Notes under the pieces: generated by a model
Database searches by the model: none
What the model was told of the DNA's origin: nothing
The model's input: the letters and a program-made list of their open reading frames with translations, nothing else
Made by a program: the position numbers and the translations under genes
Assembly: GCA_001779315.1 (NCBI GenBank)
Contig: MFJU01000004.1
Coordinates: 6,753-70,752 of the forward strand
Origin: Candidatus Gottesmanbacteria bacterium RIFCSPLOWO2_01_FULL_42_22
GTDB taxonomy: Bacteria > Patescibacteriota > Microgenomatia > 2-02-FULL-39-11
Direction of reading: 5' to 3'
DNA: 64,000 nucleotides
In this document: positions 1-64,000 of the stretch, piece after piece
Position numbering within the stretch: position 1 is the first letter of the stretch
How the letters are laid out: each line of letters begins with the position of its first letter

Positions 1-2213
1 AGCGATGGAGTCGGTGTCAGAGTCGGTTTCGCTACAAAAGGCAACAGTTTTAATTTTTTGAAGTAAATAGTTCCCTCGACTCCCCTTTCGGAGGAAGTGC
101 TTTTTAATTCAATGGCATTTGAGGTATAAGCGGATCCCTGATTGGCGGTAAAATGCGGTCCCTGGTAATAAACCCACTCTCCTTGCGGTTTAAAGCCGTC
201 GTAAGTCCTTAACTCACTGGCCCACCAATACTTGGCAATGGGATCTAGATTGAAATACATGTTTAGTCTCATCTCGCTTCCCCTCTCTGTCCAGGTAGCT
301 TCCAAAGTTGTATATAGATTGCTGCCGGGATCTGAACGTACTTCAATAGATGTTCCCGGATCAGGTATACCGTAATATTTCTTGCCGTTGGCCATAATGT
401 AGAATGATTCAGTCTCCAGTTTGACTGTTTCAGTCGCCCATTTGATAATATTTTTCCCCTGATAATGACTGCGCCAGATATTCAAGTCCAGTCCTTCGAC
501 AGTGCCGTTATAATTGAAATCTCCGTCTCTGTTCCTGTTTTGGGTTGAGCGCCCGTAATTATTAAGCCAAATGACATAGTCCTGTCCGTCGACTTTACCG
601 TCCTCATTGGCGTCTCCCGGCATTAAATCATCAGGTCTGGTCGGTGTCGGGGTGATCGTCGGAGTCAGTGTCGGCGGCGGACACCACCATCCGCCTGAGG
701 GCAGGATACAGGCGGAATCAGTAGCGCTGCTATTGCATAAATCAGGTTTTGGCATGCAGGTCGGGGTGGGCGTTAAAGTAATAGTCGGTGTCGGGGTTAG
801 CGTCGGCGTCGGAATTACCGTCGGGGTCGGAGTCCTGGTCGGCGTAGCTGTCGGAGTCGGGGTATTACTTGGCGGTGGGCACCAGTAAAAGTCGGGAGGC
901 TGATCGCAATAAATGACATTGCCGTTTTCATCCGTTACTCCAGAAACACATGGCGGTAACGGCCGGCATATCGGTGTTGGGGTCGGCCCATTCCATTTAC
1001 AAAGTTCTTTATTATTGAAACTATAGGCAGGCATAGATGAAGTCGTATTTTGACAATAGTTATTTAATGACATTAGTTGAGATTTAACTGTGAAATTGGA
1101 TACTGCTCCTTTTGCCTTATAACAAGTTAGGGTGCCATCGTTGGAACAATTAACTCTGCCTGTAAAGCTTCTGGTATTGAAGGCCTTAGTTTCACGGCAA
1201 TAAGTGGAAGAAAAATAAGTCACGTAATTTCGTGAACTGTCGCTGCCTCCGCATAACTGGTTGGCGCTGTCATACCAGCCTGTAGGCAGCGGTGTGGGCG
1301 TGACCGTTGGAGAAACAGGCGGCCGAACGCAAGCTCCATTTGAGCAGCCCGAGGGACATGTCTGCAATCTGTTTATGGCATATTTACCGCCGTCAGCCGG
1401 ATTCCTCCAGCAGAACCATTCGGAAAGTAAGCCGGAATATGGAGGATTTGCCTGCCCCTCTTGGTTTACAACTGCATAAGCACAGTAATCTTCAAAAGTT
1501 TTTACCATACCATCCGGCTGTTTTTGCACGGTGGTCCCTTTTTGAAAATAGTCCAGTCCGTCAGGATACTCCGGGCTTACATCGGAATCAGTACAGCTGA
1601 CTGCTCCCGGGACCGGAGTCAAAGTACTTGTTGGAGGTACGACTCTGGCTACTTTCACGCTGCTATTGGTTGTAGATATTGGAGCGATTACCACCGAGGC
1701 GTTACTGACAACCTCAAGGTCGGAAACGGTTATCAGTTTGGGTTTTGAGGTCAACTCCCTGCCTATAAACCAGATATTGGCAATATTTAAAGCTTTGTCC
1801 GTTGGCGGTCCGCTGCCGGGCGTTTCTGCCGCCAGTTCGATCACCAGTTTGCCGTTTTCATTAGCTTTGGAGGGACTGTCCATTCTTATAATCTTGCTAA
1901 AACCGGAGCCTGATATGTCGATTTTTTTTTCAGTTGACAGTTTTAAATATTCTTCGGGGAAATTTATTTCGGCTTTGAAATAATCAAGTTTTTCCCCGGC
2001 TGAACCGTTATCGAAAACAGCTTTCAGGGAAAACATGGAGTCGGAATTCAAAGTTATGATGTTTTCAGTCGGATAAACAGCGATTGAGCCGCCTGTGGCG
2101 GCTGCTTCTTTCCTGGATTCAGTATTCAGTTTTATGGCATAAAGAGCCAATCCCAGGAAAATTAGCAACACCGGCAGACTGAGAAGGACTAATAACTTTT
2201 TATCTTTTATCAT
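1..2213 (-). CDS. Secreted Cys-rich, Pro/Thr-linker protein with an internal dockerin-like repeat pair. It is partial: the C-terminus runs off the window edge.
   Basis: I hand-translated the minus strand from the ATG (revcomp of 2211..2213) and found it open to coordinate 1. The ORF is absent from the supplied track, presumably because it has no in-window stop. It has an N-terminal signal peptide (MIKDKKLLVLLSLPVLLIFLGLALYA) and TPTPT linkers (antisense of the + strand GVGVGV ORF at 607..888). Dockerin-like duplicated calcium-binding segments are present (DANEDGKVDGQDYVIWLNN and DFNYNGTVEGLDLNIWRSH). A CPSGCSNGAC motif is paralogous to the neighbouring gene. Its ATG overlaps the upstream gene's stop as ATGA. 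Confidence 0.6.
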   Translation of the reverse strand, partial: MIKDKKLLVLLSLPVLLIFLGLALYAIKLNTESRKEAAATGGSIAVYPTENIITLNSDSMFSLKAVFDNGSAGEKLDYFKAEINFPEEYLKLSTEKKIDISGSGFSKIIRMDSPSKANENGKLVIELAAETPGSGPPTDKALNIANIWFIGRELTSKPKLITVSDLEVVSNASVVIAPISTTNSSVKVARVVPPTSTLTPVPGAVSCTDSDVSPEYPDGLDYFQKGTTVQKQPDGMVKTFEDYCAYAVVNQEGQANPPYSGLLSEWFCWRNPADGGKYAINRLQTCPSGCSNGACVRPPVSPTVTPTPLPTGWYDSANQLCGGSDSSRNYVTYFSSTYCRETKAFNTRSFTGRVNCSNDGTLTCYKAKGAVSNFTVKSQLMSLNNYCQNTTSSMPAYSFNNKELCKWNGPTPTPICRPLPPCVSGVTDENGNVIYCDQPPDFYWCPPPSNTPTPTATPTRTPTPTVIPTPTLTPTPTITLTPTPTCMPKPDLCNSSATDSACILPSGGWWCPPPTLTPTITPTPTRPDDLMPGDANEDGKVDGQDYVIWLNNYGRSTQNRNRDGDFNYNGTVEGLDLNIWRSHYQGKNIIKWATETVKLETESFYIMANGKKYYGIPDPGTSIEVRSDPGSNLYTTLEATWTERGSEMRLNMYFNLDPIAKYWWASELRTYDGFKPQGEWVYYQGPHFTANQGSAYTSNAIELKSTSSERGVEGTIYFKKLKLLPFVAKPTLTPTPS

Positions 2214-3682
2214 CTTTTACCCCTATTATCCAACCATTTCACAAAATCCAATCCGTCTATATATTTATCTTGATTGAAATCCGCCCTCAGGTCAAGACAT
2301 ATCTTACCCTGGTTAGGATAACATTGGCTGTTTAGCCAGACGGAATAATCCAGACCGGAAATTTTGCCGTCGCAGTTGGCATCACCGTATTTTCTTTTGC
2401 TGCAAACAACAGCAGTTATTGGTACTTTGGTCGGAGTAATTGTCGGTGTAAAAGTAGGTGTCGGAGTTACCGGACAGATCCAACCACCGGGAGGTAGATA
2501 AATTTCCGGGCAGGTATTCCCCCAAGCTCCGCTGGGACAGGGTGGTGGAGGCGGTACACATGTCGGAGACGGCGTTATTGTTGGTATCGGCGTTTCTGTC
2601 GGGGTAGGTATGACACTATTGTTGTAATAAACGATTAATTGGGGAGCTGAATTGGAGGGGCCGCTTTCTCTGGAATAGAAACCGGTGTTGTTGCTTGAGT
2701 CAGCTGATAAAATGAATGAATATTCCCCGTTGCCTTTTATGGCGGATGTGACATCATACCAGACAAATCTGTAAGGGGGCACCTTATAAAGGTTATCCAG
2801 AGCTTCACCGATTTTGGCCGGTCTGTTGTTATGATTCAGTGTCGCTTCATTCCAATTATTTGAGGTCAGATAAATCGCCGGAGCATTACCCGATCCGTCA
2901 TAGGTAGTTTTCAAAAAAAGTAAAGCTTTGGTGACTGCTCCATTTACTCCCTCAGCTTTGGCTTTTATGTATGAGTGGCGGACAGGGCTTGAATCTACAA
3001 TCAGAAATCCGTCACTCCCGGTGTTTAAATCAGGTTGTGATCTGTCTGTATAGGCATCGGCAACTAACGGAAAACTTGCTTTGGCTGATTCATAAGGAGT
3101 CGGTGGCGGTGAAACCGGGCACCAGACTTCGTTAGGATTTGGATTGCAGTAATCGATAGATCCATCAGTCTTCTTTTCCCCGTCAGCACATAACGGTCTT
3201 TGTGTACAACCCGAGGCGGAAGGAGGTGTAAGCTGCTGACTGCAGGCTCCATCAGAACAACCATATGGACAATTTATGGAAACGCTGTCGATTATCTGCT
3301 GGCCGTTGGATTTTGTCCGGCAGGCATGCTCAACCAGAACTGTTTGAGGAATACAGCTAGGATCAGAAGATAAGCATTCCTGAAGAAGGCAGGTGTCCTG
3401 GATTGTCACCGCGCTTCCATCCGGGACAAGGCCGGTTGTTGTGCCTTTTAGAGAAGAAATTTTACCTCCGTCCGAATCAGAACAGGCAACAGGTGTAGGC
3501 TTGGCAGTGGAGGAAGGCTGCTGGTATGTTTGGGTTTGCAAATCCGAGGCTTTGGGGAAAAATCTGGAGCCGACTTCAACCAGTTTATTGCCGGCGAAAA
3601 TACCGGCGGTCAAAACGGCCATTCCGGCCAGAACCGCCACTAATGTTATGTCTCCCCTCTCCTTTTTAATTCGAGCAGGCAT
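2210..3682 (-). CDS. Secreted protein with a signal anchor, Cys-rich region, DNRLRE-like domain, PT-rich linkers and a C-terminal dockerin (type I-like) pair.
   Basis: The ORF track has 2210..3793. I prefer the internal start MPARIKKERGDITLVAVLAGMAVLTAGIFAG at 3682, which gives a signal anchor. The NWNEATLNHNNRP...FVWYDVT motif resembles the DNRLRE domain. PT linkers include TPTETPIPTITPSPT. The C-terminus (DANCDGKISGLDYSVWLNS and DFNQDKYIDGLDFVKWLDN) is dockerin-like. Confidence 0.7.
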   Translation of the reverse strand: MPARIKKERGDITLVAVLAGMAVLTAGIFAGNKLVEVGSRFFPKASDLQTQTYQQPSSTAKPTPVACSDSDGGKISSLKGTTTGLVPDGSAVTIQDTCLLQECLSSDPSCIPQTVLVEHACRTKSNGQQIIDSVSINCPYGCSDGACSQQLTPPSASGCTQRPLCADGEKKTDGSIDYCNPNPNEVWCPVSPPPTPYESAKASFPLVADAYTDRSQPDLNTGSDGFLIVDSSPVRHSYIKAKAEGVNGAVTKALLFLKTTYDGSGNAPAIYLTSNNWNEATLNHNNRPAKIGEALDNLYKVPPYRFVWYDVTSAIKGNGEYSFILSADSSNNTGFYSRESGPSNSAPQLIVYYNNSVIPTPTETPIPTITPSPTCVPPPPPCPSGAWGNTCPEIYLPPGGWICPVTPTPTFTPTITPTKVPITAVVCSKRKYGDANCDGKISGLDYSVWLNSQCYPNQGKICLDLRADFNQDKYIDGLDFVKWLDNRGKR

Positions 3683-3804
3683 AAGGAAAATACTTGCCTC
3701 TATATAAAGATAAATACAATTTTTGGGAAAAAGCAAGAGGTACATGTATCTTTGAATTGACAGAATCATTTGAAAGTGTGCATAATAAATCAACGTTGAA
3801 AAAA

Positions 3805-4716
3805 ATGAAGCAAAAACAGCAGCGGCCGCACCCGACGGATCCCTACCGCCACCTTATTCCTCTTCTTATTATCCTGATTGCTCTTAGCCTGACCTTATCT
3901 TATGTTCTCTGGCATAAGCTCAATTATCGCTCTCTTGGCCAAACAAACGACACCTCAAAATCCATCAAGTTCGGCACTTTTGAAGCACCGCCGACTACCC
4001 CGGCTTATGAACCCCCTCCGACCGGCTCCTATAGCGGTCCGCTCCCGATTACTACCCCGGCCATTGGCGGTCCTGTCCCGCCGGTTGATTATTATTGCAT
4101 CGATGATGAAGATCCTGATATGTGCGATGACAATACTTCCCATCTCGTACCCAAAGGAGCAGGCGGTGTGGCAGGTTCCTGCGGTACAGTCATCAGCCAG
4201 GCCCACCGGCTGGTCATGGCACTTCCCCAGTACATGAAAGGCTTGAGGGATAAATTAACCTTGGCAATTTCCAACTGCGGTTATTCGACCGGACCGTCCG
4301 ATTCATACGTTTCGACTCATTTTGTCATAGATGCTTATAATCTGGCCGGTATAACCGGACTTAATAAGACTGATCCTGCCCATGTCAGCCCGTCAGGTTT
4401 ATACAATTGGTGGCAGAGCCCTCCTGCCGGTTACCTCTTTGTGCCTTATAGTCCAGCCGCAGTCCAGGAGTATGCTGCCGGACAGCGCGATTTAACGGGA
4501 TGCGTCATGTTTCTGACCACATCCTCAAGCTTCCACATCGGCATCGTCAATAAATTGGAGCTTTTCACTGCCCAGGGGGATGGCGTCATCTCTATTCTTC
4601 AATCAGGCACCAGTATGTATATTGACCGCTTTCCTGTAGCCAACTGGAATATCAGCAACTCATCGACCAATATGACATATACATCCGGTGTTGCCGGATT
4701 CGGCTGTTATCAATAA
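3805..4716 (+). CDS. Membrane-anchored Pro-rich protein with a possible Cys/His (CHAP/NlpC-like) hydrolase core.
   Basis: The ORF is open from 3694, but ATG 3805 (MKQKQQRPHP...) immediately precedes the TM helix LIPLLIILIALSLTL. It is divergent from the dockerin-protein operon. The spacing of SCGTVISQAH and FHIGIV suggests a Cys...His papain-like fold, which I rate as weak. Confidence 0.5.
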   Translation: MKQKQQRPHPTDPYRHLIPLLIILIALSLTLSYVLWHKLNYRSLGQTNDTSKSIKFGTFEAPPTTPAYEPPPTGSYSGPLPITTPAIGGPVPPVDYYCIDDEDPDMCDDNTSHLVPKGAGGVAGSCGTVISQAHRLVMALPQYMKGLRDKLTLAISNCGYSTGPSDSYVSTHFVIDAYNLAGITGLNKTDPAHVSPSGLYNWWQSPPAGYLFVPYSPAAVQEYAAGQRDLTGCVMFLTTSSSFHIGIVNKLELFTAQGDGVISILQSGTSMYIDRFPVANWNISNSSTNMTYTSGVAGFGCYQ

Positions 4717-4724
4717 ATAAAAAA

Positions 4725-5195
4725 ATGGATCTTAATAAATTTCATCTTTTGTCAAACAAAAAAATTCTGGTTTTAGGATCAATTATTATTTTCATAATTC
4801 TTCTGATTGTGATCTTTCTGCCAAAGAAAAAGTCTCCAAGTTTAAAAAATAATCCCGCCCAAACTGTGATGTATATCACATTACAGCCGCCTTCACCTGT
4901 CCCTACCAATTCAGCCCAACTTAAGCAAGCAATCGAGGAAGCAAAGCAATCAGCCCGCGAATATGACGACTGGCAGGCAAATCTTAGGCTAACCTATCCC
5001 TGGCTGCGAAAACTGCCGGTGGCTGATGATAAATATTATGTCTATTTTGATCTTAAAGAGGAAAAATTCCTCGGCTCGGTCTATCCTGCTAGCGGCGATA
5101 ACGTGGCCATTATCAAAGCCGAAGCCCTGCGTGTCTTAAAAGAGGTCAAAGAAATCCCCGTCGATGACTACCAAATCAGCTGGACCGTCAAGTAA
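4725..5195 (+). CDS. Small membrane-anchored hypothetical protein.
   Basis: ORF with one N-terminal TM helix (ILVLGSIIIFIILLIVIFL). It has no recognisable domain and is co-directional with the preceding gene. Confidence 0.45.
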   Translation: MDLNKFHLLSNKKILVLGSIIIFIILLIVIFLPKKKSPSLKNNPAQTVMYITLQPPSPVPTNSAQLKQAIEEAKQSAREYDDWQANLRLTYPWLRKLPVADDKYYVYFDLKEEKFLGSVYPASGDNVAIIKAEALRVLKEVKEIPVDDYQISWTVK

Positions 5196-5232
5196 TTACT
5201 ATATTTTTTCCGATCCGGGATCGGCATGAAGC

Positions 5233-5916
5233 TTAGGATCCGGGATTTTTTGCATCAGCGAGTACAACCGCTTCAGGAATTGAATAAAGAATTGAGGCCG
5301 GAAAAATATTTAAACCCTCCTCTGATTCCCGTTCCAATTTCCATAAAACTTGCTTTTTTGTTTTACCTGCCAGGCAAACCACTGCAAAATTGCACTGTTG
5401 AAATGCTTTAGGGGTAAGTGTAATTCTTTGAGGAAATCTGCCTTTATTCTCATACCCTACCGCAAATGTGTCTTTATCCCATAATTTCCGGTAACCGGGC
5501 AGCAGTCCTACCGTATGCCCGTCATCCCCTATGCCTAAAATAGCGATACGAAAATCAGTATTTTTATACAGTTTAGAAATAGTTTGATTATATTTTTGCG
5601 CGGACTCCTCCATTGTTCCTTTTTGATCTACAGCATAAAAAGTTAAACCGCTTTTTTCTATCTGATAGGCATTAATGTCCTCTTTATTTTCAGGCTGAAA
5701 ACGCTCATCGGCTTGTGCAATTGTCAAAAAATGAGGTTTTTTGGACAGGTTTTTCAGTTTTTCGGCAAAGAGCGGGTAGATATTAACGGCAGAACCTGCG
5801 GAAAGAAGAAGCAAGGTTTTTTGGGAGCTGGCAATTACAGCATCAATTTTTTCCGAAATTATGTCAGCCGCTTTGTGCCAAATTGATCGCCTGTCTGTCT
5901 TAACAATCTTAATCAT
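5233..5916 (-). CDS. pgl: 6-phosphogluconolactonase / glucosamine-6-P isomerase superfamily protein (Pgl-like).
   Basis: Motifs LSAGSAVNIYP, ADERF, ILGIGDDGH and RITLTPKAF match the 6PGL/NagB fold signatures (LAGG..TP, DER, GxGxDGH, R[VI]TLT). Confidence 0.7.
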   Translation of the reverse strand: MIKIVKTDRRSIWHKAADIISEKIDAVIASSQKTLLLLSAGSAVNIYPLFAEKLKNLSKKPHFLTIAQADERFQPENKEDINAYQIEKSGLTFYAVDQKGTMEESAQKYNQTISKLYKNTDFRIAILGIGDDGHTVGLLPGYRKLWDKDTFAVGYENKGRFPQRITLTPKAFQQCNFAVVCLAGKTKKQVLWKLERESEEGLNIFPASILYSIPEAVVLADAKNPGS

Positions 5917-5923
5917 TTTTTTC

Positions 5924-6946
5924 CTAATCGGGATTCTCCAAAAACCTCAGCAGTTCCTCTTTTTTGGCCAAAGTCGTCTTGACCGCCACTACTCCTTTTT
6001 CCGGTTGACCGTACAAAACCAGCGATCCGAGCGGAGATAAAAGAATGGCTGGTAGGGATGCCAGATCTTCCTCCCCGGCGACCTCAATTGCCCTTAATTT
6101 GCCGTCCGTAAGTGACTCTTTGAGATTCCTTTTTATAACTTTGACTAATTCGTCAGTGATATGACCGGCAGGATTTGAAACTTTACTATGGGCAGATATT
6201 TTTCCGAAGGCCAAATCAGCTAATTTCTGATGCTTTTTAATTCTCTTTACGTGAAAATCCACGATAGCCAATTGGTACCTGAATTCTAACTTATTCATCA
6301 TATAGACCACTTCGTCGCCGACGGCCGTTATCATTACCGGCTTTATTTTATCTATCTGCTCCTTTAGTTTTTTTCCGATTTTCAGGATATCATCCTCGGG
6401 ATTTTTTATCAGGATTCCTATGGGAGATTTCAGCTTTAACCGCAGGTTTTGCGGCAGCTTCCTGCCGAAGATATGCAAATCAGCCATTAGCTGGCCAAAG
6501 CGGTTGATCTCACCCATCCTGATTCTGCTGGATGAAATAGCTTTGCCGTCCTCGGCCATGACTAAATCCATTGTTTCCAACTTTAATTGAGGCAGGCCTG
6601 ATTTCCCTCTTTTTTGGTTTACTTTTTCTCCGCCTGTCCGGGAATCGGCAGTGACCAATAAAGCCTCAATCTCATTTTCTGCTGTCGCTGGTCCATAAAC
6701 ATCATCGATTTTTACAATCTCAACCCGCGGCCGGAAATTTTGCTCTTTTATAAAGAGCATCAACTCCCGTTTCCTATCACTATAATTCTTAATTTTAATT
6801 TTGGATTTTTCTTTTACAAAAGAATCAGAGGTTAGTCCAATAATGACTCTTTCACTTAAATCAAAAGCCTGGGAAATAAAACGATGGTGTCCTTTATGCA
6901 AACGGTCAAAAGTACCGGCAATGGCGATCTGGCGGTATTTCATCAA
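5924..6946 (-). CDS. Cytidylyltransferase-fold (archaeal-type PPAT-like, HxGH) N-domain fused to a DUF359-like C-domain. I infer it is a candidate bifunctional PPAT/dephospho-CoA kinase.
   Basis: The N-terminus IAGTFDRLHKGHHRFI is the HxGH nucleotidyltransferase motif. The C-terminal half (VGDEVV...AGEEDLASLPA) resembles DUF359/COG1909. There is a 4-nt ATGA overlap with upstream glgA. Confidence 0.55.
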   Translation of the reverse strand: MMKYRQIAIAGTFDRLHKGHHRFISQAFDLSERVIIGLTSDSFVKEKSKIKIKNYSDRKRELMLFIKEQNFRPRVEIVKIDDVYGPATAENEIEALLVTADSRTGGEKVNQKRGKSGLPQLKLETMDLVMAEDGKAISSSRIRMGEINRFGQLMADLHIFGRKLPQNLRLKLKSPIGILIKNPEDDILKIGKKLKEQIDKIKPVMITAVGDEVVYMMNKLEFRYQLAIVDFHVKRIKKHQKLADLAFGKISAHSKVSNPAGHITDELVKVIKRNLKESLTDGKLRAIEVAGEEDLASLPAILLSPLGSLVLYGQPEKGVVAVKTTLAKKEELLRFLENPD

Positions 6947-8382
6947 TATTCACCTGAACAGAGCTTTTCATAGAGAGCAATATATTCAGCCGCACTTTTT
7001 TTCCAGGAAAAATCAGCGGTTAGGGCCGCCATGATCATCACGTCATAGGTTTTCCTGTCATGGAGGCGCAAATCGATGGCTTTTCGGTAAACATGCTCCA
7101 GGGATTCAGAGGTATATTTTTCAAAAAGAAAGCCGTTATGGTTGTTCTTGATCGAATCGATCAGGCCGCCGGTATGGTGCGCTATCGGGATAGTCCCGAA
7201 AAACATGGCCAGCATCTGGATCAGGCCGCATGGTTCAAACTTGGACGGGATGACTATAAAATCCGATGATTCGTAAATTTCATGGGCCAGGCCCTCATTA
7301 AAAGTGAAATTGCAGTAAACGTTCTGCGGATAGAATTTATTAAACCACTCAAACCTGGCTTCCCAATCGACGTTGCCCGATCCCAGGATGACAAACTGGT
7401 GATTCTCCAGATCGAGATTCCTAATCATGCGGTGCAGGATGTCCAAACCTTTTTGAAAGGCATCGAAACGGCCGACAAAACAGGTCAAAGGGATATCATC
7501 TTTCTCTTCAAATCCCAATTTCTTCTGCAGCAGTTTCTTATTTTCCTTTTTTTTGGAAAGGTAATATGAAAGGTTGGCGGCAATTTGGTCAGGATGGTCC
7601 ATCCGGCTTCTGACAAAATCGCATTTCTTGCCGCTGTCGTGTTTCAAATACCTGGTGATGTTGATGCCGTTTAAAATTCCGAATACCCTACCCTCTTTAC
7701 CCCGCAGGATCTCATCCAAGCCAATGCCGTATTCTTCGGTCATGATCTCCCTGGCATAAGTCGGTGAAACTGTAGTCACCACATCGGCATGGATTATCCC
7801 TTCCATCAGTAAATTTAACTGTTTAGTTTCCCTCTCCCAGGCCAGGATACTGCCCTTTTCCTGATTGATCCCCAATTTTGAGAGCACATCCTTGCTCACT
7901 CTTCCCTGATGGGCCAGGTTGTGGATGGTCAGCAGGGATTTTATCGGCAACTTTTCTTCTTTGATAAGAAGCGGGAGCATACCTGTATGCACATCATTGC
8001 AGTGGATAATATCAGGTGTAAAAGATAAAAAATTCCCCTTGATAGCCTCAATTATGGCTTTATTGAAAAAAGGCCAGGTATCCTGATCGATAACCACATC
8101 CAAATAAATGCTGTTCTTGAGAAAAAAACAGGGAAAATTATTCAAAGGGTGCAGGGCTTTGTATATATCCACTTTTTCCTCTTTGCCGTTATAGATGCAA
8201 TGAAATGTACGTATATGTTTCTTGTTGATTTCACCAAAACGGACTGCCTTATAAAAAGGCATCACCACGGCAATATCTACTCCCATCATAATTAAATCCG
8301 CCGGCAGGGCCCGGGCCACATCGCCCAAGCCTCCGACCTTAAAAAACGGCGGCAGTTCCCAAACAGCAAACAAGACTTTCAT
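6943..8382 (-). CDS. glgA: Glycogen (starch) synthase, GT5 family.
   Basis: The N-terminus MKVLFAVWELPPFFKVGGLGDV is the canonical KVGGLGDV ADP/UDP-glucose glycogen synthase motif. The length is 479 aa. Confidence 0.9.
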   Translation of the reverse strand: MKVLFAVWELPPFFKVGGLGDVARALPADLIMMGVDIAVVMPFYKAVRFGEINKKHIRTFHCIYNGKEEKVDIYKALHPLNNFPCFFLKNSIYLDVVIDQDTWPFFNKAIIEAIKGNFLSFTPDIIHCNDVHTGMLPLLIKEEKLPIKSLLTIHNLAHQGRVSKDVLSKLGINQEKGSILAWERETKQLNLLMEGIIHADVVTTVSPTYAREIMTEEYGIGLDEILRGKEGRVFGILNGINITRYLKHDSGKKCDFVRSRMDHPDQIAANLSYYLSKKKENKKLLQKKLGFEEKDDIPLTCFVGRFDAFQKGLDILHRMIRNLDLENHQFVILGSGNVDWEARFEWFNKFYPQNVYCNFTFNEGLAHEIYESSDFIVIPSKFEPCGLIQMLAMFFGTIPIAHHTGGLIDSIKNNHNGFLFEKYTSESLEHVYRKAIDLRLHDRKTYDVMIMAALTADFSWKKSAAEYIALYEKLCSGEY

Positions 8383-8385
8383 AAC

Positions 8386-9771
8386 TTAATTATACATAGG
8401 TTTATTAACTCCATCCCATACCCCATTCCATTCTGCACCTTTTCCTCTTAAAATATCAGCGGTCAGTTTTATCAGATTGCTTGCCGCTTCCTTTTCTCCA
8501 TTTTCAACAAACCACTTTGTCTCCATTATGGATCTGTACAAAGTATGCATTGCCAGACCCCGTCTCTCTTTTTCTTCTGGATGCCTCCGTAAAAATTCAT
8601 CAGTCACAAGCTGTTGCCGTTTCCGGTCCAGGGCCAGGCCTGCAATTGACGCATCATAAATCTGCCCGGATAAACCCTTACGTTGAGCCCTATCTCCGCT
8701 GGTTAGCGTATACTCAGTCTCTCCTGATTGCGGATTTCTTGATTTATGAATATTTCTTGGGAAAAGCGTTCCGTGTGTAACTCGGGTTGCGGCAAGTAGG
8801 TTTTCATCCTTCTCGATCAGATGCTCTCCAACGTTTAATTCTGTTTTTCCGTTTTTAAATCGATATAAAGGCAAATTATTTTTTATCATCTCCTCAAGTG
8901 CCTCTGTAAAAGAAAATTCTGGATCACCGCCTTTAATACTCTCCGCTAATTCATCATATAATACTTTAACTTCAGGATTATCAGTCATTTTGTCAGTCAA
9001 TTCCTCCAGTCTGTCACCCCACCGCTTGTCCGATGATTTAAACTCATCAAAATCTCTTTCACGGTTATACCACCATTCGTCACCGCGGAAATTACAGCCT
9101 TCATTCCCTTCTTTTAACCAGCTATTAGGAATATCAATCTGATTGACATTTTCCCATTCTGCGAACTCATTTGTAGTTGGATGTGCCGCTTCCAAATAGT
9201 CAAATAAAATTCGCATTCCCTCAGGACTATCCGGATATTCATGCGGATTTGCCAAATGTATTCCTTTTTCAGGGCCGCCGGCTCCCAAAGATCTTAAATT
9301 TTTACGATATCCCGTAATAAAAGCATGTCCCTGATCCGTCTCAAAAATCTGAATGGCAATTGGTATCGGCGATTTGCCTTTATGTCCTGCTTCAATCCAT
9401 TTTTTTTTAACGTAAGCGGCGACGATTGTTCGGTAAGCCCATAAATTAGGTGCAAAATTGGGCTCATTACCGCCTTTGACCTCGGATGGTTTATGCAAAA
9501 CAAAACTATACTCCTGATCTTCAGGCTTTTCTTTTAGTGGAATAACTACCATTGGGCGACCTGACAATGCTTTTCTGTCCGCATCCGATTCAGTTTCAGG
9601 CTCTAAAATCCTGCCGCCCTGTAACGCTTTATTGTCAGGCCAAGCAAACCCTTTCCTACGAATGAAAACTGCCAGTTCTTGCGCTTGACTCTCAAATCCT
9701 TTTTTTATTGACCAGGGCATATCGGTAATGCTTTCAGGAGAATTTAACAATCTGTCAGGAGATGAATCCAT
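8386..9771 (-). CDS. Hypothetical protein (461 aa), apparently co-transcribed with glgA.
   Basis: Long ORF with only a 3-nt gap to the glgA start. It has no TM helix and no motif I can assign. It may be glycogen-related by context only. Confidence 0.55.
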   Translation of the reverse strand: MDSSPDRLLNSPESITDMPWSIKKGFESQAQELAVFIRRKGFAWPDNKALQGGRILEPETESDADRKALSGRPMVVIPLKEKPEDQEYSFVLHKPSEVKGGNEPNFAPNLWAYRTIVAAYVKKKWIEAGHKGKSPIPIAIQIFETDQGHAFITGYRKNLRSLGAGGPEKGIHLANPHEYPDSPEGMRILFDYLEAAHPTTNEFAEWENVNQIDIPNSWLKEGNEGCNFRGDEWWYNRERDFDEFKSSDKRWGDRLEELTDKMTDNPEVKVLYDELAESIKGGDPEFSFTEALEEMIKNNLPLYRFKNGKTELNVGEHLIEKDENLLAATRVTHGTLFPRNIHKSRNPQSGETEYTLTSGDRAQRKGLSGQIYDASIAGLALDRKRQQLVTDEFLRRHPEEKERRGLAMHTLYRSIMETKWFVENGEKEAASNLIKLTADILRGKGAEWNGVWDGVNKPMYN

Positions 9772-9830
9772 AAAATCATATAGGGACGGTCCTTTGATAT
9801 ACCGTCAGGACAATCCGGAAATTAATTACT

Positions 9831-10880
9831 TTATAACTCCAATATTTTTTTATAAACTGATTCGTAATCGGCAACCATTTTTTCCTTTGAGAAATTCTCC
9901 ACGACCCGAGCTCTGCAATCACCTCTTTGTATCCTGTCAATTTCCCTGACCGCATGCACCAGGCCGCCAACCCCGGACTCCGTATCAACCGTAAAACCGG
10001 TTTTGCCGTCCTCAACAATCTCGGGGACCGAACCGCAGTTGTAGGCAACTACCGGTGTTCCACAGGCCATTGACTCGACCATCACCAGGCCGAACGGTTC
10101 ATGCCAGGTAATCGGAAAAAGGGTACAGATCGCATTGCCGTACAGACCGCTCGATGTCTCATGGTTTATCTCTCCGATAAAACTGACTTGTTTGCCGTCG
10201 ATCAAAGGTTTAATTTCATTTTCATAATACGCTCTGTCCGCCGGATCGATGGCCGCCGCGATGACCAGCGGCAGATTCAGTTTCCGGGCCGTCTCGATGG
10301 CCGGCAAAGGGCCTTTTTTTTCGACAATCCGTCCTACCCACAACAGATATTCGCCTTTGGTTTTTTCCACATACTCAAATTGGGAAATATCAATACCGTT
10401 ATAGACCGTCGCCGCAAAATTAAGTTCCCTCATGCCCAGCCTTTGGTTTTCGGAGATGCTGATAAAATTAAAGTGCTTAAAAGTCTCCAACACCCTTCTC
10501 TTTTCTTTGGGAATTTCACCCGGATAATATGAACCGTGGATCGTATGGACAACTGGAGTTTTAGAGAATTCAGCCTGGAACATGGCCAGATACTGGGCGT
10601 GGTTGTGGATGATGTCAAATTCATCTGCTCTTCGAAAACATTCCCGGTAATGGATCAGCGGCAAATACGGCAGGTCCTTGTTAAATCCGCTGTTGCCCAA
10701 TCCTTCCGGATAGACGCTGACCAGTTTAGCCCGGGTCTGGCTGTCGCCGCTGGCAAATAAAGTGACATCATGGCCCCGGTCGACCAGACCGTCAGCCAAT
10801 AGGGAAACGATTTTCTCTGTCCCTCCGTAAGCTTTCGGAGGCACGGATAAATAAGGCGGAGCTAAGATACCGATTTTCAT
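9831..10880 (-). CDS. Glycosyltransferase family 4 (GT1-fold).
   Basis: EPFGLVMVESMACGTPVVAYNCGSVPEIVEDGKTGF is the classical E-x7-E GT4 signature. The N-terminus KIGILAPPY...YGGTEKIV is also typical. Confidence 0.85.
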   Translation of the reverse strand: MKIGILAPPYLSVPPKAYGGTEKIVSLLADGLVDRGHDVTLFASGDSQTRAKLVSVYPEGLGNSGFNKDLPYLPLIHYRECFRRADEFDIIHNHAQYLAMFQAEFSKTPVVHTIHGSYYPGEIPKEKRRVLETFKHFNFISISENQRLGMRELNFAATVYNGIDISQFEYVEKTKGEYLLWVGRIVEKKGPLPAIETARKLNLPLVIAAAIDPADRAYYENEIKPLIDGKQVSFIGEINHETSSGLYGNAICTLFPITWHEPFGLVMVESMACGTPVVAYNCGSVPEIVEDGKTGFTVDTESGVGGLVHAVREIDRIQRGDCRARVVENFSKEKMVADYESVYKKILEL

Positions 10881-10977
10881 CTCTTATTCTATTCTATCCT
10901 AACAATAATCTTGGGGACAACATTATTATTAAATTCAGAGACATTCAGTTATAATACAGGGCCTTGTAGCGATCTAT

Positions 10978-11655
10978 ATGAAAAAAAGCGGCGTTATCTA
11001 TACCCATAACCTGAAAAAAATAAAACCGCTGTCGGAAAGAAAAACTTCCCCTGCCTGGGGAATAAAAGTCGTTTTTCTTCTAATCATGATAGCTTTTTTT
11101 TGGTCAAAACAAACCCGGATAGCCGGTTCGAGACTGGCCGAGTTTGTAATATCAAACACTCCGACTCCGTCACCGACTGCCACTGCCACCCCCACTCCCA
11201 CACCGACTCCGGTCATCCTTCCCTCAAGGCTGATTATTGATAAGCTGGGAATTGAAGCCGAAATCGAATATGTAGGAGCTGATGAAAACGGCAAGATGGG
11301 AGTTCCCTCAAATTGGGACAATGTGGCTTGGTATCGGGCTGGGCCTGTACCGGGTCAGATGGGCAATATGGTTATAGCCGGCCATTATGACACAAACCGG
11401 GGCAAACCGGCAGTTTTTTATCATTTGGAAAGTCTGGAACCCGGGGACATAATCCGGATTTCTAAAGTTGATGGAAGCTTACTCTCCTATCAGGTGACTA
11501 GTAGGGAAATTTTTCCGCTTAGGGAGGTACCTGTTGATTATATTTTCGGTTCAAAAGATACCTCTCAATTAATATTGATAACCTGCAACGGTTACTTCAA
11601 TAGGGGTATAAAAAGTTACTCCCACCGCATCGCCGTCTTCGCGGAACTTTTATAA
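10978..11655 (+). CDS. Sortase family transpeptidase.
   Basis: It has an N-terminal TM helix and a TPTPSPTATATPTPTPTP linker. The catalytic His is in MVIAGHYDT and the catalytic Cys is in LILITCNG (TLxTC motif). Confidence 0.8.
   Translation: MKKSGVIYTHNLKKIKPLSERKTSPAWGIKVVFLLIMIAFFWSKQTRIAGSRLAEFVISNTPTPSPTATATPTPTPTPVILPSRLIIDKLGIEAEIEYVGADENGKMGVPSNWDNVAWYRAGPVPGQMGNMVIAGHYDTNRGKPAVFYHLESLEPGDIIRISKVDGSLLSYQVTSREIFPLREVPVDYIFGSKDTSQLILITCNGYFNRGIKSYSHRIAVFAELL
11161..11222. repeat. Low-complexity (ACN/CCN)n tract encoding the sortase PT linker. Similar tracts lie at 607..900, 2440..2620 and 39780..39900.
   Basis: acnccgac-type reiteration encodes T/P-rich linkers. Their antisense gives the GVGVGV ORFs in the track. 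Confidence 0.6.
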
Positions 11656-11716
11656 TAACCGTTAACCGTTAACCGACAACCTGGGAGGTTACCCAGCCTC
11701 GCAACCTGGGGAAATT

Positions 11717-12148
11717 TCAGAAGGGGTTCAAGACTTCGATATCTTTTATTTCCTCAAAATCCGTATCATCAGAAATAATTGTCTTTATCTTATAAGTTTT
11801 CATATAAGCTACCAAAAATAAATCATAAACATAAATTTTTGGTTCCGAATTCATTAGCGAAATAAAAGATTTGAAAACAGCTTCATTCGGATATAGCACC
11901 CGCAAATTAGACCGCTGACTAAACAAATCAAGATCTTTGGCAATTTCCTTTTTGGATATTTTGAAATGTCTGGAAAAAACCGCCGAATATTCCAATAAAT
12001 TTTGGACTGTTAAAAATATGGTTGATGCTTTTTCTTCCAAATCATCAATTATCTCAAGCGTTCTTTTATGTTTAGCTGATTTCTTATCCTGCGAATAAAC
12101 AAGGATATTAGTATCAAGGAGATATTTTTTTCCGGAGATAATCATCAT
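11717..12148 (-). CDS. PIN-domain toxin (VapC-like).
   Basis: KYLLDTNILVY (D at the start of a PIN domain) and ...IISDDTDFEEI are present. It is paired with an overlapping upstream small ORF. Confidence 0.65.
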   Translation of the reverse strand: MMIISGKKYLLDTNILVYSQDKKSAKHKRTLEIIDDLEEKASTIFLTVQNLLEYSAVFSRHFKISKKEIAKDLDLFSQRSNLRVLYPNEAVFKSFISLMNSEPKIYVYDLFLVAYMKTYKIKTIISDDTDFEEIKDIEVLNPF

Positions 12149-12371
12149 AGATATCTTCTCTTTCTATCTTATTAATTCCTATACTGTATTTTCCCAACAA
12201 ATCAGTAAGTTTTTTTGCTTTTTTCTTTTTAAGAGTAATCCCGAATATCTCTTGTTTTAATCCCTGCTTCACCAAACCGGAGACACTCGTCTGTCTTTCC
12301 ACGGCAGTCAGTTTAGCGGCTTTTAACAAATCTTTAGGAATTATGACTGTAGTTCTGACATTTATATCCAT
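12114..12371 (-). CDS. Putative antitoxin (RHH/VapB-like) of the PIN toxin.
   Basis: The 85-aa ORF overlaps the PIN gene start and is predicted to encode a small basic protein. Its upstream region carries nested inverted repeats at 12421..12548. Confidence 0.45.
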   Translation of the reverse strand: MDINVRTTVIIPKDLLKAAKLTAVERQTSVSGLVKQGLKQEIFGITLKKKKAKKLTDLLGKYSIGINKIEREDIYDDYLRKKISP

Positions 12372-12618
12372 AATATAATCATACTAACATACAAACATAC
12401 TTATGTCAATCTCACTATTGGATTGATACTGTTCAGAGTTACGGACACAAAGTCATCCTGGTAAGCGAGGAAAGAGCGCATCCAGGATCCGTCGGGGATT
12501 CTGGACAAGCCAGAATGTCGATATTTGCCAGCGATTCTGAACAGTTACATTGGATCTAACTTTCACAATTCCGAATCGTTACATGTATATGCGTGATTCT
12601 GTAATTGATTGATGTAAT

Positions 12619-13020
12619 TTATTCTTTAACAATTTTCTTTGTTGAAGATTTGGAGAAGAAATAAATTATCCAACTTACTAGTGCCAAATCAGCTATTAAA
12701 TAATGACTGGAAAGAAAATCAGGAGTTAAACTTGAAGTACAAAATCTTGGAAAAAAAGGTTTAACTCCTCCATAACTGGGATTATCATTAGATGACTTTG
12801 ACACGATAGCCCTTCCCCAGGGGACTAAATATGAAAAATCTCTTTCAGTTCTGAAAGTACATCCGTTACCATAGATAAAAATTGGCAATCTGCTTACTAT
12901 AGCAAGAATAGACAATAAAATAGCTAATTTCAAGACTTTACTCCAGGGTTTTGAACGGATGACTATATAAATTATTACGGCTGTAATTCCTAATACCAAT
13001 GAAGAATAAAAGGCATACAT
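12619..13020 (-). CDS. Small multi-pass membrane protein, hypothetical.
   Basis: ORF with 3-4 hydrophobic helices, AT-rich. Confidence 0.4.
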   Translation of the reverse strand: MYAFYSSLVLGITAVIIYIVIRSKPWSKVLKLAILLSILAIVSRLPIFIYGNGCTFRTERDFSYLVPWGRAIVSKSSNDNPSYGGVKPFFPRFCTSSLTPDFLSSHYLIADLALVSWIIYFFSKSSTKKIVKE

Positions 13021-13056
13021 ATTTCTAATATATCATAATGGGGAAATGAAATTTTA

Positions 13057-13665
13057 CTATTTCCTTATCAGTAAATTTCTCAGAGCGTTTAATACTCTTT
13101 GTTTCATTGTTTTTTTGGATATATGATTATTGAAAACCATATCGAAATGCTCTGCTGTATTTTTTTGGGATTCATCAGAATAAGTAATATTAGTTTCTGA
13201 GCCTAATCCTGTCCTATTTGCAAATCTTGTTTGGACAGTTTCATCACTTATATCTATTTGCCAGCGGTCCAGATTGGGATAGTTAGTGGCGGCTCTGACC
13301 AGAGATCCGTTTTCATCTCTTACCCAAAAAAGCCTGTCTTCCCTGGTTGTTTGCTTTACCCCCCTTCTCTTTATTTCGTTTTCTTCAACCAGAACATCAG
13401 GGACTACTACCATATCATAATAAATTTGGGAATTGTCAGGTGCTCCTTCCCTGGCTATTTCAGCAAAATTCTCGGATAATATTACGTCGATGTTATAAGC
13501 CTTTTCCATCTCGCCGGTATTTGCATATCCCCGGCTTCTTGCCAATTCCTTTAATTTAGCTTCAAAAAAATTTCTTGCTGTCTGAGGTGTAGCTAAAGCT
13601 TCAACAATTGAATTAGGCCTTTCAGACGAACTGCTCTCTATAGGAATTGGCGTTAATTCTGACAT
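13057..13665 (-). CDS. Hypothetical protein (202 aa).
   Basis: ORF only, with no recognisable motif. Confidence 0.45.
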   Translation of the reverse strand: MSELTPIPIESSSSERPNSIVEALATPQTARNFFEAKLKELARSRGYANTGEMEKAYNIDVILSENFAEIAREGAPDNSQIYYDMVVVPDVLVEENEIKRRGVKQTTREDRLFWVRDENGSLVRAATNYPNLDRWQIDISDETVQTRFANRTGLGSETNITYSDESQKNTAEHFDMVFNNHISKKTMKQRVLNALRNLLIRK

Positions 13666-14021
13666 AATAATTAAAGCTTAACAGTTATTTACAAAATTTC
13701 AAACATACGGGATTTCTCAAACTTATTTTACTTATTGAAGTCGATATTTGACAATAGTACTAAAAATAGACTTTATATTTTAAAACCAATTGGACAGATT
13801 CCAATCTTGGGCTCCTCCATAATTTCCCTGGGCGATCCTATATTTTTTAAAAAGAATTCGTTTCTTTCTATATCATCGGCTGTTAAGTATTGAGATGAAC
13901 AGTCATTTTTATATTCAAACTGATAATGCCCGGGGGTCAAATTCATTCAGCTAAAAAATAAAAAAAGTACAAAGGTAGGGGAATTAATAAAATTATTTTA
14001 ATAATGTTCATAAAAATTAAA

Positions 14022-15086
14022 TTAAACAATCTTCTTCAAGGCCTCCTCATAATCTTTTACCATCTTCTCTACCGTGAAGTTTTCCATACAATGGTTGCGG
14101 CAATCCGAGCGCTTGATTGAATCAATTTTCTTGATTGTTTCCGTCATCTCCTCTTCACTGTTATTTTCTATTACAAAACCTGTCTTTCCATCAACTACTA
14201 CTTCAGGAATTGCCCCATTGGCAAAGGCGACTACCGGGGTGCCGCAGGCCATCGCTTCAATCATCACCAGACCAAAAGGCTCCTCCCACAGGATGGGAAA
14301 AAGAAAGGCTTTAGCGTTCTGGTAAAGTTCTACTTTTTTATAAAAATCCAGCTCCCCGAACCATTGTACCTGTTCTCCGTCAATATCCTTTTTGAGTTCC
14401 TCAAAATAATCCTGGTCGCGGATTTTGCCGGCCAAAATAAGTTTCAAACCCAGTTTTTTGGCAATTCTGACTGCCGCCCCCTGGTTTTTATGCCGGCCGA
14501 TTGTCCCCATCATCAGCAGATACTCTCCGCCAGCCGGCGGTCTGGGATGCGGATTGAATGTATATTTTTCCGTATCGGCACAGTTATAGACGGTGGCCAA
14601 ATAATTCAAATCAGGAAAATCTTTCCGCTGGCTGTTACTGATAGTGATTATATGAGTGTTATATGTTTTGAATAAGTTTGATAGCTGCGGAAAAAGGGGC
14701 AAATGCATGACGTTGACAAAAGGCTTTCCTAAGTGCATTACCAGAGGCAGAAAAACCGCTTCCCCCCGCATGTTATTCAAAATCAGATCATACCCGTCTT
14801 TTAGGTCAGTCAGCATTTGCATCGTTTCGGCGAGATGAACATTTTCCAGCCTCAATTTTCTAGAAGCTTCTGTCTCTTCCTTGCCTGCCGCAGTTTCGAT
14901 GGATACGGGTTGTCCTACTTCAATTAACTTAAATCCTTCCTCCTGTGATCCTCTCGAGGCAATCAGTATGATTTCATGACCGAGTTTGGCTAAGCCGCGG
15001 GCCTGGTAGTAGGCTATCCATTCCGTACCGCCCTGCTTTGGCGGCGGCACCGGTAATGCCACTGATCCTAAAATTGCTATCCTCAT
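14022..15086 (-). CDS. Glycosyltransferase family 4.
   Basis: EPFGLVMIEAMACGTPVVAFANGAIPEVVVDGKTGF is present. It is a paralogue of the 9831..10880 gene. Confidence 0.85.
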   Translation of the reverse strand: MRIAILGSVALPVPPPKQGGTEWIAYYQARGLAKLGHEIILIASRGSQEEGFKLIEVGQPVSIETAAGKEETEASRKLRLENVHLAETMQMLTDLKDGYDLILNNMRGEAVFLPLVMHLGKPFVNVMHLPLFPQLSNLFKTYNTHIITISNSQRKDFPDLNYLATVYNCADTEKYTFNPHPRPPAGGEYLLMMGTIGRHKNQGAAVRIAKKLGLKLILAGKIRDQDYFEELKKDIDGEQVQWFGELDFYKKVELYQNAKAFLFPILWEEPFGLVMIEAMACGTPVVAFANGAIPEVVVDGKTGFVIENNSEEEMTETIKKIDSIKRSDCRNHCMENFTVEKMVKDYEEALKKIV

Positions 15087-15100
15087 TATTAGAGTATAAC

Positions 15101-16312
15101 TTATCCGATCTTCAACTGCTTATGCTTGGGGCCGTTGTGGTTTTTAACCTTTGGAAAGTAGGCAAAGCGCATATACATCAGGATAAAGCGGTGGGCAATT
15201 GTTTCCCAGGAAAATTTTTCCTCGACAATTCTTCGGGCATTTTCCGCCATCTTATCCCTTTTTTCTTCATTGGATAAAAGTTTATTGACCTTGGCGGCAA
15301 TCTCCGTGGCATTTTTCGGCCTCACAAAAAAGCCGTTTACCCCGTCCTTGACAGCCAACGGTATCCCGCCTTTGCGGGTGACGACTACCGGCGTCTTGCA
15401 TGACATCGCTTCCAGAATGACCAAACCTAAGGGTTCATCCCAGACGGAAGGCGCCACAAAGACATCAGCCCGGTTATAAAATTTGCGCAGTTCGTCCCCT
15501 TCGGCTACATGCCCGATAAAATGGATATTGGACAGTTCCAGTGATCTGGTTTTCTCCTCGAGATATTGTCGCTCCGGGCCTTCCCCGACAATAACGATTT
15601 CGGCATTAATCTTTTTGGCAGCGGCAATCAGATAGCGGACTCCCTTGTAATGAGTCAGTTTTCCGGCAAACAGGACGACTTTTTTACCTGTCAAATGGTA
15701 CTTCTTATCAATATCGTCAGTGGCTAAATTCGGATTGAATTTTCTGACATCGACGCCTCCCGGGATGACTCTGACTTCAGAACGGAATTCGTCGCCGAAG
15801 ACTTTAAAAAGCCACTCTTTAGTCCAAAATGAGTTAGGTACGATCCTTCTAGCACGGCGCAGCGCATCCCCTGTCAAAGCCAGATAGCGCTTGTCTTTCT
15901 GGACGGTCGGCAGTTCCGAACCGTGGATGGAAATAACATAGGGTATCTGATAAACGCTTTTGATGACGCGGGCACACCATGATAATGGAAATGCGTGATG
16001 GACATGGATGATATTGGGGTTGAAATCCTCGACAGCCGCCCTGACACTATTGAGCATCTCTTCATACATCTCAATCAGATCATGGCTTGTAATATCGGTA
16101 TAAAGGATGGCATTCGGCCATTCCGGATGTCCGGTAAAGACAACCTGTTTGGAAGTTTTTAAAGGGTACAAGGTTACATTGGGAACATGCCTTGTATCAG
16201 GGGCGACCAAAGCGACTTTGAAATGCCGTCCGACCTCCTGGGCCAAATACCTGGCGTATGTGCCGGAACCTGACCCCCATAAAGGAAAGGTTTGTATATA
16301 CAGGATTTTCAT
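15101..16312 (-). CDS. Glycosyltransferase family 4.
   Basis: DEPLGLVILEAMSCKTPVVVTRKGGIPLAVKDGVNGF is present, with the N-terminus KILYIQTFPLWGSGSGTY. Confidence 0.85.
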   Translation of the reverse strand: MKILYIQTFPLWGSGSGTYARYLAQEVGRHFKVALVAPDTRHVPNVTLYPLKTSKQVVFTGHPEWPNAILYTDITSHDLIEMYEEMLNSVRAAVEDFNPNIIHVHHAFPLSWCARVIKSVYQIPYVISIHGSELPTVQKDKRYLALTGDALRRARRIVPNSFWTKEWLFKVFGDEFRSEVRVIPGGVDVRKFNPNLATDDIDKKYHLTGKKVVLFAGKLTHYKGVRYLIAAAKKINAEIVIVGEGPERQYLEEKTRSLELSNIHFIGHVAEGDELRKFYNRADVFVAPSVWDEPLGLVILEAMSCKTPVVVTRKGGIPLAVKDGVNGFFVRPKNATEIAAKVNKLLSNEEKRDKMAENARRIVEEKFSWETIAHRFILMYMRFAYFPKVKNHNGPKHKQLKIG

Positions 16313-16379
16313 TTAGTCTGTTCGCAATTTATCGGTCTAGTCCCACAATTTTATTTTATTTATGGATTTAAATGCAAAT

Positions 16380-17219
16380 TTAGTGCTGGCGGAAATAAAT
16401 TTGAGGGAAAAAAACGGATCCGGCCAGATGCCTTTTTAATCTCCAAGGCTCTTTGACAAGCCGGTAAGCCCATTCCCACCCGCTGTCCCTCAGCCACTTC
16501 GGCGCCCGTTTGGCCTTGCCTGACAAATAATCAAAACTGCCCCCGACGGCCATCATGACCAGCGGTTTTCCCCAATTTGACTGTTGCATTTTTTCTTTTA
16601 ATTTTTGAATGAAAAATTCCTGCTTGGGGAAACCCAGGGCAACGAAAAGAACATCAATCTTTCTCTGCTCAATCGCGTTTATCAAATTCTCGAAATATTT
16701 TTCGCTATTAATTACTTTCCCCTTATTATAATTTAGGATTTCGAATTCCGAATTCCGAATTTTTATTTCCGGTTCTCCCAGGACGTCAATTTTCAGTCCC
16801 TGGTTAAGTTTGCGTAAGCACTCTGCTGTCTGGACTGCCAATCCGGTCCTGCCCCCTATAAGTCCTATTCTGTCGTTCCTTTTCACTGCCTGACGGCACA
16901 ATGAAAGCATAAAATCAACACCGGAAATTCTCCGGATTTTCAATTTATATTTTTTTTCAACTGCCCAGACAATGCCGGCACCGTCGGGAAGATTGATTTG
17001 GCCTGTATTGACAGTCTGTCTAAACGTCTTATTTTTTTCGGCGAAAACTACAATTTCCGGGTTCGGGGTAAAAATAACCAGCGGTTTTACCCCGTCACTT
17101 TTGCCTTTTGCCTTTCGACTTTTGCCATTTTTAAAGTACTTATCGATTTTCTCCAGGATAGAATATTCATTTTCTGTAGTTATTTTCACGCCTAGAATTT
17201 TTATGGTGTTTTGAGACAT
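16380..17219 (-). CDS. WecB/TagA/CpsF-family glycosyltransferase (GT26).
   Basis: Motifs NLPDGAGIVWA, RIGLIGG and DVLFVALGFPKQE match the GT26 N-acetylmannosaminyltransferase family. Confidence 0.85.
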   Translation of the reverse strand: MSQNTIKILGVKITTENEYSILEKIDKYFKNGKSRKAKGKSDGVKPLVIFTPNPEIVVFAEKNKTFRQTVNTGQINLPDGAGIVWAVEKKYKLKIRRISGVDFMLSLCRQAVKRNDRIGLIGGRTGLAVQTAECLRKLNQGLKIDVLGEPEIKIRNSEFEILNYNKGKVINSEKYFENLINAIEQRKIDVLFVALGFPKQEFFIQKLKEKMQQSNWGKPLVMMAVGGSFDYLSGKAKRAPKWLRDSGWEWAYRLVKEPWRLKRHLAGSVFFPQIYFRQH

Positions 17220-17476
17220 AAATTATTATCAATGTCTTATTTTCTAGAAGTATTTTTGTCTTTATTTATATTTATGAGTACAAATATTATCCGGGAAGTT
17301 TTATTATTTTAACAATCTAAATAATCATTAAAACACTTAAAGTTTAGCAGAAGATTTTATTTTCATCAATTATACTGTGATTTTTTATAAAAACCGTTCT
17401 TTATTCTATTTTTTTTAATCTTTTTAGCCTAAATATATTACTATAAAGTCTTATTCATAATTCATATATCTTATCT

Positions 17477-18502
17477 CTATCTTCTGGCAATAGATCTTTT
17501 ATACAAATCAATATTTTCCAGAGCAACGCCGGTCCCCCGCACCACACATAACAGAGGGTCTTCGGCTATATGGACAGCCACCCCTGTCGATTGCATGATC
17601 AGTTTATCCATATTGGTCAATAGCGCTGTCCCTCCTGACAGGACTATGCCTTTGTCGATAATATCCGAAGCCAGTTCCGGCGGTGTATTTTCCAAAACTT
17701 CCTTAATGCCGGAGATAATTGACTGGAGGGGATTCTCCAAAGCTGCCGAAATTTCCTCGCTGCTAATTTCAATCAACCTGGGAAGTCCGGACAAGCTATC
17801 CCTGCCTCTGACTTCCATTTTCCGGATATTTTTTCCGACAGAGGCTTTCGGCAGTGCATCGCCTATTTGGATTTTGGCCTCTTCGCTCATTCTCTCCCCG
17901 ATGATCAGATTAAATTTTTTCTTGATATAAGCACCTATCGCTTCATCCAAGCGGTTGCCGGCCACTCTCACCGAATGATGGACGACCACTCCTCCCAGAG
18001 AAATAACCGCCGCTTCGCTCGAACCGCCGCCTGTATCGACAATCATATTGCCGGAAGGCTGGGCGATGGGGATTTTTGCCCCTATGGCAGCTGCCAAGGG
18101 TTCTTCTATCAGATAAACTGTCCTGGCTCCGGCTGAAAGTGTAGCGTCCATGACTGCTCTTCTTTCTACCTGGGTACAGCCGGCCGGGATGCAAATCATG
18201 ACTTCGGGTTTGAAAAAGCGGGTTCTCCCACAAACCTTGTCCAGAAAATAGCGCAGCATGGCCTCCGTCACCACATAATCGGCTATCACTCCTTCTTTCA
18301 AAGGACGTGAAGCGACGATATTCCCAGGAGTCCGGCCGAGCATTTCGCGAGCCTCATTGCCGACTGCTACTACCCGGTTATCGTCAATTGATATCGCCAC
18401 TACCGTCGGTTCATTTAAGACAACTCCCTCCCCTGCCAGATAAACCAGGGAATTAGCCGTACCCAAATCAATACCAAGACGTTTGAAAAGCATATTTTCC
18501 AA
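17477..18502 (-). CDS. mreB: Rod-shape determining actin homologue MreB.
   Basis: GIDLGTANSLVY, the phosphate-1 motif, and GGGSSEAAV are present. The length is 341 aa. Confidence 0.9.
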   Translation of the reverse strand: MENMLFKRLGIDLGTANSLVYLAGEGVVLNEPTVVAISIDDNRVVAVGNEAREMLGRTPGNIVASRPLKEGVIADYVVTEAMLRYFLDKVCGRTRFFKPEVMICIPAGCTQVERRAVMDATLSAGARTVYLIEEPLAAAIGAKIPIAQPSGNMIVDTGGGSSEAAVISLGGVVVHHSVRVAGNRLDEAIGAYIKKKFNLIIGERMSEEAKIQIGDALPKASVGKNIRKMEVRGRDSLSGLPRLIEISSEEISAALENPLQSIISGIKEVLENTPPELASDIIDKGIVLSGGTALLTNMDKLIMQSTGVAVHIAEDPLLCVVRGTGVALENIDLYKRSIARR

Positions 18503-18543
18503 TTAATTCTACTGTTCCTATGCTATAATTACAACGCCTTCCG

Positions 18544-19725
18544 ATGCTTAAACGTCTTTTCCTATTTTTGTTTTCGCTTGTTCTGATTGCTGGTTTGACC
18601 GCCGCAGTTATCCTCTATGGCCGGGGTTACCGCTTTGATCCCAAAGATAAAACTATCAGTCCGACCGGCATTCTCTCTGTTTCCTCATATCCCGGAAAAT
18701 CTTCAATCTTTATCAACGGCAAATTAATTTCAGCCACCGATGCCTCACTGACTTTGCCGCCGGGCTGGTATGAAATCAAAATCAGCAAAGAGGGCTACCA
18801 GCCCTGGAAAAAAAGAATCAGGATCCAGGGTGAAGTTGTCAGCCAAATTGACGCTCTCCTCCTGCCTTTTAATCCGTCACTCAGAGCCATTACCTTTACC
18901 GGGGTCGTCTCCCCCCATCTCTCTCCTTCAGGCACGAAAGTCGCCTATTTGGTTAAAAGTAGCGAAGATGATCCGGCCACCGGCAAAAACCGTTCCGGCG
19001 TCTGGCTTTTGGAATTAAGAACCGGTCCTTTAGGCACGAAACCGGATCCCAAGCAGATGTTTTCCATCAATCCTGAGGGGGCAGAGCTTATATGGTCATA
19101 TGATGAAAAGGAAATTATGGTAGTTTTCCGTCCCGCTGCCCTTCCCATTCAACAAGCTTACCTTATGGAAACAGAAAGCGGCCTCTCCATTATGCCAATT
19201 GATGTCACCTTACGGGCAGAGGAAATACTCCAGGAATGGGAAGAAAGAAAAATGCTCAAACATAAATCAAGTCTTGCCTCCTTGCCTAAAAACATCAGGC
19301 AAATTTTGACTGAATCAGCAGACGGAATTAAATTTTCTCCTGATGAAAATAAAATCCTTTATCAGGCTACTGATTCCGCCAGCCTTAAGCTTGTCATAGA
19401 CCCGCCTCTTATCGGCAGCAATCCGACGGAAGAGACCAGAAAACTGGAAAAAGGAAAATATTATATCTACGACGCCAAGGAAGATAAGAATTATTTTTTG
19501 GCTGATACTTTACCGATCTGGTATACCGATTCAAAACACCTCATTCTGATAGACCTGGATAAGATAGCCGTGGTTGATTACGACGGCACCAACAAGCGTT
19601 CAGTTTATTCCGGTCCGTTTACGGATAATCTGGTTTTTCCGTGGACTTCTGGAGGCAAAATAGTTATCCTGACCAATATAAACAGCTCATCTTCAGCTGA
19701 TTTTTACGACGTCGACTTAAGATAA
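18544..19725 (+). CDS. Membrane-anchored PEGA-domain protein with a C-terminal beta-rich domain.
   Basis: It has an N-terminal TM helix, then SSYPGKSSIFINGK...PPGWYEIKISKEGYQPW (PEGA motif). An extended -10 (TGcTATAAT, 18521..18529) lies 15 nt upstream of the ATG. Confidence 0.6.
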   Translation: MLKRLFLFLFSLVLIAGLTAAVILYGRGYRFDPKDKTISPTGILSVSSYPGKSSIFINGKLISATDASLTLPPGWYEIKISKEGYQPWKKRIRIQGEVVSQIDALLLPFNPSLRAITFTGVVSPHLSPSGTKVAYLVKSSEDDPATGKNRSGVWLLELRTGPLGTKPDPKQMFSINPEGAELIWSYDEKEIMVVFRPAALPIQQAYLMETESGLSIMPIDVTLRAEEILQEWEERKMLKHKSSLASLPKNIRQILTESADGIKFSPDENKILYQATDSASLKLVIDPPLIGSNPTEETRKLEKGKYYIYDAKEDKNYFLADTLPIWYTDSKHLILIDLDKIAVVDYDGTNKRSVYSGPFTDNLVFPWTSGGKIVILTNINSSSSADFYDVDLR

Positions 19726-19727
19726 AT

Positions 19728-19913
19728 ATGGATAAAAAAACTATGGCCATTTTGTTGAGTCTGGCTGCCCTTATCGCTGGAATCTATTTTCTGACAAACT
19801 CGGTTGATGTCAAACCTTTCTTCAGTTTCCCCGGCATTAACCAGGCTACCTCTTCTGGTTCCCAAAAAGGCTTCTCCGAACTCCTGGAACCGTCTCTTAC
19901 CCCTACTCCCTGA
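19728..19913 (+). CDS. Small membrane protein (61 aa), hypothetical.
   Basis: ORF immediately after the PEGA gene, with one TM helix (MAILLSLAALIAGIYFL). Confidence 0.3.
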   Translation: MDKKTMAILLSLAALIAGIYFLTNSVDVKPFFSFPGINQATSSGSQKGFSELLEPSLTPTP

Positions 19914-20643
19914 AATCCTTTTCCGGAACAGCCAGGATGATCAGTCGTTTAAAAGTCGTTCCCGGAGGCCAGCATGTCTGCAGTGTCAGCTGTTCATAGT
20001 TGGTCTGCCTGGTCAAATATTCAATTTCAGTCGGATCGACAATCAGTTTATTGGTTACCCTGTAAATATGCCTTTTTCCGTTCAAAAAAAGATCAACTTC
20101 ATCCCCTTTTTCCAGTTCCTTCAGTAAATAAAAAATAGCGTTATAACGGCCCACATTCCAAAAATTATCAGTTGAGTGGGCAAAGAGGAAAATATTACCC
20201 GTCACCCCCGGAAAAACCGTGCCGGCCGCGTGGGCGACTCCTTTTTTTAAAGCATCCAAATAAATATCAGGTTTGCCGGCATCAATATTGGGAGCAATCG
20301 GCGCGTTTGCCCCGATTTTCGGAATGATTATGCCGAATTTAGAGGATACCGGTTCCAGAAATTCCACTTTATCCCCGCCGGAAATCTGTCCAAAAAGTGT
20401 GTTGTTTATGATCTCCGGGGTTGGAGTAGGTTCCTCGCTCAATACCTCTGTTTCATCTTCAGCAACTACCCCCTTCCAGGCAATCTGGTAGCGGACATTT
20501 CTCATTTGGTTGAGCCGGTACTTGCTTTCCAAAAGCACAGCCGGACCCAATGTTCTGCTGATGCCATAGAGTGAAGCTAACAGAAGGAAATTTCCCAGTG
20601 TTCGTAAAATAATAAATCTGATAACTTCCCTGCTTATTTTCAT
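19903..20643 (-). CDS. Sortase family transpeptidase (second copy).
   Basis: It has an N-terminal TM helix. His is in IFLFAHSTD, Cys is in LTLQTCWP (TLxTC), and a conserved Arg follows. Confidence 0.7.
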   Translation of the reverse strand: MKISREVIRFIILRTLGNFLLLASLYGISRTLGPAVLLESKYRLNQMRNVRYQIAWKGVVAEDETEVLSEEPTPTPEIINNTLFGQISGGDKVEFLEPVSSKFGIIIPKIGANAPIAPNIDAGKPDIYLDALKKGVAHAAGTVFPGVTGNIFLFAHSTDNFWNVGRYNAIFYLLKELEKGDEVDLFLNGKRHIYRVTNKLIVDPTEIEYLTRQTNYEQLTLQTCWPPGTTFKRLIILAVPEKDFRE

Positions 20644-20653
20644 ATAAAAAAAG

Positions 20654-20725
20654 TACCCCTGGGCGGAATCGAACCGCCATCAATCGCTTAGGACGCGACT
20701 ACTCTGTCCGTTGAGCTACAGGGGC
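20654..20725 (-). tRNA. tRNA-Arg (anticodon CCT).
   Basis: Cloverleaf folded by hand on the minus strand: acceptor GCCCCTG/CAGGGGT, D-arm GCTC..GAGT, anticodon stem GTCGC/GCGAT with loop GTCCTAA (U33, CCT, A37), T-arm GGCGG-TTCGATT-CCGCC, discriminator A. CCA is not encoded. Confidence 0.75.
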
Positions 20726-20808
20726 ATAAATTTGGAACTGCCAATATCCAACCTTAATATTTTATCATTCAGGTGATAAAATACGAAGAGACTCTGTGTC
20801 AGGGAAAT

Positions 20809-20885
20809 CGGGATGTAGCTCAGTTGGCTAGAGCGCTACGTTCGGGACGTAGAGGCCCGCGGTTCAAGTCCGCGCATCCCGACCA
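20809..20885 (+). tRNA. tRNA-Pro (anticodon CGG).
   Basis: CGGGATG/CATCCCG acceptor, D-arm GCTC-AGTTGGCTA-GAGC, anticodon stem CTACG/CGTAG with loop TTCGGGA (CGG, G37), T-arm CGCGG-TTCAAGT-CCGCG, discriminator A. CCA is encoded. A candidate promoter is TTAATA-17-TAAAAT at 20747..20775. Confidence 0.8.
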
Positions 20886-20897
20886 ACAGAATATAAT

Positions 20898-21164
20898 TTG
20901 GCAAAGGGGGTGATCAATTTGAAACAAGTAGGTCAGGTAACCCACTATTACGATAAAATCTCTGTGGCGGTCATCAACCTATCCTCAAAACTTAAGGTTG
21001 GTGAGACAGTTAAATTTTCCCACCATGATGATGAATTTACCCAGACAGTCAGCTCAATGCAAAAAGACCACCAGGTGATTGAGAAAGCGGGCAAAGGGGA
21101 AGAAATAGCCATCAAAACCGACAAAAAAGTCAAATCAGGCGATAAAGTTTATTTGGTTTCCTGA
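20898..21164 (+). CDS. Small hypothetical protein (beta-barrel-like). It may start at TTG 20916 after a GGGGGTGA RBS.
   Basis: ORF with a good SD-like AAGGGGGTGA just upstream of an in-frame TTG. I recognise no family. Confidence 0.45.
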   Translation: MAKGVINLKQVGQVTHYYDKISVAVINLSSKLKVGETVKFSHHDDEFTQTVSSMQKDHQVIEKAGKGEEIAIKTDKKVKSGDKVYLVS

Positions 21165-21181
21165 ATCTCGGGTGAATCGCC

Positions 21182-21418
21182 TTATTTATTCTTTCTGCCA
21201 ACTGATTTTCTGGTGGGCTTAGTTTCGGCTCTGGCCCGATCGGCGAAAAATAAGAGATAAATAACCGGCAGGACTCCGACGGTATTCAAAACCAAAAGAG
21301 CGACAAACCAGTATTTGTGGTCTTTCTTGGCCGCTTTCCAAAGAGCAAAGCCCTTCATGATCAATTCCAGCGCGATAACCGGCAAATAGACCCATTTATT
21401 TTCAGGGAAGAAACCCAT
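21182..21418 (-). CDS. Small two-helix membrane protein, hypothetical.
   Basis: ORF with two hydrophobic segments and a basic C-terminus. Confidence 0.4.
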   Translation of the reverse strand: MGFFPENKWVYLPVIALELIMKGFALWKAAKKDHKYWFVALLVLNTVGVLPVIYLLFFADRARAETKPTRKSVGRKNK

Positions 21419-21442
21419 GATGATTATAGTATACTACGAAAC

Positions 21443-22024
21443 ATGCCCGATTTAGTGCTCGCTTCCCAGTCGCTGGGCAGGAAAAAACTGCTGCAATATC
21501 TCAAAATCCCTTTTAAAATCATTATTTCCTCACTTGACGAAGAAAAAATCCTGGCCAAAACCCCTGAAGAAACCATCAGGCTTCGGGCAAAACTTAAAGG
21601 CGAAGAAGTGGCATCCCGGCTCCAATCTCCTTCAATTATCCTTTCAGCCGACTCCGGTGCTGTCTTCGGCCGCGAACTGATCGGCAAACCGCATAGTAGA
21701 GAGGATGCAGTCAGAATTTTAAAAACCCTGGCTGGCCATCGTCATAAATATATAACCTCAACTTACATCATCAAATTATCAACTGATAAATTAAAAAGTA
21801 TCATTTACCAAGGGGAAAACACCAGTTTTGTCACCTTCAGAAAAATGGCTAAGGACGATATAAATTTTTTCCTGGACCGTACCGATTATACCCGATTTGC
21901 CGCCGGTTATATTTTAGTCAGCGCCCAGGATTTCATCACCCGTGTGGAAGGTTCCCTTTCCAACGTCATCGGCCTGCCGCTGGAAGACATCATCCCTGTC
22001 TTAAAAAAAGAACATATTATTTGA
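21443..22024 (+). CDS. maf: Maf-family nucleoside triphosphate pyrophosphatase (septum formation protein).
   Basis: Using the internal start MPDLVLASQSLGRKKLL: the Maf N-terminal LASQSPRR-like motif, ILSADSGAVFG and the GLPLEDIIPVL end are present. The longer ORF 21317.. would overlap the convergent small gene. Confidence 0.85.
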   Translation: MPDLVLASQSLGRKKLLQYLKIPFKIIISSLDEEKILAKTPEETIRLRAKLKGEEVASRLQSPSIILSADSGAVFGRELIGKPHSREDAVRILKTLAGHRHKYITSTYIIKLSTDKLKSIIYQGENTSFVTFRKMAKDDINFFLDRTDYTRFAAGYILVSAQDFITRVEGSLSNVIGLPLEDIIPVLKKEHII

Positions 22025-22071
22025 TATATTTCAAAATATACCTTTGTTTGCTATACTCACCTTAACAATTT

Positions 22072-22428
22072 ATGGCTATTACTCATATCAATGCAGTTAT
22101 AAAAAACCCTGTCATACCCGGCAAATCGATGATAAGAAGATTCCTGGTTGATTCCGGAGCAGTTTACTCCGTAATGCCGGAAAGTGATTTAAAAAAACTC
22201 GGCATAAAACCGACTGATAAACAAGGATTTAGCTTGGCTAATGGCGAAGTCATTGAAAAAGAGGTTGGCAATGCTTTATTTAAATATAAGGGTAAAATAA
22301 GAAGTTCTCCTGTAGTCTTCGGTAATAAAAATATCTATCTGTTAGGGGCAGTCACACTGGAATCTTTAGGAGTCATACTTGATCCGATAAACCGCGAACT
22401 GAAACCCCTGCCGATGCTCTTAATGTAA
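22072..22428 (+). CDS. Retropepsin-like (clan AA) aspartic protease, single-domain.
   Basis: FLVDSGAVYSVM is the D-S/T-G-A active-site motif. A Gly-rich flap and an ILDP-like C-terminal region are present. An extended -10 TGcTATACT lies at 22049..22057. Confidence 0.65.
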   Translation: MAITHINAVIKNPVIPGKSMIRRFLVDSGAVYSVMPESDLKKLGIKPTDKQGFSLANGEVIEKEVGNALFKYKGKIRSSPVVFGNKNIYLLGAVTLESLGVILDPINRELKPLPMLLM

Positions 22429-22441
22429 AAGACGCTGTTGA

Positions 22442-23329
22442 TTAAACCGAAACAATCCCCATCATGACTATTCCTGCCAGGCTGAAGAGAATCCCCAGCC
22501 GCTGCTGGCCGGTCAGCCGTTCTTTGAAAACGAAACGGGAGATGATGACAAAAATCACTGGTGCCGAACCGGCTATAGGCGCCACCACAGATGAAAAACC
22601 GTAGGTTATTCCCAGATTAAAGGCAAAATTAGCTGTTAATATCAAAAGAGTCATAGTTATGATCATCAATATGATGCGCCTGTTTTTAAGTTTATTTATG
22701 GTTATATCTTTTCTTTTGACCATACCCGTCAAATACATGTAAATAAAAAAGGAATATCCCGGATAGGAAGACCAAAACCAGCCGATTTTCTCGACCGGGT
22801 AGCGGACCAAAGTCCAATATATCCCCCAGATAAGCAAAGTTGCAAAAGATAAAACGATGCTTTTCTCTTTCAGTAACCGGCTTAGATTTCTCTTTTTTAT
22901 TTCTTCAAAATGAAAAGTTGCCAAAACCAATCCGCTGATTATCAATAAAATTGCTCCTATTTGGATTGCTGTCAGACTTTCTTTAAAAAGCAGAATTGAC
23001 AAGGGTACTGTTACGACGGGAAATGCTCCGCTGATTGTCCCAACCAAAGAAGTATGCCCGACCTCCAATGCCCGGAAATAAAAAATCGTGCCGTAAAGGC
23101 CGAAAAAATTTATCAGAATGGCCAAAAACAGCATCGCCCAATCATTAACCGGACCGGCAAACGGAATATAAAGTGAGGAAATGAGGAAACTGCCGATAAG
23201 CCAGATGAAATTGGCTGCCCTGTTGCCCAAGATACGGGAAACCTTGGCCACCATAATATCCCCGGCTCCCCAGCCGACCAGGGCTAGTAAGGCAAAGAAA
23301 ATAGCCATAGCCAAAGAGTATATCATCAT
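22442..23329 (-). CDS. EamA/DMT-superfamily transporter.
   Basis: Ten hydrophobic helices with duplicated EamA-like repeats (FRALEVGHTSLVGTISGAFPV...). Confidence 0.8.
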   Translation of the reverse strand: MMIYSLAMAIFFALLALVGWGAGDIMVAKVSRILGNRAANFIWLIGSFLISSLYIPFAGPVNDWAMLFLAILINFFGLYGTIFYFRALEVGHTSLVGTISGAFPVVTVPLSILLFKESLTAIQIGAILLIISGLVLATFHFEEIKKRNLSRLLKEKSIVLSFATLLIWGIYWTLVRYPVEKIGWFWSSYPGYSFFIYMYLTGMVKRKDITINKLKNRRIILMIITMTLLILTANFAFNLGITYGFSSVVAPIAGSAPVIFVIISRFVFKERLTGQQRLGILFSLAGIVMMGIVSV

Positions 23330-23382
23330 CTCGTGCTTGACAACATATGGTTCAGACAGTATTTTTTAAAAGGGTTTAAAAA

Positions 23383-23877
23383 ATGAAAGTCCGCCAATTA
23401 ATGCGGTTAAAACCCAAAACAGTTACACCGGATACTCCTCTTGAGAGGGTATGGCAGATCGTTTCCGAACTCAAATTCCATATTCTGCCCGTTGTCGATG
23501 AAAATAACCGGCTCAAAGGCGTCATCACTGCCGAGGATCTTTTGAAGAATTTAGTACCCGACTACCGTAATTTCTTTTCCGAATTTTATCCGGATGCGCC
23601 CACCATTGATGATATTGTTGATCAAATCGAAAAACAAATCCGTTTGACAGCCCGCGATCTGATGAATAAAAAAGTCTATACCGCAAATAGCGATCAGGAT
23701 GTTTTCAAAGCCCTGTCCAAAATGATGGTTTACAACGTCAGAATCCTGCCTGTCTTAAATGATGATGAAAAATTGGCCGGTTTTATCGTGGAAAAGGATA
23801 TCTTCAAATACCTCTTCCAAAAGGAAAAACACATTTTTGCCAAACTGCAAAAACTAAAGCAGAAGAAATCCTCCTAA
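23383..23877 (+). CDS. CBS-domain pair protein.
   Basis: Two CBS motifs (HILPVVDENNRLKGVITAEDLL and ILPVLNDDEKLAGFIVEKDI). Confidence 0.75.
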   Translation: MKVRQLMRLKPKTVTPDTPLERVWQIVSELKFHILPVVDENNRLKGVITAEDLLKNLVPDYRNFFSEFYPDAPTIDDIVDQIEKQIRLTARDLMNKKVYTANSDQDVFKALSKMMVYNVRILPVLNDDEKLAGFIVEKDIFKYLFQKEKHIFAKLQKLKQKKSS

Positions 23878-23940
23878 CCGATCCCGGATTGACAAATCAG
23901 GCTGATATAAATATCATTCCCCTATTCTGCCCCATCTAAT

Positions 23941-25629
23941 ATGCCTCCCGTACAAGAAAGAAACGAAAACAGACCACGCGCCGCAATAGATCAATATACA
24001 CATGGCTTGTCTGAGGAAATCAGGCAGCAAATGGCCCCTCTAATAGAAGATTCAATCAGAGTATATGATTGGGCTGTGGCGAGATTATCCAAACATGGAC
24101 TTACCCCGACCAAAGCCGATTTGCTCCTTAAAGGAAACGTCAACAGTGGCGATAATCCTGCAGATCCTGGTTTTGCTTTTGAACACGAACTTGCAGCTGA
24201 ATTCAGGCATACCGTCCACCATGTCACTGTTACGGCTTTAAAACTAAAAAGGTTCATGCTGGAACAAGAAATGCCAGAACGCGTGATTGCCTATCAATCA
24301 GGCACCGGTTTTCCTTTACCGGAGGAAATTGAGGGAAAAGTTGAAAAAATCGGCTTTCTGCAGTTCGGAAAAGGCATCCTGACACATATTCCGAAAGCCG
24401 ACCATAAAAGGGACGACCGGCCAGAAGAAGATGAAAGTCCTGAGGAATCTCCCGCCGGCATGTATTTTTATAAAGTGACAGCCGACAATGGCCGTGAAAT
24501 GACTTTGATTGCCTTGAAAGGTCGCTATCACGGTTATTCAGCTGTTGCTTCAGGCATGTCCTATCCCCATCACCGCCTGGCAATTCTTCCCAGGGTCCTA
24601 AAAGGTATCGGCATTGAAGAAGTGTTTACAACTTTTGCTTCCGGTTATGACGGAGTGCCGGAAGGTGATGAAGCCATGCCTGAGACCGGGGATTACGGCT
24701 ATATATTAAATTTTGCCGATCTTTTCGGTGAACAACAAAGGACCGACCCCGCCTTAGGGATCCAAACAATACTTGCACCGCTTTATGGCGGCCCCTATCA
24801 GGGAACCACTGAATTAGCCAATGGCAAAATGAGCATCACTCTGATGGAAAAAGCCATCCGCCATGTTTATCCGGACGGAAAAATGGCCGATGGAACTCTC
24901 ATTCCCGCCCGGCATGGCACCCTGTTCTATGACGGCCCTGCCCCCCATTTTGAAAATTCTGCACATTGGGCGCGGGCAAGAGTTAATGCAGCCAAAATAT
25001 TACAAACACCGGGTATGTTTGACACTGAGATTATCGCAGAGATTCCTTCAACTGTTATATCTACCAATCAGGGTATGTCTTCCTGGTCGGAAATAATGAA
25101 CTATAATCTATCAATCCCCAAAGGGAGCGGCGGAGTTGAATCTGTCTTCAACCGGAAAGTTAAAGTGACTTCCCTTACCTCCGATACCGACACTATTGAT
25201 CCCAGAACCGGAGGCCAAAGCCACAAAATTTCCGACGATGCGGTGCGTGAAGCCGGCAAGAAAGGGGCCGCTTTTTTTGCCCCTGTCGTCAGCGAGTACG
25301 CCAGACAAATAGCCTCTTTCTATAAGGAAGGAGAAAATCTCTCCGGATTAATGAACGAATTGGATAAAATTCCCCAAGATTCAAAATCAGAGCAGGACCA
25401 GTTAGACAGATTATTGTTGGAAGAAATACAACGCTATCAATTAAAAGATACTATGACAGTAAAAGATTTTTATGAAGATCTTGTAGATATGAGGGGGATT
25501 TGTTTTAGAGACGCTCAAGAAAAACCCGGCATGGAAGCATCCTATAAAATTGCGGTTTTATATGATAATTTAGCCGCAAGACTAGCCGAGTATATGGGAA
25601 TCGAACACGAGGGATATCGCTTCGCCTAA
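23941..25629 (+). CDS. Purine nucleoside phosphorylase family-2 (PNP/MTAP/XapA-like) core with ~180-aa N-terminal and ~120-aa C-terminal extensions.
   Basis: LKGRYHGYS compares with PNP KGR(F/G)HxYEG. TTFASGYDGVPEGD compares with TNAAGGL..VGD. GPAPHFENSAH...VISTNQG compares with GPxFET.AE...SxITN, with the catalytic Glu and Asn conserved and the spacing preserved. Total length is 562 aa. Confidence 0.45.
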   Translation: MPPVQERNENRPRAAIDQYTHGLSEEIRQQMAPLIEDSIRVYDWAVARLSKHGLTPTKADLLLKGNVNSGDNPADPGFAFEHELAAEFRHTVHHVTVTALKLKRFMLEQEMPERVIAYQSGTGFPLPEEIEGKVEKIGFLQFGKGILTHIPKADHKRDDRPEEDESPEESPAGMYFYKVTADNGREMTLIALKGRYHGYSAVASGMSYPHHRLAILPRVLKGIGIEEVFTTFASGYDGVPEGDEAMPETGDYGYILNFADLFGEQQRTDPALGIQTILAPLYGGPYQGTTELANGKMSITLMEKAIRHVYPDGKMADGTLIPARHGTLFYDGPAPHFENSAHWARARVNAAKILQTPGMFDTEIIAEIPSTVISTNQGMSSWSEIMNYNLSIPKGSGGVESVFNRKVKVTSLTSDTDTIDPRTGGQSHKISDDAVREAGKKGAAFFAPVVSEYARQIASFYKEGENLSGLMNELDKIPQDSKSEQDQLDRLLLEEIQRYQLKDTMTVKDFYEDLVDMRGICFRDAQEKPGMEASYKIAVLYDNLAARLAEYMGIEHEGYRFA

Positions 25630-25632
25630 TTT

Positions 25633-26301
25633 CTACAGATATTTTTTGGCCAGGCGCAGAGATTCCTTGGCAAAAAAATCCTGCACTTCTGCCCATTTTA
25701 CCGGTTTGATCATCGCCGGCATATTGTCTTCTTTAGCATCTTCAAAAAATCCTAAAGCCTTGATGATAACGTAAAGATTATTACCGGTATCGCCGAATTT
25801 TTTTACGTATAAATCAATCATCGTCTCAACTGTGAATTTTTGAGTGATGAAATATAAATCAATATAATCCCTTTTAGTCGCTCTGCCGGAAATTGCCGAA
25901 AGTTTCATTGCTGCAATATCCTCCACCGAAGCAACTTTGATGCTTTTGAATATTGAAAATTTACCGATTAGCGGATAGTTATATCGGAATAAACTTAACT
26001 TTACACCTTCAAATTCTCCCAATATGGTATGGGGTGGTTCAAGCAATGTAACAGAGAATTTACCAAGTTTGGTTAATTGAACGGGTATATCTTTTGCTAA
26101 AATACTCTTTTGGGTATAAAAATCCAAATCAACGCTTTTCCGATGACCTAAATGAAGTGCTAAAGCCGATCCTCCGGCTAAATAACAGGAAGTAAAAATC
26201 TCGGATTGTCCTAATTTGGCCAATGCATTTTGCGCATTGACCGGTAAGGTTCCCGCATGCATTTGATCTCCTCTATTGGAATATTTAACAGTCGTGACCA
26301 A
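25633..26301 (-). CDS. AbiEii/DUF1814-like nucleotidyltransferase (type IV toxin-antitoxin toxin family).
   Basis: YLAGGSALALHLGHRKSVDLDFY matches the GG(T/S)AL...R.S.DiDf NTase motif. The 5' end overlaps the upstream small ORF, so the true start may be internal or non-ATG. Confidence 0.55.
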   Translation of the reverse strand: MVTTVKYSNRGDQMHAGTLPVNAQNALAKLGQSEIFTSCYLAGGSALALHLGHRKSVDLDFYTQKSILAKDIPVQLTKLGKFSVTLLEPPHTILGEFEGVKLSLFRYNYPLIGKFSIFKSIKVASVEDIAAMKLSAISGRATKRDYIDLYFITQKFTVETMIDLYVKKFGDTGNNLYVIIKALGFFEDAKEDNMPAMIKPVKWAEVQDFFAKESLRLAKKYL

Positions 26302-26531
26302 AATATAACAGTTTTAGATGAAAAATCCCTCATTTTTTTGATTGTTTCAATAATGAGTTCCTCCGGAAAATTCCGCCTCACCCACCTGACTGCCGCCAGA
26401 TTCCCTTTATCCAATAACCTATTGATGACATAATACGGCTTTTTAGCAGGGTTAAGTTTCGTAACGTCGCAATCCCAGAAAAAAAAGTGCAATGAGGGAG
26501 GAAGTTTTGCAGGTATTAGCTTCTTTTTCAC
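26211..26531 (-). CDS. Small conserved protein, putative partner/antitoxin of the AbiEii-like NTase.
   Basis: ORF with the FFWDCDV...LNP...YVINRLLDKGNLAAVRWV motif, which recurs next to such NTases. This is a weak family assignment. Confidence 0.35.
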   Translation of the reverse strand: MKKKLIPAKLPPSLHFFFWDCDVTKLNPAKKPYYVINRLLDKGNLAAVRWVRRNFPEELIIETIKKMRDFSSKTVIFWSRLLNIPIEEIKCMREPYRSMRKMHWPN

Positions 26532-26554
26532 CCCTTAATTATAGCAAAAATAGC

Positions 26555-26980
26555 TTACCTTTTCCATTCCTGGATTTCGTGAGGGAGGAATATGAGATCC
26601 ATCTCTTTGGAAGCGGCATGGTCGTCTTCTGAAGCATGAATGGCATTTCTCTGGACATCTTCGCCGTAATCACCTCTTATGGTTCCTTTTGGAGCTTTTG
26701 TAGCGTCTGTCGGCCCGCATAATTTTCTTACCCGTTTTATGGCATCCTTACCTTCCCAGAGCATGGCCATGATGGGAGTCGAAATCATGAAACTTTTAAG
26801 TTCCGCAAAGAACGGTTTTTCTTTATGATGCTCATACCAGTCGTCCAGAAGGTCATCGGGCAGTCTCATGAATTTGGCGGCGATCAGCAAAAAGTCTTCT
26901 TTTTCAAAGCGGGCAATTATCTTTCCGATAAAACCCTTGCTGACGGCATCGGGCTTAATTAATACGACTGTACGTTCCAT
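26555..26980 (-). CDS. ndk: Nucleoside diphosphate kinase.
   Basis: ERTVVLIKPDAV, NAIHASED with the catalytic His, and a 141-aa length. Confidence 0.9.
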   Translation of the reverse strand: MERTVVLIKPDAVSKGFIGKIIARFEKEDFLLIAAKFMRLPDDLLDDWYEHHKEKPFFAELKSFMISTPIMAMLWEGKDAIKRVRKLCGPTDATKAPKGTIRGDYGEDVQRNAIHASEDDHAASKEMDLIFLPHEIQEWKR

Positions 26981-27032
26981 ATTTCTAATATATAAACTTA
27001 AAATTCAAAACTCAAATATCAAATCAAACCCA

Positions 27033-27058
27033 ATCCCGATTTAATCGGGATGATTTGT
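27033..27058. terminator. Candidate bidirectional intrinsic terminator between the M16 peptidase gene and ndk.
   Basis: A perfect hairpin ATCCCGAT-TTA-ATCGGGAT (27033..27051) is followed on + by a T-rich tract GATTTGTCATTTGAATTTTG and preceded by an A-rich tract. Confidence 0.4.
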
Positions 27059-27081
27059 CATTTGAATTTTGTTATTTGAAT

Positions 27082-28347
27082 TTAAAGAATCAATAATTTC
27101 TCAAATCTCTCTTCGTCTTTGTATGGTCCGATAACGGCCAGGTTTAGAGTCTGTTCTTTAAATATATTTTGGGCGGTTTCCCTTACCTCTTCTGCCGTCA
27201 CTTTATCGACATTTTTCATGATTTCTTCAGGGGTTTTTATTTTGCCTTCCAAAAGTTCCCCCGTGGCGAAAAGTCCGGCTACATTGCGGCTGTCTTCCAG
27301 ATCCAATATCAATTTTCCTTTCAGGTTCTCTTTGGCTTTTTTCAGTTCTTCCGCTTTAACCGGCTCTTTTCCGATTTTGGCAAATTCGGCCAGGATGACT
27401 TTTATGGCATCGTCGATTCTTTTAATATCGACTCCGGCTTGGGTGACGAAATTGCCGACATCGGTGTACATCTCATTGGCTGAGCGGATATAGTAAGCTA
27501 ATCCCCTTCTCTCTCTTACCTCGATAAACAGCCGTGATGACATGCCACCGCCCAAAAGATTGGTCAAAACTCCGAGTTTATAGCGGTCAGGATGGGTCAG
27601 ATTATAGCCCCGGACGCCTATACAAAGATGTGCCTGCTGGGTATCTTTATGGCGAAGAAGAAGTGCCGGCTTTTTTTGCCCGTCACGGAATTTTTCCGGC
27701 TGTTCCGGTTTTTTAGATTGCCATTCTCCGAGATATTTATTGGTCAATTCCCTGGCAGAGCCTTCTATCCCGCCGCTAACAGTTACAATCGTATTGGCAG
27801 GCCCGTAAAAACGGTTCAGGTAGGCGATAAAATCTTCCCTTTTGATTGAGCGGATGACGTCAGGAATACCGGCAATGTCCCGTCCCAGCTTGGTATCGCC
27901 GTAAAGGAGGTTTTCGTACAAATCGGAGATTTTGCGGATCGGCATATCTTCATACATATTGATCTCTTCGATAATGACGCCTTTTTCCCGCTCGATTTCG
28001 GCAGGGTCAAATTTGGAATGCAAAAGCATATCGGACAGGACATCAAAAAGAAGCGGCAGGTGTTTTTGTGCAGCTTTAATGTAATAACCGGTGTGGTCTT
28101 TACTGGTAAAGGCGTTAAATTCCCCACCGATACCGTCAATCAGGGTCGCAATGTCCAATGCCGTCGGCCTTTTTTGGGTACCCTTAAAAGCCATATGTTC
28201 CAAAAAATGCGACAGGCCGTTGATATTTTTCTCTTCGAAGCGTGAGCCTGCAGCTACAGTTATCAGCATCGTTACCGAAGCCACGCCGGGCATGGGGATT
28301 GTCAGGAGGCGCAAACCGTTATCGAGAGTGGTTTTCCGGTAGTCCAT
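27082..28347 (-). CDS. M16-family (insulinase/pitrilysin-like) zinc peptidase.
   Basis: GLSHFLEHMAFKGT is the inverted zincin motif HxxEH, with a downstream Glu. Confidence 0.85.
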   Translation of the reverse strand: MDYRKTTLDNGLRLLTIPMPGVASVTMLITVAAGSRFEEKNINGLSHFLEHMAFKGTQKRPTALDIATLIDGIGGEFNAFTSKDHTGYYIKAAQKHLPLLFDVLSDMLLHSKFDPAEIEREKGVIIEEINMYEDMPIRKISDLYENLLYGDTKLGRDIAGIPDVIRSIKREDFIAYLNRFYGPANTIVTVSGGIEGSARELTNKYLGEWQSKKPEQPEKFRDGQKKPALLLRHKDTQQAHLCIGVRGYNLTHPDRYKLGVLTNLLGGGMSSRLFIEVRERRGLAYYIRSANEMYTDVGNFVTQAGVDIKRIDDAIKVILAEFAKIGKEPVKAEELKKAKENLKGKLILDLEDSRNVAGLFATGELLEGKIKTPEEIMKNVDKVTAEEVRETAQNIFKEQTLNLAVIGPYKDEERFEKLLIL

Positions 28348-28392
28348 AAAAGAATCACATCATAGCAAAAAAAGGCACAGAAGGAAAGGTTT

Positions 28393-29523
28393 TTAAGGAC
28401 TGGCCATATCCGGCTCGGAATAACTGTAAAGGCTTTTGTCAATAATAGTTGATTTATTCCGATTCTTAATGTTAAAGAGAAAAAGATTTCCGTTATCCTC
28501 AAGTACTATTCTATTTCTGTCTCTGCAGGCAAAATCATCACCCATAACGATCAAATTTGGATCATCTAACCTCCAATTAGTTTGATAAATAGCCCTTCTT
28601 TTAATATCAGAGTTTATAGCGGTAAAAAGCATTCTGGGGCCGCAAAATTGGGGATTTTGCGGATTAAATACCGAATTATTTACATCCATTGTAAAATAAC
28701 CGCCAGCTAGCAAATCATGAAACTGCAGATATTTACCTGTATTTCTAAAGGTGCTTCCCTCATCATTGGTATCTATTTCTTGACCTTGAACATAATAAGA
28801 AATAATCTTCCTGTTTGTATCATAGGTAAAGAATTGAGGTTGAGAATTTAAGAAGTTTGCTACAGTCAAAGAAAAGCTGACCAGATCGGGATTATAAGGA
28901 GATATAACAATCTGATAAATATTACTCACCTCCGGCTCCAAACCTGATGCTTGTTTATCTTCTTCCGGCCAATGTTTTGAGGCAAAAATTGACCGGCTGA
29001 TTTTGTTTTTTTGACCCATCATAACTTCCTCTATACCCTGGTTTATTTTCTGCTCTCCTAAAATTTCCGTTAAGCTGTTTTTTACTGTTGTATGCCTCCA
29101 CCTCCATAAACTGTTTCTACTGGAAAAAATCACCCCGCAATTATCATTTTCAACTACAGGATGCTCGGCTTTATCAAGCTGTGTATCCGGAAAAATCTCA
29201 TTTAATCGTATTGGTTCCCTTTCTCTCCACCCTTCTGATAAATCAAAAAGCACTATTTGTGATTTATTCGTGATTTTATTTGTTTCAACAGCAGCCAGTA
29301 ATTCCTGATCACAAATTTCACCTGCCAAAGGAGCTGGTCCTGTGTTTCCCGGAATTACTCCATTCATGGCCAAATCCTCCAGATCAGGAGCAGCCGCCAG
29401 ATAAGCGCAGACCAGAGCGAACATCCCGACAGCTTGTCCCCACCTTCGCCAACTGATTTTTTTTAGTCGGTCCAAAACCCTTAAATTACCATTGTGGGTC
29501 CCGACTTTCCTTTCTGTCTCCAT
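28393..29523 (-). CDS. Membrane-anchored hypothetical protein (376 aa).
   Basis: ORF with an N-terminal signal anchor (AVGMFALVCAYLAAAP). I recognise no domain. Confidence 0.5.
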   Translation of the reverse strand: METERKVGTHNGNLRVLDRLKKISWRRWGQAVGMFALVCAYLAAAPDLEDLAMNGVIPGNTGPAPLAGEICDQELLAAVETNKITNKSQIVLFDLSEGWREREPIRLNEIFPDTQLDKAEHPVVENDNCGVIFSSRNSLWRWRHTTVKNSLTEILGEQKINQGIEEVMMGQKNKISRSIFASKHWPEEDKQASGLEPEVSNIYQIVISPYNPDLVSFSLTVANFLNSQPQFFTYDTNRKIISYYVQGQEIDTNDEGSTFRNTGKYLQFHDLLAGGYFTMDVNNSVFNPQNPQFCGPRMLFTAINSDIKRRAIYQTNWRLDDPNLIVMGDDFACRDRNRIVLEDNGNLFLFNIKNRNKSTIIDKSLYSYSEPDMASP

Positions 29524-29634
29524 AAAAAATACTCCAGGGTATTATAGACTATATTGCGGAATTATCAGCCTATCCGCTGCCTGTTGATCAATAAATTCCC
29601 GGCATCTTGACCATCTGTTTGAGATAGGGCTAGA

Positions 29635-30849
29635 ATGAAATTATTCCCGATGCTTTATTTTTCAGAATTATTCAATAAACAGGTTGCCACAGACAAAGGC
29701 AAAATTTTAGGCCAATTGAAGGATCTTTTTTTCCTTTACGGTGAAATCCCCACCCTTACCATATTGGCCGTTGAGGATAAGGACAGCCGGAAATTAATTC
29801 CGCTCAGTTTCCTTAAAAAAATCAACCATACCTTAACCGTAGCTCATGATTATGAAGCAGTCGAACAGACTGAAAGCGAACTGTCGGTGGCCGGCAATCT
29901 CTTAGACCGGCAGGTGATTGACCTTAAAGGAGACAAAGTCGTGCGTATAAATGATGTCATCATCTCCGAAAGCCCCAATTACTATATTTCCGGGATTGAT
30001 ATTAGCGTCTGGGGGGTCTTAAGAAGACTGGGACTTCTGAAACCGGTTATCAATATACTTCGCCAATTAAAAATTACTGTCCTTCAGGAGGCTCTTTCCT
30101 GGGGAGAGATCCAAAACCTGGAGCTAATGCAGGGGAAAATCCAGCTTAAGGTCAAAGAGGAAAAACTGGCCAAAATCCGTCCCGAGGACCTGGCTGATTA
30201 TCTGCAAACGACCAACATCGATAATATCAAAACTTTTCTCTCAAACCTTAATCTGGAAAAGGCCGCCGAGGTTTTTGCCTCTCTGACCGGTGCCCATCAG
30301 ACCGAACTTATACGCCAATTCAAAGCGGAAATGGCAGCCCGTTTTGTTGATCTTTTAGACCCGGATGAAGCAGTCGATATCCTTCTGACTGTTTCCGAAA
30401 AAAGGAGACAAAGTATTTTAGAGTTTGTCTCTTCCGAAAAAAAAGAGGAACTGTCGCATCTTCTTCGTCACTCCTCCACTCCCATGGGCGAACTGATGAC
30501 TACCGAATATCTGGTCGTCAATTCCAATCTGACGGCTAAAGAAATCATCGATAAAATCAGGCTCGAGACTTCCGACTTTGCCTGCCTTTATGCGGTCTAT
30601 GCATTGAATGAAAAAAGCCAACTCGTCGGCGTCTTTTCCCTCCATGAGCTTTTGATGCAGCCGCCCGATAACCCGGTTTATAAATTCATGGTAGCTAACC
30701 CGGTGACTTTACATCTTTCGACACCGGCCGATATCGCTCTAAATAGGCTGATCAGATACAATCTGTCTGCTCTGCCGGTCATCAATAACCAGAAACACAT
30801 CCTGGGTATGGTCACTTTGGATGATTTGTCCGATTATATAAAAAGATAA
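29635..30849 (+). CDS. Cytosolic Mg2+-sensing module: PRC-barrel-like N-terminus, MgtE N-terminal domain and CBS pair, with no membrane domain.
   Basis: The MgtE_N-like helical region (DLADYLQTTNIDNIKTFLSNLNLEKAAEVFASL...) is followed by two CBS motifs. The ORF ends without TM helices. Confidence 0.65.
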   Translation: MKLFPMLYFSELFNKQVATDKGKILGQLKDLFFLYGEIPTLTILAVEDKDSRKLIPLSFLKKINHTLTVAHDYEAVEQTESELSVAGNLLDRQVIDLKGDKVVRINDVIISESPNYYISGIDISVWGVLRRLGLLKPVINILRQLKITVLQEALSWGEIQNLELMQGKIQLKVKEEKLAKIRPEDLADYLQTTNIDNIKTFLSNLNLEKAAEVFASLTGAHQTELIRQFKAEMAARFVDLLDPDEAVDILLTVSEKRRQSILEFVSSEKKEELSHLLRHSSTPMGELMTTEYLVVNSNLTAKEIIDKIRLETSDFACLYAVYALNEKSQLVGVFSLHELLMQPPDNPVYKFMVANPVTLHLSTPADIALNRLIRYNLSALPVINNQKHILGMVTLDDLSDYIKR

Positions 30850-30876
30850 TTGCACACCCCCCAGGGGTGAATCCCG

Positions 30877-32190
30877 ATGAAATCAGGAACACCTCCGGGG
30901 AATATAAAACATATGAATTCAGTATCAGATATCAAACATAAAATTTGGATTTTCCGCAGGAGAATATTAATTTTCCTGGCAGTCTTTGGACCCGCCACTA
31001 TTGCCGCCATGGCCGATAATGACGCCGCCGGTGTCGCTACCTATCTTCAGGCGGGTGCTAAATTAGGTTATCCCATCCTTTTTATACTGATTATTGTCAC
31101 TATTCTTCTGGCTATTACTCAGGAAATGGGTATACGGTTAGCCATTATAAGCCGCAAAGGTTTAGGTGATCATATAAGGGAGAAATATGGTCTTAAAATA
31201 TCCATTTTCGTCTTTTCCGCGCTTCTTCTGGCAAATCTGGGCACTATCACGGCCGATGTTTCCGCCATCAAGATTATAAGCGAACTTTTTAATCTGCCTT
31301 CTCTGATTACTATCGTTTTTTTGCTAGTCCTTGCCTCACTCTTTGTCGTCAGGGGTAACTACCGCATCAACCAAACTCTGATGCTTTTATCCAGCCTCTT
31401 TTTTCTTACATTTATCTTCTCAGCTGTCAAAGCTAAACCTGACTGGGGCTTGGCTTTGTCCAATCTTTTCTTTCCTCATGGTGTGACTTTCGACCGCACA
31501 TATTTGATTAGTTTCCTGGTCATGGGGATGAGTATCTTGGGCACAACCATCACTCCTTGGGGACAGTTTTTTATCTCCTCATTCTCTTTTGACAAAAATA
31601 TTGATCCGCAAAAACTTAAATATTCCCAACTGGAAACCTATATAGGAGCCTTCCTGACTGATTTCTTTTCCTTCTTCATGATAGTTTCAACTGCAGCCAC
31701 CCTGTTTGTCTACGGCTTGACTATTACCACCGGGGAAGAAGCAGCTTTAGCCATAAAACCATTTGCCGGTCAATTTGCCAGCCTCATTTTTGCCTTCGGG
31801 ATTTTAAATGCCGGTTTTATGGGTATGATCATTATCGCTTTAACCACCGCTTATGCTTTTTCCGAATTCTTTGGGTTTTCAGGCAGTTTGGATGCAGCCT
31901 ACCACCGCGGTAAAATGTTTTACCGGCTATTCCTTTTTCAAATCATCACCGCCTCTCTCATCGTCCTTCTGCCTTCGGTCAACCTTTTCCGGCTTGCTCT
32001 CTTTACCCAAACCATCAATGCCATGATGCTGCCGGCTGTTTTTTATTTTCTGCTTAAATTTACCGCTGATCCCAAAATTATGGGAAAGGAAGTCAACAGC
32101 CCCTTCAAGCACTATTTTGCCCTGATTTCAATAGCAGTCATCCTGCTCGCCTCATTCGCCACACTGCTGGTTGGCATCTTCAACTTATAA
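30877..32190 (+). CDS. NRAMP-family divalent metal (Mn2+/Fe2+) transporter.
   Basis: GPATIAAMADNDAAGVATYLQAGAKLGY aligns with the NRAMP GPGfl.s.ayiDPGn...aGa.fGy motif. It has about 11 TM helices. Confidence 0.7.
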   Translation: MKSGTPPGNIKHMNSVSDIKHKIWIFRRRILIFLAVFGPATIAAMADNDAAGVATYLQAGAKLGYPILFILIIVTILLAITQEMGIRLAIISRKGLGDHIREKYGLKISIFVFSALLLANLGTITADVSAIKIISELFNLPSLITIVFLLVLASLFVVRGNYRINQTLMLLSSLFFLTFIFSAVKAKPDWGLALSNLFFPHGVTFDRTYLISFLVMGMSILGTTITPWGQFFISSFSFDKNIDPQKLKYSQLETYIGAFLTDFFSFFMIVSTAATLFVYGLTITTGEEAALAIKPFAGQFASLIFAFGILNAGFMGMIIIALTTAYAFSEFFGFSGSLDAAYHRGKMFYRLFLFQIITASLIVLLPSVNLFRLALFTQTINAMMLPAVFYFLLKFTADPKIMGKEVNSPFKHYFALISIAVILLASFATLLVGIFNL

Positions 32191-32215
32191 TTCCAATAGG
32201 CTACAATGAATTAAA

Positions 32216-33253
32216 ATGGTTTTAGAACACAAGAAACTGCTGAAAATATTCACCAATCCGACATTGCCGGTCACCAAAGGCCTGGAAATCCTCTCCTCAA
32301 TCCGCCATAAACCAAACAGCAACGCTAAAACTCTGCCGCCGATCGAAAAAATCAAGCATGGAAATAATAATCTGGTAATTTTACGAAATCCGACAGAAGA
32401 AAATATCCGCCACCTTAAAAAAAACTATGGTATACATCCCCTGCATTTAGAAGACATTGTCTCTACAGTCCAAAGGCCGAAAATTGACGAGGAGGAAGAT
32501 TACATCTTTTTTGTCTTCCATTTTCCCCAGTTTAACCCGGAAACCAACCGCATCAACTCCATTGAAGTCGATTTCTTCCTGACAGAAAATGATCTTTTGG
32601 TTATTATTGATACGCAATTCCAAACGATTGAGGAAATTATTCAGAATATTGCCGGAAAAGATAGTGAAAAGAAGAAATATTTTGCCGGAGGGCCCGGCAT
32701 GCTTTTCTACCGTATTCTGGATAATCTGGTCGATTCGATTTTTCCCCTGATTGACCTCTTTGAACGCGGTATTGAAAAAATCGACCGTGAGGTCTTTGCC
32801 GATGACCCAAAAAATGTCGCCGTCCAATTGTCATATTTGCGCAGGAATGTCATTTTTTTCCAAAGCCTGGTCAAACCGGAACTGAATTCCTTTGCTTCCA
32901 TTGAACAGAGTCCCCACCCGTTAATCAATGAAGAACTGAAGACATATTTTTCCAACATTACCGACCACTTGAAGAAAATCTGGGACAGGCTGGAAGATGT
33001 CATCGAGCTTTCCAACAACCTCTCCCAAACCTTCGAAAGCTATCTGTCATTCAAAACCAATGAAACCATCAAGATTCTGACCATGTTTTCGGTTGTCCTT
33101 ATGCCACTGACTCTTCTTTCCGGCATTTACGGCATGAATCTGGCCTTCCTGCCCTTGGCAGAACACCCGCAAGCTTTGACCTATATCACTCTTTCCATGA
33201 TTTCTGTTATTGTCATTATGATCGGCTTTTTCAAATACAAAAAATGGCTCTGA
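32216..33253 (+). CDS. corA: CorA-family Mg2+/Co2+ transporter.
   Basis: A C-terminal two-TM region carries the YGMNLAFLP (GMN) signature. Confidence 0.85.
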   Translation: MVLEHKKLLKIFTNPTLPVTKGLEILSSIRHKPNSNAKTLPPIEKIKHGNNNLVILRNPTEENIRHLKKNYGIHPLHLEDIVSTVQRPKIDEEEDYIFFVFHFPQFNPETNRINSIEVDFFLTENDLLVIIDTQFQTIEEIIQNIAGKDSEKKKYFAGGPGMLFYRILDNLVDSIFPLIDLFERGIEKIDREVFADDPKNVAVQLSYLRRNVIFFQSLVKPELNSFASIEQSPHPLINEELKTYFSNITDHLKKIWDRLEDVIELSNNLSQTFESYLSFKTNETIKILTMFSVVLMPLTLLSGIYGMNLAFLPLAEHPQALTYITLSMISVIVIMIGFFKYKKWL

Positions 33254-33257
33254 TGTT

Positions 33258-33812
33258 ATGAAAAATAAACCTGTCTTAATCGATGAAGTTCTTGACCATT
33301 TGCCCCATCTGATCCGCCTGCGGCTTCCCTGGTTAATGTTAGGACTTTTTATCGCTTTCCTGTCGACCATGTTTGTTTCCCGGTTCGAAGAAATTATTTC
33401 GGAAAATATCAGCCTGGCTTTTTTCCTGCCGATGATTGTTTATATGAGTGACGCTGTCGGCACCCAGAGCGAAACTATTTTCGTGCGGCAACTGCAGATG
33501 GGTAAAATGAATTTAAAGAAATACCTTCTAATGGAGTTTCAGATCGGTTTATTTATGGGCATATTTTTAGGCTCTGCCATATTCGCCGCTGCCTATCTTT
33601 GGTTAAAGTCAATGCCGGTAGCTCTCACCGTTGGTTGGGCGATGTTTACCAATATTCTGATTGCTCCGACCATCGCTGTCGTTATCCCGGAATTTTTATA
33701 CAAAAGGCATTCTGATCCGGCCCTGGGCGCCGGCCCCTTTGCCACCGTCATCCAGGACACCTTGAGCCTAGTCATCTATTTCCTCATCGCCGCATTGATA
33801 ATCCGGGCCTGA
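33258..33812 (+). CDS. mgtE: MgtE transmembrane (channel) domain as a stand-alone protein.
   Basis: It has five TM helices. The C-terminus GPFATVIQDTLSLVIYFLIAAL matches the MgtE GPFiTT.tDi.gl.iYf motif. No N-terminal cytosolic domain is present in this ORF. Confidence 0.65.
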   Translation: MKNKPVLIDEVLDHLPHLIRLRLPWLMLGLFIAFLSTMFVSRFEEIISENISLAFFLPMIVYMSDAVGTQSETIFVRQLQMGKMNLKKYLLMEFQIGLFMGIFLGSAIFAAAYLWLKSMPVALTVGWAMFTNILIAPTIAVVIPEFLYKRHSDPALGAGPFATVIQDTLSLVIYFLIAALIIRA

Positions 33813-33839
33813 CATAACAAACTTAAATCTAATGAGACT

Positions 33840-33868
33840 TGACCTATCATTATTTTTAGATTAAAATA
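33840..33868 (+). promoter_or_regulatory. Sigma70-like promoter (TTGACC-17-TAAAAT) for the AbrB/PIN operon. It implies a leaderless or near-leaderless start.
   Basis: TTGACC is at 33840..33845, with a 17-nt spacer and TAAAAT at 33863..33868, directly abutting the annotated ATG 33869. The second ATG at 33875 would be a leaderless start. Confidence 0.4.
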
Positions 33869-34117
33869 ATGGAAATGCAAAAAATAGTTTCAATCACCAG
33901 CCAAGGTCAATTAACCATTCCTCAATCCATGCTTAAATCACTGGGAATAACAGGCCCGGTTAAAGCCATAATCAGAAAAAAAGAAAATACTTTGTTAGTT
34001 GTGCCGAAAAAAGATTTCTGGTCACTGGCTGGAGTATTAAAATCTGATGTAAAATTATCAGATACCCAATTGAGGGAAGCCCGGGAGGTTTTTTCATCCA
34101 AATGGAGCAGGCAGTAG
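33869..34117 (+). CDS. AbrB/MazE/SpoVT-type antitoxin.
   Basis: The ~80-aa product carries a swapped-hairpin motif (ITSQGQLTIPQSMLKSLGI). It overlaps the downstream PIN gene. Confidence 0.6.
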   Translation: MEMQKIVSITSQGQLTIPQSMLKSLGITGPVKAIIRKKENTLLVVPKKDFWSLAGVLKSDVKLSDTQLREAREVFSSKWSRQ

Positions 34118-34482
34118 ACACCAATATTATCCTCAGATACCTGGTTGGAGACGATAAATTGCAACAGCAAAAGGCCCAAACTATATTTCAAAAAGCTAAA
34201 GATGGGAAAATATCATTAGTCATAAAACCCTTAATTGTGGCGGAGGCTTGCTTTGTGCTGGAATCGTTTTATCAAAGGGGCAGAGAAGAAATTGCCGATG
34301 CTTTCGAAGTCTTCTTATCCCAAAAATGGCTGAAAGTGGAAGAAAGGGAAACATTACTGGCTTTGTGGGATTGGTATAAAAAAAACTTTCATTTCGTTGA
34401 TAGTTATTTGCTCTCCTGGGCTAAATTAAATGCAGGAAAAATAGTCACCTTCGATAAAAAACTACTATCCTCTTCCTCATAG
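34102..34482 (+). CDS. PIN-domain toxin (VapC-like).
   Basis: VDTNIILRYLVGDD (first Asp), ...AEACFVLES and ...FVDSYLLS are present (PIN acidic residues). Confidence 0.65.
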   Translation: MEQAVDTNIILRYLVGDDKLQQQKAQTIFQKAKDGKISLVIKPLIVAEACFVLESFYQRGREEIADAFEVFLSQKWLKVEERETLLALWDWYKKNFHFVDSYLLSWAKLNAGKIVTFDKKLLSSSS

Positions 34483-34582
34483 CCGCCCTGATCATCCAAG
34501 CCTAACTATTGCCTAAGATATCTGTTAAACATCCCATAGTATTTGACTTCCAATCTTAATTCCTCTATACTTCCAGCCTATT

Positions 34583-34819
34583 ATGACAACAAAAAATGAG
34601 TTTAACGATCAAATTAATAAAATATTGCTTATGAAATTAAAAACTCTCATTCTTAAGAATCTAAGAAACGAAGATCTGCCTGAATTTAATGAGCTTGTAA
34701 AACAAAACAACGCAAACATTCTTCTTCAATTCGCTAATTCCAGAATTCCTGATCTGGGTAATCAATTATTTAATGAAATATATAACCTAAAACAACGGTT
34801 AGAAAGCAGTATAAAATAA
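34583..34819 (+). CDS. Small hypothetical protein (78 aa), first gene of an AT-rich two-gene module.
   Basis: The ORF lies 1 nt before the start of the next ORF. Local GC is clearly below the window average. Confidence 0.35.
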   Translation: MTTKNEFNDQINKILLMKLKTLILKNLRNEDLPEFNELVKQNNANILLQFANSRIPDLGNQLFNEIYNLKQRLESSIK

Positions 34820-34820
34820 A

Positions 34821-36392
34821 ATGCTAAATTTAGAACAACAAGAAACTAGACCTAGCTTAACTGGAGAAGAATTGTTAACTGCCAGTCTGGCTCTTGAAAA
34901 ACAATTAGCTCAAATAGATTTATATAGTACTCTTAGGCAATCAGATATCCCAACAGACATTGCTGAAGTTTATGAAAAATTAGGAGCAGAATTAACTCCA
35001 TTGGAGGAAAGAAAATCATCTACTTTCAAACGTCTTGGTCAGGGAATAAAAAGAGAACTTTGGGATAGTACTCTTGGAAGATCTATTGCTGGGACAGTAG
35101 TGATTACAACCATCGGAGAAATCATAAACCAAGGCGGTCCAATAGAAGCATCAGAGGTTTTTATTGCTTTTTATAACAGGTTAGTAGGTTGGGCTGGTGA
35201 AACAATCGAAAATATTGAAGCTTGGCCTATGATTTCAGCTGCTGGTGTAGCTTTGCTCTGGACGCTATTCAGTCCCAAAATCTATGAAATAATTTCTGCA
35301 CGAGACAGTGCAAAAACTGTAAAAACTTTATCACAAGATGCGGAGGCGAGAGAGAAACGCACAGCTGCTTTGCTTTTACATCAGGAAGGAAATGCTGATT
35401 TATTTGGCATAGGACCAAACATCCAGATTGACGTTGGCAAATCTGACCCCTCTGCACTTCTATTGATTGATTTATTTCATAAGTTAGGTATCGAAGTGGT
35501 GACTTATTGGGATCAAAGGAATATTCACTTCGCTCAAAACAAATACTGGGAAAAAACATATAACGATTGGACAAATCGTGAGACATTATTAAGAGGCAAT
35601 GTTCAAGAAAGTCTTTGTTCAATAATTTTAGTTTCCAATGGTGATGATGTCTTTCTATCGTCAAGAATACAAGATCCAACAAGGGAAGCGCAGGATATGA
35701 CCGATAATGAAGCTATTGGTTCGATCAACGCTAGAAATTCTGTCCGTAATAACTTAGGGCTCCCGGCAACGCCGCATATTATGGTCACCAACCCTCAACG
35801 CCTGATCGATATCGATTTGGTTAAAAGTGGAAGTGAATCATTTCATCCTAAAACAGTTGGTCAAGTTATCCGGGAAAAATATCCGAATGTGCATATTATT
35901 GATCCGGATCAATTGATTTTTGAAGAACTGGCTCAATTAGCCTTCAAAGAAAAATCTAAAAAGAATCTCCCCCTTGAATTGATTACTAATTCTGTCAGGG
36001 CATCTGAATATAAAACAAATTTAAGACTAGTAATAAATGAATACAATCAAAAAATCGGAAATGATAAGACAAAAAATATCAGATTTTCCACAAAAAAAGA
36101 CGGTCTAGAAACGTTGAGTATTATTTATGGTTCAACGGATGAAGATACTATAGCCCAACTCGAGACATATAAAGATGATTTTTCTCAAGAAGGTGAACTT
36201 GTAGCCATTATAAACGACCCAGAGAAAGTTGCACGATTACCCGAAGGATCAAAATATATATGTGTCGGTACCGTTATTGCTAAAGCTATATTCAAAAAGT
36301 TTATTGAATTAGTTGCTCAAGGAGCAATTGAATTACCACAGCAAATAACCCTACCCCCAGAACCGGTACAAAATCAAGAATTGGCAGACTAA
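34821..36392 (+). CDS. Hypothetical protein (523 aa), cytosolic, with no recognisable domain.
   Basis: Long ORF in an AT-rich segment, translationally coupled to the preceding 78-aa ORF. Confidence 0.5.
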   Translation: MLNLEQQETRPSLTGEELLTASLALEKQLAQIDLYSTLRQSDIPTDIAEVYEKLGAELTPLEERKSSTFKRLGQGIKRELWDSTLGRSIAGTVVITTIGEIINQGGPIEASEVFIAFYNRLVGWAGETIENIEAWPMISAAGVALLWTLFSPKIYEIISARDSAKTVKTLSQDAEAREKRTAALLLHQEGNADLFGIGPNIQIDVGKSDPSALLLIDLFHKLGIEVVTYWDQRNIHFAQNKYWEKTYNDWTNRETLLRGNVQESLCSIILVSNGDDVFLSSRIQDPTREAQDMTDNEAIGSINARNSVRNNLGLPATPHIMVTNPQRLIDIDLVKSGSESFHPKTVGQVIREKYPNVHIIDPDQLIFEELAQLAFKEKSKKNLPLELITNSVRASEYKTNLRLVINEYNQKIGNDKTKNIRFSTKKDGLETLSIIYGSTDEDTIAQLETYKDDFSQEGELVAIINDPEKVARLPEGSKYICVGTVIAKAIFKKFIELVAQGAIELPQQITLPPEPVQNQELAD

Positions 36393-36459
36393 TATTGCAA
36401 TAAATATTCGTCTCCGCTCATAACTTTTATCTTTTTCATTTGCTTGCTATAATTAACAT

Positions 36460-36795
36460 ATGCGTTTTTTGATTGATCTTCTTATCCGGGCTTTGGTGCT
36501 TCTGTTAACCGCCTATATCGTGCCCGGTTTTAAAATCGGTGATTACACCACAGCAGTTATGGTTGCTCTGGTTTTAGCCCTTCTCAATCTTTTGCTTAAA
36601 CCCATTTTGGTTATCCTGACCCTGCCGGCCACTATCCTTACTCTTGGCCTTTTCATGTTTGTCATCAATGCGATTCTTCTTATTATCGCCTCCCGTTTAA
36701 TTTCCGGCTTTCAAATTGCCGGTTTCGGCACAGCTATCCTGGCCTCAATCGTCATCACCGTCATCGGGAGCCTCCTTAATATCCTCATCAAATAA
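36460..36795 (+). CDS. Four-TM membrane protein of the phage-holin-4-like superfamily (DUF-type).
   Basis: LLTAYIVPGFKI with four hydrophobic helices across 111 aa, a pattern typical of the Phage_holin_4_2 family. Confidence 0.5.
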   Translation: MRFLIDLLIRALVLLLTAYIVPGFKIGDYTTAVMVALVLALLNLLLKPILVILTLPATILTLGLFMFVINAILLIIASRLISGFQIAGFGTAILASIVITVIGSLLNILIK

Positions 36796-36959
36796 GCTAT
36801 AATAGCGGTTCCAGATAAAATATCAAAAAGCAATTGGGCAAAAATGCAACTCCAAAAAGAATTCAGCAGGAACTCCGAAAAAGATTCTATATCAAAGATA
36901 AGGATAAAGCTTATTAAATATGCTTTTAATTCTTTTGGATTAGACTTCGAATTTATAAT

Positions 36960-37424
36960 TTATTTTAGGTCCTTGACCATGAAGAATTTAGGTTTGCCGT
37001 TTATTTTTCCCTGCATTACTAATTTAAACCCTTGTCTTTGATAATAAAACCTGGTTTGGGATACCGATGAAACCCAAAGTTTCTCAACTCCCCTGGCTTT
37101 TATTATTTCTTCCAGCTTTTTTAAAAGTCCAAAGCCCACCCCTTTTCCCCGGAATTCCTGATCGACTGTAAAAAAACCGACCCAGTATGCTTCTTCTCCG
37201 GGAAATTTATCCCCCATGGCTTCAGTTGCCCAGTTGACGTTATCCTGGTACCAACCGATGACACCGATTATTCTGTCATCCTTCAAAGCTATAAAATGGG
37301 CATCGAGATGTTCCAAATGATGTTCTATCTCCTTCCGGGTATCCAGTTCAGATCTTAAAACCAAATCGACAGCCTCCGGAAAATGTTTTCTGGTCAATTG
37401 CCTGATCTGATAATTAATGCTCAT
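36960..37424 (-). CDS. GNAT-family N-acetyltransferase.
   Basis: VDQEFRGKGVGFGLLKKLEEI is acetyl-CoA binding motif A (Q/RxxGxG/A). Confidence 0.8.
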   Translation of the reverse strand: MSINYQIRQLTRKHFPEAVDLVLRSELDTRKEIEHHLEHLDAHFIALKDDRIIGVIGWYQDNVNWATEAMGDKFPGEEAYWVGFFTVDQEFRGKGVGFGLLKKLEEIIKARGVEKLWVSSVSQTRFYYQRQGFKLVMQGKINGKPKFFMVKDLK

Positions 37425-37486
37425 GGTATACCCGCTATGGCTTTGATTATAAAATTACTTGTGAAAATTCCGTCATTTGGGCAAAA

Positions 37487-37900
37487 TCAGTTTTCCTTCA
37501 AAACCGTTACTTTTCTTTTGCTGTCTACCACCAGACTGTATTTTTCTTCAAAAATATCTTTTTTTCCCAATAAAAGCGGCATTGAATCTGCCTGTGTTTC
37601 AACTGCACTGCAGTATATTTTTATTATTTTCCGGCCGATTTTTACGGGAATATGAAATTCCCAACTTTTAACCGAGATGCCTCCGACACCCATCGTGGAA
37701 TTAACGACCAGATTCTTCTTTCTCAAGCCCAACACAGGCAAGAGATGTGAAGGGACTGTAGTGACATCGGCTCCGGTATCGACCAAGAACTCAAATTCCT
37801 GCCAACCGGCAATGGTCTTTAACTCTAACCGAATGATGGGATAAAATAATTTGCCTAAACCTGTAATTTCCGCGTATTCAAAGGGAAATTCTAAAGACAT
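37487..37900 (-). CDS. Retropepsin-like aspartic protease (second copy).
   Basis: FLVDTGADVTTV is the active-site motif. The Gly-rich flap is GVGGISV. Confidence 0.6.
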   Translation of the reverse strand: MSLEFPFEYAEITGLGKLFYPIIRLELKTIAGWQEFEFLVDTGADVTTVPSHLLPVLGLRKKNLVVNSTMGVGGISVKSWEFHIPVKIGRKIIKIYCSAVETQADSMPLLLGKKDIFEEKYSLVVDSKRKVTVLKEN

Positions 37901-38111
37901 ATTTGGAGTTTTTCTGGGGAATCCAGGAAATAGTTATATCCGCTTTTTTACCGGTTTTTTTGAAAAGAACATCCAGCCTCTTGGCATGAGCAACGATCTG
38001 CCCTGTTTTACGGTTTTTAGCCACATAGCCTGAACCATATTTTTTAATCAGTTCAGAAATATCGGTTGGTTTCATATTTATAAGTATATCTTTTACTACC
38101 GACTTTCTCAA
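37878..38111 (-). CDS. Small basic protein (77 aa) overlapping the start of the aspartic protease gene. It is either a partner or an N-terminal extension lost by a frameshift.
   Basis: ORF with a 23-nt out-of-frame overlap with 37487..37900. Confidence 0.3.
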   Translation of the reverse strand: MRKSVVKDILINMKPTDISELIKKYGSGYVAKNRKTGQIVAHAKRLDVLFKKTGKKADITISWIPQKNSKYVFRISL

Positions 38112-38149
38112 CCGTCACGGGGATTTGAAGTACTCCTGTAAATCCTAAT

Positions 38150-40288
38150 TCAGTAGATATCGAAGCTGATTTCCTTACAGCCGACCTTGAGGTTGGTCAC
38201 CGGATGGAAAGTCCCCAGCTGCAGTGATTTGGAAGTCGGTGCCAAAACCGTCGGCTTGGAATTGTCGAAATCAGGAATTCCCGTCGGTGTCGCTACTGCC
38301 AGAGGCTGAAGATTGTTTCTGTTATTCAACAAAAATACTCTCGACAGGAAATTGAGCAGGGAATCAAGAAGAGTCGTTTTTTTGGGTGTTTCAGTGCCCA
38401 GGACCGAGGCTGTGATACGGCCGCAGGCAATTTTCACCCAGATGCGGTAATGACCGGCGACACCCTCTCCAACCGGTACCAAAAAATCCCATTGGGTCTG
38501 GTATCTAGTGTCTGATCCGGGAACTTTTTCGGCTGTAATGGGATCGGAAACGGCGATTTCCGTTCCGTCTTTCTCCACATGGTATGTCATTGTCCGCACT
38601 TCCGTTGTATCCGGAAAGAGCGAGACTGCAAATGTCGTTATTGTCACTGTTTCCCCGCCGATGAAATTGCCGGCATATGTCACGCTGTCGCAATTGCAGG
38701 CTGCCGGAGGTGTCGGACTAGGTGATGCACTGATCCGCGGTTCGCGGTCCACATCGCATTGCGGATTGGATTCCGGACAGAACGGGCATTTGTCAGGACA
38801 TTGGTTCGGCTCGTCAGGACTGCATGGTTCACCGCAGGCAGGACCTTCGGGAGGCGGTTCTGCCGGCACGCATTTGGGGTTGGTGGCCGGGCACGATGGA
38901 CACTCCTGCGGGCAGTCAAAGGCTTCTTCCGGATTGCAGGGTTCGCCGCATGCCGGGGCTCCTGGTGTCGGAGTCGGCGGAATATCATCCCTGTCGACAC
39001 AGATCGGATTGGTATCGGGACAGAAAGGGCATTCCTGCGGACAGACATTTATCTTGTCCGGGTTGCAGGGTTTGCCGCAGGCAGGACCTTCGGGCGGAGG
39101 TTCTGCCACTTTACATACAGGATTAACTACCGGACAGGACGGACAATCCTGGGGACAATCAAAGGCTTCATTGGGATTACAGGGTTCTCCGCAGACCGGG
39201 GCTCCCGGTGTCGGACTTGCCGGCGGCGGTGTTCCCGATCCGCCGGGTGGAGGTGTTCCCGATCCCCCCGGTGGCGGTGTTCCCGATCCGCCGGGTGGAG
39301 GTGTTCCCGTTCCGCCGGGTGGAGGTGTTCCCGTTCCCGGACCCGGTGTATTTGTCGCAGGCGGTGCCCCACGGCTTAAGCTGACTACACAGGCAGCTTC
39401 CGGTGCCGACAGTCTACCGTCGGGTGTTACAAAATAAGCATTGATAGAAACTGAACTGGGTATCGCTCCCGTACTGGTATCTTGTACGAATACGTCTTCA
39501 TATTTCAAATCTCTTGAACCTCCCTTATTTGATGTTTTGTTGCCGTTGTAAATTAGCTGGACGGAACCGGTAGGACATCCTTGAATTTCAGTCGTACTTT
39601 CCCCTGTTCCTTTGGTAACGCAAAAGGGTTTGGCATTGCCCGGACCATAAAGATTGTCCTTATTGTAAAAAGCATAGAACAGGGATGCGATCTCCTCTTT
39701 TGCTTCAGAAGTCAATATGAAACTGCCTCCGGGAAATACCTCATTCTTGTCAATTGTTTCCTTAAGGCAAATTCCCGGTCTGGCAGGGGTCGGCGTCGGC
39801 GTTTCCGTCGGCGTACTGGTGGGAGGCGCTGGAGTGTTTGTAGGCGGTACCGGAGTACTTGTCGGTGACGGTCCGGGCGTATCGGTAGGCCCCCTTCCAC
39901 CCTTATCCTGGCATTTGTAACAAACTGTTGTATTATTACATTCGCCGCAATCAATAGTCTTCTTATCCACCTCTTCTTCACCGGCTTTACATTCATTAGT
40001 CTGATAACTTGGCGGACAATCAGGTGCCTCACAAATAGTAATACATTTTCCTTTATATTCAGTACATTCTTTTATCCCGTCGCCATCATCATCTCCTACC
40101 TTTACACAAGGATCACAACAACCCTGAAATGTACATTCTGTGCTTCCGCAGCTGGTTGAACAGGTGTCACAACTTCGGCAACTGTCTGCGCCTGCTCCGC
40201 TTACTCTATTTGGGGAAAAAAGAGACAGACCAAAAAAGATAATAAATATAATAAATAATATTATTTTTGGTTTGCAAATTATTCTCAT
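38150..40288 (-). CDS. Large secreted Cys-rich, Pro/Thr-rich surface protein (712 aa) with tandem Cys-module repeats and a paralogous C-terminal domain.
   Basis: It has a signal anchor, a CxxC-rich N-terminal region and PT linkers. Four tandem ~40-aa modules (ACGEPCNPEEAFDCPQECPSCPATNPKCV...) are followed by a (GTPPPGGSG)n run. Its C-terminal ~150 aa (CNCD...ITITT...SLFPDTT...SLQLGTFHPVTNLKVGCKEISFDIY) is shared with the 42386..43402 gene. Confidence 0.7.
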   Translation of the reverse strand: MRIICKPKIILFIIFIIFFGLSLFSPNRVSGAGADSCRSCDTCSTSCGSTECTFQGCCDPCVKVGDDDGDGIKECTEYKGKCITICEAPDCPPSYQTNECKAGEEEVDKKTIDCGECNNTTVCYKCQDKGGRGPTDTPGPSPTSTPVPPTNTPAPPTSTPTETPTPTPARPGICLKETIDKNEVFPGGSFILTSEAKEEIASLFYAFYNKDNLYGPGNAKPFCVTKGTGESTTEIQGCPTGSVQLIYNGNKTSNKGGSRDLKYEDVFVQDTSTGAIPSSVSINAYFVTPDGRLSAPEAACVVSLSRGAPPATNTPGPGTGTPPPGGTGTPPPGGSGTPPPGGSGTPPPGGSGTPPPASPTPGAPVCGEPCNPNEAFDCPQDCPSCPVVNPVCKVAEPPPEGPACGKPCNPDKINVCPQECPFCPDTNPICVDRDDIPPTPTPGAPACGEPCNPEEAFDCPQECPSCPATNPKCVPAEPPPEGPACGEPCSPDEPNQCPDKCPFCPESNPQCDVDREPRISASPSPTPPAACNCDSVTYAGNFIGGETVTITTFAVSLFPDTTEVRTMTYHVEKDGTEIAVSDPITAEKVPGSDTRYQTQWDFLVPVGEGVAGHYRIWVKIACGRITASVLGTETPKKTTLLDSLLNFLSRVFLLNNRNNLQPLAVATPTGIPDFDNSKPTVLAPTSKSLQLGTFHPVTNLKVGCKEISFDIY
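39222..39345. repeat. Tandem 27-nt DNA repeat (~4.5 copies) inside the 712-aa gene. It encodes GTPPPGGSG repeats.
   Basis: ggcggtgttcccgatccgccgggtgga is reiterated with minor variants. It generates the antisense Pro/Gly-rich + strand ORFs in the track. Confidence 0.7.
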
Positions 40289-40333
40289 TCTAATTAAGTC
40301 ATCTCATTAAACTGTCTAATTATCTATTTGAAT

Positions 40334-41458
40334 TCATTCTGTCAAATCTGCCAGTACCCCGGCAATCAAAGCGTTAACACGGGTATGATATGTCTTGCTT
40401 TGGAAATTGTGGTACAAGCTTAACTCTCTGTTATAGCTTTTTGACATTAATAACTGGACAACTTTATTTAATTCCGTTTTAATATCCTGATTATTATTTA
40501 TTTTAGAGAGTTCTTGTAAAAACATTATGTAATAAGCACAATCTTCTGCAGAGTTACAGCCTATTTTGGATTTGGCTTGAAGAAAATAATTGGCAAAATC
40601 AAGATATTTTGCTTCTTTTGTAGCTTTGTAAAGATCTATGCTGGCTATACCCAAAACGGCATCTTCGAGTTTATTATCCTTATTGCTAATAATCTGTAAC
40701 GCCATATCAAAATAAAATTTTGCTGCATCTAAATCGTCATTATTACCAAGATAGTAGTAGACATAAGTTAAATCAGAAGCATAGAGAGCATATTTATTAA
40801 AAGCCAAAGAATTAGCAATTTCCCATTTATCTAAAACTTTTCCCTCTATGACTTCATCTATTTTCGGATCAAGGTCATATTTTTTTTGTTTGATACTTCT
40901 ATTAAACTCATTCATTTCAGGACCGAAATGGATACTACCTATACAAACTTGATCAATTGCCTCTTTATTTTCTTTATCAAAGACTTCACTCTGACTCATC
41001 TCCCACATTAGCTTACAGTTATAGCTGTCATTTTGAGCCGGGAATCCGATTTCCGGTGTCGTTAATATAATTATGTCATTCTTTATTTTTACTAAATCCA
41101 CTTCTTTATTTGTGTTAAGGAAATTCTTGTACCTTGCCCAAAGTACATAAAGTCCGTATTGTTTATTTGTCTCTGTTGATTTCTGACATCCCTCACCGCC
41201 CAAACAATCCTCAAAAAGCAAATATCTACCCTTCTCATTCTTCATGCTATCCAACCATTTGATGATATTTCCGGCGATTTCCCTGGCTTTTTCCGGTGAG
41301 ATTTGGCCTGAACCCTGGGGATTAATGTCTTGTTCGATGGGTCTGAGATCGACTTTAGGGATAGGTAGAGGTTTACTTAGTGAAAGACGCCAGAAAACTA
41401 TGGCGGAAATGATAATTAGAAGTCCAATGGAGGAAAAGATGAGCAATTTCTTTTTCAT
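40334..41458 (-). CDS. Membrane-anchored hypothetical protein (374 aa), AT-rich.
   Basis: ORF with one N-terminal TM helix. I recognise no domain. Composition is clearly more AT-rich than the flanks. Confidence 0.5.
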   Translation of the reverse strand: MKKKLLIFSSIGLLIIISAIVFWRLSLSKPLPIPKVDLRPIEQDINPQGSGQISPEKAREIAGNIIKWLDSMKNEKGRYLLFEDCLGGEGCQKSTETNKQYGLYVLWARYKNFLNTNKEVDLVKIKNDIIILTTPEIGFPAQNDSYNCKLMWEMSQSEVFDKENKEAIDQVCIGSIHFGPEMNEFNRSIKQKKYDLDPKIDEVIEGKVLDKWEIANSLAFNKYALYASDLTYVYYYLGNNDDLDAAKFYFDMALQIISNKDNKLEDAVLGIASIDLYKATKEAKYLDFANYFLQAKSKIGCNSAEDCAYYIMFLQELSKINNNQDIKTELNKVVQLLMSKSYNRELSLYHNFQSKTYHTRVNALIAGVLADLTE

Positions 41459-41554
41459 CTAATTCCAGAATATGTAGAAAAGCGGCAAGAGTCAATATGT
41501 GTACAGTACAATATGTAGGCGGACATTTGATAGCTTTTATACTATAATCTGACT

Positions 41555-41974
41555 ATGGATGTTGACCAGTATAAACAATCAATCAGAGATTTTTTTAATA
41601 TTGAGCCGGTTGAAGCGGTATATCTTTATGGATCAGAGGCTATCGGAACGCCTAATAATCAGTCGGATATTGATATTGCCGTACTTTTCCGGAATGGGAT
41701 TAACCCAAAAAGGCGATTTGATTTACGCCTGAATTACATTGGATTTTTTTCCCGGTTACTGGGGAGGAATGATGTGGAAGTAATTGATCTCGACGCAGTT
41801 TCACTCGCACTGCAATACTCTGCAGTCGGTCCCAGGAAGATTCTTTTTGAAAAAAAGGGGGGTAACAGACGGACCCGTTTTGAAGCCGAAGTATTATCCA
41901 GATATTTTGATTACCGGTATTATATTCGCCAGAATTCCCTCCGGGGTCTTTCTTCGATGGTAAAAGGATTTTAG
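41555..41974 (+). CDS. Minimal nucleotidyltransferase (MntA-like antitoxin).
   Basis: LYGSEAIGTPNNQSDIDIAVLF is the GSx9-13D[IL]D NTase motif. -10 TATAAT at 41544..41549 lies only 5 nt from the ATG, so the transcript is likely leaderless. Confidence 0.75.
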   Translation: MDVDQYKQSIRDFFNIEPVEAVYLYGSEAIGTPNNQSDIDIAVLFRNGINPKRRFDLRLNYIGFFSRLLGRNDVEVIDLDAVSLALQYSAVGPRKILFEKKGGNRRTRFEAEVLSRYFDYRYYIRQNSLRGLSSMVKGF

Positions 41975-41976
41975 CT

Positions 41977-42393
41977 ATGGATACGATTGATAGAATAAAC
42001 ATCAGATTGAAAAGCCTAAAGGAATATGTGGTTTTTTTAGAGAAATATCAGGGGATTGCGGCTGCGGTATTGGAAAAAGACCTTGAAAAAAGAGGATTTA
42101 TCGGGCATTACCTGCATTTGTCTGCTGAAATAGTGATTGACATCTCTAATTTGCTTAACGCTGAATATAAATTTCGTCCTGCCCAAGATGCCTCAGAAAG
42201 TATTCTCATTCTGGGTGAAGAGGGAGTAATTGAAAAAGATTTTGCAAAACATTTCTCTAAAATCGCCGGATTTCGGAATATTTTGATTCATGAATATCTG
42301 AAAATAGATTATAAGATTGTCGCTGACAATTTAAATAAGTATTTGGCAGACTTTGAGAAGTTCGCCCGTCAGGTAGCCAAATATCTTACCTGA
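41977..42393 (+). CDS. HepT-like HEPN toxin (DUF86).
   Basis: RNILIHEY is the Rx4HxY HEPN motif. It lies 3 nt downstream of the MNT gene. Confidence 0.75.
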   Translation: MDTIDRINIRLKSLKEYVVFLEKYQGIAAAVLEKDLEKRGFIGHYLHLSAEIVIDISNLLNAEYKFRPAQDASESILILGEEGVIEKDFAKHFSKIAGFRNILIHEYLKIDYKIVADNLNKYLADFEKFARQVAKYLT

Positions 42394-43402
42394 TCGTAAA
42401 ATACATGTCCTTACAGCCTAGTTTGAGACTGGCAATGGGATGGAATGTCCCCAATTGCAAAGAATTGACACCGGAGGGAGCGATGACAGTCACGCTGGGA
42501 AATAGTCCGTAATCTTGGGCTGAAACAGGCTTGATGATAGAAGCTGTCTTTTTAGCACAGACAATTTGGGCGCTGATATGGTAGTTGCCCGGAGAGTCTT
42601 TGCCTTGCGGCAGACGGTATTTCCAGGATGTTTCGTATCGTCCGTAGGAGTTGAAAATTTCGGAGGCCGGGATGGTTTTCGATTTGGCGATTTCTACCCC
42701 GTTTTTAAAAACACGGTAAATCATATAACCCACTTTGGTTGTATCCGGGAAAAGGGATCTGGCGCGGGTGGTGATGGTAATCTGCTCCCCTGTCCTCAGA
42801 TTATCGCTGACGGTCATATTCTCGCAGTTGCAGGCTGAGGCGGGAGTGACAGTAATATTAGGAGGCCTCGTTCCCGTTGCTGTTACGGAAGGCGGCGGGC
42901 GGTAATTCGGATCGTAAATTATGTCTACCACTTTTGCCTCTGCCATACTGTTATTCAATTTATTCCCGGGTATAGCTTCAAACGGAGGAGGCACGGAAAA
43001 ACCGCCTGTCCAGTTTTTCGGCATGACAGCTGTAATTTTATGGGGATTTTGCCTGCAGCCGAATCCATCGGGAACATCCTTTTCCCTGCCCTCCGGTATG
43101 ACATTGCATTCCCGGCTCTCGGGGACTCCGTCATGATCCGTATCGATCATAGTCTGATACATTTGCTCTCTTTTTTCTCTTGGCAGTAAACTATATGACG
43201 AATAGAAAAAATAACCGTCGGGATTGGTAAAGGTATAGCGGATATTGTTCTCACTGTCTTCCCATTTGACGGCTATGCCCCCTATCGGAACCCCTGTTTT
43301 GGTTTTGACATAGCCCCAGACAGGCGGAGCATAAGCTTCAACTTTATCTGGAATAAATAAGGCCGCCAGAAATAATAATATCAGCAGAATTTTTTTTATC
43401 AT
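42386..43402 (-). CDS. Secreted protein (338 aa) carrying the same C-terminal ~150-aa domain as the 712-aa protein.
   Basis: It has a signal peptide (MIKKILLILLFLAALFIP). ACNCENMTVSDN...ITITTRARSLFPDTT...SLQLGTFHPIASLKLGCKDMYFTIR aligns along its length with the C-terminus of the 38150..40288 gene. Confidence 0.6.
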   Translation of the reverse strand: MIKKILLILLFLAALFIPDKVEAYAPPVWGYVKTKTGVPIGGIAVKWEDSENNIRYTFTNPDGYFFYSSYSLLPREKREQMYQTMIDTDHDGVPESRECNVIPEGREKDVPDGFGCRQNPHKITAVMPKNWTGGFSVPPPFEAIPGNKLNNSMAEAKVVDIIYDPNYRPPPSVTATGTRPPNITVTPASACNCENMTVSDNLRTGEQITITTRARSLFPDTTKVGYMIYRVFKNGVEIAKSKTIPASEIFNSYGRYETSWKYRLPQGKDSPGNYHISAQIVCAKKTASIIKPVSAQDYGLFPSVTVIAPSGVNSLQLGTFHPIASLKLGCKDMYFTIR

Positions 43403-44415
43403 GGCTCTTTTATTGAATTCTCGGCAAGTTTCTTATCTTCTATTTTGGCAAACATAAAGACGGCTTCAATCGGTTGCGAATTAACATTGGGGGTATCTTT
43501 GGCCAGATAAACATCGGAAATTCCACCTTCCGGCAGTTTCCATAAATTAGTGTCAAAATTGGGATCCAGACTGATTTTTTCGCCTTCCCGGACATCGAAA
43601 CGGAAGGAGGCGTTGGATTCGTAGGATGTGTCAATTTGTTCCAGCTCACTATCTTGTTTAATAATATCAATCGCCTCCTCCATCGTAATAGTGCCTTTTT
43701 TGACATTCCTCTGTAAAGCATCGATCTTACCATAAGCCATTTCTTTGCTTTTTTGATAGCCTAAAGGTCCGATTTTCTCGTTGTAAAACCAGATCGAAAC
43801 TATCGTGCCTGACAGCCGGGAAAGGCGGCTGTCAAAAATGCCTTTGACTTCCTTAACCAGAGAAAGGCGTTTTTGGTAATCTTTGTCAGGGGAATTATAG
43901 ACTGTCTCATCCAGGCTGATCACTCCTTCACCGGCCGCTTTCTGCAAAAGATTTGAGTCGCTACTGATCTTCTCGATCAGGCTTTTTCTGACATCCGGGT
44001 TGTATTGGGGCGGATAAAACAGTAATTCGCTATCGACGTCCTTCTGGAAGATCCTTTCCTCGCCGACAGTGGCGACAATTGCCGCAGAATCTTCTTTATC
44101 AGGGCCTGGACTCTTGCCGGTGACTGCGTCAATGACAGCGTAGGGCGTGCCGGAGGAAATACTTTCCTTATCAGGAGATTCCCACTTATTCTCTCCCAGA
44201 CAGGTATATCCGGCGATATTAATGCCTTTGAGCTGGCATTTACCGTGTACGCAGCAGCCGCCAAAGCAATTCCTGCCTCCACAGACAAATTCCGGTTGAG
44301 GAATTGTTTCCCGCGGGAAATAGCGGTAGGCGGCAAAAGTGGCCGCTAAAATCAAAATTAGAAACAAAACGATCGAAATCCGGCTGGAAAATATTCGGCT
44401 GAATATATCTCTCAT
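43399..44415 (-). CDS. Membrane-anchored protein with a CxxC-rich juxtamembrane segment. Parvulin/PrsA-like similarity is possible but weak.
   Basis: It has an N-terminal TM helix, then CGGRNCFGGCCVHGKC. There is a 4-nt overlap with the downstream secreted-protein gene, consistent with an operon. Confidence 0.5.
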   Translation of the reverse strand: MRDIFSRIFSSRISIVLFLILILAATFAAYRYFPRETIPQPEFVCGGRNCFGGCCVHGKCQLKGINIAGYTCLGENKWESPDKESISSGTPYAVIDAVTGKSPGPDKEDSAAIVATVGEERIFQKDVDSELLFYPPQYNPDVRKSLIEKISSDSNLLQKAAGEGVISLDETVYNSPDKDYQKRLSLVKEVKGIFDSRLSRLSGTIVSIWFYNEKIGPLGYQKSKEMAYGKIDALQRNVKKGTITMEEAIDIIKQDSELEQIDTSYESNASFRFDVREGEKISLDPNFDTNLWKLPEGGISDVYLAKDTPNVNSQPIEAVFMFAKIEDKKLAENSIKEP

Positions 44416-44470
44416 AGACAGGTAGTTATATATCCAGCTTATGATGAAATATAAAAGGAGTCAATAACTC

Positions 44471-44779
44471 TTAAGAAGTACTTACTTTAGATTTCAAATT
44501 TGCCCTGACTTTTACCACATCTTCATCATCACCAGCGGTGCTTAATACTCTAATCATATCTTGGTATATCCTTACGTATTCATTGTTTATCTTCTGCAAT
44601 TCAATTGCCGACATTAGATTTTCAATTACGAACAAAAGCGTTTCTTTTGTAACACTGCTATCCTCAAGCATCGACAAAAGCTCTGCTTCCTTTTCTTTTT
44701 TGTCTTCATAAACCAGATGTACCAGCTCGACTGCCAATTTTTGTAAATTCTCCTTTGGGAAATATATTTGTTGATCCAT
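44471..44779 (-). CDS. Small acidic protein (102 aa), hypothetical, downstream partner of the 682-aa gene.
   Basis: ORF 26 nt after the stop of 44806..46854. It is strongly acidic and helical. Confidence 0.4.
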   Translation of the reverse strand: MDQQIYFPKENLQKLAVELVHLVYEDKKEKEAELLSMLEDSSVTKETLLFVIENLMSAIELQKINNEYVRIYQDMIRVLSTAGDDEDVVKVRANLKSKVSTS

Positions 44780-44805
44780 TTTTTTATAATTTAAATCTTA
44801 ATAAT

Positions 44806-46854
44806 TTAGTCTAACTTGATTTTACCTAATTTGCTGGTAATTTTCTCTCTGATATAACCGCTGACTGTTTCGGAAATTATTGTCCGGACGTTGATACCCC
44901 ATGTCTTTTGCTTTTCTTCCAGCTTTGCATCGTCGTCAGTTGTTTCCTTATACACAGCCGGCACTGTCTCCTCGATTCTTCTGCTGATATCACCGACCAT
45001 CGTTGGAATTCTGTTTCTGTCACTGAAGTATCTCTCTGTCAAACTGGTCATACTGCTAAGCTGATCTCGCACATTACTAACAATCTTTCTTCTGGTTTCA
45101 CCTAATTTTGTAGTTTCCTCTCTCCTGACTGATTCAGTTGCCGGGACTGCCATCACCGGTACCTCTCCCCCCGAAAGCAAAGAAGCCATAACTCTCTCCT
45201 GCTTGTCATAAATTGATAATACCGACTTGGCTACCTTCCTCACTCCGTCCATCGGATTACCGGCTGTTTCAAGCCTAACGGCTAAATTTACCATTTCCTT
45301 TCTCCAGGTTTCTTTTCCTCCGACAGTATCGTCTTTTATAGCAGGAATTCCGTTCTTACCTTCCCAGACATCCTTCAAGAGGTTCACTTTAATTTGCAAT
45401 GCTTCCTGCTGGGATTTTAAGGTTGGTTCCCTTAACTGTGAAGCCGGACTTTGTATTTCCTCTGCTTGGCCGTCTTTTTGCACTTTTAAGGTACCGTCTT
45501 CACTCCGAAAGGTATATCCCTGTTGTGCCAGTTCTGAACAGCGGCTGTCAGCGGCGAATCCTTCGAAGATTCTGTTTCCGGTCAGTCCGATCATGTGACT
45601 TAGAGTTTGAACTAGCGCTTTTCTTTGTATTGGATCCTGAATTGCCGCATCACTTAACTCCAATCCAACCGCTTCGGCAATCAGCCTCATATTTACCTGT
45701 GTTTCCGCATCCTGGGGTTCCCTTAAATCACCGTCAGCAATTTGTCCCTGGAAATTTACGACAGCCACTGCGGTATCGAGGCGCTTTTGTGTGTGTTCTG
45801 CCAGTTTTACTTCAGCTTGAGTCTCTATGGCTTGTTTTATCCTGGCTTCAGCTTCAGGGGCCACCACCAAATTGCCGTCTTTATCTAATGTCGCTTCCGG
45901 ATCCCTCATCACTTGTTCTACCAGTTCATCATTAACCTCTAATTGCTTTTTTACATTGGGATTTACACTGGCAAAGTTGTCAACGGTTGTTTGCATTTTC
46001 TGTCCGTCGGCCGAATCTGCCAGCGTGATTTTATGGTACGCCAGTTCAGTTGAAGTGACCTTTTTTGTCCCATCATTTGCTTCTGACATTCCATCCTGCC
46101 AGTCAGTTGAGGCTAAATTTGCTTCTTGTAATACAATCTCTACTGCTTCTCTGGCTTTTAATGCCTGCCTGGCTTCACTAGTCAATCCACCTTTAACCAG
46201 TTCATTAACTGCTGCCCAGTTTTGACTGCCGTTAACAAATCCTGCCACATCACTATCTACCCTCATCCGGGAAGTTTCCGCCCCTGTCACCGCTCTTCTG
46301 GCCTTCCCTGTATTAATGTTACCGATTCTCTCATTATGCTCATCACTGACTTCCGCAACCCTCACCATTTGACCAGTCACTATTTCGGCGACAGTCGTAT
46401 CGACCACTTCAGTCCTTACTTTACCAGTGTAAGCTTTTGCCGCTTCCTGCCCAACCTCAGCAACTACCTCTGCCATGACTGCCGGCCTTGATGTCATCAT
46501 GGAGGGAACATCTCTTAATAATCTTTTCTTCTTTTTTCCGGCATTTGTTTCGGTAATCAGTTTAGCCTCTTCCACTTGCCCGGAAGCTGTTTCCAGTTTT
46601 TTTCCGGTTTCATCTGCCGCCCGTGCTTCTGTAGCGTTAGCCGCCAATACGGCTGATTCACTAGCCAGTCCCTGATTTTGCTCTTTTTCCTGTAATACTA
46701 CTTTCTTAAACATGTCAAGAGCTTCAGTCACTGGCTTGATTCTGGCTTCTCCAACCTGCACAGCCCCTTCAATTGGCTTTCTTAAGAATGCTCTTTCTGC
46801 TCTTGTTTTAAGTGCGCTAAATCTCTCTGCAATATTTGGTCTTATTTCTGACAT
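44806..46854 (-). CDS. Large hydrophilic Ala/Glu/Thr/Val-rich protein (682 aa), hypothetical, with no TM helix and no signal peptide.
   Basis: Long ORF with distinctly higher GC and different codon usage than its neighbours. I recognise no catalytic motifs. Confidence 0.5.
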   Translation of the reverse strand: MSEIRPNIAERFSALKTRAERAFLRKPIEGAVQVGEARIKPVTEALDMFKKVVLQEKEQNQGLASESAVLAANATEARAADETGKKLETASGQVEEAKLITETNAGKKKKRLLRDVPSMMTSRPAVMAEVVAEVGQEAAKAYTGKVRTEVVDTTVAEIVTGQMVRVAEVSDEHNERIGNINTGKARRAVTGAETSRMRVDSDVAGFVNGSQNWAAVNELVKGGLTSEARQALKAREAVEIVLQEANLASTDWQDGMSEANDGTKKVTSTELAYHKITLADSADGQKMQTTVDNFASVNPNVKKQLEVNDELVEQVMRDPEATLDKDGNLVVAPEAEARIKQAIETQAEVKLAEHTQKRLDTAVAVVNFQGQIADGDLREPQDAETQVNMRLIAEAVGLELSDAAIQDPIQRKALVQTLSHMIGLTGNRIFEGFAADSRCSELAQQGYTFRSEDGTLKVQKDGQAEEIQSPASQLREPTLKSQQEALQIKVNLLKDVWEGKNGIPAIKDDTVGGKETWRKEMVNLAVRLETAGNPMDGVRKVAKSVLSIYDKQERVMASLLSGGEVPVMAVPATESVRREETTKLGETRRKIVSNVRDQLSSMTSLTERYFSDRNRIPTMVGDISRRIEETVPAVYKETTDDDAKLEEKQKTWGINVRTIISETVSGYIREKITSKLGKIKLD

Positions 46855-46947
46855 AAATTTTCTAAATAAATTTAATAACTATATTAAATAGTGATACTAC
46901 TAAAGAAAAATGTCAATAAGAAAAAAGGACTACTCCTGCTTAACTCC

Positions 46948-47262
46948 TTACTCTTTTCTCTCCCTGTACATCTCCTCAACTGCTGCTTGTGGCGGCGGAT
47001 CGACGCCTTCGGGGATGCGGATGGTGATTTCTTCGCCGCTTGATAAAGTATACCGATACTCTACTTTGTTAGGGGCATTATTGAAATTCTCAATGAACTT
47101 TTCATCATATTCGGAATCCTGTTGGGGAATAAATTCCTCTTTGATCTCTTCTACTCGCTTCACTTCCTTATTTTTATTAGCCAGAAACAATCCCGCAAAC
47201 ATGATCAAAAGAATAACTAATGCTGCAATCGCTAACAAACTATATATTTTTATATCTCTCAT
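46948..47262 (-). CDS. Small single-TM protein, hypothetical.
   Basis: ORF with one TM helix (IYSLLAIAALVILLIMFAGLFLA). It is 3 nt upstream of the VanY-like gene stop on the same strand. Confidence 0.35.
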   Translation of the reverse strand: MRDIKIYSLLAIAALVILLIMFAGLFLANKNKEVKRVEEIKEEFIPQQDSEYDEKFIENFNNAPNKVEYRYTLSSGEEITIRIPEGVDPPPQAAVEEMYRERKE

Positions 47263-47265
47263 TTT

Positions 47266-48015
47266 CTACAATCCTATAAAATGCGGCGTATCCCAATTAA
47301 CCGGATGGATAAAATTAAAATTCCTGGCATTATCAATTGAGGATTGAGACACTCCCTTCAAAATAATATCGGATCCTCTCATTTCCGCACAGAATAAATC
47401 AAGGGCAATTCCGGCCTGATGTGCACTTTTTCCCGGAGGCGCCACCCCGCAGCCTGGATCGGTAGCGCAATTATTGCCTTTCCAAAGCCCTTCCTGCTCG
47501 GCATAAGAGCGGTAGCCGTAACCGATAAAGAGGGCGCAGCCCGGTTGATTATCGATATATTTTAATAACCCTGTCAAATCGGAAACTATCCCGCTTTTGA
47601 TCATGATGCTGTTTACCCTCTGCCAGAATTTGCCTCCTGTGGCATTATATAAATTAGTCAGATTGGAAGGAACAAAAGAAGGTGAATATGGTGGCCAGAT
47701 CACTCCCAATTCACATAAAGTGGTCTGTTCTAGAAAACGAGGCTGTGGTGAAAACATCGACAAGCCTAATTTGGCGCATTCCGCCGGATTACCTCCACCA
47801 TTACCTCCGGATGGTTCCGGTACTTCGCTGGGGGCAGGTGGCCCTGAGGGTATCAAAGTCGGGGTTCTGGTCGGTGTTGCCGTAGGAGTCCTGGTCGGCG
47901 GCGGGGTGAAACTGCCCAGTTTGATTGATTTCGGCGGAATCTGGGCCAAAACCCGCGCTTTTGAGATCAATAAAATATTGAGAAAAATAATTATTATGGG
48001 CAGAACTTTTGACAT
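47266..48015 (-). CDS. Secreted VanY/M15B-like D-alanyl-D-alanine carboxypeptidase (LAS metallopeptidase).
   Basis: It has a signal peptide and PT linker. GYGYRSYAEQEGLW and SAHQAGIALDL match the SxHxxGxAxD motif, and a downstream HP is consistent with M15B peptidases. Confidence 0.65.
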   Translation of the reverse strand: MSKVLPIIIIFLNILLISKARVLAQIPPKSIKLGSFTPPPTRTPTATPTRTPTLIPSGPPAPSEVPEPSGGNGGGNPAECAKLGLSMFSPQPRFLEQTTLCELGVIWPPYSPSFVPSNLTNLYNATGGKFWQRVNSIMIKSGIVSDLTGLLKYIDNQPGCALFIGYGYRSYAEQEGLWKGNNCATDPGCGVAPPGKSAHQAGIALDLFCAEMRGSDIILKGVSQSSIDNARNFNFIHPVNWDTPHFIGL

Positions 48016-48049
48016 TTAACTTTTGCCTTTTGCCTTTAATTTTATCCTG

Positions 48050-50806
48050 TCACATTCTCTCGACAGTCTCAATCCCCAGAAGCCATAAACCTTTTTTGAT
48101 TATTTTTGAGGTTGTATGCGTTAAAGCCAGCCTGAATAGGGAAGCTTGATTTTGCTTTTGATTGCCCAAAATCAGGTGTTTACTGTAAAAAACATTGTAC
48201 TTCTGAGCCAAACCGTATAAATAGGCAGCTATTGCCGAAGGCAAAAAATTCCTGCCGGCCTCTAAAACGACCTCTTCAAACTGATAAAACGTTCTCAACA
48301 GATCTTTTTCTTCTTCATTTAACTTTTTTCCATACTTAATACTTGATACCATATACTTAATACCGCGATCTTCGGCCTTACGAAGCACACTCCGGCATCT
48401 GGCATAGGTATATTGCAAATACGGCCCGCTGTCGCCCTCGAAATTGACCGACTTTTCCAAATCAAAAACAATGTCAGCCGGCAGAGCTACTTTCAAAAGC
48501 GAATATTTTATGGCGGCCACCGCAGTTTTCTCCAAAATAAGCTCGGATTCCGCTTTTGTGTAGTTGTCTGATCCGGTATTATGCAGCCTCTCTTTCAGCT
48601 TCGTTTTAACCATTTCCAGGAGCGCTTCTCCGGATATTATCTTGCCGGTCCTGGAGCTCATTTTGCCTTCCGGCAGTTTGACGAGGCCGTGTCCGAGATG
48701 TCTGGTTTTAGAAGCCAAATCAGGCTTGACGAGTGACAGCACCTTCAATAAAACCTGGAAATACTCATTGATCTCTTTGGCCGTAACGATCATCGAAAAA
48801 TCATACTGGAAGTCTTTATATTTAGTCGGCGCCAACCCCAACTCTTTAGTTTCATATGTCGGCAAACCTAATGCGTTGATAAATACACGGGTGTGAAGAC
48901 CGTATTTTTCTCCCCGGAAGACTGTCGCTCCCTCGCTTTTTTCGAAAATACCCTTTTCCAAACCTTCTTTGACAATCTGCAGGCCGTATTCACCGACAAT
49001 CGATTCCGGGTAATAGTAATCAAATTTTGCTCCCAGACGCCTATAAATGCTTTCAAAATAAGCTAAACTCCACTCCCGGCCCTTTTGAAACAGACTGCCC
49101 ACTTCCTGAATTTCTTTTTCATCTGCTTTGACGAATTGCCGGTAATTAATCCGGGGCTCCCATTTCATCTTTTTCTGCATGTAATCCTGGGCGGCAACAA
49201 AGACCAGATAGTTTATCTTATTCATCTCTTCCTTAGCTTTCTCATCCTCTTCGAAAGCGGTCGCACCAATTGCATAAGCTTCACCCAGATACTTCACTTT
49301 TTGAGTTAAGGATTTATTATCCATGTTTTTGGCCAGCTTCTTCATCCCCCAGATTGATTTGGCCACATGCATGCCGACATCGCCGAAATAATTCGCCCGT
49401 GCAACCTTGGCGCCCAACTCTTCATTTATCCTGGCAATAGATTCCCCTACGCTGTTACTGTATACGTGACCGATGTGAAACTCCTTAAAGGGATTGGGGT
49501 CGGTAAACTCTATAATCATCTTTTTACCTGTTTTCACGCTCTTTCCATAATCTGGCGCTCGTCCCATTTGACTGATAAGGTATTTTTCAGCCAGGAAGAT
49601 GTTGATAAAGCCGGGAAGCACTGCTTTTACATTCTCCAGGACATCTGATACTATAAATTTACTACCAGTATAATCATTACTATAAGTACTATATGACATC
49701 GATTGACCGCTTCCTATATACTTATTTAGTTGTTGGCTTATCTTTTCCGCTAATTCAATAGGTTTGACTTTTATTTTAGAAGCCGTAATCATGGCTAGAT
49801 TAGATGAATAATCCCCATAGTTTTTGCTGGAAGGATGCTCGAGTTTTATATCCCCGTATCTGATTCCAGAGTCCGGATAAAGTTTTTGAAAGGCCGAAAG
49901 AAGGGCGGATTTGATTTTTTTATCCGTGGAAACTTCGGCGTTTTCCAGTAAAGGATTGACCGCGGTTTTACTTTTTTCCGGGACTTTTTTTACTTTTTTC
50001 TCCCTTTCCCCGGATTTGATTAAGTCCTGTTTATTTTCTTTTAAATGTTCTTTTTTTGCCCGTTCAAAGGAAAACTCGATTGACTGTTTGTTTTGGGATA
50101 GAATTGCGGATTCGGTCCCGGCCTTAAAATGCATCTTTATATGTTGCTCCGCCTCTTCCAGAGCCTCGCTCAACTTCTCACGGGATAATGACGGCGCTTT
50201 TTCGACAACCAGGACGGCGTTGACCGTCTCTTTATCAATCTTTGTCCTGTCAGCCTCCCGCCAGTTCCATTTGCGGCAGATAAAGCCCTCCTCGTCCTGG
50301 TAGATGACTTCCCCGGGATCGCACTTTTCAGGCTGTGTTGAGCCGATAGTTATCCCCTCCTCATTGCCGGAAGCAAAAGTCAGCCGGATATCACCTTTAA
50401 CCTTATCCAGGTCCTCTGCTCCGGCCGGGAGGTGAAATTTTAATGACAGGTAGTTATAGAGATCTACTAGCTTGTTGATATGCGGTATTTCCTTATTACC
50501 GGCTCTAGCCCGTCTCAACAATGATTCAACCGAAGAGCGATAATCTTTGGGATGAGAGCCAAACGAGCGGTATATCTCGCGCCACTGGGAAATTTCCGGC
50601 AGGCTACCTATCTCCGTCTCGGCTAAAAGCATCTTCTGATTGGCCTCCTCTATCCGCAGCAGCTTCAAAATCTCCTCATTCCGGCCTGTATTATCCATCC
50701 CTTTGATGACAATCACCCCGATCTCAACCCCCGGATATTTCTCAAAAATTTGATTGATTATGATAAATTTCATCTTGACTTGCCTCTTTTTATTTGATAT
50801 ATTCAA
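48050..50806 (-). CDS. argS: Arginyl-tRNA synthetase with an N-terminal B3/4-domain (COG3382-like) fusion of ~290 aa.
   Basis: The ArgS core is FTDPNPFKEFHIGH (HIGH), an Arg_tRNA_synt_N-like segment from ~residue 300, and a DALR anticodon-binding C-terminus. The N-terminal LVDLYNYLSLKFHLPAGAEDLDKVKGDIRLTFA...NAVLVVEKA matches the PheT B3/4 domain pattern (Nyv..e.G.P.HafDldk..g.i..r.A). The track start is a TTG; ATG at 50773 is an alternative. Confidence 0.85.
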   Translation of the reverse strand: MNISNKKRQVKMKFIIINQIFEKYPGVEIGVIVIKGMDNTGRNEEILKLLRIEEANQKMLLAETEIGSLPEISQWREIYRSFGSHPKDYRSSVESLLRRARAGNKEIPHINKLVDLYNYLSLKFHLPAGAEDLDKVKGDIRLTFASGNEEGITIGSTQPEKCDPGEVIYQDEEGFICRKWNWREADRTKIDKETVNAVLVVEKAPSLSREKLSEALEEAEQHIKMHFKAGTESAILSQNKQSIEFSFERAKKEHLKENKQDLIKSGEREKKVKKVPEKSKTAVNPLLENAEVSTDKKIKSALLSAFQKLYPDSGIRYGDIKLEHPSSKNYGDYSSNLAMITASKIKVKPIELAEKISQQLNKYIGSGQSMSYSTYSNDYTGSKFIVSDVLENVKAVLPGFINIFLAEKYLISQMGRAPDYGKSVKTGKKMIIEFTDPNPFKEFHIGHVYSNSVGESIARINEELGAKVARANYFGDVGMHVAKSIWGMKKLAKNMDNKSLTQKVKYLGEAYAIGATAFEEDEKAKEEMNKINYLVFVAAQDYMQKKMKWEPRINYRQFVKADEKEIQEVGSLFQKGREWSLAYFESIYRRLGAKFDYYYPESIVGEYGLQIVKEGLEKGIFEKSEGATVFRGEKYGLHTRVFINALGLPTYETKELGLAPTKYKDFQYDFSMIVTAKEINEYFQVLLKVLSLVKPDLASKTRHLGHGLVKLPEGKMSSRTGKIISGEALLEMVKTKLKERLHNTGSDNYTKAESELILEKTAVAAIKYSLLKVALPADIVFDLEKSVNFEGDSGPYLQYTYARCRSVLRKAEDRGIKYMVSSIKYGKKLNEEEKDLLRTFYQFEEVVLEAGRNFLPSAIAAYLYGLAQKYNVFYSKHLILGNQKQNQASLFRLALTHTTSKIIKKGLWLLGIETVERM

Positions 50807-50828
50807 AACATAAAACTGAGGGAAGATT

Positions 50829-51341
50829 CTAATTTAGGGTCTCCCTCTTTTTTTTATACTCTAGTAAATACTTCAGGCTCCCAAAATCAATATGTTTGTC
50901 CCCCACTATCTTTTTTAACTCTTTCGCTGTTCTTTTTGGAGATGAAATAATAATTATTTCCTTCTTCTTTGAAATCAAATATTTAAAAAGCGGCGCAAAA
51001 TCTCCATCTCCGGTCAGAACAATGGCTTTGTGATATTCTTTTATCATTAAAAGCATATCCATGGTTAAATCGACATCACAATTTGCTTTTGTGCGCGTTC
51101 CGAATCTCTTGATTTCCTTTACTCTTAAAATATAACCGAACTGTTTTAGTTTCTTCAAAAAATTCTCTTTATGTATATTTTTTGAATCCTTCCCATAATA
51201 AAAGAAAGCTTTTTTAACCGAAAATTTATACTTTAAATACCTGATTAATTTTTTCTGGTCGATATACCAGCCTTCCGCTTTGGCACCGTAAATTATGTTT
51301 GAAGCGTCTACAAAGGCAAAACAACCGATCTTTCTTTTCAT
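50829..51341 (-). CDS. NYN/LabA-like (PIN-fold) domain protein.
   Basis: AFVDASNI, TGDGDFAPL and related motifs are typical of NYN domains. It sits between argG and argS in the same operon. Confidence 0.65.
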   Translation of the reverse strand: MKRKIGCFAFVDASNIIYGAKAEGWYIDQKKLIRYLKYKFSVKKAFFYYGKDSKNIHKENFLKKLKQFGYILRVKEIKRFGTRTKANCDVDLTMDMLLMIKEYHKAIVLTGDGDFAPLFKYLISKKKEIIIISSPKRTAKELKKIVGDKHIDFGSLKYLLEYKKKRETLN

Positions 51342-51359
51342 TGAAGGTTTGACTTCATT

Positions 51360-52613
51360 CTACTTAATCTGTTTCTGGTTGGAAAGCCTCATCTGCAGAG
51401 AATATATCTCTATAAATCCGGCGGAACAATTGGTATTAAAGGCAAAACCGTCACTATTGGAAAATGAGGCATAATCCAGCGCATACGGAGATTCCAAAGC
51501 AACTATTGTCGCCTGGCCTTTATACAACCTTACTGTAACTTTTCCGATTACTTTTTTATTAACCTCCTCATTGAAACAATTGATAGCCTTCATTACAGGA
51601 TCAAACCATAAAGCACCATAACATAAATAACCCCACTTTATGTCCAGTTCCGACTTCAACTGGTTCAGTTTTCTGGTCGAGACATACTTTTCCAGATCCT
51701 TATGGGCGGCAATAATGACCGCAGCAGCGGGCATTTCATAAACGCCTCTGGTCTTGAGGCCAACCAGCCTGTCTTCCAAAAGATGGACCACTCCGACTCC
51801 ATGTTTTCCAACAATCACATTCAGCTTCTGGACAAGATCGGCCAATTTATACTTTTTGCCATTCAGGCTGACCGGTAAACCATTCTCAAATTCCAGAACG
51901 ATTACTTCCTCTTTATCCGGCGCTTTGCTGGCTAAAGTATAAGTTGTCAGAAATTTTTCCAGTTGGGGAATTTCACTGGGGATTTCCACCTCACCTCCTT
52001 CCCAGGTCATGCCCCACATATTGTCATCGACACTATAGGGAAAATCAATTGAAGAGGGAATGGGAATCTTATTTTTCTGGGCATATTTGATTTCCTCACT
52101 CCTATCCATCGACCATTCCCTGACAGGTGCGATGATTTTTATTTTGGGATCATGGGTCAGAATATAGCCTTCCAGCCTGACCTGGTCATTGCCTTTTCCG
52201 GTACAGCCGTGGGCTATCGTCTCTACTTCGAGCTTCTTGGCGGCTTCGACAGTTTTGACAGCCATCAAAGCCCTACCTATAGGTGTCGACAAATGGTAAT
52301 TTCCCTGGTATGAGGCGTTGGCCTTGATTGCCAAAGAAAGATAACTTTCGGCAAACTCGTCTTTGACATTCCAGACTAGGGCTTTTTTAGCCCCAAACCT
52401 CACTGCTTTCTGGCGGATGGCTTCCAGATTATCATGTTGCTGCCCCAAATCAAGGGTCAGCGTATAAACTTCCGCCTTGTATTGGTCCTGAATCCACTTC
52501 AGCATGACGCTGGTATCCAGGCCTCCCGAATACAGAAGCAGTACTTTTTTGACTTCTCCGTAATTTCCTTCATAACTTGAGACTTTTTTATATAAATGGT
52601 TATTTTTTAGCAT
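51360..52613 (-). CDS. argG: Argininosuccinate synthase.
   Basis: VLLLYSGGLDTSV (PP-loop SGGxDTS) is present. The length is 417 aa. Confidence 0.9.
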   Translation of the reverse strand: MLKNNHLYKKVSSYEGNYGEVKKVLLLYSGGLDTSVMLKWIQDQYKAEVYTLTLDLGQQHDNLEAIRQKAVRFGAKKALVWNVKDEFAESYLSLAIKANASYQGNYHLSTPIGRALMAVKTVEAAKKLEVETIAHGCTGKGNDQVRLEGYILTHDPKIKIIAPVREWSMDRSEEIKYAQKNKIPIPSSIDFPYSVDDNMWGMTWEGGEVEIPSEIPQLEKFLTTYTLASKAPDKEEVIVLEFENGLPVSLNGKKYKLADLVQKLNVIVGKHGVGVVHLLEDRLVGLKTRGVYEMPAAAVIIAAHKDLEKYVSTRKLNQLKSELDIKWGYLCYGALWFDPVMKAINCFNEEVNKKVIGKVTVRLYKGQATIVALESPYALDYASFSNSDGFAFNTNCSAGFIEIYSLQMRLSNQKQIK

Positions 52614-52657
52614 AATATTAAAATTAATAAATCTTTATATAATTCTACTTCCAGACT

Positions 52658-53845
52658 TCATCTCTGCCGGTATCGCGCGGCAATTCTTCTGTATGCCTGC
52701 CTGAATGAATGGCCTTTTTTTACTAATTTATAAGCCTCCTCTGCCGCATGCAATTCGGGTGTATCAGCCTGTTCTAATTTTTCTTTGACCGGTTTCAAAT
52801 TCTTAACCAGAATCAGCATCATTTCCAGTGACTCTAAAGTCTGTTCTATACTGTCAAACAAAGGCCTTTTGATTTCCTGGAAATCCCTGTGATAACCGGA
52901 CATCAAATTGGCTGCCAAGCCGGTAATATTTATGTAATTGGCTGTCAGGCGGTGAACTTTACTCCTGAGAAGCTCGGCTATATCCAAATTCTTTTTATGG
53001 GGCATGATGGAACTGCCGCTGGTTAAAGACTTATCAATCTCTATAAAACCCAAAGTATCTGAAGAAAAGAACAACAAATCAGAGACAAATTTATTGATAG
53101 TCAAGGCTAATGAGATTAAAGAGGAAACAACCACAGCCTCGGATTTACCGCGGCTGTTTTGGCAATATAGAGCATTCTCAATAATAGCAGAGAAACCGAT
53201 ATCAGAAGCAGCAGCTGATCTGGGATAATCAAGAGGCAGACCATAGCCGGCACCTGTGCCTAACGCTGATTTATCTGTAATCTTTAAAGCAGCTTTCATC
53301 TGAATTACGTCATCCTGGAAACTCTCGGAGAAACTATGTAGCCAGGCTCCGAAAGTATAAGGCATGGCTTTTCTCGTATGGGTGAATCCGGGCATAAATA
53401 ACTTTGAATATTTATCTCCCGATTGATCGATCAGTCTCATCGCAGCCTTTACTTTTTTGATGATTTCCTCCAAATTTTCTTTGATATATAACCTGGTAGC
53501 CGTTGCCACCTGGTCGTTTCTGGATCTGGCGGTATGGATCTTCTCTCCGGCCAAACCAAGTTTTTCTGTCAGGTGCGCTTCGATTGCCGTATGCATGTCC
53601 TCATCACCCATTTTCAAATGAAATTTCCCTTGCTCAACTAGAATAGTTAGACTATTGAGACAATCCAAAACCTGCCTCAATTCTTTTTTTCCGTAAATGC
53701 CCATCAGAAACAGGCTCTTAGCATGGGCTTTTGTACCTAAAAGGTCATATTTTAGCAGTTTTTGATCCATGGCAAGATCTTCCTTTGTCTCAAAGGCTTC
53801 GACTTTTTTATCCAATTCCCAGTTTGTCTGCCAAAGTTTTTTCAT
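52658..53845 (-). CDS. argH: Argininosuccinate lyase.
   Basis: GSSIMPHKKNLDIAEL is the fumarate-lyase signature GSSxMPxKxN. The N-terminal MKKLWQTNW aligns with the ArgH start (M.LWGGRF). The track's longer ORF to 54034 starts at TTG and would run through the T-box/terminator, so it is rejected. Confidence 0.85.
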   Translation of the reverse strand: MKKLWQTNWELDKKVEAFETKEDLAMDQKLLKYDLLGTKAHAKSLFLMGIYGKKELRQVLDCLNSLTILVEQGKFHLKMGDEDMHTAIEAHLTEKLGLAGEKIHTARSRNDQVATATRLYIKENLEEIIKKVKAAMRLIDQSGDKYSKLFMPGFTHTRKAMPYTFGAWLHSFSESFQDDVIQMKAALKITDKSALGTGAGYGLPLDYPRSAAASDIGFSAIIENALYCQNSRGKSEAVVVSSLISLALTINKFVSDLLFFSSDTLGFIEIDKSLTSGSSIMPHKKNLDIAELLRSKVHRLTANYINITGLAANLMSGYHRDFQEIKRPLFDSIEQTLESLEMMLILVKNLKPVKEKLEQADTPELHAAEEAYKLVKKGHSFRQAYRRIAARYRQR

Positions 53846-54118
53846 ATAAAAACTCCCGTCTCCTGCTACAAAATATTTGTAACAAAGGACGGGAGTTCCC
53901 GTGGTGCCACCTTTATTCTCAACTGCACAATAAAACTTCTGTTTTTTACCCGCCGTAGCTTTATGCGAAGGTGGGTAAGCCTTGACAGAAGTCACAGTTG
54001 ACTCAATTTTATGAAACCTACTTAGTCCCGCCAATCGGCGGGGCTTTTCTTCAGTTCCTGGCTCCGGGGCTCGTCCTCCGATTCGGAGGGTTCCCCTTCA
54101 TCGCCTATTTGGATGTCA
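53846..54118 (-). promoter_or_regulatory. T-box riboswitch leader (tRNA-sensing transcription attenuator) for the argH-argG-NYN-argS operon. Its promoter -10 TATAAT (minus strand) is at 54125..54130.
   Basis: Minus strand at + coordinates 53898..53914: AAAGGUGGCACCACGGG compares with the T-box consensus AGGGUGGNACCGCGG. The antiterminator is AAAG[GUGGCACC]ACGGG-AACU-CCCGU-CUUU. The alternative perfect 9-bp terminator is ACUCCCGUC...GACGGGAGU (53852..53896), followed by UUUUUAU and directly by the argH ATG (53843..53845). The Stem I base resembles glyQS (GGCGAUGAAG ... CUGAAGAAAAGCC). Further GC hairpins lie at 54024..54043 and 54076..54090. Confidence 0.55.
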
Positions 54119-54250
54119 TCTTCTATTATACACGGACTGTCAATACTCTAATAATCTGATTGCCTGGACTAATGCCCGGGCATGAGGATCGAACAGATCA
54201 TCTGATTATGGTTTGAATCAATGCCCGGCGACCTGTTATGCTGAAAAAGC

Positions 54251-54946
54251 ATGGACACTTCATTTGAAAGGCCGCCCGCAGAAAAACAGAATTTTCCATC
54301 TGGAAAATTGGTTGATAGTTTTTTGAATTTCTATTCAAATATATTCAAACTTCCCGGAAGACCTTCAGCGGAAGAATTCGGGCTCTATGAGAGAAGCGAT
54401 CTGGAATCATTTATTGCCGGGCTGCCCAAACAGGAAGCTGATTACTGGCGGCATTTGGTTAAAATTATAGGACGCTCTCATGACGTCAATTATTGGGCGG
54501 TGCAGCCTGGTTCGAATATGGAGAACTTTAACCGGTCGATCGCTGCTTTTCAGGAAATTTCCAATTCAGGTTTTTTTTCTTACCCTGCTGTCAAAAAAGC
54601 TCAGGATATTTATGAAAAAACTTTACGGAAAATTCGTTCGGAAAAAGGAGGTTTTATCCCTCAATCTTATGTCGAGTATAAAAAAGACGGAAGTTTTTCA
54701 GATTGGGATATTGCCGTTAAAGGGGTATTTCTCAGAAGCGGCATAGATTGGCAGTCGAAGACAACCGGCTCGGAAGCCGATCTTTACCTGACGTTAGGTA
54801 AAGCAGCCGGCAATGCTTCGCTTAAATTTGCCGAGATAATGAATGAAAAACCCGGTTTGATAGGCCGGTTTATTTCCGCTATAAAAAACAGACTTACTTA
54901 CCCTCTTAAACCGCTAGAACAAGCTGTCAAGATTCCTGTTGGCTGA
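54251..54946 (+). CDS. Hypothetical protein (231 aa).
   Basis: ORF only. It is divergent from the arg operon. Confidence 0.45.
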   Translation: MDTSFERPPAEKQNFPSGKLVDSFLNFYSNIFKLPGRPSAEEFGLYERSDLESFIAGLPKQEADYWRHLVKIIGRSHDVNYWAVQPGSNMENFNRSIAAFQEISNSGFFSYPAVKKAQDIYEKTLRKIRSEKGGFIPQSYVEYKKDGSFSDWDIAVKGVFLRSGIDWQSKTTGSEADLYLTLGKAAGNASLKFAEIMNEKPGLIGRFISAIKNRLTYPLKPLEQAVKIPVG

Positions 54947-54964
54947 ATATTTATGGGACGAAAA

Positions 54965-55957
54965 TCAGTCGCCGAAGCCGTAATTGAGGTTTTCCGTCGG
55001 AGGAACTTCGCCATTGCCTTCAAATCCAATATCCGGATACGAGGGATCGCCTACCCTTTCATCAGTGACGCCCATGACTTCATTCTCATCCTCAGACAGC
55101 GATTGTTGTCCTTCATCGATTACCGGCGGCACATTGACTTCTTCATTATCATCATCTTCTTCTATAACTGTCGGGTTAATAATTTGCGGAATGAGATTTG
55201 GCTCGACTTGGATTACTTCAGCAGGTCGAGAATATGCTCTTGCCCAGACTGCTTCGCTGGTATAAAGCGCCCGGTCACCTTTTTGAGGCACAATGGCAAA
55301 ATAATAGCCGCGTCCCGGGACCAGACGGCTGACAGTGTAAGAATTGGTTTTACCGATATTTAAAGCTCCGTATTGATATTCGCCTCTTTTTTCTCCATAT
55401 ACCAGATGATAATTATCAGCATCATCAGTTGAAACATATGAAAGTGAAACCTGTCCAACACCCGGACCTGTCCAAGCTTTCAATACAATTGATGTATTGC
55501 TGGATACTCCGGCCTGCCCCGCAGAAATTGCAGATGTAGGCGGGGTTTTGGGCATCACCACTTGTCCCCAACCGGAAACAGCTGAAAATTCTTCGGAAAA
55601 CGGACTGGCGGAACAATCACGGGCAGCTGACAGACGGAAATAATATTTCTGTCCGGGATTAAGATAACCGACGCTATAAGATCTTGACGACTGGCCGCCG
55701 ATATTATCAGCTCCATAAAGATAATGTCCGCTTTCCGTTCCGTAGGCGACAGCATAACGGTTGGCGTAAGAAACTTCATCCCAGGAAATTGTCACCTGTC
55801 CGGCCCCCGGTCCTGTTTTTGCTGAAACACGGGAGGGTTGAGGAGGATATGGACCACCGCAATCGCCGGCCATTATTAACTCCGGTTTAAAAGCCGATAA
55901 ACTAACAAGAGTTAAAATCGCCAATCCGGCGGTTATAAACTTTTTCTGAAATGTCAT
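54965..55957 (-). CDS. Secreted protein with two fibronectin type III-like repeats and an acidic C-terminal tail.
   Basis: It has a signal peptide (FITAGLAILTLVSLSAF). The two FN3-like units are GQVTISWDEV...YAVAYG...YYFRLSAA and GQVSLSYVST...YHLVYG...YYFAIVP. Confidence 0.6.
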   Translation of the reverse strand: MTFQKKFITAGLAILTLVSLSAFKPELIMAGDCGGPYPPQPSRVSAKTGPGAGQVTISWDEVSYANRYAVAYGTESGHYLYGADNIGGQSSRSYSVGYLNPGQKYYFRLSAARDCSASPFSEEFSAVSGWGQVVMPKTPPTSAISAGQAGVSSNTSIVLKAWTGPGVGQVSLSYVSTDDADNYHLVYGEKRGEYQYGALNIGKTNSYTVSRLVPGRGYYFAIVPQKGDRALYTSEAVWARAYSRPAEVIQVEPNLIPQIINPTVIEEDDDNEEVNVPPVIDEGQQSLSEDENEVMGVTDERVGDPSYPDIGFEGNGEVPPTENLNYGFGD

Positions 55958-56096
55958 CTAAATCTAATGTAAGAAGTTATTATCGGGATTGTCAACCTAC
56001 TACTTATTCCCCAATCTATATATCAATATATAAATAAAGACATCAAAAGTTATCTGTCGGCCCCGGATTTGGTGTCTTGACAGTCCTTTCTCCCAT

Positions 56097-58493
56097 ATGC
56101 TTTGCTGGATATATGATATGTTTTCACATAAAAAAAAGCGCCATCTTAAAAAAGTAAAACAAAAAGCCAAAAAACAAATTTCTGCCCGTCAGAAAAACCC
56201 GGCAGCAATTGCTCTGAAAAAGAAAAAGGGCCACATCGTTTTTGATACACCGGTCATGGGCTTGGCTGCATATTTTAAAAAAACGGCTAAAAAATCAAGA
56301 CAGCCCGTCCCGGCAGGCAGAAAAAGTAAAAAAAGAAAAAAAAGAATTAAGAAGACCTCCAAAAAATTATTTATCCGTCCGATAATCCTGGTTCTGTTAG
56401 CCATAGCTTCGTCTTCCTCTGTGGCTTTTTATTTTCTGGTTTTAAAGGATTTACCGGACCCACACTCGCTCGTTCTGGACAAACCGCCTATGACGACCAT
56501 TATCCGCGACAGAAATGGCCGTGTTTTATACCGCGTCTACAACAATGCCAACCGCGTCCAGCTGTCCTGGGAGGAAATTCCGGATGTGGTTAAAAATTCA
56601 ACCATTGCTATTGAAGATTCAGGCTTTTATAAACACTTCGGCATTTCCATTAAAGCCATTGCCAGAGCCCTTATCAATAACCTCAAGGAAGAAGACATCA
56701 CTTTCTACCAGGGAGGCTCAACCATTACCCAGCAGCTTGTCAAAAACCGTTTTTTTTCTCCTGTCAAATCATATGAGCGGAAAGTCAAAGAGATTATTCT
56801 CTCTGTCTGGACAGAATATATTTTCACTAAAGAAGAAATCCTGACCATGTATTTGAACACAGTCGGCTATGGCGGACCGGCTTACGGCATTGAAGCCGCC
56901 TCCCAAATGTATTTTGGCGTTTCAGCTGACAATCTGACATTATCCCAGGCAGCCTTTCTGGCAGGCCTTCCGGCTGCTCCGACTACTTTCTCCCCTTTCG
57001 GTTCCCGTCCGGAAATATCCCGGCTGCGCCAGGCGGCTGTCCTGGAAAAAATGCTTAAATTGGAAATGATAAGTGAAGATAAGTATCTTCAGGCAGTCAA
57101 TGAAGACCTAAGCTTTATCCCGCAAAAAATTGATATTCAGGCTCCTCATTTTGTCATGTACATTAAAAAAGAATTGACCGATAAATTGGGTGAGAAAGTT
57201 GTCGAGGAAGGCGGTCTGGACGTGACGACGACCCTGGATCTTGATGTACAAACAGAAGCTGAAGAGATCGTCCGCCATAATCTGGCCGAACTTGGGGTAC
57301 GTTACAACATTAATAATGCCGCCACCCTGGTGACAGAGCCTGCCACAGGCGAAATTTTGGCTATGGTCGGTTCGGTCGAATATTTCGATACGGAAAATGA
57401 CGGCTATTACAATGCGGCCATCGCTCCCAGACAACCCGGTTCTTCCATCAAGCCGGTTAATTACAGCTTTGCTTTTGACCATGGTTATACTCCGACAAGT
57501 GTCATTTTGGATGCTCCGGTAGTTTACAAAACTCCCGGTTCCCGCGAATCTTATGCGCCTGTCAATTATGACGGCAAATTCCACGGCAATGTCACCTTAA
57601 GAACAGCCTTGGCCAGTTCCTACAATGTTCCGGCTGTGAAACTGTTGGAAAAGATCGGTGTCGACAATATGGTCAAAACCGGAATAGCCATGGGTATCAA
57701 AAGCTGGGAAAATATTCCTCCTATCGGCCTGTCTCTCACCCTGGGAGGTGCGGAGGTGACCATGCTCGATATGGCCAGGGCATACGGCACTATCGCCAAT
57801 TTAGGAGTGAAAAAGGAATTAAGATCTGTTTTAGCTATCACAGACAGCAATGATATTGATATTACCGAGGAGTTTTACCGGGACAGAAATCTGGCTTTTG
57901 TGGGCAGCGCCCAGGCTTCAGGCGGTATGGATGAGGTTCCCGAAGGTACCCAAGTCATTTCTCCCCTGTCTGCCTATTGGCTGATTGATATTTTGTCTGA
58001 CAATAAAGCCAGGATGCCTGCATTCGGCAGTTACGCCCGTTTATCTGTCCCCAATCACAAAATTGCCGTCAAGACAGGCACCAGCAACAGTTTCCGCGAC
58101 AACTGGACCATCGGTTTTTCACCCGAATATCTGGTCGCTGCCTGGGTCGGCAACAACGACGGTTCCTTCATGAACAAAAACCTGGTTTCAGGTATAACCG
58201 GAGCCGCTCCCATCTGGCACGACACCATGAGTTATCTTTTGGAAGGCCACGAGCCAAAAGAATTCCCCAAACCGGAGGGCCTGGTTCCCGTCAAAGTCTG
58301 TGCTGTCAATGGCCTTCTGACCTGCCCCAACTGTCCGGAGGAAAAAATTGAGTATTTTACCGTTGATAAAGTGCCGACCAAACAGTGCTTTTTCAGGCCT
58401 GCCTCCGAATGTGATGAGGCCAAAAAACAGGCTGAAGGCAAATCGGAAGAAGAGCGGAAAAGCCTCCTCTCTGCCTGCCCCTGGATAAATTGA
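56097..58493 (+). CDS. Class A penicillin-binding protein (PBP1A-type, GT51 transglycosylase plus transpeptidase) with an unusually long Lys-rich N-terminal cytoplasmic tail.
   Basis: The GT51 part is EDSGFYKHFGISIKAIARA and GGSTITQQLVKN. The transpeptidase part is SSIKP (SxxK), SYN (SxN) and KTGTS (KTG). About 100 aa of K/R-rich sequence precede the TM helix. Confidence 0.9.
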   Translation: MLCWIYDMFSHKKKRHLKKVKQKAKKQISARQKNPAAIALKKKKGHIVFDTPVMGLAAYFKKTAKKSRQPVPAGRKSKKRKKRIKKTSKKLFIRPIILVLLAIASSSSVAFYFLVLKDLPDPHSLVLDKPPMTTIIRDRNGRVLYRVYNNANRVQLSWEEIPDVVKNSTIAIEDSGFYKHFGISIKAIARALINNLKEEDITFYQGGSTITQQLVKNRFFSPVKSYERKVKEIILSVWTEYIFTKEEILTMYLNTVGYGGPAYGIEAASQMYFGVSADNLTLSQAAFLAGLPAAPTTFSPFGSRPEISRLRQAAVLEKMLKLEMISEDKYLQAVNEDLSFIPQKIDIQAPHFVMYIKKELTDKLGEKVVEEGGLDVTTTLDLDVQTEAEEIVRHNLAELGVRYNINNAATLVTEPATGEILAMVGSVEYFDTENDGYYNAAIAPRQPGSSIKPVNYSFAFDHGYTPTSVILDAPVVYKTPGSRESYAPVNYDGKFHGNVTLRTALASSYNVPAVKLLEKIGVDNMVKTGIAMGIKSWENIPPIGLSLTLGGAEVTMLDMARAYGTIANLGVKKELRSVLAITDSNDIDITEEFYRDRNLAFVGSAQASGGMDEVPEGTQVISPLSAYWLIDILSDNKARMPAFGSYARLSVPNHKIAVKTGTSNSFRDNWTIGFSPEYLVAAWVGNNDGSFMNKNLVSGITGAAPIWHDTMSYLLEGHEPKEFPKPEGLVPVKVCAVNGLLTCPNCPEEKIEYFTVDKVPTKQCFFRPASECDEAKKQAEGKSEEERKSLLSACPWIN

Positions 58494-58530
58494 TGCAAGC
58501 CTATACCTCTCCTTTAATAATTGACAGATT

Positions 58531-58559
58531 CTGTTTGATAGTTTATAATCTTAAAAGTT
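58531..58559 (+). promoter_or_regulatory. Consensus sigma70 promoter TTGACA-17-TATAAT upstream of the AbrB/PIN operon.
   Basis: TTGACA is at 58531..58536 and TATAAT at 58554..58559, with a 17-nt spacer. The ATG of the antitoxin gene is 22 nt downstream. Confidence 0.5.
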
Positions 58560-58581
58560 AGAAAGTTAAACTTTATCTATT

Positions 58582-58860
58582 ATGAATCAATCGTCTGATA
58601 CTCAACAGGAATGGCTAAGAGTCTTAGGCAAAGGCATGGTTACCCTGCCTAAAAAATGGCGTGATGATTTGGGAATTGACACAGGAGACGTCGTTAAAGC
58701 CAAGAAAGAAGGCAACAAAGTTATTATCGAAGCCGGACAAACCGGCCATGTCCCCTATCGCATTTATACCAAAGCTGAAATTGAAGAATTTATCAAAGAG
58801 GACAAGCTTGAAAGTGAATTGGTGGAAAAAGTCAAGCAAAAACTCTCTAAATCGGATTAA
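58582..58860 (+). CDS. AbrB/SpoVT-type antitoxin.
   Basis: GMVTLPKKWRDDLGIDTGDVV is a swapped-hairpin AbrB-like motif. The PIN gene starts 5 nt after its stop. Confidence 0.6.
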   Translation: MNQSSDTQQEWLRVLGKGMVTLPKKWRDDLGIDTGDVVKAKKEGNKVIIEAGQTGHVPYRIYTKAEIEEFIKEDKLESELVEKVKQKLSKSD

Positions 58861-58865
58861 CCTCC

Positions 58866-59291
58866 ATGAAGGTCTATTTTGATGCATCCGTCATAGTTGC
58901 CTCACTTCTCTCTGCGTCCGGCGGTTCTTCCCTTCTTTTTAAATTCATTAAGAAAGGAATGATTTCAGGTTTTACTTCACAAACTGTCCTTCAGGAAATC
59001 TTGGAAGAAAAAAAGTATTTCAAGTTTAGAAAATCTAAAAAAGAAATCGAGGATTTTATTGCTCAATCAGGCCTGGTGGTACGGGAAAAAATCTCCGAAG
59101 ATGAAATCAGGCAGTATGAGGGTAAAATCGACAAGGAAGATGCCCATCTGATAGCCGGAGCAGTCCAGACGAAATGTCAGTATTTAGTTTCCTTAGATAA
59201 AAAACACGTTCTAAAAGAAGAAGTTAGAAAAAAGTTTCCACACTTAAAAATTCTCTCCCCCAAAGAATTGCTGCAGGCAATTGTAAAATAA
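58866..59291 (+). CDS. PIN-domain toxin.
   Basis: VYFDASVIVASL (first Asp), DAHLIAGAV and a C-terminal LVSLDKK-type acidic residue. Confidence 0.6.
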   Translation: MKVYFDASVIVASLLSASGGSSLLFKFIKKGMISGFTSQTVLQEILEEKKYFKFRKSKKEIEDFIAQSGLVVREKISEDEIRQYEGKIDKEDAHLIAGAVQTKCQYLVSLDKKHVLKEEVRKKFPHLKILSPKELLQAIVK

Positions 59292-59444
59292 ATTCATCAT
59301 TAAGAACGTAACGCACAGCCTGCTCAGTTTCAGGTAAATCCCTGCCTTTGCCTGACAGTTTGTGAAAGGTCTCTCATCAACCTGAAAACCGCTTCTTTTG
59401 TAGTTCTTTGACGATTTCTTATATAATACCGGTATTTTATATAT

Positions 59445-60716
59445 ATGGGTGAACTATTCGAACATATTCCACCGGAGTATGCCCTGGCAATCCCGCCAGC
59501 CAGTGCTGCCTATCATCCCGACCTGACATCAGCCTTCCAAGCTCGCTTTGGTGATAGACTTCTTAGAACAGAGTTTGCTACCTTCAGTAATGATATGCCT
59601 TTACATTTGGTGGGAGAAGCGGGAAAAATACTGTTAGTTTCCACCTTCAACGGAGACAATTGGCGAGAGGCTAGTGTTGAAATAGCCTATTTCGGCAATG
59701 CTTTAACCGATAATCCCGACGAAGCCGGACCAAACACCCGGGAATTGGGCATTTTCTTTCCTTTTGCCGATTTAAGGCAAGATGCAAGAACCCGGAAACC
59801 GATAAAAGATTCCGTTGGGAGAGCAATTGTCAAAGCACAGGGAGTTACAGACAGAGCACTGGCAAAAATTATCAGACATGTTGCCGGAGCTCATTTTGTC
59901 TGCTTTGTGGATATGCATAATCCCTGGAAATCGGCTAAAGCTTTCACTGAACAGGATCTGGATGTGATAAATTTATCGACCAACAAAATATTGACAGAAT
60001 ATTTGGTCGCCAATGAACTTCTTTCATCCAATTTAGAGACAACTGTCGTCTCCACTGATATGGGCATCTATTTAACGGCCTATGACTTATCAGGCAAAAT
60101 TGGTAAGGCAATGAATGCTGACAAGGAACCTGTGCCCATGGTTATTTTCAAAAAAACCAGAGTTGGGACTGACGTAATTCCGGAGCATATTTATGGTGAT
60201 TTAAAAGGAAAGAGAGCCATTGTTATAGACGACATCATTGGCAGCGGCACAACATTAGAAGAAACTATCGAGGCAATCTTAAAATATGACCCGGCAGAAT
60301 TACTCATCTTCATTCCCCACCCGGTTTACGCCCCCAAGGGATATTATGAAAAATTAGAAAATATTCTTAAAATCGATAAAGTGAAATTGTTAATGGTCGC
60401 CGATACTTTACCACTGGTAAGACAAGGAATTAGTTATCCCCATCCCTATTTGAAATTTGATGGTGGGAAAAAAGTGGAAGTTCTTAAAATTCACGACTGG
60501 ATTGCTGAAAAAGCCCATACTATTCTGACAGCCAGAAATATTGAAGAAGCTATAAAAATTTTGGCAGAAGAAATAGTTGAACTTGAGGATCCATATCAAT
60601 TAATAACCGAAATGACCGCTATAACGGTTACACCAGAACCAAATGTCGCCGTTTATTACGAAGGTCAGAAATATGTTCCCATTCCTATGTATAGGGAAAT
60701 ATTTAGAAGCCCTTGA
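59445..60716 (+). CDS. prs: Ribose-phosphate pyrophosphokinase (PRPP synthetase) family protein with a divergent N-terminus and ~90-aa C-terminal extension.
   Basis: FPFADLRQDAR compares with PYFGYARQDRK. VDMH compares with MDLH. TTVVSTDMG compares with VVSPDhGG. KRAIVIDDIIGSGTTLEE is the PRPP-binding loop. Confidence 0.65.
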   Translation: MGELFEHIPPEYALAIPPASAAYHPDLTSAFQARFGDRLLRTEFATFSNDMPLHLVGEAGKILLVSTFNGDNWREASVEIAYFGNALTDNPDEAGPNTRELGIFFPFADLRQDARTRKPIKDSVGRAIVKAQGVTDRALAKIIRHVAGAHFVCFVDMHNPWKSAKAFTEQDLDVINLSTNKILTEYLVANELLSSNLETTVVSTDMGIYLTAYDLSGKIGKAMNADKEPVPMVIFKKTRVGTDVIPEHIYGDLKGKRAIVIDDIIGSGTTLEETIEAILKYDPAELLIFIPHPVYAPKGYYEKLENILKIDKVKLLMVADTLPLVRQGISYPHPYLKFDGGKKVEVLKIHDWIAEKAHTILTARNIEEAIKILAEEIVELEDPYQLITEMTAITVTPEPNVAVYYEGQKYVPIPMYREIFRSP

Positions 60717-60772
60717 TCTTAATAAAAATCCTATCGTCTGAACATATCTTACTTCTTCGGCTCTCCCGTCTT

Positions 60773-62002
60773 TCAGAGATAAAACCAGGGAATAGCTGTG
60801 ATGTTGTCGCTTACTCTTTCCGGTTTTTCTCCCATAGTGATGACATATCCGTGCGATGCTAATTTACGGTAATCATTGAGGAATATTTTCAGGCCTTTAA
60901 TTTCCGATGCGCTTATATACTTTGAGCTTTTTATTTCTATAGGGATCACAGATGATCCCCTGTCGATGATGCAGTCGACTTCAGCTCCGCCGGCAGTGCG
61001 CCAGAAACAGACTTTATAGTTTTTATTCAATACTTTTATTCTCCTGATAATTTCCAGTATGACCGCATGTTCAAACAGGACTCCCTTCTGGGCATGGATG
61101 GTGTTTTTCTCCAAGGGTATTTTGGCCAGGGAATTACGGACTCCCAGATCAAAAAAATAATAGCGTGACATCGAGAGTATTCTTTTTCTCGCATTTTTAA
61201 GATAGGGATCAACTCTTTCTGCAATCAGCGTATCTTCCAGGATACGGTAAAATTCTTTAACAGCCGGCTGGCTTACGCCTGATTCATTTGAAAGTTTGCT
61301 GAAATTCGGACTTGTTCCTGATTCTCTTGCTGCCAATTCCAGAAATCTGGAGAAAGCTCCGATTTTCCTGGAAATGGCTTCCGCTCTTATTTCTTCTTCG
61401 ATGTAAATTTCCGCGTAAGACTTTATGATATCGCGCTTATCCTCATCAGACAGGCTGATTATTAGCGGTAATGAACCGAAAATTAATGAGTCTTCAAAAG
61501 TGTAACCGGTTTTCCGGTTAATATTTTTCAGAGTTAAATCTCCCAGGGAGCTTTTTTTTATCCATCCCAGTTCACCCCATAATAAAGGATCTAAATGGAA
61601 TCTTTTGATCCTGCCCGGCAACAGATTAACCTTGCTCCTTTTAAGCTTTCTGGCACTGGATCCGGTAAATATAAACTGGGCGCTACCTTCGTCTATCAGA
61701 AACTGGGCAGAGTCAAAAATCTCCGGGACTTTTTGAGCTTCATCTACAAAAACGAGCGGTTTTATCCTGCTTGCCTTTACCTGCCTGATTATTGCGGAGG
61801 GGTCAACTTCCGTCTCCAGTCTGACTTTCGGATTCTGCAGGAAAATTTCAATCTTATTATCAAACTTTTCCAGCAAATCCCGAACTAAAGTCGTCTTTCC
61901 TACCTGACGGGGTCCCAGGATAAGTCCGGAAAATTTTTTCGTCAGAAGCTGTCTGATTTTTGGTTCTAAGTATCTTAATAAGTGTTTATTTTTACCTGGC
62001 AT
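60773..62002 (-). CDS. AAA-family ATPase (AAA_14 plus DUF4143 type).
   Basis: Walker A GPRQVGKTT, Walker B LVFVDEAQ and a C-terminal DUF4143-like region. Confidence 0.8.
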   Translation of the reverse strand: MPGKNKHLLRYLEPKIRQLLTKKFSGLILGPRQVGKTTLVRDLLEKFDNKIEIFLQNPKVRLETEVDPSAIIRQVKASRIKPLVFVDEAQKVPEIFDSAQFLIDEGSAQFIFTGSSARKLKRSKVNLLPGRIKRFHLDPLLWGELGWIKKSSLGDLTLKNINRKTGYTFEDSLIFGSLPLIISLSDEDKRDIIKSYAEIYIEEEIRAEAISRKIGAFSRFLELAARESGTSPNFSKLSNESGVSQPAVKEFYRILEDTLIAERVDPYLKNARKRILSMSRYYFFDLGVRNSLAKIPLEKNTIHAQKGVLFEHAVILEIIRRIKVLNKNYKVCFWRTAGGAEVDCIIDRGSSVIPIEIKSSKYISASEIKGLKIFLNDYRKLASHGYVITMGEKPERVSDNITAIPWFYL

Positions 62003-62163
62003 AAATAAACTATACTTTATATTTAAGTAATTGTCAATTACGGAAGACAGCTGTTTGAAACCTTGACAATTATCCTATAGTCTGGTAGCATTCCACTTCT
62101 TCAGTTATCTCCCCAGCTTTTTTCCTAGAAATTTCTGAATGATTCTCATATTTAGAAATTTTT

Positions 62164-62751
62164 ATGAAAAAGCATTTAGTCTTACTTTCCATACCGGCCA
62201 GGCTGATTCTCCAGGCTTTCTTGATAGGCCATCTTTTCGCCGGTCAGATTGAGGCCGGTTCTGAAGCCGGTCTTAAAATCGTGCCTACTCCTTCGCCCCA
62301 GTTTGTATCCGCTGAAGCTCAAGCTGAACTTGAGAAATTTTCTTCCGACGGCCGTTCCTGGACCAAATTCAAATATAAGAAACAAATAGCTAAAACAGCC
62401 TCAAAATATAACTTAGACCCTCAACTCATCTACGCCACCATCATGACCGAATCTGAAGGTAACGAGTTTGCCTATCGTTTTGAACTATCCCTCAATGAGG
62501 CTAGCTACTGCATGGGACAGATATTGGAAAGCACAGCCAGGTCCTTGGGTTTCAACGGAAAATCCGTTCAATTATTTGAGCCTGGGACCTGTATTGACCT
62601 TATCGGAAAGTATCATCAGAGGATGATAGAGGCTTACGGCCGGCTTTCCAGCTACCAGCTCGCCCGTGCCTACAATTCCGGATCACCCTGGAAAAGACCT
62701 GTCTGGGGCCACCTCTCCCGCTTCAAAAGATGGTATTACGAAGAAGGTTAA
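62164..62751 (+). CDS. Lytic transglycosylase (SLT domain) with a signal peptide.
   Basis: IMTESEGNEFA carries the catalytic Glu in an ES motif. CMGQIL compares with GLMQ, and AYNSG is present. Confidence 0.7.
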   Translation: MKKHLVLLSIPARLILQAFLIGHLFAGQIEAGSEAGLKIVPTPSPQFVSAEAQAELEKFSSDGRSWTKFKYKKQIAKTASKYNLDPQLIYATIMTESEGNEFAYRFELSLNEASYCMGQILESTARSLGFNGKSVQLFEPGTCIDLIGKYHQRMIEAYGRLSSYQLARAYNSGSPWKRPVWGHLSRFKRWYYEEG

Positions 62752-63054
62752 TCCTGTATATTCTGTGGATTAGTCAAAATTTCATCTGCTTGCATATTTA
62801 AATTCCTTTGAGAGTCAATTGGTTTAGTAGGCTCTCCTTGTCCAGCTAATTCTTCAAATGTATGAACAACAGGATTGTTTCCACCATTTCTAGAATTTAA
62901 AGGATTTATTCGTGATATATCAAGTAAGTTTTCTAGCTGTTCTGCTCCACCCCTATAACTCCTATTTGGATCAAGACGTAACGGATTTAATTTACCTAAA
63001 CACCTTAATCCTCTTTCAAAAAAATTCATACTTATATAATTTACTATCAGATAT

Positions 63055-63957
63055 CTATTTATTAATACTCCAGGCCATGCCGTCTGAAATGACTTCGATT
63101 TCACCATGTTGGTCGGTTCTGGCGATTTGCGACTTGACCGACTCAATTTGCGCCAGGGCTTCCTTGGTCGGGTGGCTCCAGGGATTCTTGCCGACCGAGA
63201 TGACCGTCAGTTCAGGCTTCAATTTTTCCAAAAATTCCCAAGTTATGCCTGTTTTAGATCCGTGGTGCGGGAATTTAAGTATTTCTATGTCAGGCAAATG
63301 GGCTGTTGCGACAATCTCCGGTTGTATTTTACTATCCCCGTCCCCTGTCAGTAAAGTATCAAACCGGCCGTAATTCAAATATAAAACCATCGAAAAACTG
63401 TTTAAATCAGTGCCTTCCGTTGATAGACCCAAAACATTACTGTTGTTGCCTGCTAATAAAATATTATTACCTAATTTTTCGCTTGTCCACTCCCTATCCG
63501 GCCACAAGACGTTAAATTTCACCTCACCCATCGAAAAATTATCACCCTGGTAGAGATTTTTTAGCGGAATGCCTTTATCCTCGATTTTCTTTTTTAGCTC
63601 CGAAAATCCCTGGCTGGTATTGCCGACGGGGACAGATACAAAATATTTAATACTATATCGGTCTATAACAGACAATAAACCCTGGAGGTGGTCTTTCTGC
63701 GGGTGGGTCAGGACAACCATATCAATTGTCCGGTCATAAAAAGGCATATTGTCACCCAGACATTCCAGCACCCGCTCGTTTGGACCCCCGTCGATTAAAA
63801 GATCCAGGTTTTGGGGTGTTTTAATAAAGATGGCATCTCCCTGCCCCACATCGCAAAAAATTAAATGCAGCTTGCCGTCAGGTTGGGAAAAAATATAAAC
63901 TGCAAGCAGAATTAAGCCGAAGAATGCACCTGTCAGGAATCCTTTTTTGGCAGCCAC
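63055..63957 (-). CDS. ComEC/Rec2-type MBL-fold domain protein, membrane-anchored, without the competence channel domain.
   Basis: It has an N-terminal TM helix. IFCDVGQGDAIFI is the ComEC MBL signature. LTHPQKDH is the HxHxDH-like metal site, and a downstream HHGS is present. Confidence 0.7.
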   Translation of the reverse strand: MAAKKGFLTGAFFGLILLAVYIFSQPDGKLHLIFCDVGQGDAIFIKTPQNLDLLIDGGPNERVLECLGDNMPFYDRTIDMVVLTHPQKDHLQGLLSVIDRYSIKYFVSVPVGNTSQGFSELKKKIEDKGIPLKNLYQGDNFSMGEVKFNVLWPDREWTSEKLGNNILLAGNNSNVLGLSTEGTDLNSFSMVLYLNYGRFDTLLTGDGDSKIQPEIVATAHLPDIEILKFPHHGSKTGITWEFLEKLKPELTVISVGKNPWSHPTKEALAQIESVKSQIARTDQHGEIEVISDGMAWSINK

Positions 63958-64000
63958 AAATCCAGTATAGCCTAGAATTCAAAAGAAGCCCCGGGAATCC

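Follow-up and report, generated by a model that had tools for sequence, protein, structure and literature searches.

A stretch of 64,000 nucleotides from Candidatus Gottesmanbacteria bacterium RIFCSPLOWO2_01_FULL_42_22 (GCA_001779315.1 MFJU01000004.1:6753-70752), called the window here, carries four consecutive genes, A to D, that probably form an operon for Mg2+ acquisition in a Microgenomates (Gottesmanbacteria-like) member of the CPR. This operon would contain two separable modules: A+B, an NRAMP-related Mg2+ transporter (NRMT) with a soluble partner, and C+D. Gene A, whose product resembles the cytosolic portion of the Mg2+ channel MgtE, is in our judgement likely to be an NRMT-associated cytosolic sensor that belongs with the neighbouring B rather than with the MgtE pore encoded by D. 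The operon is a composite of known modules, A-NRMT plus CorA-D.

All four genes were confirmed as open reading frames on the + strand. Gene A (29635..30849, 404 aa) encodes a soluble protein with a PRC-barrel, a second β-barrel, an MgtE_N domain, and a CBS pair; gene B (30877..32190, 437 aa) an NRAMP-related Mg2+ transporter assigned to the NRMT clade; gene C (32216..33253, 345 aa) a CorA Mg2+/Co2+ channel with a YGMN motif; and gene D (33258..33812, 184 aa) a minimal, TM-only MgtE with five helices. The intergenic gaps are short (A-B 27 nt, B-C 25 nt, C-D 4 nt), and 111 nt separate A from a divergent upstream gene. A promoter-like site, TTGACC-18 nt-TAGAAT (29607..29636, + strand; 10/12 consensus matches), lies just 5' of the probable start of A, although it is a consensus match only; the number of such sites in the region (13) is not above what shuffling predicts (10.6). 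No riboswitch was detected by Rfam at the gathering score within the window, nor at E<=1 within 29300-29800. The same four-gene order is found again in an 88%-identical contig, and the backbone of the neighbourhood (NDK, an M16 peptidase, and a holin-like gene) is conserved within the window's clade. The initial annotation, which had placed NRAMP-family and CorA genes between A and D on the same strand and had suggested a divalent-cation operon, is borne out, and the NRMT type of B narrows the theme of the operon to Mg2+.

The first two domains of A are both β-structures. The PRC-barrel (29650..29844, + strand; residues 6-70; Pfam PF05239, E=1.9e-7) is all-β in the AF2 model, with a pLDDT of ~90. 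The second, small β-barrel (29878..30117, + strand; residues 82-161), which is seen in the AF2 secondary structure and has no Pfam match, carries a motif, LLD(K/R)Q(I/V)ID(L/I)xG, that is conserved. The remainder corresponds to what the initial annotation had described, an MgtE N-terminal domain plus a CBS pair with no membrane domain: a helical MgtE_N domain (30178..30474, + strand; residues 182-280; PF03448, E=3.2e-17), which aligns with residues 19-~125 of Thermus thermophilus MgtE (TtMgtE), and a CBS pair (30478..30843, + strand; residues 282-403; PF00571 in two stretches, E=1.7e-18), which aligns with the TtMgtE CBS domain as far as residue 252. The MgtE membrane domain, PF01769, is absent from A in the Pfam search, and on the full-length mgtE model TIGR00400 (450 positions) A spans positions 20-252. 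The structure model as a whole has a pLDDT of 80, and its top 10 PDB fold matches (Foldseek) are all MgtE cytosolic domains (E~1e-18). The real start of A is probably M6, an ATG at 29650 ("MLYFSEL") that matches the homologs. The two barrels and this start, like the NRMT type of B, had escaped the initial annotation; in the literature searched, no mention was found of a PRC-barrel together with MgtE.

Portions of the MgtE Mg2+ sites, as defined in PMC5882242, are kept in A. These are the acidic residues of Mg4 (D244, D397), Mg6 (D248, which is invariant), and Mg7 (E212). They are conserved in 29-34 of 34 A-family sequences and also across 79 locus-derived sequences, suggesting that A binds Mg2+.

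Gene B matches Pfam Nramp (E=7e-66), yet it scores only 99 bits against the MntH NCBIfam model, whose cutoff is 430. Its best solved relative is EleNRMT (7QIA; 220 bits over residues 28-432), whereas MntH structures score ~50 bits. At the binding site, DPGN is replaced by D-A-A-G in B, and A-x-x-M-P-H by T-T-I-T-P-W. When compared with PMC8806188, B has the NRMT signature: the helix 1 Asp is kept and the Asn is changed to Gly; in helix 6 the Ala is changed to Thr and the Met to a small, non-sulfur residue; and the helix-6b His is lost. By sequence, then, B is an NRMT-type Mg2+ transporter and not a classical Mn/Fe NRAMP. EleNRMT of Eggerthella lenta moves Mg2+ without coupling to H+ (Ramanadane et al. 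2022, PMC8806188).

The A family consists of proteins of ~400 aa from Patescibacteria; nearly all of the best 120 homologs have this length (a few are fragments) and 0 contain PF01769. An NRMT gene lies directly 3' of A in 47/76 genome loci, most commonly with a 4-nt overlap, and the same adjacency is present in every individually inspected context. That NrmT genes are paired with a gene for a homolog of the MgtE cytoplasmic domain was reported in 2014 (Shin et al., PLoS Genet, PMC4072509), together with a speculation on a feedback role, and the link between the MgtE-like gene and the NrmT group reaches beyond CPR (PMC4072509). At 25/76 loci, an A paralog is instead paired with a soluble SAM_HAT/DUF62-like enzyme, at a spacing of 4-10 nt and with the same acidic residues conserved; thus, the A family is not confined to transporters. 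This paralog clade lends something to a different reading, which we regard as rather improbable, in which A responds in a general way to Mg2+ and/or adenine nucleotides, as a regulator or chaperone, gates no transporter directly, and owes its place in the operon only to co-expression with Mg2+ uptake genes. Such a protein could, for example, act as a buffer or carrier of Mg2+ or Mg-ATP, or regulate an enzyme with which it is paired. CBS pairs often bind adenosyl ligands, and ATP binds the MgtE CBS domain (PMC5529423). In the work of Shin et al. the MgtE-like fragment had no effect on complementation by the transporter of A. capsulatum, and a chaperone role was also suggested (PMC4072509); the complementation result weighs against the sensor reading of A as well, so that the functional link between A and NRMT is itself putative. 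However, the 4-nt A/NRMT overlap recurs across very divergent genomes, as is typical of fixed-ratio subunits, and the association with the NrmT group is wider than CPR; both observations argue against this reading.

Gene C matches Pfam CorA (PF01544, E=2e-56, 192 bits) over model positions 9-290 of 292 and contains a GMN motif ("GIYGMNL"). Gene D, annotated initially as the MgtE five-TM channel domain only, is indeed that. Its sole Pfam match is PF01769 (E=4e-27), without an N or CBS domain; on TIGR00400 it spans positions 282-447 of 450; and its structure model (pLDDT 88) has five long helices, with a TM-score of 0.84/0.87 to the crystal structure of the TtMgtE TM domain, 4U9L. Residues 1-14 are modelled as coil (pLDDT 54). 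The pore Asp is kept, as D167 of D aligns with Tt D432, and is nearly invariant in the family. The best 120 homologs of D, with the exception of one fragment, are ~180-220 aa and contain PF01769 only. TM-only proteins form a recognised class of MgtE, with members listed from both bacteria and archaea (Zhao et al. 2025, bioRxiv 10.1101/2025.05.26.656215). An A gene is present at only 1/17 well-flanked TM-only D-family loci, and no A gene occurs within 8 kb of a D-family gene in four distant lineages. Conversely, D is found within 10 kb of A at 2/76 genome loci. In a relative among the Gottesmanbacteria, whose D is 87% and whose CorA is 83% identical, the CorA-D pair sits on the same backbone, and no A or NRMT gene occurs within 7 kb.

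These distributions bear on the central proposal of the initial annotation, that A and D are the regulatory and pore halves of one MgtE, made as separate polypeptides that reassemble. A functional version of this proposal, in which A is a shared, detachable sensor that binds non-covalently to a dimer of D, perhaps to the NRMT too, and shuts the D channel at high Mg2+, is in our view unlikely, as is any effect that A might have on D in trans. Several observations speak for it. A and D are complementary on TIGR00400 with almost no overlap; D, alone among the three transporters, lacks a sensor of its own; and A retains residues of the Mg2+ sites. Moreover, within the window's clade (A 52-88% identical), D lies no more than one gene from A-NRMT in five different gene orders, two of which are D-A-NRMT with D/A gaps of 1 nt and 9 nt. 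Such lasting adjacency through rearrangement is usually taken as functional coupling. Since the backbone is itself conserved, the lasting linkage of A-NRMT and D could also be plain inheritance, an argument that cuts both ways. The A proteins with D nearby all fall in one clade, but the A-linked D proteins do not form a clade and have no distinctive N-terminus. In addition, the D family occurs nearly always without A, the 87%-identical D is found with CorA only, and in the window itself two genes part A from D, whereas the C-D gap is 4 nt.

The structural basis of gating in MgtE also stands against reassembly. Gating is transmitted by the plug helix, and closure takes place through contacts between the plug and TM2/TM5 (PMC8104411); the plug helix also carries sites Mg2 and Mg3 (E258, D259) (PMC5882242). 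When sought in A and D, the plug helix was found in neither, as A stops at ~Tt residue 254 and D starts past the plug position, and Mg2/Mg3 have no counterpart in either protein. A plug helix is present in the nearest CBS-TM relatives of D. As neither protein has this coupling element between sensor and pore, A and D together cannot rebuild a canonical MgtE. The two proteins also differ in their relatives: with the D profile, CPR CBS-TM proteins score 166-242 bits versus 79 for TtMgtE, whereas with the A CBS profile TtMgtE scores 88 bits versus 44-65 for the same CPR proteins. The CBS pair of A therefore resembles TtMgtE more closely than it does the CBS domains of D's nearest relatives, the ancestry of the two "halves" is discordant, and, in this reading, no recent fission of a single mgtE gene gave rise to A and D. 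Of the initial proposal, then, the domain assignments, the same-strand operon, and the divalent-cation theme stand; the reassembling halves are mostly unsupported, given that A pairs with NRMT, D-family genes normally stand alone, the plug is missing, and ancestry is discordant. What still speaks in part for the proposal is the position of D beside A-NRMT within the window's clade. Across related genomes the two do not co-occur consistently and behave largely as unrelated proteins.

A trivial origin of the arrangement, in which one mgtE was broken by frameshift, misassembly, or insertion, can be set aside almost entirely. It is favoured only by the way in which the domains of A and D complement each other. 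The two are separated by two intact transporter genes, independent assemblies numbering in the hundreds show both architectures at an unchanged length, and the gene order is repeated in the 88%-identical contig. By the length of their homologs, neither A (~400 aa) nor D (~180-220 aa) is truncated. A broken single mgtE is thus refuted by the conserved length and architecture of the homologs and by the recurrence of the gene order.

With A assigned to B, regulation in the operon could proceed as follows. At millimolar cytosolic Mg2+, A would clamp shut like the MgtE cytosolic domain, and clamped A, docked most probably by way of the β-barrels, would restrain the NRMT with which it is co-translated. 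NRMTs, which lack both a built-in cytosolic sensor and coupling to H+, would need such feedback. Physical contact between A and B, and restraint as the direction of regulation, are presumed in this scheme. CorA has its own cytosolic regulatory domain, a Mg2+ sensor. Since the D family must work without A in the many lineages that lack a nearby A, D is proposed to be a Mg2+-conducting minimal channel that is unregulated or otherwise regulated. There is a small chance that, in the window's clade, the soluble PRC-MgtE_N-CBS protein is an exchangeable Mg2+ sensor that gates both the NRMT and the minimal MgtE pore in trans. If so, the MgtE regulatory domain would be a portable subunit, capable of plug-independent docking, possibly through the β-barrels, on two structurally unrelated importers.

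Compared with canonical MgtE (Thermus thermophilus, 2ZY9/2YVX), A has the N+CBS cytosolic fold with the Mg4/Mg6/Mg7 acidic residues, and D has the five-helix pore domain with the equivalent of D432. Unlike canonical MgtE, sensor and pore are two polypeptides encoded with two genes between them, a separation that is conserved in the homologs, and their nearest relatives differ; the plug helix and the Mg2/Mg3 sites are missing, Mg5 is half lost, and TM2 of D reads SDAVGTQSE rather than GGNTGNQSA. C resembles the CorA family (TIGR00383/PF01544) in its full-length match, its GMN motif, and its two C-terminal TM helices, although at 187.2 bits it falls slightly under the NCBIfam equivalog cutoff of TIGR00383 (200.75). 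D shares with the TM-only MgtE class a PF01769 membrane domain that stands alone, but, relative to that class at large, it has a single repeat in ~185 aa, belongs to a subfamily found throughout the CPR, and is not of the "mini-N" type; the tandem-TM analogue of the class in eukaryotes is SLC41. B shares with EleNRMT the helix 1 Asp and Gly, the helix 6 Thr, and a Trp for the first helix-6b His; the classical Met position, Ala in EleNRMT, is Thr in B and in one other CPR homolog (L006). The TM-only class (2025) and the A-NRMT pairing (2014) have thus both been described already, and a counterpart of the A+B module is found in the NrmT operons of Shin et al. 2014 (C. acetobutylicum Ca_c0685, A. 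capsulatum ACP2976/2977). There, likewise, a soluble MgtE N+CBS homolog lies immediately 5' of an NRAMP-related gene of the Mg2+ clade, and the transporter has the NRMT binding-site signature, as B does. The M-box riboswitch that is frequent, though not universal, in those operons is absent from the window operon, whereas A bears two extra N-terminal β-barrels (PRC type), and the pair, here in a CPR lineage, shares its operon with genes for CorA and a TM-only MgtE.

The four genes of the operon all lie on the + strand, as the initial annotation had placed them: gene A (29635-30849, 404 aa), gene B (30877-32190, 437 aa), gene C (32216-33253, 345 aa), and gene D (33258-33812, 184 aa), with gaps of 27 (A/B), 25 (B/C), and 4 nt (C/D). 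Pfam bears out their domain content: MgtE_N and a CBS pair without a membrane domain in A, Nramp in B, CorA in C, and only the MgtE membrane domain in D. On TIGR00400 (full-length mgtE, 450 positions), A spans 20-252 and D spans 282-447; thus, the complementary coverage of MgtE by the two genes is real. No frameshift or assembly error is indicated, and these, like a pseudogene, are ruled out, since both architectures keep a constant length across hundreds of assemblies and an 88%-identical contig (L001) has the same operon, with its A-B-C-D order repeated exactly. A search 5' of A for an M-box or other riboswitch gave none at the gathering score or at E<=1, and the operon is predicted to be under no riboswitch control. 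Promoter and terminator scans, whose counts are not clearly over the shuffled expectation, serve for annotation only.

Several other genes surround the operon. A stand-alone 164-aa CBS-pair protein (23383-23877, + strand; Pfam E=1e-29), syntenic in L001 (1583-2074) and in a Gottesmanbacteria locus (L175, 1136-1630), is a candidate for another small-ligand sensor near the Mg genes. A 222-aa ORF (25633-26301, - strand) matches in position and length an L001 gene annotated as AbiEii (nucleotidyltransferase toxin); upstream, a 106-aa ORF overlaps it and is perhaps its partner. Two ORFs without a Pfam match flank the operon: one of 376 aa (28393-29523, - strand), which lies between an M16 peptidase gene and A at a place where L001 has nothing, and one of 523 aa (34821-36392, + strand). 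At 33869-34482 (+ strand), a MazE/AbrB-like antitoxin (82 aa, a weak match) overlaps a PIN-domain toxin (126 aa); this VapBC-type pair and two unassigned ORFs sit between D and a holin-like gene (36460-36795), which in L001 directly follows D. Farther away, a 712-aa ORF without a Pfam match (38150-40288, - strand) occupies the one part of the window that is rich in GC (52%, vs ~42% elsewhere), and positions 12001-14000, of low GC (34%), contain only short - strand ORFs of 133-202 aa.

The architecture of A is more elaborate than first described. The initial annotation overlooked a PRC-barrel at the N-terminus (Pfam, E=2e-7), a second beta-barrel at residues ~82-161 (AF2 model, pLDDT 80) that precedes the helical N domain and the CBS pair, and the fold matches, of which the top ten are all MgtE cytosolic domains (E~1e-18). 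MgtE_N occupies residues 182-280 and is followed by the CBS pair. Homolog alignments and the junction in L093, a related locus, place the probable real start at M6 (29650, 'MLYFSEL'). Nearly all of the best 120 homologs are ~400 aa with MgtE_N and CBS, mostly with PRC too; a few are fragments, and none contains PF01769. Since such PRC-MgtE_N-CBS proteins have no membrane domain, their annotation as 'magnesium transporter' is wrong. When A is mapped onto Thermus thermophilus MgtE (TtMgtE), with the numbering verified at seven Ile landmarks, the family is seen to retain Mg4 (D244 in 32/34 sequences, D397 in 29/34), Mg6 (D248 in all 34), and Mg7 (the E212 position is acidic in 30/34); Mg5 is half lost. 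No paper mentioning a PRC-barrel and MgtE together was found in the literature searched.

It has been reported that most genes of the NrmT group (NRAMP-related Mg2+ transporters, also NRMT) are accompanied by a homolog of the MgtE N-terminal cytoplasmic domain, which is not needed for transport and for which a role in feedback regulation or as a chaperone was speculated [Shin et al. 2014, PMC4072509]. A scan with the A-family alignment, using one genome per species, found a relative in 442 genomes; 80 loci were fetched, and 76 had enough downstream sequence. The next gene after A is an NRMT in 47 of these 76, most often with a 4-nt overlap, a ~274-aa soluble SAM_HAT/DUF62-like gene in 25, and something else in 4. 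Thus, the A family is a soluble sensor module whose partner is whichever gene comes next; usually this is an NRMT, to which the sensor is tightly coupled through overlapping or near-abutting reading frames. The SAM_HAT-linked A proteins form one derived clade (NJ tree). In this paralog clade (e.g., L044 10001-12053, L028, L065, and ~22 other loci among L018-L087), the SAM hydroxide adenosyltransferase-like gene (PF20257/PF01887, DUF62) begins 4-10 nt after A and there is no transporter, which suggests that an MgtE-type sensor has been re-used for control of an enzyme. The Mg4/Mg6/Mg7 acidic residues are conserved in the NRMT-linked and SAM_HAT-linked subfamilies alike; the sensor family is ancient and keeps the Mg2+-clamp residues of MgtE. 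By source names, both the A and the D families occur in Patescibacteria (Gottesman-, Roizman-, Ames-, Davies-, Doudna-, and Peregrinibacteria). The titles of many MAG records with the typical Microgenomates gene pair (L008, L011, L013, and others) read 'uncultured Gammaproteobacteria bacterium', and that of one reads 'Methanosarcinales archaeon'; these names look like placeholders or errors. In a complete Roizmanbacteria chromosome (CP066689.1), the seemingly gene-free 1.9 kb after NRMT is not an unannotated gap; it is filled by a 16S rRNA gene (L006 8598-10113, - strand, 1370 bits).

Gene B is itself an NRMT. Its closest solved relative is the Mg2+ transporter EleNRMT (7QIA, 220 bits), classical MntH structures score only ~50 bits, and on the MntH model B reaches 99 bits against a cutoff of 430. 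Its metal site consists of D-A-A-G in helix 1 and T-T-I-T-P-W in helix 6. Compared with the classical NRAMP site, it retains the Asp, has Gly for Asn, Thr for Ala, and Trp for His, and lacks the Met. This is the described NRMT signature [Ramanadane et al. 2022, PMC8806188], from which B differs only in having Thr, rather than the Ala of EleNRMT, at the classical Met position. With this signature in B and the CorA GMN motif present in C, all three membrane proteins of the operon are predicted to be Mg2+ importers.

The third of these, D, is a minimal pore in which the selectivity Asp is retained. Its model contains five long helices (pLDDT 88, pTM 0.83) and superimposes on the crystallised TtMgtE TM domain (4U9L) with a TM-score of 0.84/0.87 and an rmsd of 2.4 A. 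One fragment aside, its best 120 homologs are ~180-220 aa with PF01769 only, a TM-only architecture that has already been catalogued [Zhao et al. 2025, bioRxiv 10.1101/2025.05.26.656215]. In four distant lineages, no MgtE_N/CBS gene lies closer than 8 kb to D, which is found after a P-type ATPase, after a two-component system, or amid unrelated genes. When metagenomes were scanned with the D alignment, 42 of the loci returned were TM-only and 42 had longer forms, most of them CBS-TM; 17 of the TM-only loci are flanked by 2.5 kb or more on each side, and only 1 of these 17 has an A gene. Likewise, D lies within 10 kb in only 2 of the 76 A loci, and CorA in only 1. The D family is autonomous. 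In a Gottesmanbacteria relative (GCA_000999095.1), D and CorA are 87% and 83% identical to those of the window and the backbone is the same (CBS protein, NDK, M16 peptidase ... holin-like gene), but neither A nor NRMT is found within 7 kb of CorA-D. Thus, the window operon is made up of two modules, [A-NRMT] and [CorA-D], placed side by side. Other recurrent partnerships of the minimal pore are hinted at by three loci elsewhere: in L088 (5387-8564), the TM-only MgtE gene comes after a histidine kinase gene and a P-type cation ATPase gene and overlaps the end of the latter; in L091 (6164-8564), it follows a two-component system; and in L131 (721-1672), CorA comes next.

The initial annotation had viewed A and D as the sensor and channel halves of a split MgtE, presumably reassembling. 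In MgtE, closure is transmitted via the plug helices, which connect the CBS and TM domains and pack on TM2 and TM5 [PMC8104411], and sites Mg2 and Mg3 (E258, D259) lie on the plug [PMC5882242]. The nearest domain-bearing relatives of D are CBS-TM proteins of the candidate phyla radiation (CPR), an abundant class in the same metagenomes (~315-355 aa, with the plug helix and without the N domain; e.g., L105 336-1304, L112 9485-10552, and ~30 other loci among L135-L173). The TM2 motif SDAVGTQTE is common to both groups. Across CPR TM-only and CBS-TM proteins, its form is S-D-A-V-G-T-Q-(S/T)-E (window D residues 63-72), in which D65 and E72 are invariant; TtMgtE has G-G-N-T-G-N-Q-S-A there. Selectivity or gating could be altered by these two additional carboxylates close to the pore. 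The CBS-TM proteins have an obvious plug, 'LHEENTEDFL..GV', compared with 'LEAEATEDIHKLGAV' in TtMgtE. Residues 253-283 of the latter agree with the published E258, D259, I260 numbering and the aligned A284; the finding that D has no plug is independent of them, as the CBS-TM sequences come from database data. A terminates at about Tt residue 254, ahead of the plug, and D begins, by alignment, just past the plug of its CBS-TM relatives; thus, the gating element is in neither protein. An 'xDDxxE...RLPWL' sequence at the N-terminus of D was considered as a plug remnant and rejected: it aligns to the post-plug linker of the CBS-TM relatives, is unstructured in the AF2 model (residues 1-14), and occurs equally in D proteins without A nearby. 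In addition, the D-family profile scores the CPR CBS-TM proteins at 166-242 bits and TtMgtE at 79, and a CBS-only profile of A scores them at 44-65 and 88 bits, respectively; judged by these scores, the ancestry of A and D is discordant. The two genes did not arise by recent breakage of a single one. With the plug in neither, discordant ancestry, and a D family mostly without A, the split-MgtE mechanism is largely unsupported.

A could still regulate D in trans. The A proteins that have D in their vicinity all fall into one clade, in which D is found beside A-NRMT in five arrangements: A-B-C-D (window, L001); A-B, then D convergent (L002/3/8); D, a 206-aa gene, and A-B, with CorA on the other strand (L004/5/9); and D-A-B with either 1 nt from the D TAA to the A ATG (L093) or a 9-nt gap (L094). 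Such adjacency, persisting despite rearrangement and divergence of A down to 52% identity, usually signals function, and D is the only importer of the operon without a sensor. However, the clade has kept the neighbourhood backbone as a whole, and therefore part of the persistence is simple inheritance; moreover, A-linked D proteins are not monophyletic, nor is their N-terminus distinctive. When the A and D trees were compared as a test for co-evolution, they were not congruent: the D-linked proteins are monophyletic in the A tree, but the A-linked ones are not in the D tree. This test is weak, since the D tree is poorly resolved. On balance, regulation of D by A seems improbable. The D-A-NRMT tricistrons provide compact three-gene constructs for asking whether one sensor serves two unrelated transporters.

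As a sensor for NRMT, A would act as the cytosolic domain of MgtE does: at millimolar Mg2+, its N and CBS domains would clamp via the conserved Mg4, Mg6, and Mg7 carboxylates, and clamped A would restrain the NRMT made from the same message, with the beta-barrels probably docking. That NRMTs have neither H+ coupling nor a cytosolic sensor [PMC8806188] would account for their being the ones, rather than classical NRAMPs, that travel with such a protein. CorA would be self-regulated through its own cytosolic domain, and D would act as a minimal pore. Two questions, the role of the soluble MgtE-like companion of NRMT (a question dating from 2014) and how TM-only MgtE pores escape Mg2+ overload, are narrowed, not answered, by the window locus and its relatives, which point to an ancient NRMT-coupled sensor with clamp residues, to its re-use with a soluble enzyme, and to a sensor without the plug for MgtE-style gating. 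Each component is of a described kind: the NrmT and MgtE-fragment pair (2014), the NRMT structure (2022), TM-only MgtE (2025), and CorA. Relative to the literature searched, the double beta-barrel/PRC extension of the sensor, the pairing of a paralogous sensor with a SAM_HAT-like enzyme, and the clade-specific clustering of the sensor with TM-only MgtE appear to be new.

What the first reader, a model, noticed from the sequence alone, without database searches (positions are those of the whole stretch)
38150..43402. Two secreted proteins share a ~150-aa C-terminal domain that ends in a conserved SLQLGTFHP..LK.GCK..F.I motif
The 712-aa Cys-rich repeat protein and the 338-aa secreted protein are otherwise unrelated. 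Their C-terminal regions align along their whole length (CNC[DE]...ITITT.A.SLFPDTT.V..M.Y.V.K.G.EIA.S ... SLQLGTFHP[VI]..LK[VL]GCK[ED][IM].F.I[YR]). I do not recognise this domain: it is not LPXTG, PEP-CTERM, GlyGly-CTERM or a T9SS CTD, and it has no C-terminal TM helix. It could be a lineage-specific surface-anchoring, sorting or adhesion domain. Two sortase genes are also in this window (10978..11655 and 19903..20643). The intervening genes are a membrane protein, an MNT/HEPN pair and a putative foldase-like membrane protein overlapping by 4 nt.
Basis: seen in the sequence. Interest (0 to 1): 0.6.

Follow-up and report, generated by a model that had tools for sequence, protein, structure and literature searches.

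The report
Unannotated C-terminal domain of Microgenomates secreted proteins
Two otherwise unrelated secreted proteins of a Gottesmanbacteria-like (CPR) bacterium share a real C-terminal domain absent from Pfam-A and NCBIfam: a disulfide-locked Ig-like fold found in about 150 protein clusters, whose genes usually sit just downstream of a gene for a membrane-anchored helical protein, so it is probably a common handle that holds these proteins at the cell surface.

Summary
The last 187 aa of protein A (38150..40288, -) and the last 153 aa of protein B (42386..43402, -) align at BLASTP E=5e-34 and nowhere else. An exhaustive HMMER search found 159 cluster representatives, about 148 of them real. 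In 137 of the 150 best-scoring hits the match ends 0-7 residues from the C-terminus. All named members come from Candidatus Gottesmanbacteria or other Microgenomates.

Pfam-A, NCBIfam, PHROGs, PDB sequences and the literature searches gave no match. AlphaFold2 (pLDDT 83-87) predicts an Ig-like beta-sandwich. Its last hairpin comes from the extreme C-terminus after a 32-97-residue flexible loop. That loop usually carries an amphipathic helix and ends in L[QK]LGTFxP. Four near-invariant cysteines are lost in pairs, which implies two disulfides.

A new point is gene pairing. In the loci retrieved, most domain genes (11 of about 15 non-redundant) directly follow a gene for an N-terminally membrane-anchored, probably all-alpha protein. 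Three such partner families exist, and two are in this window. The pairing holds across unrelated passenger regions.

The domain is not a sortase, T9SS or PEP-CTERM signal. The best reading, an inference, is a lineage-specific surface-retention or assembly module. Hairpin-swap polymerisation is not excluded.

The parts
38150..40288 (-). Protein A, 712 aa. Signal peptide, Cys-rich region, P/T linker, GTPPPGG[ST] repeats, four Cys-rich ~38-aa repeats, then the C-terminal domain (CTD).
   Evidence: ORF. Identical to public 712-aa protein P0165 in a cluster of Gottesmanbacteria alleles. No Pfam or NCBIfam hit.
38153..38713 (-). CTD of A (aa 526-712). Ig-like beta-sandwich, flexible loop, C-terminal beta-hairpin.
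   Evidence: BLASTP E=5e-34 to B. Family HMM covers positions 1-188. AF2 model mad3949b71cdf has pLDDT 83, with strands 9-102 and 175-189 and a helix at 120-131.
38330..38365 (-). Amphipathic helix in the CTD loop of A (aa 642-653, DSLLNFLSRVFL).
   Evidence: Predicted helix with low positional confidence. The family consensus [SG]FFxxIxxFFxxLFG is present in most members.
38201..38227 (-). Conserved motif SLQLGTFHP of A (aa 688-696), entering the terminal hairpin VTNLKVGCKEISFDIY.
   Evidence: Family conservation is L 82%, Q/K 94%, L 88%, T 81%, F 74%, P 87%. The pLDDT block covering SLQLG is about 66 in the monomer model; the block covering TFHP is 88.
42386..43402 (-). Protein B, 338 aa. 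Signal peptide, a weak sub-threshold CarboxypepD_reg-like segment within an otherwise unknown region, P-rich linker, then the CTD.
   Evidence: ORF. Pfam CarboxypepD_reg scores E=0.003, below the curated cut-off. P0002 is 99% identical over the CTD.
42389..42847 (-). CTD of B (aa 186-338). Same fold with the shortest loop in the family; the amphipathic helix is deleted.
   Evidence: AF2 model m72b482bb705a has pLDDT 86.6. The ortholog in L001 keeps the helix segment SLWSGILGMFF.
42437..42463 (-). Conserved motif SLQLGTFHP of B (aa 314-322).
   Evidence: pLDDT is about 62.
43399..44415 (-). Partner family F2, 338 aa. N-terminal TM helix, Cys-knot module, ectodomain of unknown fold. Its stop codon overlaps the start of B by 4 nt.
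   Evidence: ORF. It is 67% identical to the L001 339-aa protein and 34% identical (E=9e-34) to the L033/L034 315-aa protein, and each of these lies directly upstream of a CTD gene. No Pfam or PDB match; trigger-factor C-domain scores only E=0.29.
40334..41458 (-). Partner family F1, 374 aa. N-terminal TM helix and an (alpha/alpha)6 six-hairpin-like ectodomain, 45 nt upstream of A.
   Evidence: Homologs in L001, L016, L021, L025 and L035 each lie 1-45 nt upstream of a CTD gene. The F1 profile hits Lin0763 (1.8e-5), GH76 alpha-1,6-mannanase (4.6e-5), and GH127 and GH9 more weakly. Four of six members give weak Pfam GH127_cat hits.
39228..39337 (-). 24-nt tandem repeat in A encoding GTPPPGG[ST], polymorphic in copy number between public alleles.
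   Evidence: TRF reports 4.6 copies. Alleles of 688, 696, 704, 712 and 720 aa carry 2-6 units; four of them differ only in this.

Best explanation
The shared region is a genuine, previously unannotated C-terminal domain family. I call it the CxC...LQLGTF CTD here. As far as records are named, it is confined to Microgenomates (CPR), mainly Gottesmanbacteria.

Shown:
- It is an Ig-like beta-sandwich of about 100 residues.
- After a 32-97-residue flexible loop, the extreme C-terminal beta-hairpin closes the sandwich.
- The loop usually holds a 14-residue amphipathic helix and ends in L[QK]LGTFxP.
- The domain always sits at the very C-terminus, behind a P/T-rich linker.
- The proteins carrying it have signal-peptide-like N-termini (judged by eye and a hydrophobicity heuristic), unrelated passenger regions and high cysteine content.
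- Most CTD genes in the loci retrieved directly follow a gene for an N-terminally membrane-anchored protein with an outward-facing, probably all-alpha domain.

Inferred from paired cysteine loss:
- Two disulfides, C6-C97 and C8-C180. The second would staple the terminal hairpin to the first strand.

Inferred mechanism:
- After Sec export and signal-peptide cleavage, the CTD folds and is oxidised outside the cell.
- It then acts as a common handle that keeps otherwise soluble passengers at the cell surface.
- The conserved elements that are poorly placed in the monomer models (the amphipathic helix and the L[QK]LG start of the motif) are the likely contact points.
- The likely binding partner is the cognate membrane-anchored protein: F1 (six-hairpin-like), F2 (unknown fold) or F3 (TPR). 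Envelope glycan or membrane binding are alternatives.

It is not a sortase-type or other TM-containing sorting signal.
For: - Homology: E=5e-34 between A and B. There are 159 representatives at E<=1e-3. In 137 of the 150 listed, the match ends 0-7 aa from the C-terminus, and the domain is never internal or repeated.
- N-termini: 100 of 107 full-length members have a signal-like hydrophobic start.
- Passengers: median 6.7% Cys, and the 30 residues before the domain are 60% P+T+S. Pfam finds almost nothing in 104 members. Passengers include a YD/SpvB protein, a Hint protein and CarboxypepD_reg-like regions.
- Retention need: 115 of 117 CTDs have no TM-like segment. By eye, A and B have no lipobox. 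The CTD is therefore the only candidate retention element.
- Structure: two AF2 models (pLDDT 86.6 and 83.0) give the same sandwich, closed by the C-terminal strands.
- Cysteines: the CCCC pattern holds in 113 of 115 members. One member lost C6 and C97 together, and one lost all four.
- Pairing: F1, F2 or F3 lies -26 to +45 nt upstream of 11 of about 15 non-redundant CTD genes. Cassettes occur in tandem: F2-B-F1-A, CTD-F1-CTD and F1-CTD-F1.
- Passengers downstream of the same partner family are unrelated by BLAST.
- Paralogy: at least three CTD proteins occur in Gottesmanbacteria GW2011_GWA2_42_18 and at least three in Microgenomates PFL108.
Against: - No experiment or interaction prediction links the CTD to the partner proteins or to the envelope.
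- Three unrelated partner folds argue against one specific receptor.
- One subfamily (P0013-like; L019 and L022) has only a 129-aa non-TM gene upstream.
- B lacks the amphipathic helix, so the helix cannot be essential.
- CTD similarity follows lineage rather than partner type (identities).
- The related loci were retrieved with a motif-based DNA pattern and are a biased sample.
- Signal peptides were judged by eye and a simple heuristic only.
- The low pLDDT of the motif may reflect AF2 uncertainty rather than true exposure.
Confidence: 0.4

Rival explanations
1. Hairpin-swap (donor-strand-like) assembly module. The terminal beta-hairpin on its long tether inserts into the sandwich of a neighbouring subunit instead of its own. 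The C8-C180 disulfide then forms between molecules. Different passengers would be polymerised into a surface fibre or layer. The membrane-anchored partner would act as a chaperone or primer.
For: - A 32-97-residue flexible tether separates strand 6 from the closing hairpin.
- A conserved motif sits at the entry of the hairpin.
- Several CTD paralogs occur per genome, and cassettes are arranged in tandem.
- There is a CPR precedent. Pam pili are built from Ig-like pilins by donor-strand exchange with membrane-anchored chaperones, and they occur in Microgenomatia (bioRxiv 10.64898/2026.03.03.709456).
Against: - AF2 confidently self-complements the sandwich in both monomer models (pLDDT 88-97 for the last strands).
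- The partners are all-alpha or of unknown fold, not PapD-like.
- Passengers are not pilin-like, and one is as large as a 1.8-kDa-residue YD protein (1839 aa).
- No multimer prediction could be run.
Confidence: 0.15
2. Distal binding domain (adhesin, carbohydrate-binding or lipid-binding) rather than an anchor. The Ig-like sandwich would bind a host-cell or environmental ligand, such as a glycan or lipid. The passenger or the partner would provide attachment to the producing cell.
For: - Foldseek's best matches are ligand-binding E-set sandwiches: RhoGDI (E=3.4e-4, TM 0.44-0.5), NPC2, CARDB and the Wzt carbohydrate-binding domain.
- Y71, W75 and Y89 are near-invariant aromatics.
- Glycan-related neighbours recur: the GH76/GH127-like F1, and NAGPA.
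- CPR bacteria are generally episymbionts that depend on host contact (established knowledge).
Against: - Strict C-terminal placement, single copy per protein and unrelated passengers fit a targeting or retention module better than a ligand-binding domain, which usually varies in position and copy number.
- After signal-peptide cleavage, nothing else in A or B could hold the protein on the cell.
- The fold matches are generic, with TM no higher than about 0.5.
Confidence: 0.2
3. Cleavable sorting signal. L[QK]LGTFxP would be the recognition or cleavage site of a dedicated processing enzyme, by analogy with the T9SS CTD and PorU or with sortase and LPXTG. The passenger would then be attached covalently to the wall or a glycan, perhaps with help from the GH76-like F1.
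For: - The motif is as conserved as the fold's core residues, yet its first residues (L[QK]LG) sit in low-confidence blocks of the monomer models.
- The domain is at the extreme C-terminus and has the same fold class as the T9SS CTD.
- Sortases are encoded in the genome.
Against: - No TM or basic tail is present, as sortase, exosortase or rhombosortase systems would require.
- No NCBIfam or Pfam sorting-domain model matches at E<=1.
- No protease or transpeptidase is consistently adjacent.
- The Q of the motif is K in 29% of members and the G is only 56% conserved.
- Cleavage at the motif would leave the hairpin attached through the disulfide.
Confidence: 0.1
4. A plain structural or stability module with no targeting role. 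The upstream partner genes would be chaperones or enzymes needed for the disulfide-rich, possibly glycosylated proteins as a whole, not CTD-binding proteins.
For: - F2 reads as PrsA/SurA-like by eye, with only weak hints: trigger-factor C-domain E=0.29, and SurA_N_3 E=0.061 in an L007 neighbour.
- Passengers are Cys-rich and P/T-rich.
- PMT_2 glycosyltransferase genes lie nearby in L001.
Against: - The pairing persists across unrelated passengers, and the CTD is the only shared element.
- A domain that only adds stability would not need to be strictly C-terminal or to keep a conserved motif whose start is poorly placed in the models.
Confidence: 0.1

Closest known systems
T9SS C-terminal domain (Por_Secre_tail, TIGR04183) of Bacteroidota
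   Same: It sits at the extreme C-terminus of Sec-exported proteins with unrelated passengers, forms a seven-stranded Ig-like beta-sandwich, has conserved motifs in the last strands, and occurs in many paralogs per genome.
   Different: No sequence-model match. The organism is a CPR bacterium, which is generally considered monoderm-like and to lack an outer membrane (established knowledge, not tested here). This CTD is about twice as long, carries a 32-97-aa internal loop and two inferred disulfides, and there is no evidence of cleavage.
Pam pilins of CPR bacteria (PamA/PamB; bioRxiv 10.64898/2026.03.03.709456)
   Same: CPR-specific, Sec-secreted, Ig-like C-terminal domain, paired cysteines, membrane-anchored helper proteins encoded next door, and present in Microgenomatia.
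   Different: Pam pilins share a conserved nine-strand N-terminal domain and donate a linker strand to an open, truncated Ig domain. Their helpers are PapD/FimC-like with a C-terminal TM. Here the passengers are unrelated, the sandwich is closed by its own C-terminal hairpin in the models, and the partners are helical or of unknown fold with an N-terminal TM. Sequence homology to PamA/PamB could not be tested.
Non-covalent C-terminal surface-retention domains of Gram-positive bacteria (WxL, SLH, CWB2, GW modules)
   Same: A C-terminal module without a TM or LPXTG motif that holds diverse secreted proteins at the surface of a cell generally thought to lack an outer membrane. This matches the role proposed here.
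   Different: No Pfam match to any of them. The motif set is different (CxC, Y..W, L[QK]LGTFxP). Binding to wall polymers has not been tested.
E-set ligand-binding sandwiches (RhoGDI, NPC2/ML, CARDB, Wzt-CBD)
   Same: These are the best structural matches to the predicted sandwich (Foldseek E=3e-4 to 8e-3, TM 0.3-0.5).
   Different: Only a generic fold-class resemblance. Sequence identity is 10-18%, there is no sequence-profile match, and neither the disulfide pattern nor the tethered hairpin is shared.
LPXTG sortase sorting signal
   Same: C-terminal location in secreted proteins of a genome that encodes sortases.
   Different: There is no LPXTG-like pentapeptide in register, no hydrophobic C-terminal helix and no basic tail. 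It is a folded domain of 150-220 aa rather than a 35-aa signal.

Membership tests
LPXTG/sortase cell-wall sorting signal | LPXTG-like pentapeptide followed by a C-terminal hydrophobic helix and a basic tail | tested here: not met
   115 of 117 CTDs have no TM-like 19-mer (mean KD > 1.6). The tails end 2-12 residues after a beta-strand. No ORF in the window has such a signal.
LPXTG/sortase cell-wall sorting signal | Sortase encoded with or near its substrates | tested here: inconclusive
   Two sortase genes are in the window, but they lie 17-27 kb away. None is adjacent to a CTD gene in the related loci whose called genes were inspected.
T9SS C-terminal domain (TIGR04183 / Por_Secre_tail) | Match to the curated sequence model | tested here: not met
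   NCBIfam and Pfam scans of A, B and 35 CTDs at E<=1 gave no such hit.
T9SS C-terminal domain (TIGR04183 / Por_Secre_tail) | Ig-like beta-sandwich at the extreme C-terminus of secreted proteins with diverse passengers | tested here: met
   AF2 models, position statistics and passenger diversity. This is a resemblance in kind only.
T9SS C-terminal domain (TIGR04183 / Por_Secre_tail) | Host genome encodes a T9SS (PorU/PorV/SprA and others) and an outer membrane | not tested
   Only 64 kb of the genome was available. The 25 Pfam families displayed (of 43 matched) in the window overview include no T9SS components. CPR bacteria are generally considered to lack an outer membrane (established knowledge).
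PEP-CTERM / GlyGly-CTERM / other NCBIfam C-terminal sorting domains | Short motif plus TM helix plus basic cluster, matched by NCBIfam models | tested here: not met
   No NCBIfam hits and no TM segment.
Pam pilins (CPR donor-strand pili) | Conserved nine-strand N-terminal sandwich plus linker donor strand plus truncated (open) Ig-like C-terminal domain | tested here: not met
   Passengers are mutually unrelated and range from about 100 to about 1650 aa. The models show a closed, self-complemented sandwich.
Pam pilins (CPR donor-strand pili) | PapD/FimC-like chaperones with a C-terminal TM in the same operon | tested here: not met
   F1 matches (alpha/alpha)6 proteins, F3 is TPR, F2 has no match, and all have an N-terminal TM.
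Pam pilins (CPR donor-strand pili) | Sequence or structure homology to PamA/PamB | not testable with these tools
PDB profile and Foldseek searches returned no pilin among the listed matches.
RhoGDI / ML (NPC2) lipid-binding E-set domains | Fold match with a hydrophobic ligand pocket between the sheets | tested here: inconclusive
   Foldseek E=3.4e-4 with TM 0.44-0.5 for RhoGDI, and E=1.6e-3 for NPC2. The match is weaker for the second model.
CARDB / WxL / other Pfam Ig-like surface domains | Match to the Pfam model | tested here: not met
   No recurrent Pfam family among 35 CTDs, even at E<=1.

The most novel reading that the evidence does not exclude
The CTD and its upstream membrane-anchored partner (F1 six-hairpin-like, F2 or F3 TPR) may form a previously unrecognised, Microgenomates-specific two-gene system for surface display or assembly. 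In this reading the tethered, disulfide-locked C-terminal hairpin is exchanged between subunits, or handed to the partner. Unrelated secreted passengers (a Cys-rich 'agglutinin', a YD-shell protein, small sandwich proteins) would then be built into a common cell-surface structure used for host contact. This would be mechanistically parallel to the Pam donor-strand pili, but evolutionarily distinct from them.
Probability: 0.15. Interest if true: 0.8.

Novelty: new variant of a known kind. Interest (0 to 1): 0.55.

Why it matters
CPR bacteria such as Microgenomates are largely uncultivated and thought to live attached to other cells. How they display proteins on their surface is barely known. 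This work defines a sequence family with a predicted fold, an inferred disulfide map and diagnostic motifs, and it marks a whole set of secreted proteins as probable surface proteins. It also reveals a recurrent two-gene cassette of a membrane-anchored helical partner followed by a CTD protein, which gives a directly testable hypothesis for surface retention or assembly. A Pfam- or NCBIfam-style model of the CTD would improve annotation of more than one hundred clusters of 'hypothetical proteins', including a mis-named 'Plus agglutinin'. It would also point to candidates for host-interaction studies.

Tried and rejected
- The word-indexed protein search with B's CTD alone found nothing. The exhaustive profile search was needed.
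- phmmer and profile searches of PDB sequences gave only spurious hits: TAL effector low complexity, PrtH at E=0.01.
- PHROGs gave no hits.
- The search for related loci failed on three alignments: two had no sufficiently conserved stretch and one found nothing. A hand-built degenerate DNA pattern for L[QK]LGTFxP-x7-C-x4-F was used instead.
- P0065 and P0134 were rejected as family members. They are FN3 or low-complexity repeat proteins that match only part of the sandwich.
- Sortase substrate hypothesis: rejected, because no sorting signal is present.
- Lipoprotein anchoring: rejected by eye, because neither A nor B has a lipobox.
- Isopeptide or ester cross-link domain: considered and dropped, because no invariant Lys, Asn, Asp or Thr-Gln pair exists and the Q of the motif is often K.
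- Promoter and terminator scans were at chance level.
- Phage or mobile-element origin: nothing supports it. There are no PHROG hits and the chromosomal synteny is conserved.
- The 'foldase' identity of F2 could not be confirmed.
- An apparent occurrence in Gammaproteobacteria (L013, L015) is probably a mislabelled MAG. The Ddl protein of L013 is 72% identical to a Levybacteria protein.

Full report
**Observation.** ORF A (38150..40288, minus strand, 712 aa) and ORF B (42386..43402, minus strand, 338 aa) are present as described. BLASTP aligns A 526-711 with B 186-337 at 38% identity and E=5e-34. All other segment pairs have E>1, so the two proteins share only their C-terminal regions. A has a 35-residue insert relative to B. 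tblastn with both domains, and later an iterated family HMM on all six-frame ORFs, find exactly two copies in the 64-kb window. Pfam confirms the MNT/HepT pair at 41555..42393 and both sortases. The 'foldase-like' gene that overlaps B by 4 nt lies at 43399..44415, upstream of B.

**Is it a known domain?** The following searches gave no meaningful match.
- Pfam-A, NCBIfam and PHROGs scans of A and B.
- Pfam and NCBIfam scans of 35 diverse family members at E<=1, which showed no recurrent family.
- phmmer and profile searches of all PDB sequences.
- A full-text search for the motif.

**Family.** An exhaustive HMMER search with the two-sequence profile over 1.84 billion cluster representatives returned 159 proteins at E<=1e-3, and 57 at E<=1e-10.
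- Two hits (P0065, P0134) are FN3 or low-complexity repeat proteins and were discarded.
- In 137 of the 150 listed proteins the match ends 0-7 residues before the C-terminus. The domain is never internal or repeated.
- 100 of 107 full-length members start with a signal-like hydrophobic segment.
- The regions in front of the domain (the 'passengers') almost never match Pfam. Among 104 members there were two CarboxypepD_reg hits, one Hint and one Big_1.
- One 1.8-kaa member is an SpvB/RHS (YD) protein.
- Passengers are cysteine-rich (median 6.7% Cys). They are joined to the domain by a linker that is 60% Pro, Thr and Ser.

**Taxonomy.**
- Every cluster that carries a name is Candidatus Gottesmanbacteria or 'Candidatus Microgenomates bacterium'.
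- A motif-based DNA scan of GTDB species representatives gave seven true loci: three Gottesmanbacteria genomes, Microgenomates PFL108, and two MAGs titled 'uncultured Gammaproteobacteria'.
- The nearest named relative of the D-Ala-D-Ala ligase next to one of these last two is a Levybacteria protein at 72% identity. Other named hits are near 60%. The title is therefore probably wrong.

**Source of the window.** A is identical to a 712-aa public allele. Its 720-aa allele is KKS47294.1, automatically named 'Plus agglutinin', from Gottesmanbacteria GW2011_GWA2_42_18. The window thus comes from that species or a close relative. The same genome encodes a YD-repeat protein (KKS47868.1) with the domain at residues 1663-1835. 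Microgenomates PFL108 has at least three copies.

**Anatomy of the domain.** Column statistics over 179 aligned domains give the following features.
- CxC[DE] at the start.
- G20, Y71, W75, P80, Y89 and C97 in the body.
- A frequently conserved VLG just after the last body strand.
- A 14-residue amphipathic segment, [SG]FFxxIxxFFxxLFG.
- A Pro/Thr-rich stretch.
- L[QK]LGTFxP, then usually 7 residues, then an invariant Cys, then xxxxFx[VI], then 2-12 more residues to the end.

The loop between C97 and the motif is 32-97 residues long, with a median of 67. B has the shortest loop and has lost the amphipathic segment, while its ortholog in locus L001 keeps it. Only 2 of 117 domains have anything TM-like.

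**Predicted structure.** AlphaFold2 was run with family alignments of 33 and 35 sequences. It gave pLDDT 86.6 for B's domain and 83.0 for A's.
- Six strands (residues 9-102) form an Ig-like sandwich.
- The sandwich is completed by the extreme C-terminal strand or strands. In A these are VTNLKV and EISFDI.
- The loop between is low-confidence throughout, including the predicted helix. The first residues of the motif (L[QK]LG) also fall in low-confidence blocks.

The four cysteines are CCCC in 113 of 115 members. One member has lost C6 and C97 together, and one (the YD protein) has lost all four. This implies disulfides C6-C97 and C8-C180. The second would staple the terminal hairpin to strand 1. 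This is an inference, because model coordinates could not be inspected.

Foldseek against the PDB returns only generic E-set sandwiches: RhoGDI (E=3.4e-4, TM 0.44-0.5), NPC2, CARDB and the Wzt carbohydrate-binding domain. Foldseek against viral structures returns nothing specific.

**Genomic context.** In a Gottesmanbacteria relative (L001, and GWA2_43_14 in L014) the order is ArgRS, VanY, a small ORF, a 339-aa protein, B-ortholog, a 420-aa protein, A-ortholog, and further on a holin-like gene. The four-gene block is therefore conserved. The MNT/HepT pair in the window is an insertion between B and the 374-aa gene.

I then collected 36 further loci that carry family members and examined the flanking ORFs. 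Of about 15 non-redundant domain genes with upstream sequence available, 11 are directly preceded on the same strand, at -26 to +45 nt, by a gene for a protein with an N-terminal TM helix and an external domain. These partners fall into three families.
- **F1.** Window 40334..41458, with L001 420 aa, L016 442 aa, L021 439 aa, L025 402 aa and L035 439 aa plus a second partial copy. The F1 profile matches (alpha/alpha)6 six-hairpin proteins: Lin0763 at 1.8e-5, GH76 alpha-1,6-mannanase at 4.6e-5, and GH127 and GH9 more weakly. Four of six members give weak GH127 hits in Pfam.
- **F2.** Window 43399..44415, with L001 339 aa and L033/L034 315 aa (E=9e-34). No database match was found. The 'foldase' reading rests only on sub-threshold hints.
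- **F3.** TM plus TPR, 415-445 aa, in L004, L008, L015 and L041. In L004 and L008 the domain gene is followed by a TM-NAGPA gene.

In relatives, F1 and F2 share an N-terminal Cys-knot module. Cassettes occur in tandem: F2-B-F1-A, CTD-F1-CTD and F1-CTD-F1.

The passengers downstream of the same partner family are unrelated by BLAST. Examples are A versus the L016, L021 and L025 proteins, and B versus the L033 protein. The pairing therefore goes with the shared C-terminal domain and not with the passenger.

There are exceptions. The P0013-like subfamily has only a 129-aa non-TM gene upstream. Two further genes have unclassified TM proteins upstream. The loci were also retrieved through a motif pattern, so the sample is biased.

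**Interpretation.** What is shown:
- The family exists.
- It is strictly C-terminal.
- It has a predicted fold, paired cysteine loss and no TM segment.
- Its passengers are diverse.
- It is paralogous within genomes and, as far as named records go, confined to Microgenomates.
- Its genes are paired with partner genes.

What is inferred is that the domain is the common handle by which these Sec-exported proteins are kept at, or assembled on, the cell surface. After signal-peptide removal nothing else in A or B could retain them. The most plausible contacts are the conserved amphipathic helix and the start of the L[QK]LGTFxP motif, both poorly placed in the monomer models, together with the membrane-anchored partner encoded immediately upstream. 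Envelope glycans are an alternative contact, given the glycosidase-like F1 and the NAGPA neighbours. I give this reading 0.4.

The rivals are as follows.
- Hairpin-swap polymerisation (0.15). The long tether makes it attractive, as does the recently described CPR Pam pilus, which assembles Ig-like pilins by donor-strand exchange with membrane-anchored chaperones. However, the monomer models self-complement confidently, and the partners are not PapD-like.
- A distal ligand-binding domain (0.2).
- A cleaved sorting signal (0.1).
- A mere stability module (0.1).

A sortase connection is not supported. The domain has no sorting-signal anatomy, no sortase lies near family genes in the related loci inspected, and no canonical sortase substrate was detected in the window.

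**Comparison and novelty.** Functionally, the closest known kinds are the C-terminal retention and sorting domains: the T9SS CTD, WxL, and SLH or CWB2 modules. Within CPR bacteria the closest system is the Pam pilins. The membership tests for LPXTG, T9SS CTD, the PEP-CTERM class, Pam pilins and the Pfam Ig-like surface families all failed on at least one defining feature. The RhoGDI/ML resemblance is only at fold-class level. I therefore rate this as a new variant of a known kind: a new domain family with an unusual tethered-hairpin topology and a new gene pairing. It is of moderate interest, mainly for CPR cell-surface biology and for annotation.

Noticed in passing
window 39228..39337 (inside protein A): A 24-nt tandem repeat (4.6 copies) encodes GTPPPGG[ST]. 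Public alleles of 688, 696, 704, 712 and 720 aa carry 2-6 copies. The 696-720-aa alleles differ only in copy number, which points to population-level length variation in a probable surface protein.
   Followed up: partly
window 41555..42393 (+): The MNT (Polbeta nucleotidyltransferase) / HepT toxin-antitoxin pair is an insertion. In the syntenic locus L001, only 40 nt separate the B ortholog from the F1 gene. The HepT 3' end overlaps the 3' end of B by 8 nt, in convergent orientation.
   Followed up: partly
window 43399..44415; L001 8685..9704 and 10803..12065; L016 648..1976; L035 1581..2900: A Cys-knot module of about 45 aa (C..C..GCC..GKC..KG..AGY.C...N.W.TP) follows the TM helix in F2 and in most F1 proteins. 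It is missing from the window's own F1 (40334..41458). Its function is unknown.
   Followed up: partly
window 48050..50806 (-): An arginyl-tRNA synthetase carries an N-terminal B3/4 domain, normally found in the PheRS beta subunit. The same fusion is present in the related locus L001.
   Followed up: no
P0006/P0180 (KKS47868.1, Gottesmanbacteria GW2011_GWA2_42_18); not in the window: A 1.8-kaa SpvB/RHS (YD-repeat) protein ends in a copy of the domain that has lost all four cysteines. The domain starts right after YD repeats, with no recognisable Rhs core-end motif (DPxGL).
   Followed up: partly
L013 and L015 (GTDB genome contigs CAZIAP010000001.1 and CAYPEN010000001.1): Two MAGs titled 'uncultured Gammaproteobacteria' carry true family members in Microgenomates-like gene contexts. 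The Ddl protein of L013 is 72% identical to a Candidatus Levybacteria protein, so the record titles are probably wrong.
   Followed up: partly
window 44471..46854 (-): A 682-aa ORF and a 102-aa ORF have no Pfam or PHROGs match. They lie between VanY and F2. In the syntenic locus L001 only a small ORF of about 100 aa occupies this position.
   Followed up: no
window 37487..37900 (-): A 137-aa ORF matches retropepsin-like aspartyl protease families (gag-asp_proteas at 1.1e-7, plus RVP and Asp_protease_2). It overlaps the end of a 77-aa ORF at 37878..38111 and lies just downstream of protein A.
   Followed up: no
window 10978..11655 (+) and 19903..20643 (-): There are two sortase genes, but a motif-plus-TM heuristic finds no ORF in the window with a canonical LPXTG, TM and basic-tail signal. 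Their substrates are presumably encoded elsewhere.
   Followed up: partly
window, whole: The general context is rich in cell-envelope genes: four GT1/GT4 glycosyltransferases, WecG/TagA, a bifunctional PBP, MreB, and a CBM96 protein at 2210..3793. In L001, two PMT_2 glycosyltransferase genes lie 5-9 kb from the cassette.
   Followed up: no

What the first reader, a model, noticed from the sequence alone, without database searches (positions are those of the whole stretch)
48050..50806. Arginyl-tRNA synthetase fused to an N-terminal B3/4 (PheT-like, COG3382) domain
The 918-aa ArgS is ~300 aa longer than usual. Its extra N-terminal region matches the B3/4 domain pattern (NY..L.f.lPagAeDLDkv.G.i.l..A...E ... 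vl.vE.A). This domain is otherwise known from PheRS beta subunits and stand-alone B3/4 proteins implicated in tRNA binding or editing. I do not recognise a B3/4-ArgS fusion as a described architecture. It might provide trans-editing or extra tRNA affinity in a reduced genome. It also sits in the operon governed by the putative T-box.
Basis: partly seen in the sequence, partly recalled or inferred. Interest (0 to 1): 0.6.

Follow-up and report, generated by a model that had tools for sequence, protein, structure and literature searches.

The report
ArgRS with built-in CtdA editing domain
This candidate-phyla bacterium's arginyl-tRNA synthetase, an enzyme class described in 2023 as having no known editing domain, carries at its front end a complete copy of CtdA, the recently discovered enzyme that strips the toxic arginine mimic canavanine off tRNA, so it is probably a self-proofreading ArgRS that I could not find described in the literature.

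Summary
Window 48050..50806 (-) encodes one ORF; the likely start is the ATG at 50773, giving 907 aa. It has a significant Pfam B3_4 hit N-terminal to a complete ArgRS (Arg_tRNA_synt_N, catalytic core with HIGH and KMSSR, DALR). The N-terminal module is not PheT-like. It is a full-length homolog of CtdA, the stand-alone canavanyl-tRNA(Arg) deacylase (PDB 9f7e E=1e-27; Foldseek TM 0.84-0.87; PheRS-beta only TMq 0.52-0.61). All nine mutagenesis-tested or pocket CtdA residues are kept or conservatively replaced. The module is as conserved as the ArgRS body (48% vs 48%), while the Lys-rich disordered linker is not (18%). The fusion recurs in at least 69 proteins from Microgenomates-type CPR bacteria. 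In other genomes ctdA is a separate gene directly upstream of argS, a Rosetta-stone pair. The same module is also fused to class I and class II LysRS. The gene ends an argH-argG-NYN-argS cluster behind a sub-threshold but credible Arg T-box. Best reading: a tethered post-transfer editing domain for mischarged tRNA(Arg). Substrate identity and activity are inferred, not shown. No paper found describes this architecture. It is a new variant of a known kind.

The parts
48050..50773 (-). ctdA::argS fusion gene, 907 aa from the ATG at 50773 (the mechanical ORF extends to a TTG at 50806)
   Evidence: P0001 is 100% identical and 907 aa
50069..50773 (-). CtdA-like deacylase module (aa 1-235): complete B3/B4 fold including the CtdA-specific helical insert
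   Evidence: Pfam B3_4 89 bits; PDB 9f7e CtdA E=1e-27; AF2 pLDDT 93.7; Foldseek TM 0.84-0.87 to 9f7e and 9mkl
50453..50458 (-). Y106-N107, equivalents of CtdA Y104/N105 (catalytically important; proposed oxyanion hole or water positioning)
   Evidence: PMC12268091 and PMC12449066 mutagenesis; Y in 67/71 and N in 70/71 fused domains
50414..50422 (-). G118-A119-E120, equivalents of CtdA G116/G117/E118 (pocket)
   Evidence: G in 69/71 and E in 67/71 fused domains
50255..50278 (-). C166...E173 (CRKWNWRE), equivalents of CtdA C166 (specificity modulator) and Q173 (Glu in active C. perfringens CtdA)
   Evidence: PMC12449066 section 27
50201..50209 (-). V189-V190-E191, equivalents of CtdA I189 and E191 (pocket floor)
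   Evidence: PMC12268091
49919..50068 (-). Lys/Glu-rich flexible linker (aa 236-285; aa 242-268 predicted disordered)
   Evidence: AF2 pLDDT below 50 for 242-268; 18% mean identity against 48% for the flanking modules; length 23-224 aa across fusions
49721..49918 (-). ArgRS N-terminal additional domain (Arg_tRNA_synt_N; binds the tRNA D-loop in known ArgRS)
48461..49549 (-). ArgRS class I catalytic domain, with HIGH at 49466..49477 and KMSSR at 48650..48664
   Evidence: Foldseek TMt 0.76-0.86 to solved ArgRS
48053..48418 (-). DALR anticodon-binding domain
50829..51341 (-). NYN-domain gene between argG and argS; no homolog detected in the other loci searched
51360..52613 (-). argG (argininosuccinate synthase)
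   Evidence: conserved next to ctdA/argS in L001-L003, L006-L009, L022 and L077
52658..53845 (-). argH-like lyase (Lyase_1); the ATG at 53845 follows the T-box terminator
53882..54110 (-). T-box-like leader with a short Stem I: CGA (54071..54073) in the specifier position, T-box sequence AAAGGUGGCACCACG, then a terminator hairpin at 53848..53900 followed by U5
   Evidence: Rfam RF00230 45.9 bits (below gathering score 93), E=8.5e-8, full model length; sequence; folds

Best explanation
The gene encodes a catalytically complete arginyl-tRNA synthetase. Its N-terminus carries, on a flexible Lys-rich tether of about 50 residues, a complete CtdA-type aminoacyl-tRNA deacylase. ArgRS itself has no hydrolytic editing site and is known to charge tRNA(Arg) with near-cognate analogues such as canavanine. 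The fused module most likely hydrolyses such mischarged aminoacyl-tRNA(Arg) as or just after it leaves the synthetic site. This would be post-transfer editing, either in cis or as tethered trans editing. Correctly made Arg-tRNA(Arg) would be rejected by the pocket and shielded by the ArgRS body and EF-Tu. Fusion guarantees 1:1 expression and a high local concentration of the editor next to the only enzyme that makes its substrate. Shown here: domain identity, fold, retention of the functional residues, purifying selection on the module, recurrence of the fusion, split ctdA-argS operons, and the arginine-pathway operon context. Inferred: that the module is an active deacylase, that its substrate is on tRNA(Arg), that the substrate is canavanine or another Arg analogue, and whether editing occurs in cis or in trans.
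For: (1) The N-terminal 235 aa match solved CtdA end to end: phmmer E=1e-27 (9f7e) and 2e-23 (9mkl). Foldseek gives TM 0.84-0.87 and rmsd 2.7-3.1 A over 226-232 columns, against TMq 0.52-0.61 for PheRS-beta. (2) The residues shown by mutagenesis or docking to matter in CtdA (Y104, N105, G116, G117, E118, C166, Q173, I189, E191; PMC12449066, PMC12268091) are Y, N, G, A, E, C, E, V, E here. Q173E is the state in active C. perfringens CtdA. Across 71 ArgRS-fused domains, N is kept in 70, G in 69, Y in 67, E120 in 67 and an acidic residue at 191 in 71. (3) The module is as conserved as the essential ArgRS body (48% vs 48% mean identity) while the linker is not (18%). (4) The ArgRS part is intact: TIGR00456 above cutoff, HIGH and KMSSR present. 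(5) The fusion is present in 69 proteins and in 8 of the 80 best species-genome loci. In L005-L009 and L012 a stand-alone ctdA lies directly upstream of argS with ATGA overlaps or 7-16 nt gaps. (6) The domain tree and the 30% vs 48% module/body discordance of subtype B indicate more than one fusion or replacement event with ArgRS. (7) Published biochemistry: CtdA deacylates Can-tRNA(Arg), and ArgRS and EF-Tu protect Arg-tRNA(Arg) (PMC10018355, PMC12449066).
Against: No activity data exist for any fused or CPR-type CtdA. The source lineage (Gottesmanbacteria-like; the closest named relatives are groundwater and sediment MAGs) is not an obvious canavanine habitat. The six-residue pocket signature NGECEV is shared by domains fused to LysRS, so the pocket as currently understood does not predict a tRNA(Arg)-specific or canavanine-specific substrate. 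G117 is Ala here. How CtdA recognises tRNA is unknown (PMC12449066). The relative placement of the two modules in the AF2 model could not be inspected, so cis reach is inferred from linker length only. Close relatives with syntenic argS lack the module (P0022), so it is dispensable.
Confidence: 0.7

Rival explanations
1. The module is an active deacylase but its physiological substrate is not canavanyl-tRNA(Arg). It would be a broader editor of tRNAs mischarged with basic or ureido analogues, for example citrulline, ornithine, homoarginine or thialysine, possibly arising from the organism's own arginine pathway or from scavenged amino-acid pools.
For: The same module, with the same pocket signature, is fused to class I and class II LysRS at either end. 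The gene sits in a conserved argG/argH (citrulline to arginine) cluster. CPR and DPANN genomes dominate the closest relatives. The CtdA authors themselves suggest other substrates for organisms not exposed to canavanine (PMC12449066, discussion).
Against: Every pocket residue implicated in canavanine recognition, including Cys166, is retained. No CtdA homolog has been shown to act on any other aminoacyl group. This is a refinement of the best explanation rather than a contradiction of it.
Confidence: 0.3
2. The module has lost or never had hydrolytic function in this context. It would serve as an extra tRNA-binding or tRNA-retention domain that raises ArgRS affinity for tRNA(Arg) in a reduced genome.
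For: Appended RNA-binding domains on aaRS are common. The CtdA surface around the pocket is positively charged and proposed to bind the CCA end (PMC12268091). The linker is Lys-rich.
Against: Catalytic and pocket residues that are irrelevant to simple RNA binding (Y106, N107, G118, E120, C166, E191) are nearly invariant over 71 fusions. The stand-alone form in split operons keeps them too.
Confidence: 0.08
3. The module deliberately hydrolyses correctly charged Arg-tRNA(Arg). It would act as a brake or sensor that tunes charging levels and so feeds back on the Arg T-box controlling the operon.
For: Wild-type CtdA weakly deacylates Arg-tRNA(Arg) at high concentration (PMC12449066), and fusion creates a high local concentration. 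The operon appears to be governed by a tRNA-sensing T-box.
Against: A futile ATP-burning cycle is unlikely in an energy-poor CPR cell. [quoted passage not shown] Most fused loci show no T-box hit.
Confidence: 0.04
4. The fusion is an artefact: a mis-assembly, a sequencing frameshift joining two genes, or a decaying pseudogene.
For: Split ctdA and argS genes exist in some genomes.
Against: The open frame is uninterrupted. An identical protein is found on 2 contigs and in 22 member sequences. There are 69 independent fused proteins with a variable linker but conserved modules. The full-length model is confident.
Confidence: 0.01

Closest known systems
CtdA, canavanyl-tRNA(Arg) deacylase (P. canavaninivorans 9f7e; S. 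enterica 9mkl; CtdA-1 clade)
   Same: Same fold over the whole length, including the CtdA-specific helical insert (TM 0.84-0.87). About 25-28% identity, E=1e-27. Equivalents of Y104, N105, G116, E118, C166, I189 and E191 are retained or conservatively replaced; Q173 is Glu, as in C. perfringens CtdA. It is functionally linked to ArgRS and tRNA(Arg).
   Different: Published CtdAs are described as single-domain, free-standing trans-editing proteins. Here the module is covalently joined to ArgRS through a disordered linker. G117 is Ala. The host is a CPR bacterium rather than a rhizosphere or enteric organism. Activity is untested.
PheRS beta-subunit B3/B4 editing domain (Pfam B3_4, PF03483)
   Same: Same superfamily and the same Pfam model. 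It is an editing domain integrated in cis into a synthetase, and it shares the conserved Asn (E. coli N254 = CtdA N105).
   Different: Only fold-level similarity (sequence E about 0.5; TMq 0.52-0.61). PheRS specificity residues are not shared according to PMC12449066. It sits inside the non-catalytic beta subunit of a class II enzyme and edits Tyr/m-Tyr-tRNA(Phe). Here the module is at the N-terminus of a class I monomeric enzyme.
Canonical bacterial ArgRS (e.g. E. coli 5yym, T. thermophilus 1iq0)
   Same: Arg_tRNA_synt_N, Rossmann core with HIGH and KMSSR, and DALR domains. TMt 0.76-0.86. TIGR00456 above cutoff.
   Different: Canonical ArgRS has no editing domain (Hauth 2023, PMC10018355: 'no editing domain in ArgRS ... 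described'). This one is about 285 residues longer at the N-terminus.
Synthetases with appended or autonomous editing-module pairs (ProRS INS / ProXp / YbaK; AlaRS / AlaX; ThrRS / ThrRS-ed)
   Same: The same evolutionary pattern: one hydrolytic module exists both free-standing and fused to the cognate synthetase.
   Different: Unrelated folds. For ArgRS (and LysRS) no such pairing is reported in the literature I could search.

Membership tests
CtdA family (canavanyl-tRNA(Arg) deacylase, CtdA-1 type) | B3/B4 fold with the CtdA-specific helical insert (alpha2-alpha4, about residues 28-92) | tested here: met
   AF2 N-domain pLDDT 93.7 with helices at 33-49, 59-70 and 81-91. Foldseek TM 0.84-0.87 over 226-232 columns of the 226-231-residue CtdA chains.
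CtdA family (canavanyl-tRNA(Arg) deacylase, CtdA-1 type) | Significant full-length sequence homology to characterised CtdA | tested here: met
   phmmer E=1e-27 (9f7e, query 25-219 / chain 17-208) and 2e-23 (9mkl)
CtdA family (canavanyl-tRNA(Arg) deacylase, CtdA-1 type) | Functional residues Y104, N105, G116, E118, C166, Q173 (Q/E), I189, E191 | tested here: met
   Y106, N107, G118, E120, C166, E173, V189, E191. The presence of Cys166 is the CtdA-1 hallmark according to PMC12449066.
CtdA family (canavanyl-tRNA(Arg) deacylase, CtdA-1 type) | Selective hydrolysis of canavanyl-tRNA(Arg) | not testable with these tools
   Requires deacylation assays
CtdA family (canavanyl-tRNA(Arg) deacylase, CtdA-1 type) | Free-standing single-domain protein (as the family is described in the literature) | tested here: not met
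   Fused to ArgRS in one 907-aa ORF. This is the point of novelty rather than grounds for exclusion from the homologous family.
Arginyl-tRNA synthetase (class I, TIGR00456) | Arg_tRNA_synt_N + class Id catalytic core + DALR; equivalog model above cutoff | tested here: met
   Pfam; TIGR00456 316 bits against 261.65; TMt 0.76-0.86 to solved ArgRS
Arginyl-tRNA synthetase (class I, TIGR00456) | HIGH and KMSKS-type signature motifs | tested here: met
   HIGH at aa 433-436 and KMSSR at aa 704-708, conserved in almost all of the 60 homologs listed (KMSSR not matched in P0027 and the truncated P0059)
PheRS-beta B3/B4 editing domain | Specific sequence and structural similarity to the PheT B3/B4 domain and its specificity residues | tested here: not met
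   PheRS-beta E about 0.5; pheT_bact 19.9 bits against a cutoff of 402; TMq 0.52-0.61. Only the Asn is shared, according to PMC12449066.
T-box leader (RF00230) governing the operon | Rfam gathering score | tested here: not met
   45.9 bits against 93, though E=8.5e-8 and the full model length is matched
T-box leader (RF00230) governing the operon | GA motif, specifier loop with cognate codon, T-box sequence, terminator/antiterminator | tested here: inconclusive
   GA motif, ACGAG 3' internal loop (CGA = Arg), AAAGGUGGCACCACG, and a terminator of -30.3 kcal/mol followed by U5. Stem I is only about 21 nt where the model has 74. In L003 the putative codon is predicted to be paired.

The most novel reading that the evidence does not exclude
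The CtdA-type module is a mobile post-transfer editing cassette that CPR bacteria and DPANN archaea have repeatedly bolted onto the two synthetases for basic amino acids: ArgRS, class I LysRS and class II LysRS, at either terminus. That would make ArgRS and LysRS, neither of which has a described post-transfer editing domain, genuine editing synthetases in these lineages. Its natural targets would not be plant canavanine but analogues met by scavenging symbionts or produced by their own argG/argH pathway, such as citrulline, ornithine or O-ureidohomoserine-derived canavanine.
Probability: 0.3. Interest if true: 0.8.

Novelty: new variant of a known kind. Interest (0 to 1): 0.62.

Why it matters
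ArgRS is one of the synthetases regarded as having no editing function, and the first tRNA(Arg) editing factor, CtdA, was reported only in 2023 as a strictly stand-alone enzyme. A natural CtdA-ArgRS fusion, backed by split ctdA-argS operons, gives independent genomic (Rosetta-stone) evidence that CtdA-type proteins work together with ArgRS. It offers a ready-made system for studying how CtdA engages tRNA, which is currently unknown. It extends the family into CPR and DPANN organisms, where canavanine exposure is not obvious, so it raises the question of what these enzymes really edit. The parallel LysRS fusions suggest the same question applies to lysine. All of this is directly testable with standard aminoacylation and deacylation assays.

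Full report
OBSERVATION. The window carries an uninterrupted ORF at 48050..50806 on the minus strand, 918 aa from the first in-frame TTG. The ATG at 50773 is preceded by AAGAGG and gives a 907-aa product identical to database protein P0001. I use that numbering below. In 918-aa numbering, Pfam finds B3_4 at residues 74-204 (89.4 bits, cutoff 29.3, E=2.6e-25), followed by Arg_tRNA_synt_N, the class Id catalytic domain and DALR_1. NCBIfam's argS equivalog TIGR00456 scores above its cutoff (316 vs 261.65 bits). HIGH (aa 433-436) and KMSSR (aa 704-708) are present.

WHAT THE N-TERMINAL DOMAIN IS. Against all PDB sequences, the first about 250 residues hit CtdA, the canavanyl-tRNA(Arg) deacylase of Pseudomonas canavaninivorans (9f7e, E=1e-27, query 25-219 vs chain 17-208), and the S. 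enterica enzyme (9mkl, E=2e-23). PheRS beta subunits reach only E about 0.5.

An AlphaFold2 model of the full protein is confident, with mean pLDDT 89.3 and pTM 0.70. It shows a compact module at residues 1-235, a disordered stretch at 242-268, and a complete ArgRS from about residue 275. A model of the isolated module has pLDDT 93.7 and pTM 0.90. Foldseek aligns it with both solved CtdA structures over essentially their whole length (TM 0.84-0.87, rmsd 2.7-3.1 A, E about 1e-20). PheRS-beta B3/B4 domains give TMq 0.52-0.61 and E about 1e-8. The rest of the protein superposes on solved ArgRS structures (TMt 0.76-0.86). So the module is a whole CtdA, including the helical insert that distinguishes CtdA from the PheRS editing domain (PMC12449066, PMC12268091). 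It is not a generic PheT-like domain.

FUNCTIONAL RESIDUES. Two papers define residues needed for CtdA activity or lining its pocket: Y104, N105, G116, G117, E118, C166, Q173, I189 and E191 (PMC12268091; PMC12449066 sections 24, 25, 27). An HMM-guided alignment maps these to Y106, N107, G118, A119, E120, C166, E173, V189 and E191. Glu at the Q173 position is the state in the active C. perfringens enzyme (PMC12449066). Across 71 ArgRS-fused domains the counts are: N 70, G118 69, Y 67, E120 67, acidic residue at position 191 in all 71, Cys166 54 with Thr 12, and E/Q at position 173 in 69.

SELECTION. In 39 fused homologs aligned to this protein, mean identity is 48% in the CtdA module, 48% in the ArgRS body and 18% in the linker. 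Linker length ranges from 23 to 224 residues (median 50), and its composition is Lys-rich. The module is therefore under constraint comparable to that on an essential enzyme, and the linker behaves as a flexible tether.

DISTRIBUTION AND ROSETTA-STONE EVIDENCE. Of the 120 best ArgRS homologs, 41 have the fused architecture, named where named as Gottesmanbacteria, Woesebacteria or Patescibacteria. An exhaustive HMMER search with the module alone finds 3118 clusters at 50% identity. Among the top 150 there are 108 stand-alone proteins of about 234 aa, 23 N-terminal ArgRS fusions and 8 LysRS fusions.

A scan of one genome per species finds at least 571 genomes with a relative, heavily CPR and DPANN among the best 80. 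In those 80 loci, 8 are ArgRS fusions: Gottesmanbacteria, Collierbacteria, Microgenomates and others. In L005-L009 and L012 a stand-alone ctdA lies immediately upstream of argS on the same strand, with ATGA stop/start overlaps or 7-16 nt gaps. These are real two-gene operons, not frameshifted fusions. L022 has a degraded copy in the same position. These adjacent stand-alone genes cluster with the subtype-A fused domains in a rough neighbour-joining tree. Close relatives can also lack the module entirely, as in P0022 in a syntenic neighbourhood and in P0028.

TWO SUBTYPES. Most fusions, including this one, carry GFICR[RK]WNWRE. A second group (P0017, P0030-36, P0039, P0040, P0063 and others) carries D[LV]STRALNWRQ, with Thr at the Cys166 position. 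Their ArgRS bodies are as similar to this protein as those of subtype A (47-52%), but their CtdA modules are only about 30% identical and sit elsewhere in the tree. This suggests module replacement or independent fusion, and possibly different specificity, given the role of residue 166 (PMC12449066).

OTHER PARTNERS. The same module is fused to class II LysRS (N- and C-terminal), class I LysRS (N- and C-terminal), GNAT acetyltransferases and a GatA-like amidase fragment. It also occurs in tandem ahead of ArgRS. Repeated joining to the synthetases for the two basic amino acids argues for a translation-quality-control role. However, the six-residue pocket signature does not differ between ArgRS and LysRS fusions, so substrate identity cannot be read from it.

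CONTEXT. On the minus strand the order is: T-box-like leader (53882..54110), argH-like lyase (52658..53845), argG (51360..52613), a NYN-domain gene (50829..51341), and ctdA::argS. The gaps are 44, 18 and 55 nt. No terminator-like site was found on that strand between the leader's terminator and argS.

The leader scores 45.9 bits, below Rfam's gathering score of 93, but E=8.5e-8 with the full model length matched. It shows a GA motif, a short Stem I whose 3' internal loop reads A-CGA-G (an Arg codon followed by a purine), the T-box sequence AAAGGUGGCACCACG, and a terminator of -30.3 kcal/mol followed by U5 directly before the argH ATG.

argG and argH flank ctdA/argS in L001-L003 (fused), in L006-L009 and L022 (split), and in L077. 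L003 also has a T-box-like hit upstream of argG (38.9 bits), though its putative codon is predicted to be paired.

MECHANISM. Established knowledge: ArgRS lacks an editing site and charges canavanine. CtdA hydrolyses Can-tRNA(Arg) selectively. ArgRS and EF-Tu protect Arg-tRNA(Arg), whereas EF-Tu does not protect Can-tRNA(Arg) (PMC10018355, PMC12449066). On this basis I infer that the fused module performs post-transfer editing of mischarged tRNA(Arg) while tethered to the enzyme that produces it. Activity, substrate, and cis versus tethered-trans operation are all inferred. The rivals are a broader or different analogue substrate, a non-catalytic tRNA-binding role, a deliberate Arg-tRNA brake, and an artefact. 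They are weighed in the structured fields.

NOVELTY. The three CtdA papers never use the words 'fusion' or 'fused', and they describe a single-domain, stand-alone enzyme. Hauth et al. state that no editing domain in ArgRS was known. Further searches found nothing on CtdA or B3/4 joined to ArgRS or LysRS. Public annotations call these proteins simply arginine--tRNA ligase. The architecture is visible to any Pfam scan, so it is undescribed rather than undiscoverable. I rate it a new variant of a known kind, with interest 0.62.

Noticed in passing
window 53848..54110 (-): T-box-like leader with an unusually short Stem I (about 21 nt where the Rfam model has 74). CGA is in the specifier position, the T-box sequence is canonical, and a 21-bp terminator sits directly upstream of argH. 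It scores below the Rfam gathering score (45.9 vs 93 bits). A similar hit lies upstream of argG in L003 (265..473). This may be a short-Stem-I arginine T-box class in Microgenomates.
   Followed up: partly
P0144, P0177, P0158, P0187, P0260 (class II LysRS); P0153, P0149 (class I LysRS); loci L044, L054, L057, L075, L078: The same CtdA-like module is fused to lysyl-tRNA synthetases of both classes, at either the N- or the C-terminus, in CPR bacteria and in archaea. I found no paper describing a LysRS with a post-transfer editing domain.
   Followed up: partly
P0176, P0205 (GNAT + CtdA-like); P0133 (CtdA-like + GatA-like amidase fragment); P0132 (two tandem CtdA-like modules + ArgRS): Further architectures of the module. 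The GNAT fusions are intriguing because a canavanine-selective GNAT acetyltransferase has been reported (PMC10416765, seen only in a search listing).
   Followed up: no
P0017, P0030-P0036, P0039, P0040, P0063 (subtype B); P0043/P0044: A second type of ArgRS-fused module has Thr instead of the specificity-modulating Cys166, and Gln at position 173. The module is only about 30% identical to this one although the ArgRS bodies are about 48% identical. This suggests module swapping or a changed specificity.
   Followed up: partly
window 50829..51341 (-): A NYN-domain (predicted RNase) gene is inserted between argG and ctdA::argS. No homolog was found in any of the other fused or split loci, so it appears specific to this genome's operon.
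   Followed up: partly
window 51360..53845 (-); L001-L003, L006-L009, L022, L077, L081: argG and argH (citrulline to arginine) are conserved next to argS in several CPR lineages. L081 has argF-argH-M20 peptidase-argS without ctdA. Arginine salvage genes and argS seem to form a recurrent unit in Microgenomates.
   Followed up: partly
L017 6568..7983 and L026 6526..7915: In the two Collierbacteria loci, a class II lysS follows the ctdA::argS fusion directly on the same strand.
   Followed up: no
L005, L007, L008, L009, L022, L029, L042, L054, L064 (record titles): Several loci whose gene content looks CPR-like (ctdA-argS operon, argG about 66-70% identical to the window's in L007-L009 and L022) are titled 'uncultured Gammaproteobacteria' in TPA MAG records. 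The taxonomic labels of these bins are probably unreliable.
   Followed up: no
window 20653..20885: Divergently oriented tRNA-Arg(CCU) and tRNA-Pro(CGG) genes. The tRNA-Arg(CCU) has discriminator A, whereas the T-box UGGC would pair with a G discriminator. The T-box would in any case sense a CGA-reading isoacceptor, which is not in the window.
   Followed up: no
window 44806..46854 (-): A 682-aa ORF downstream of the cluster has no Pfam hit.
   Followed up: no
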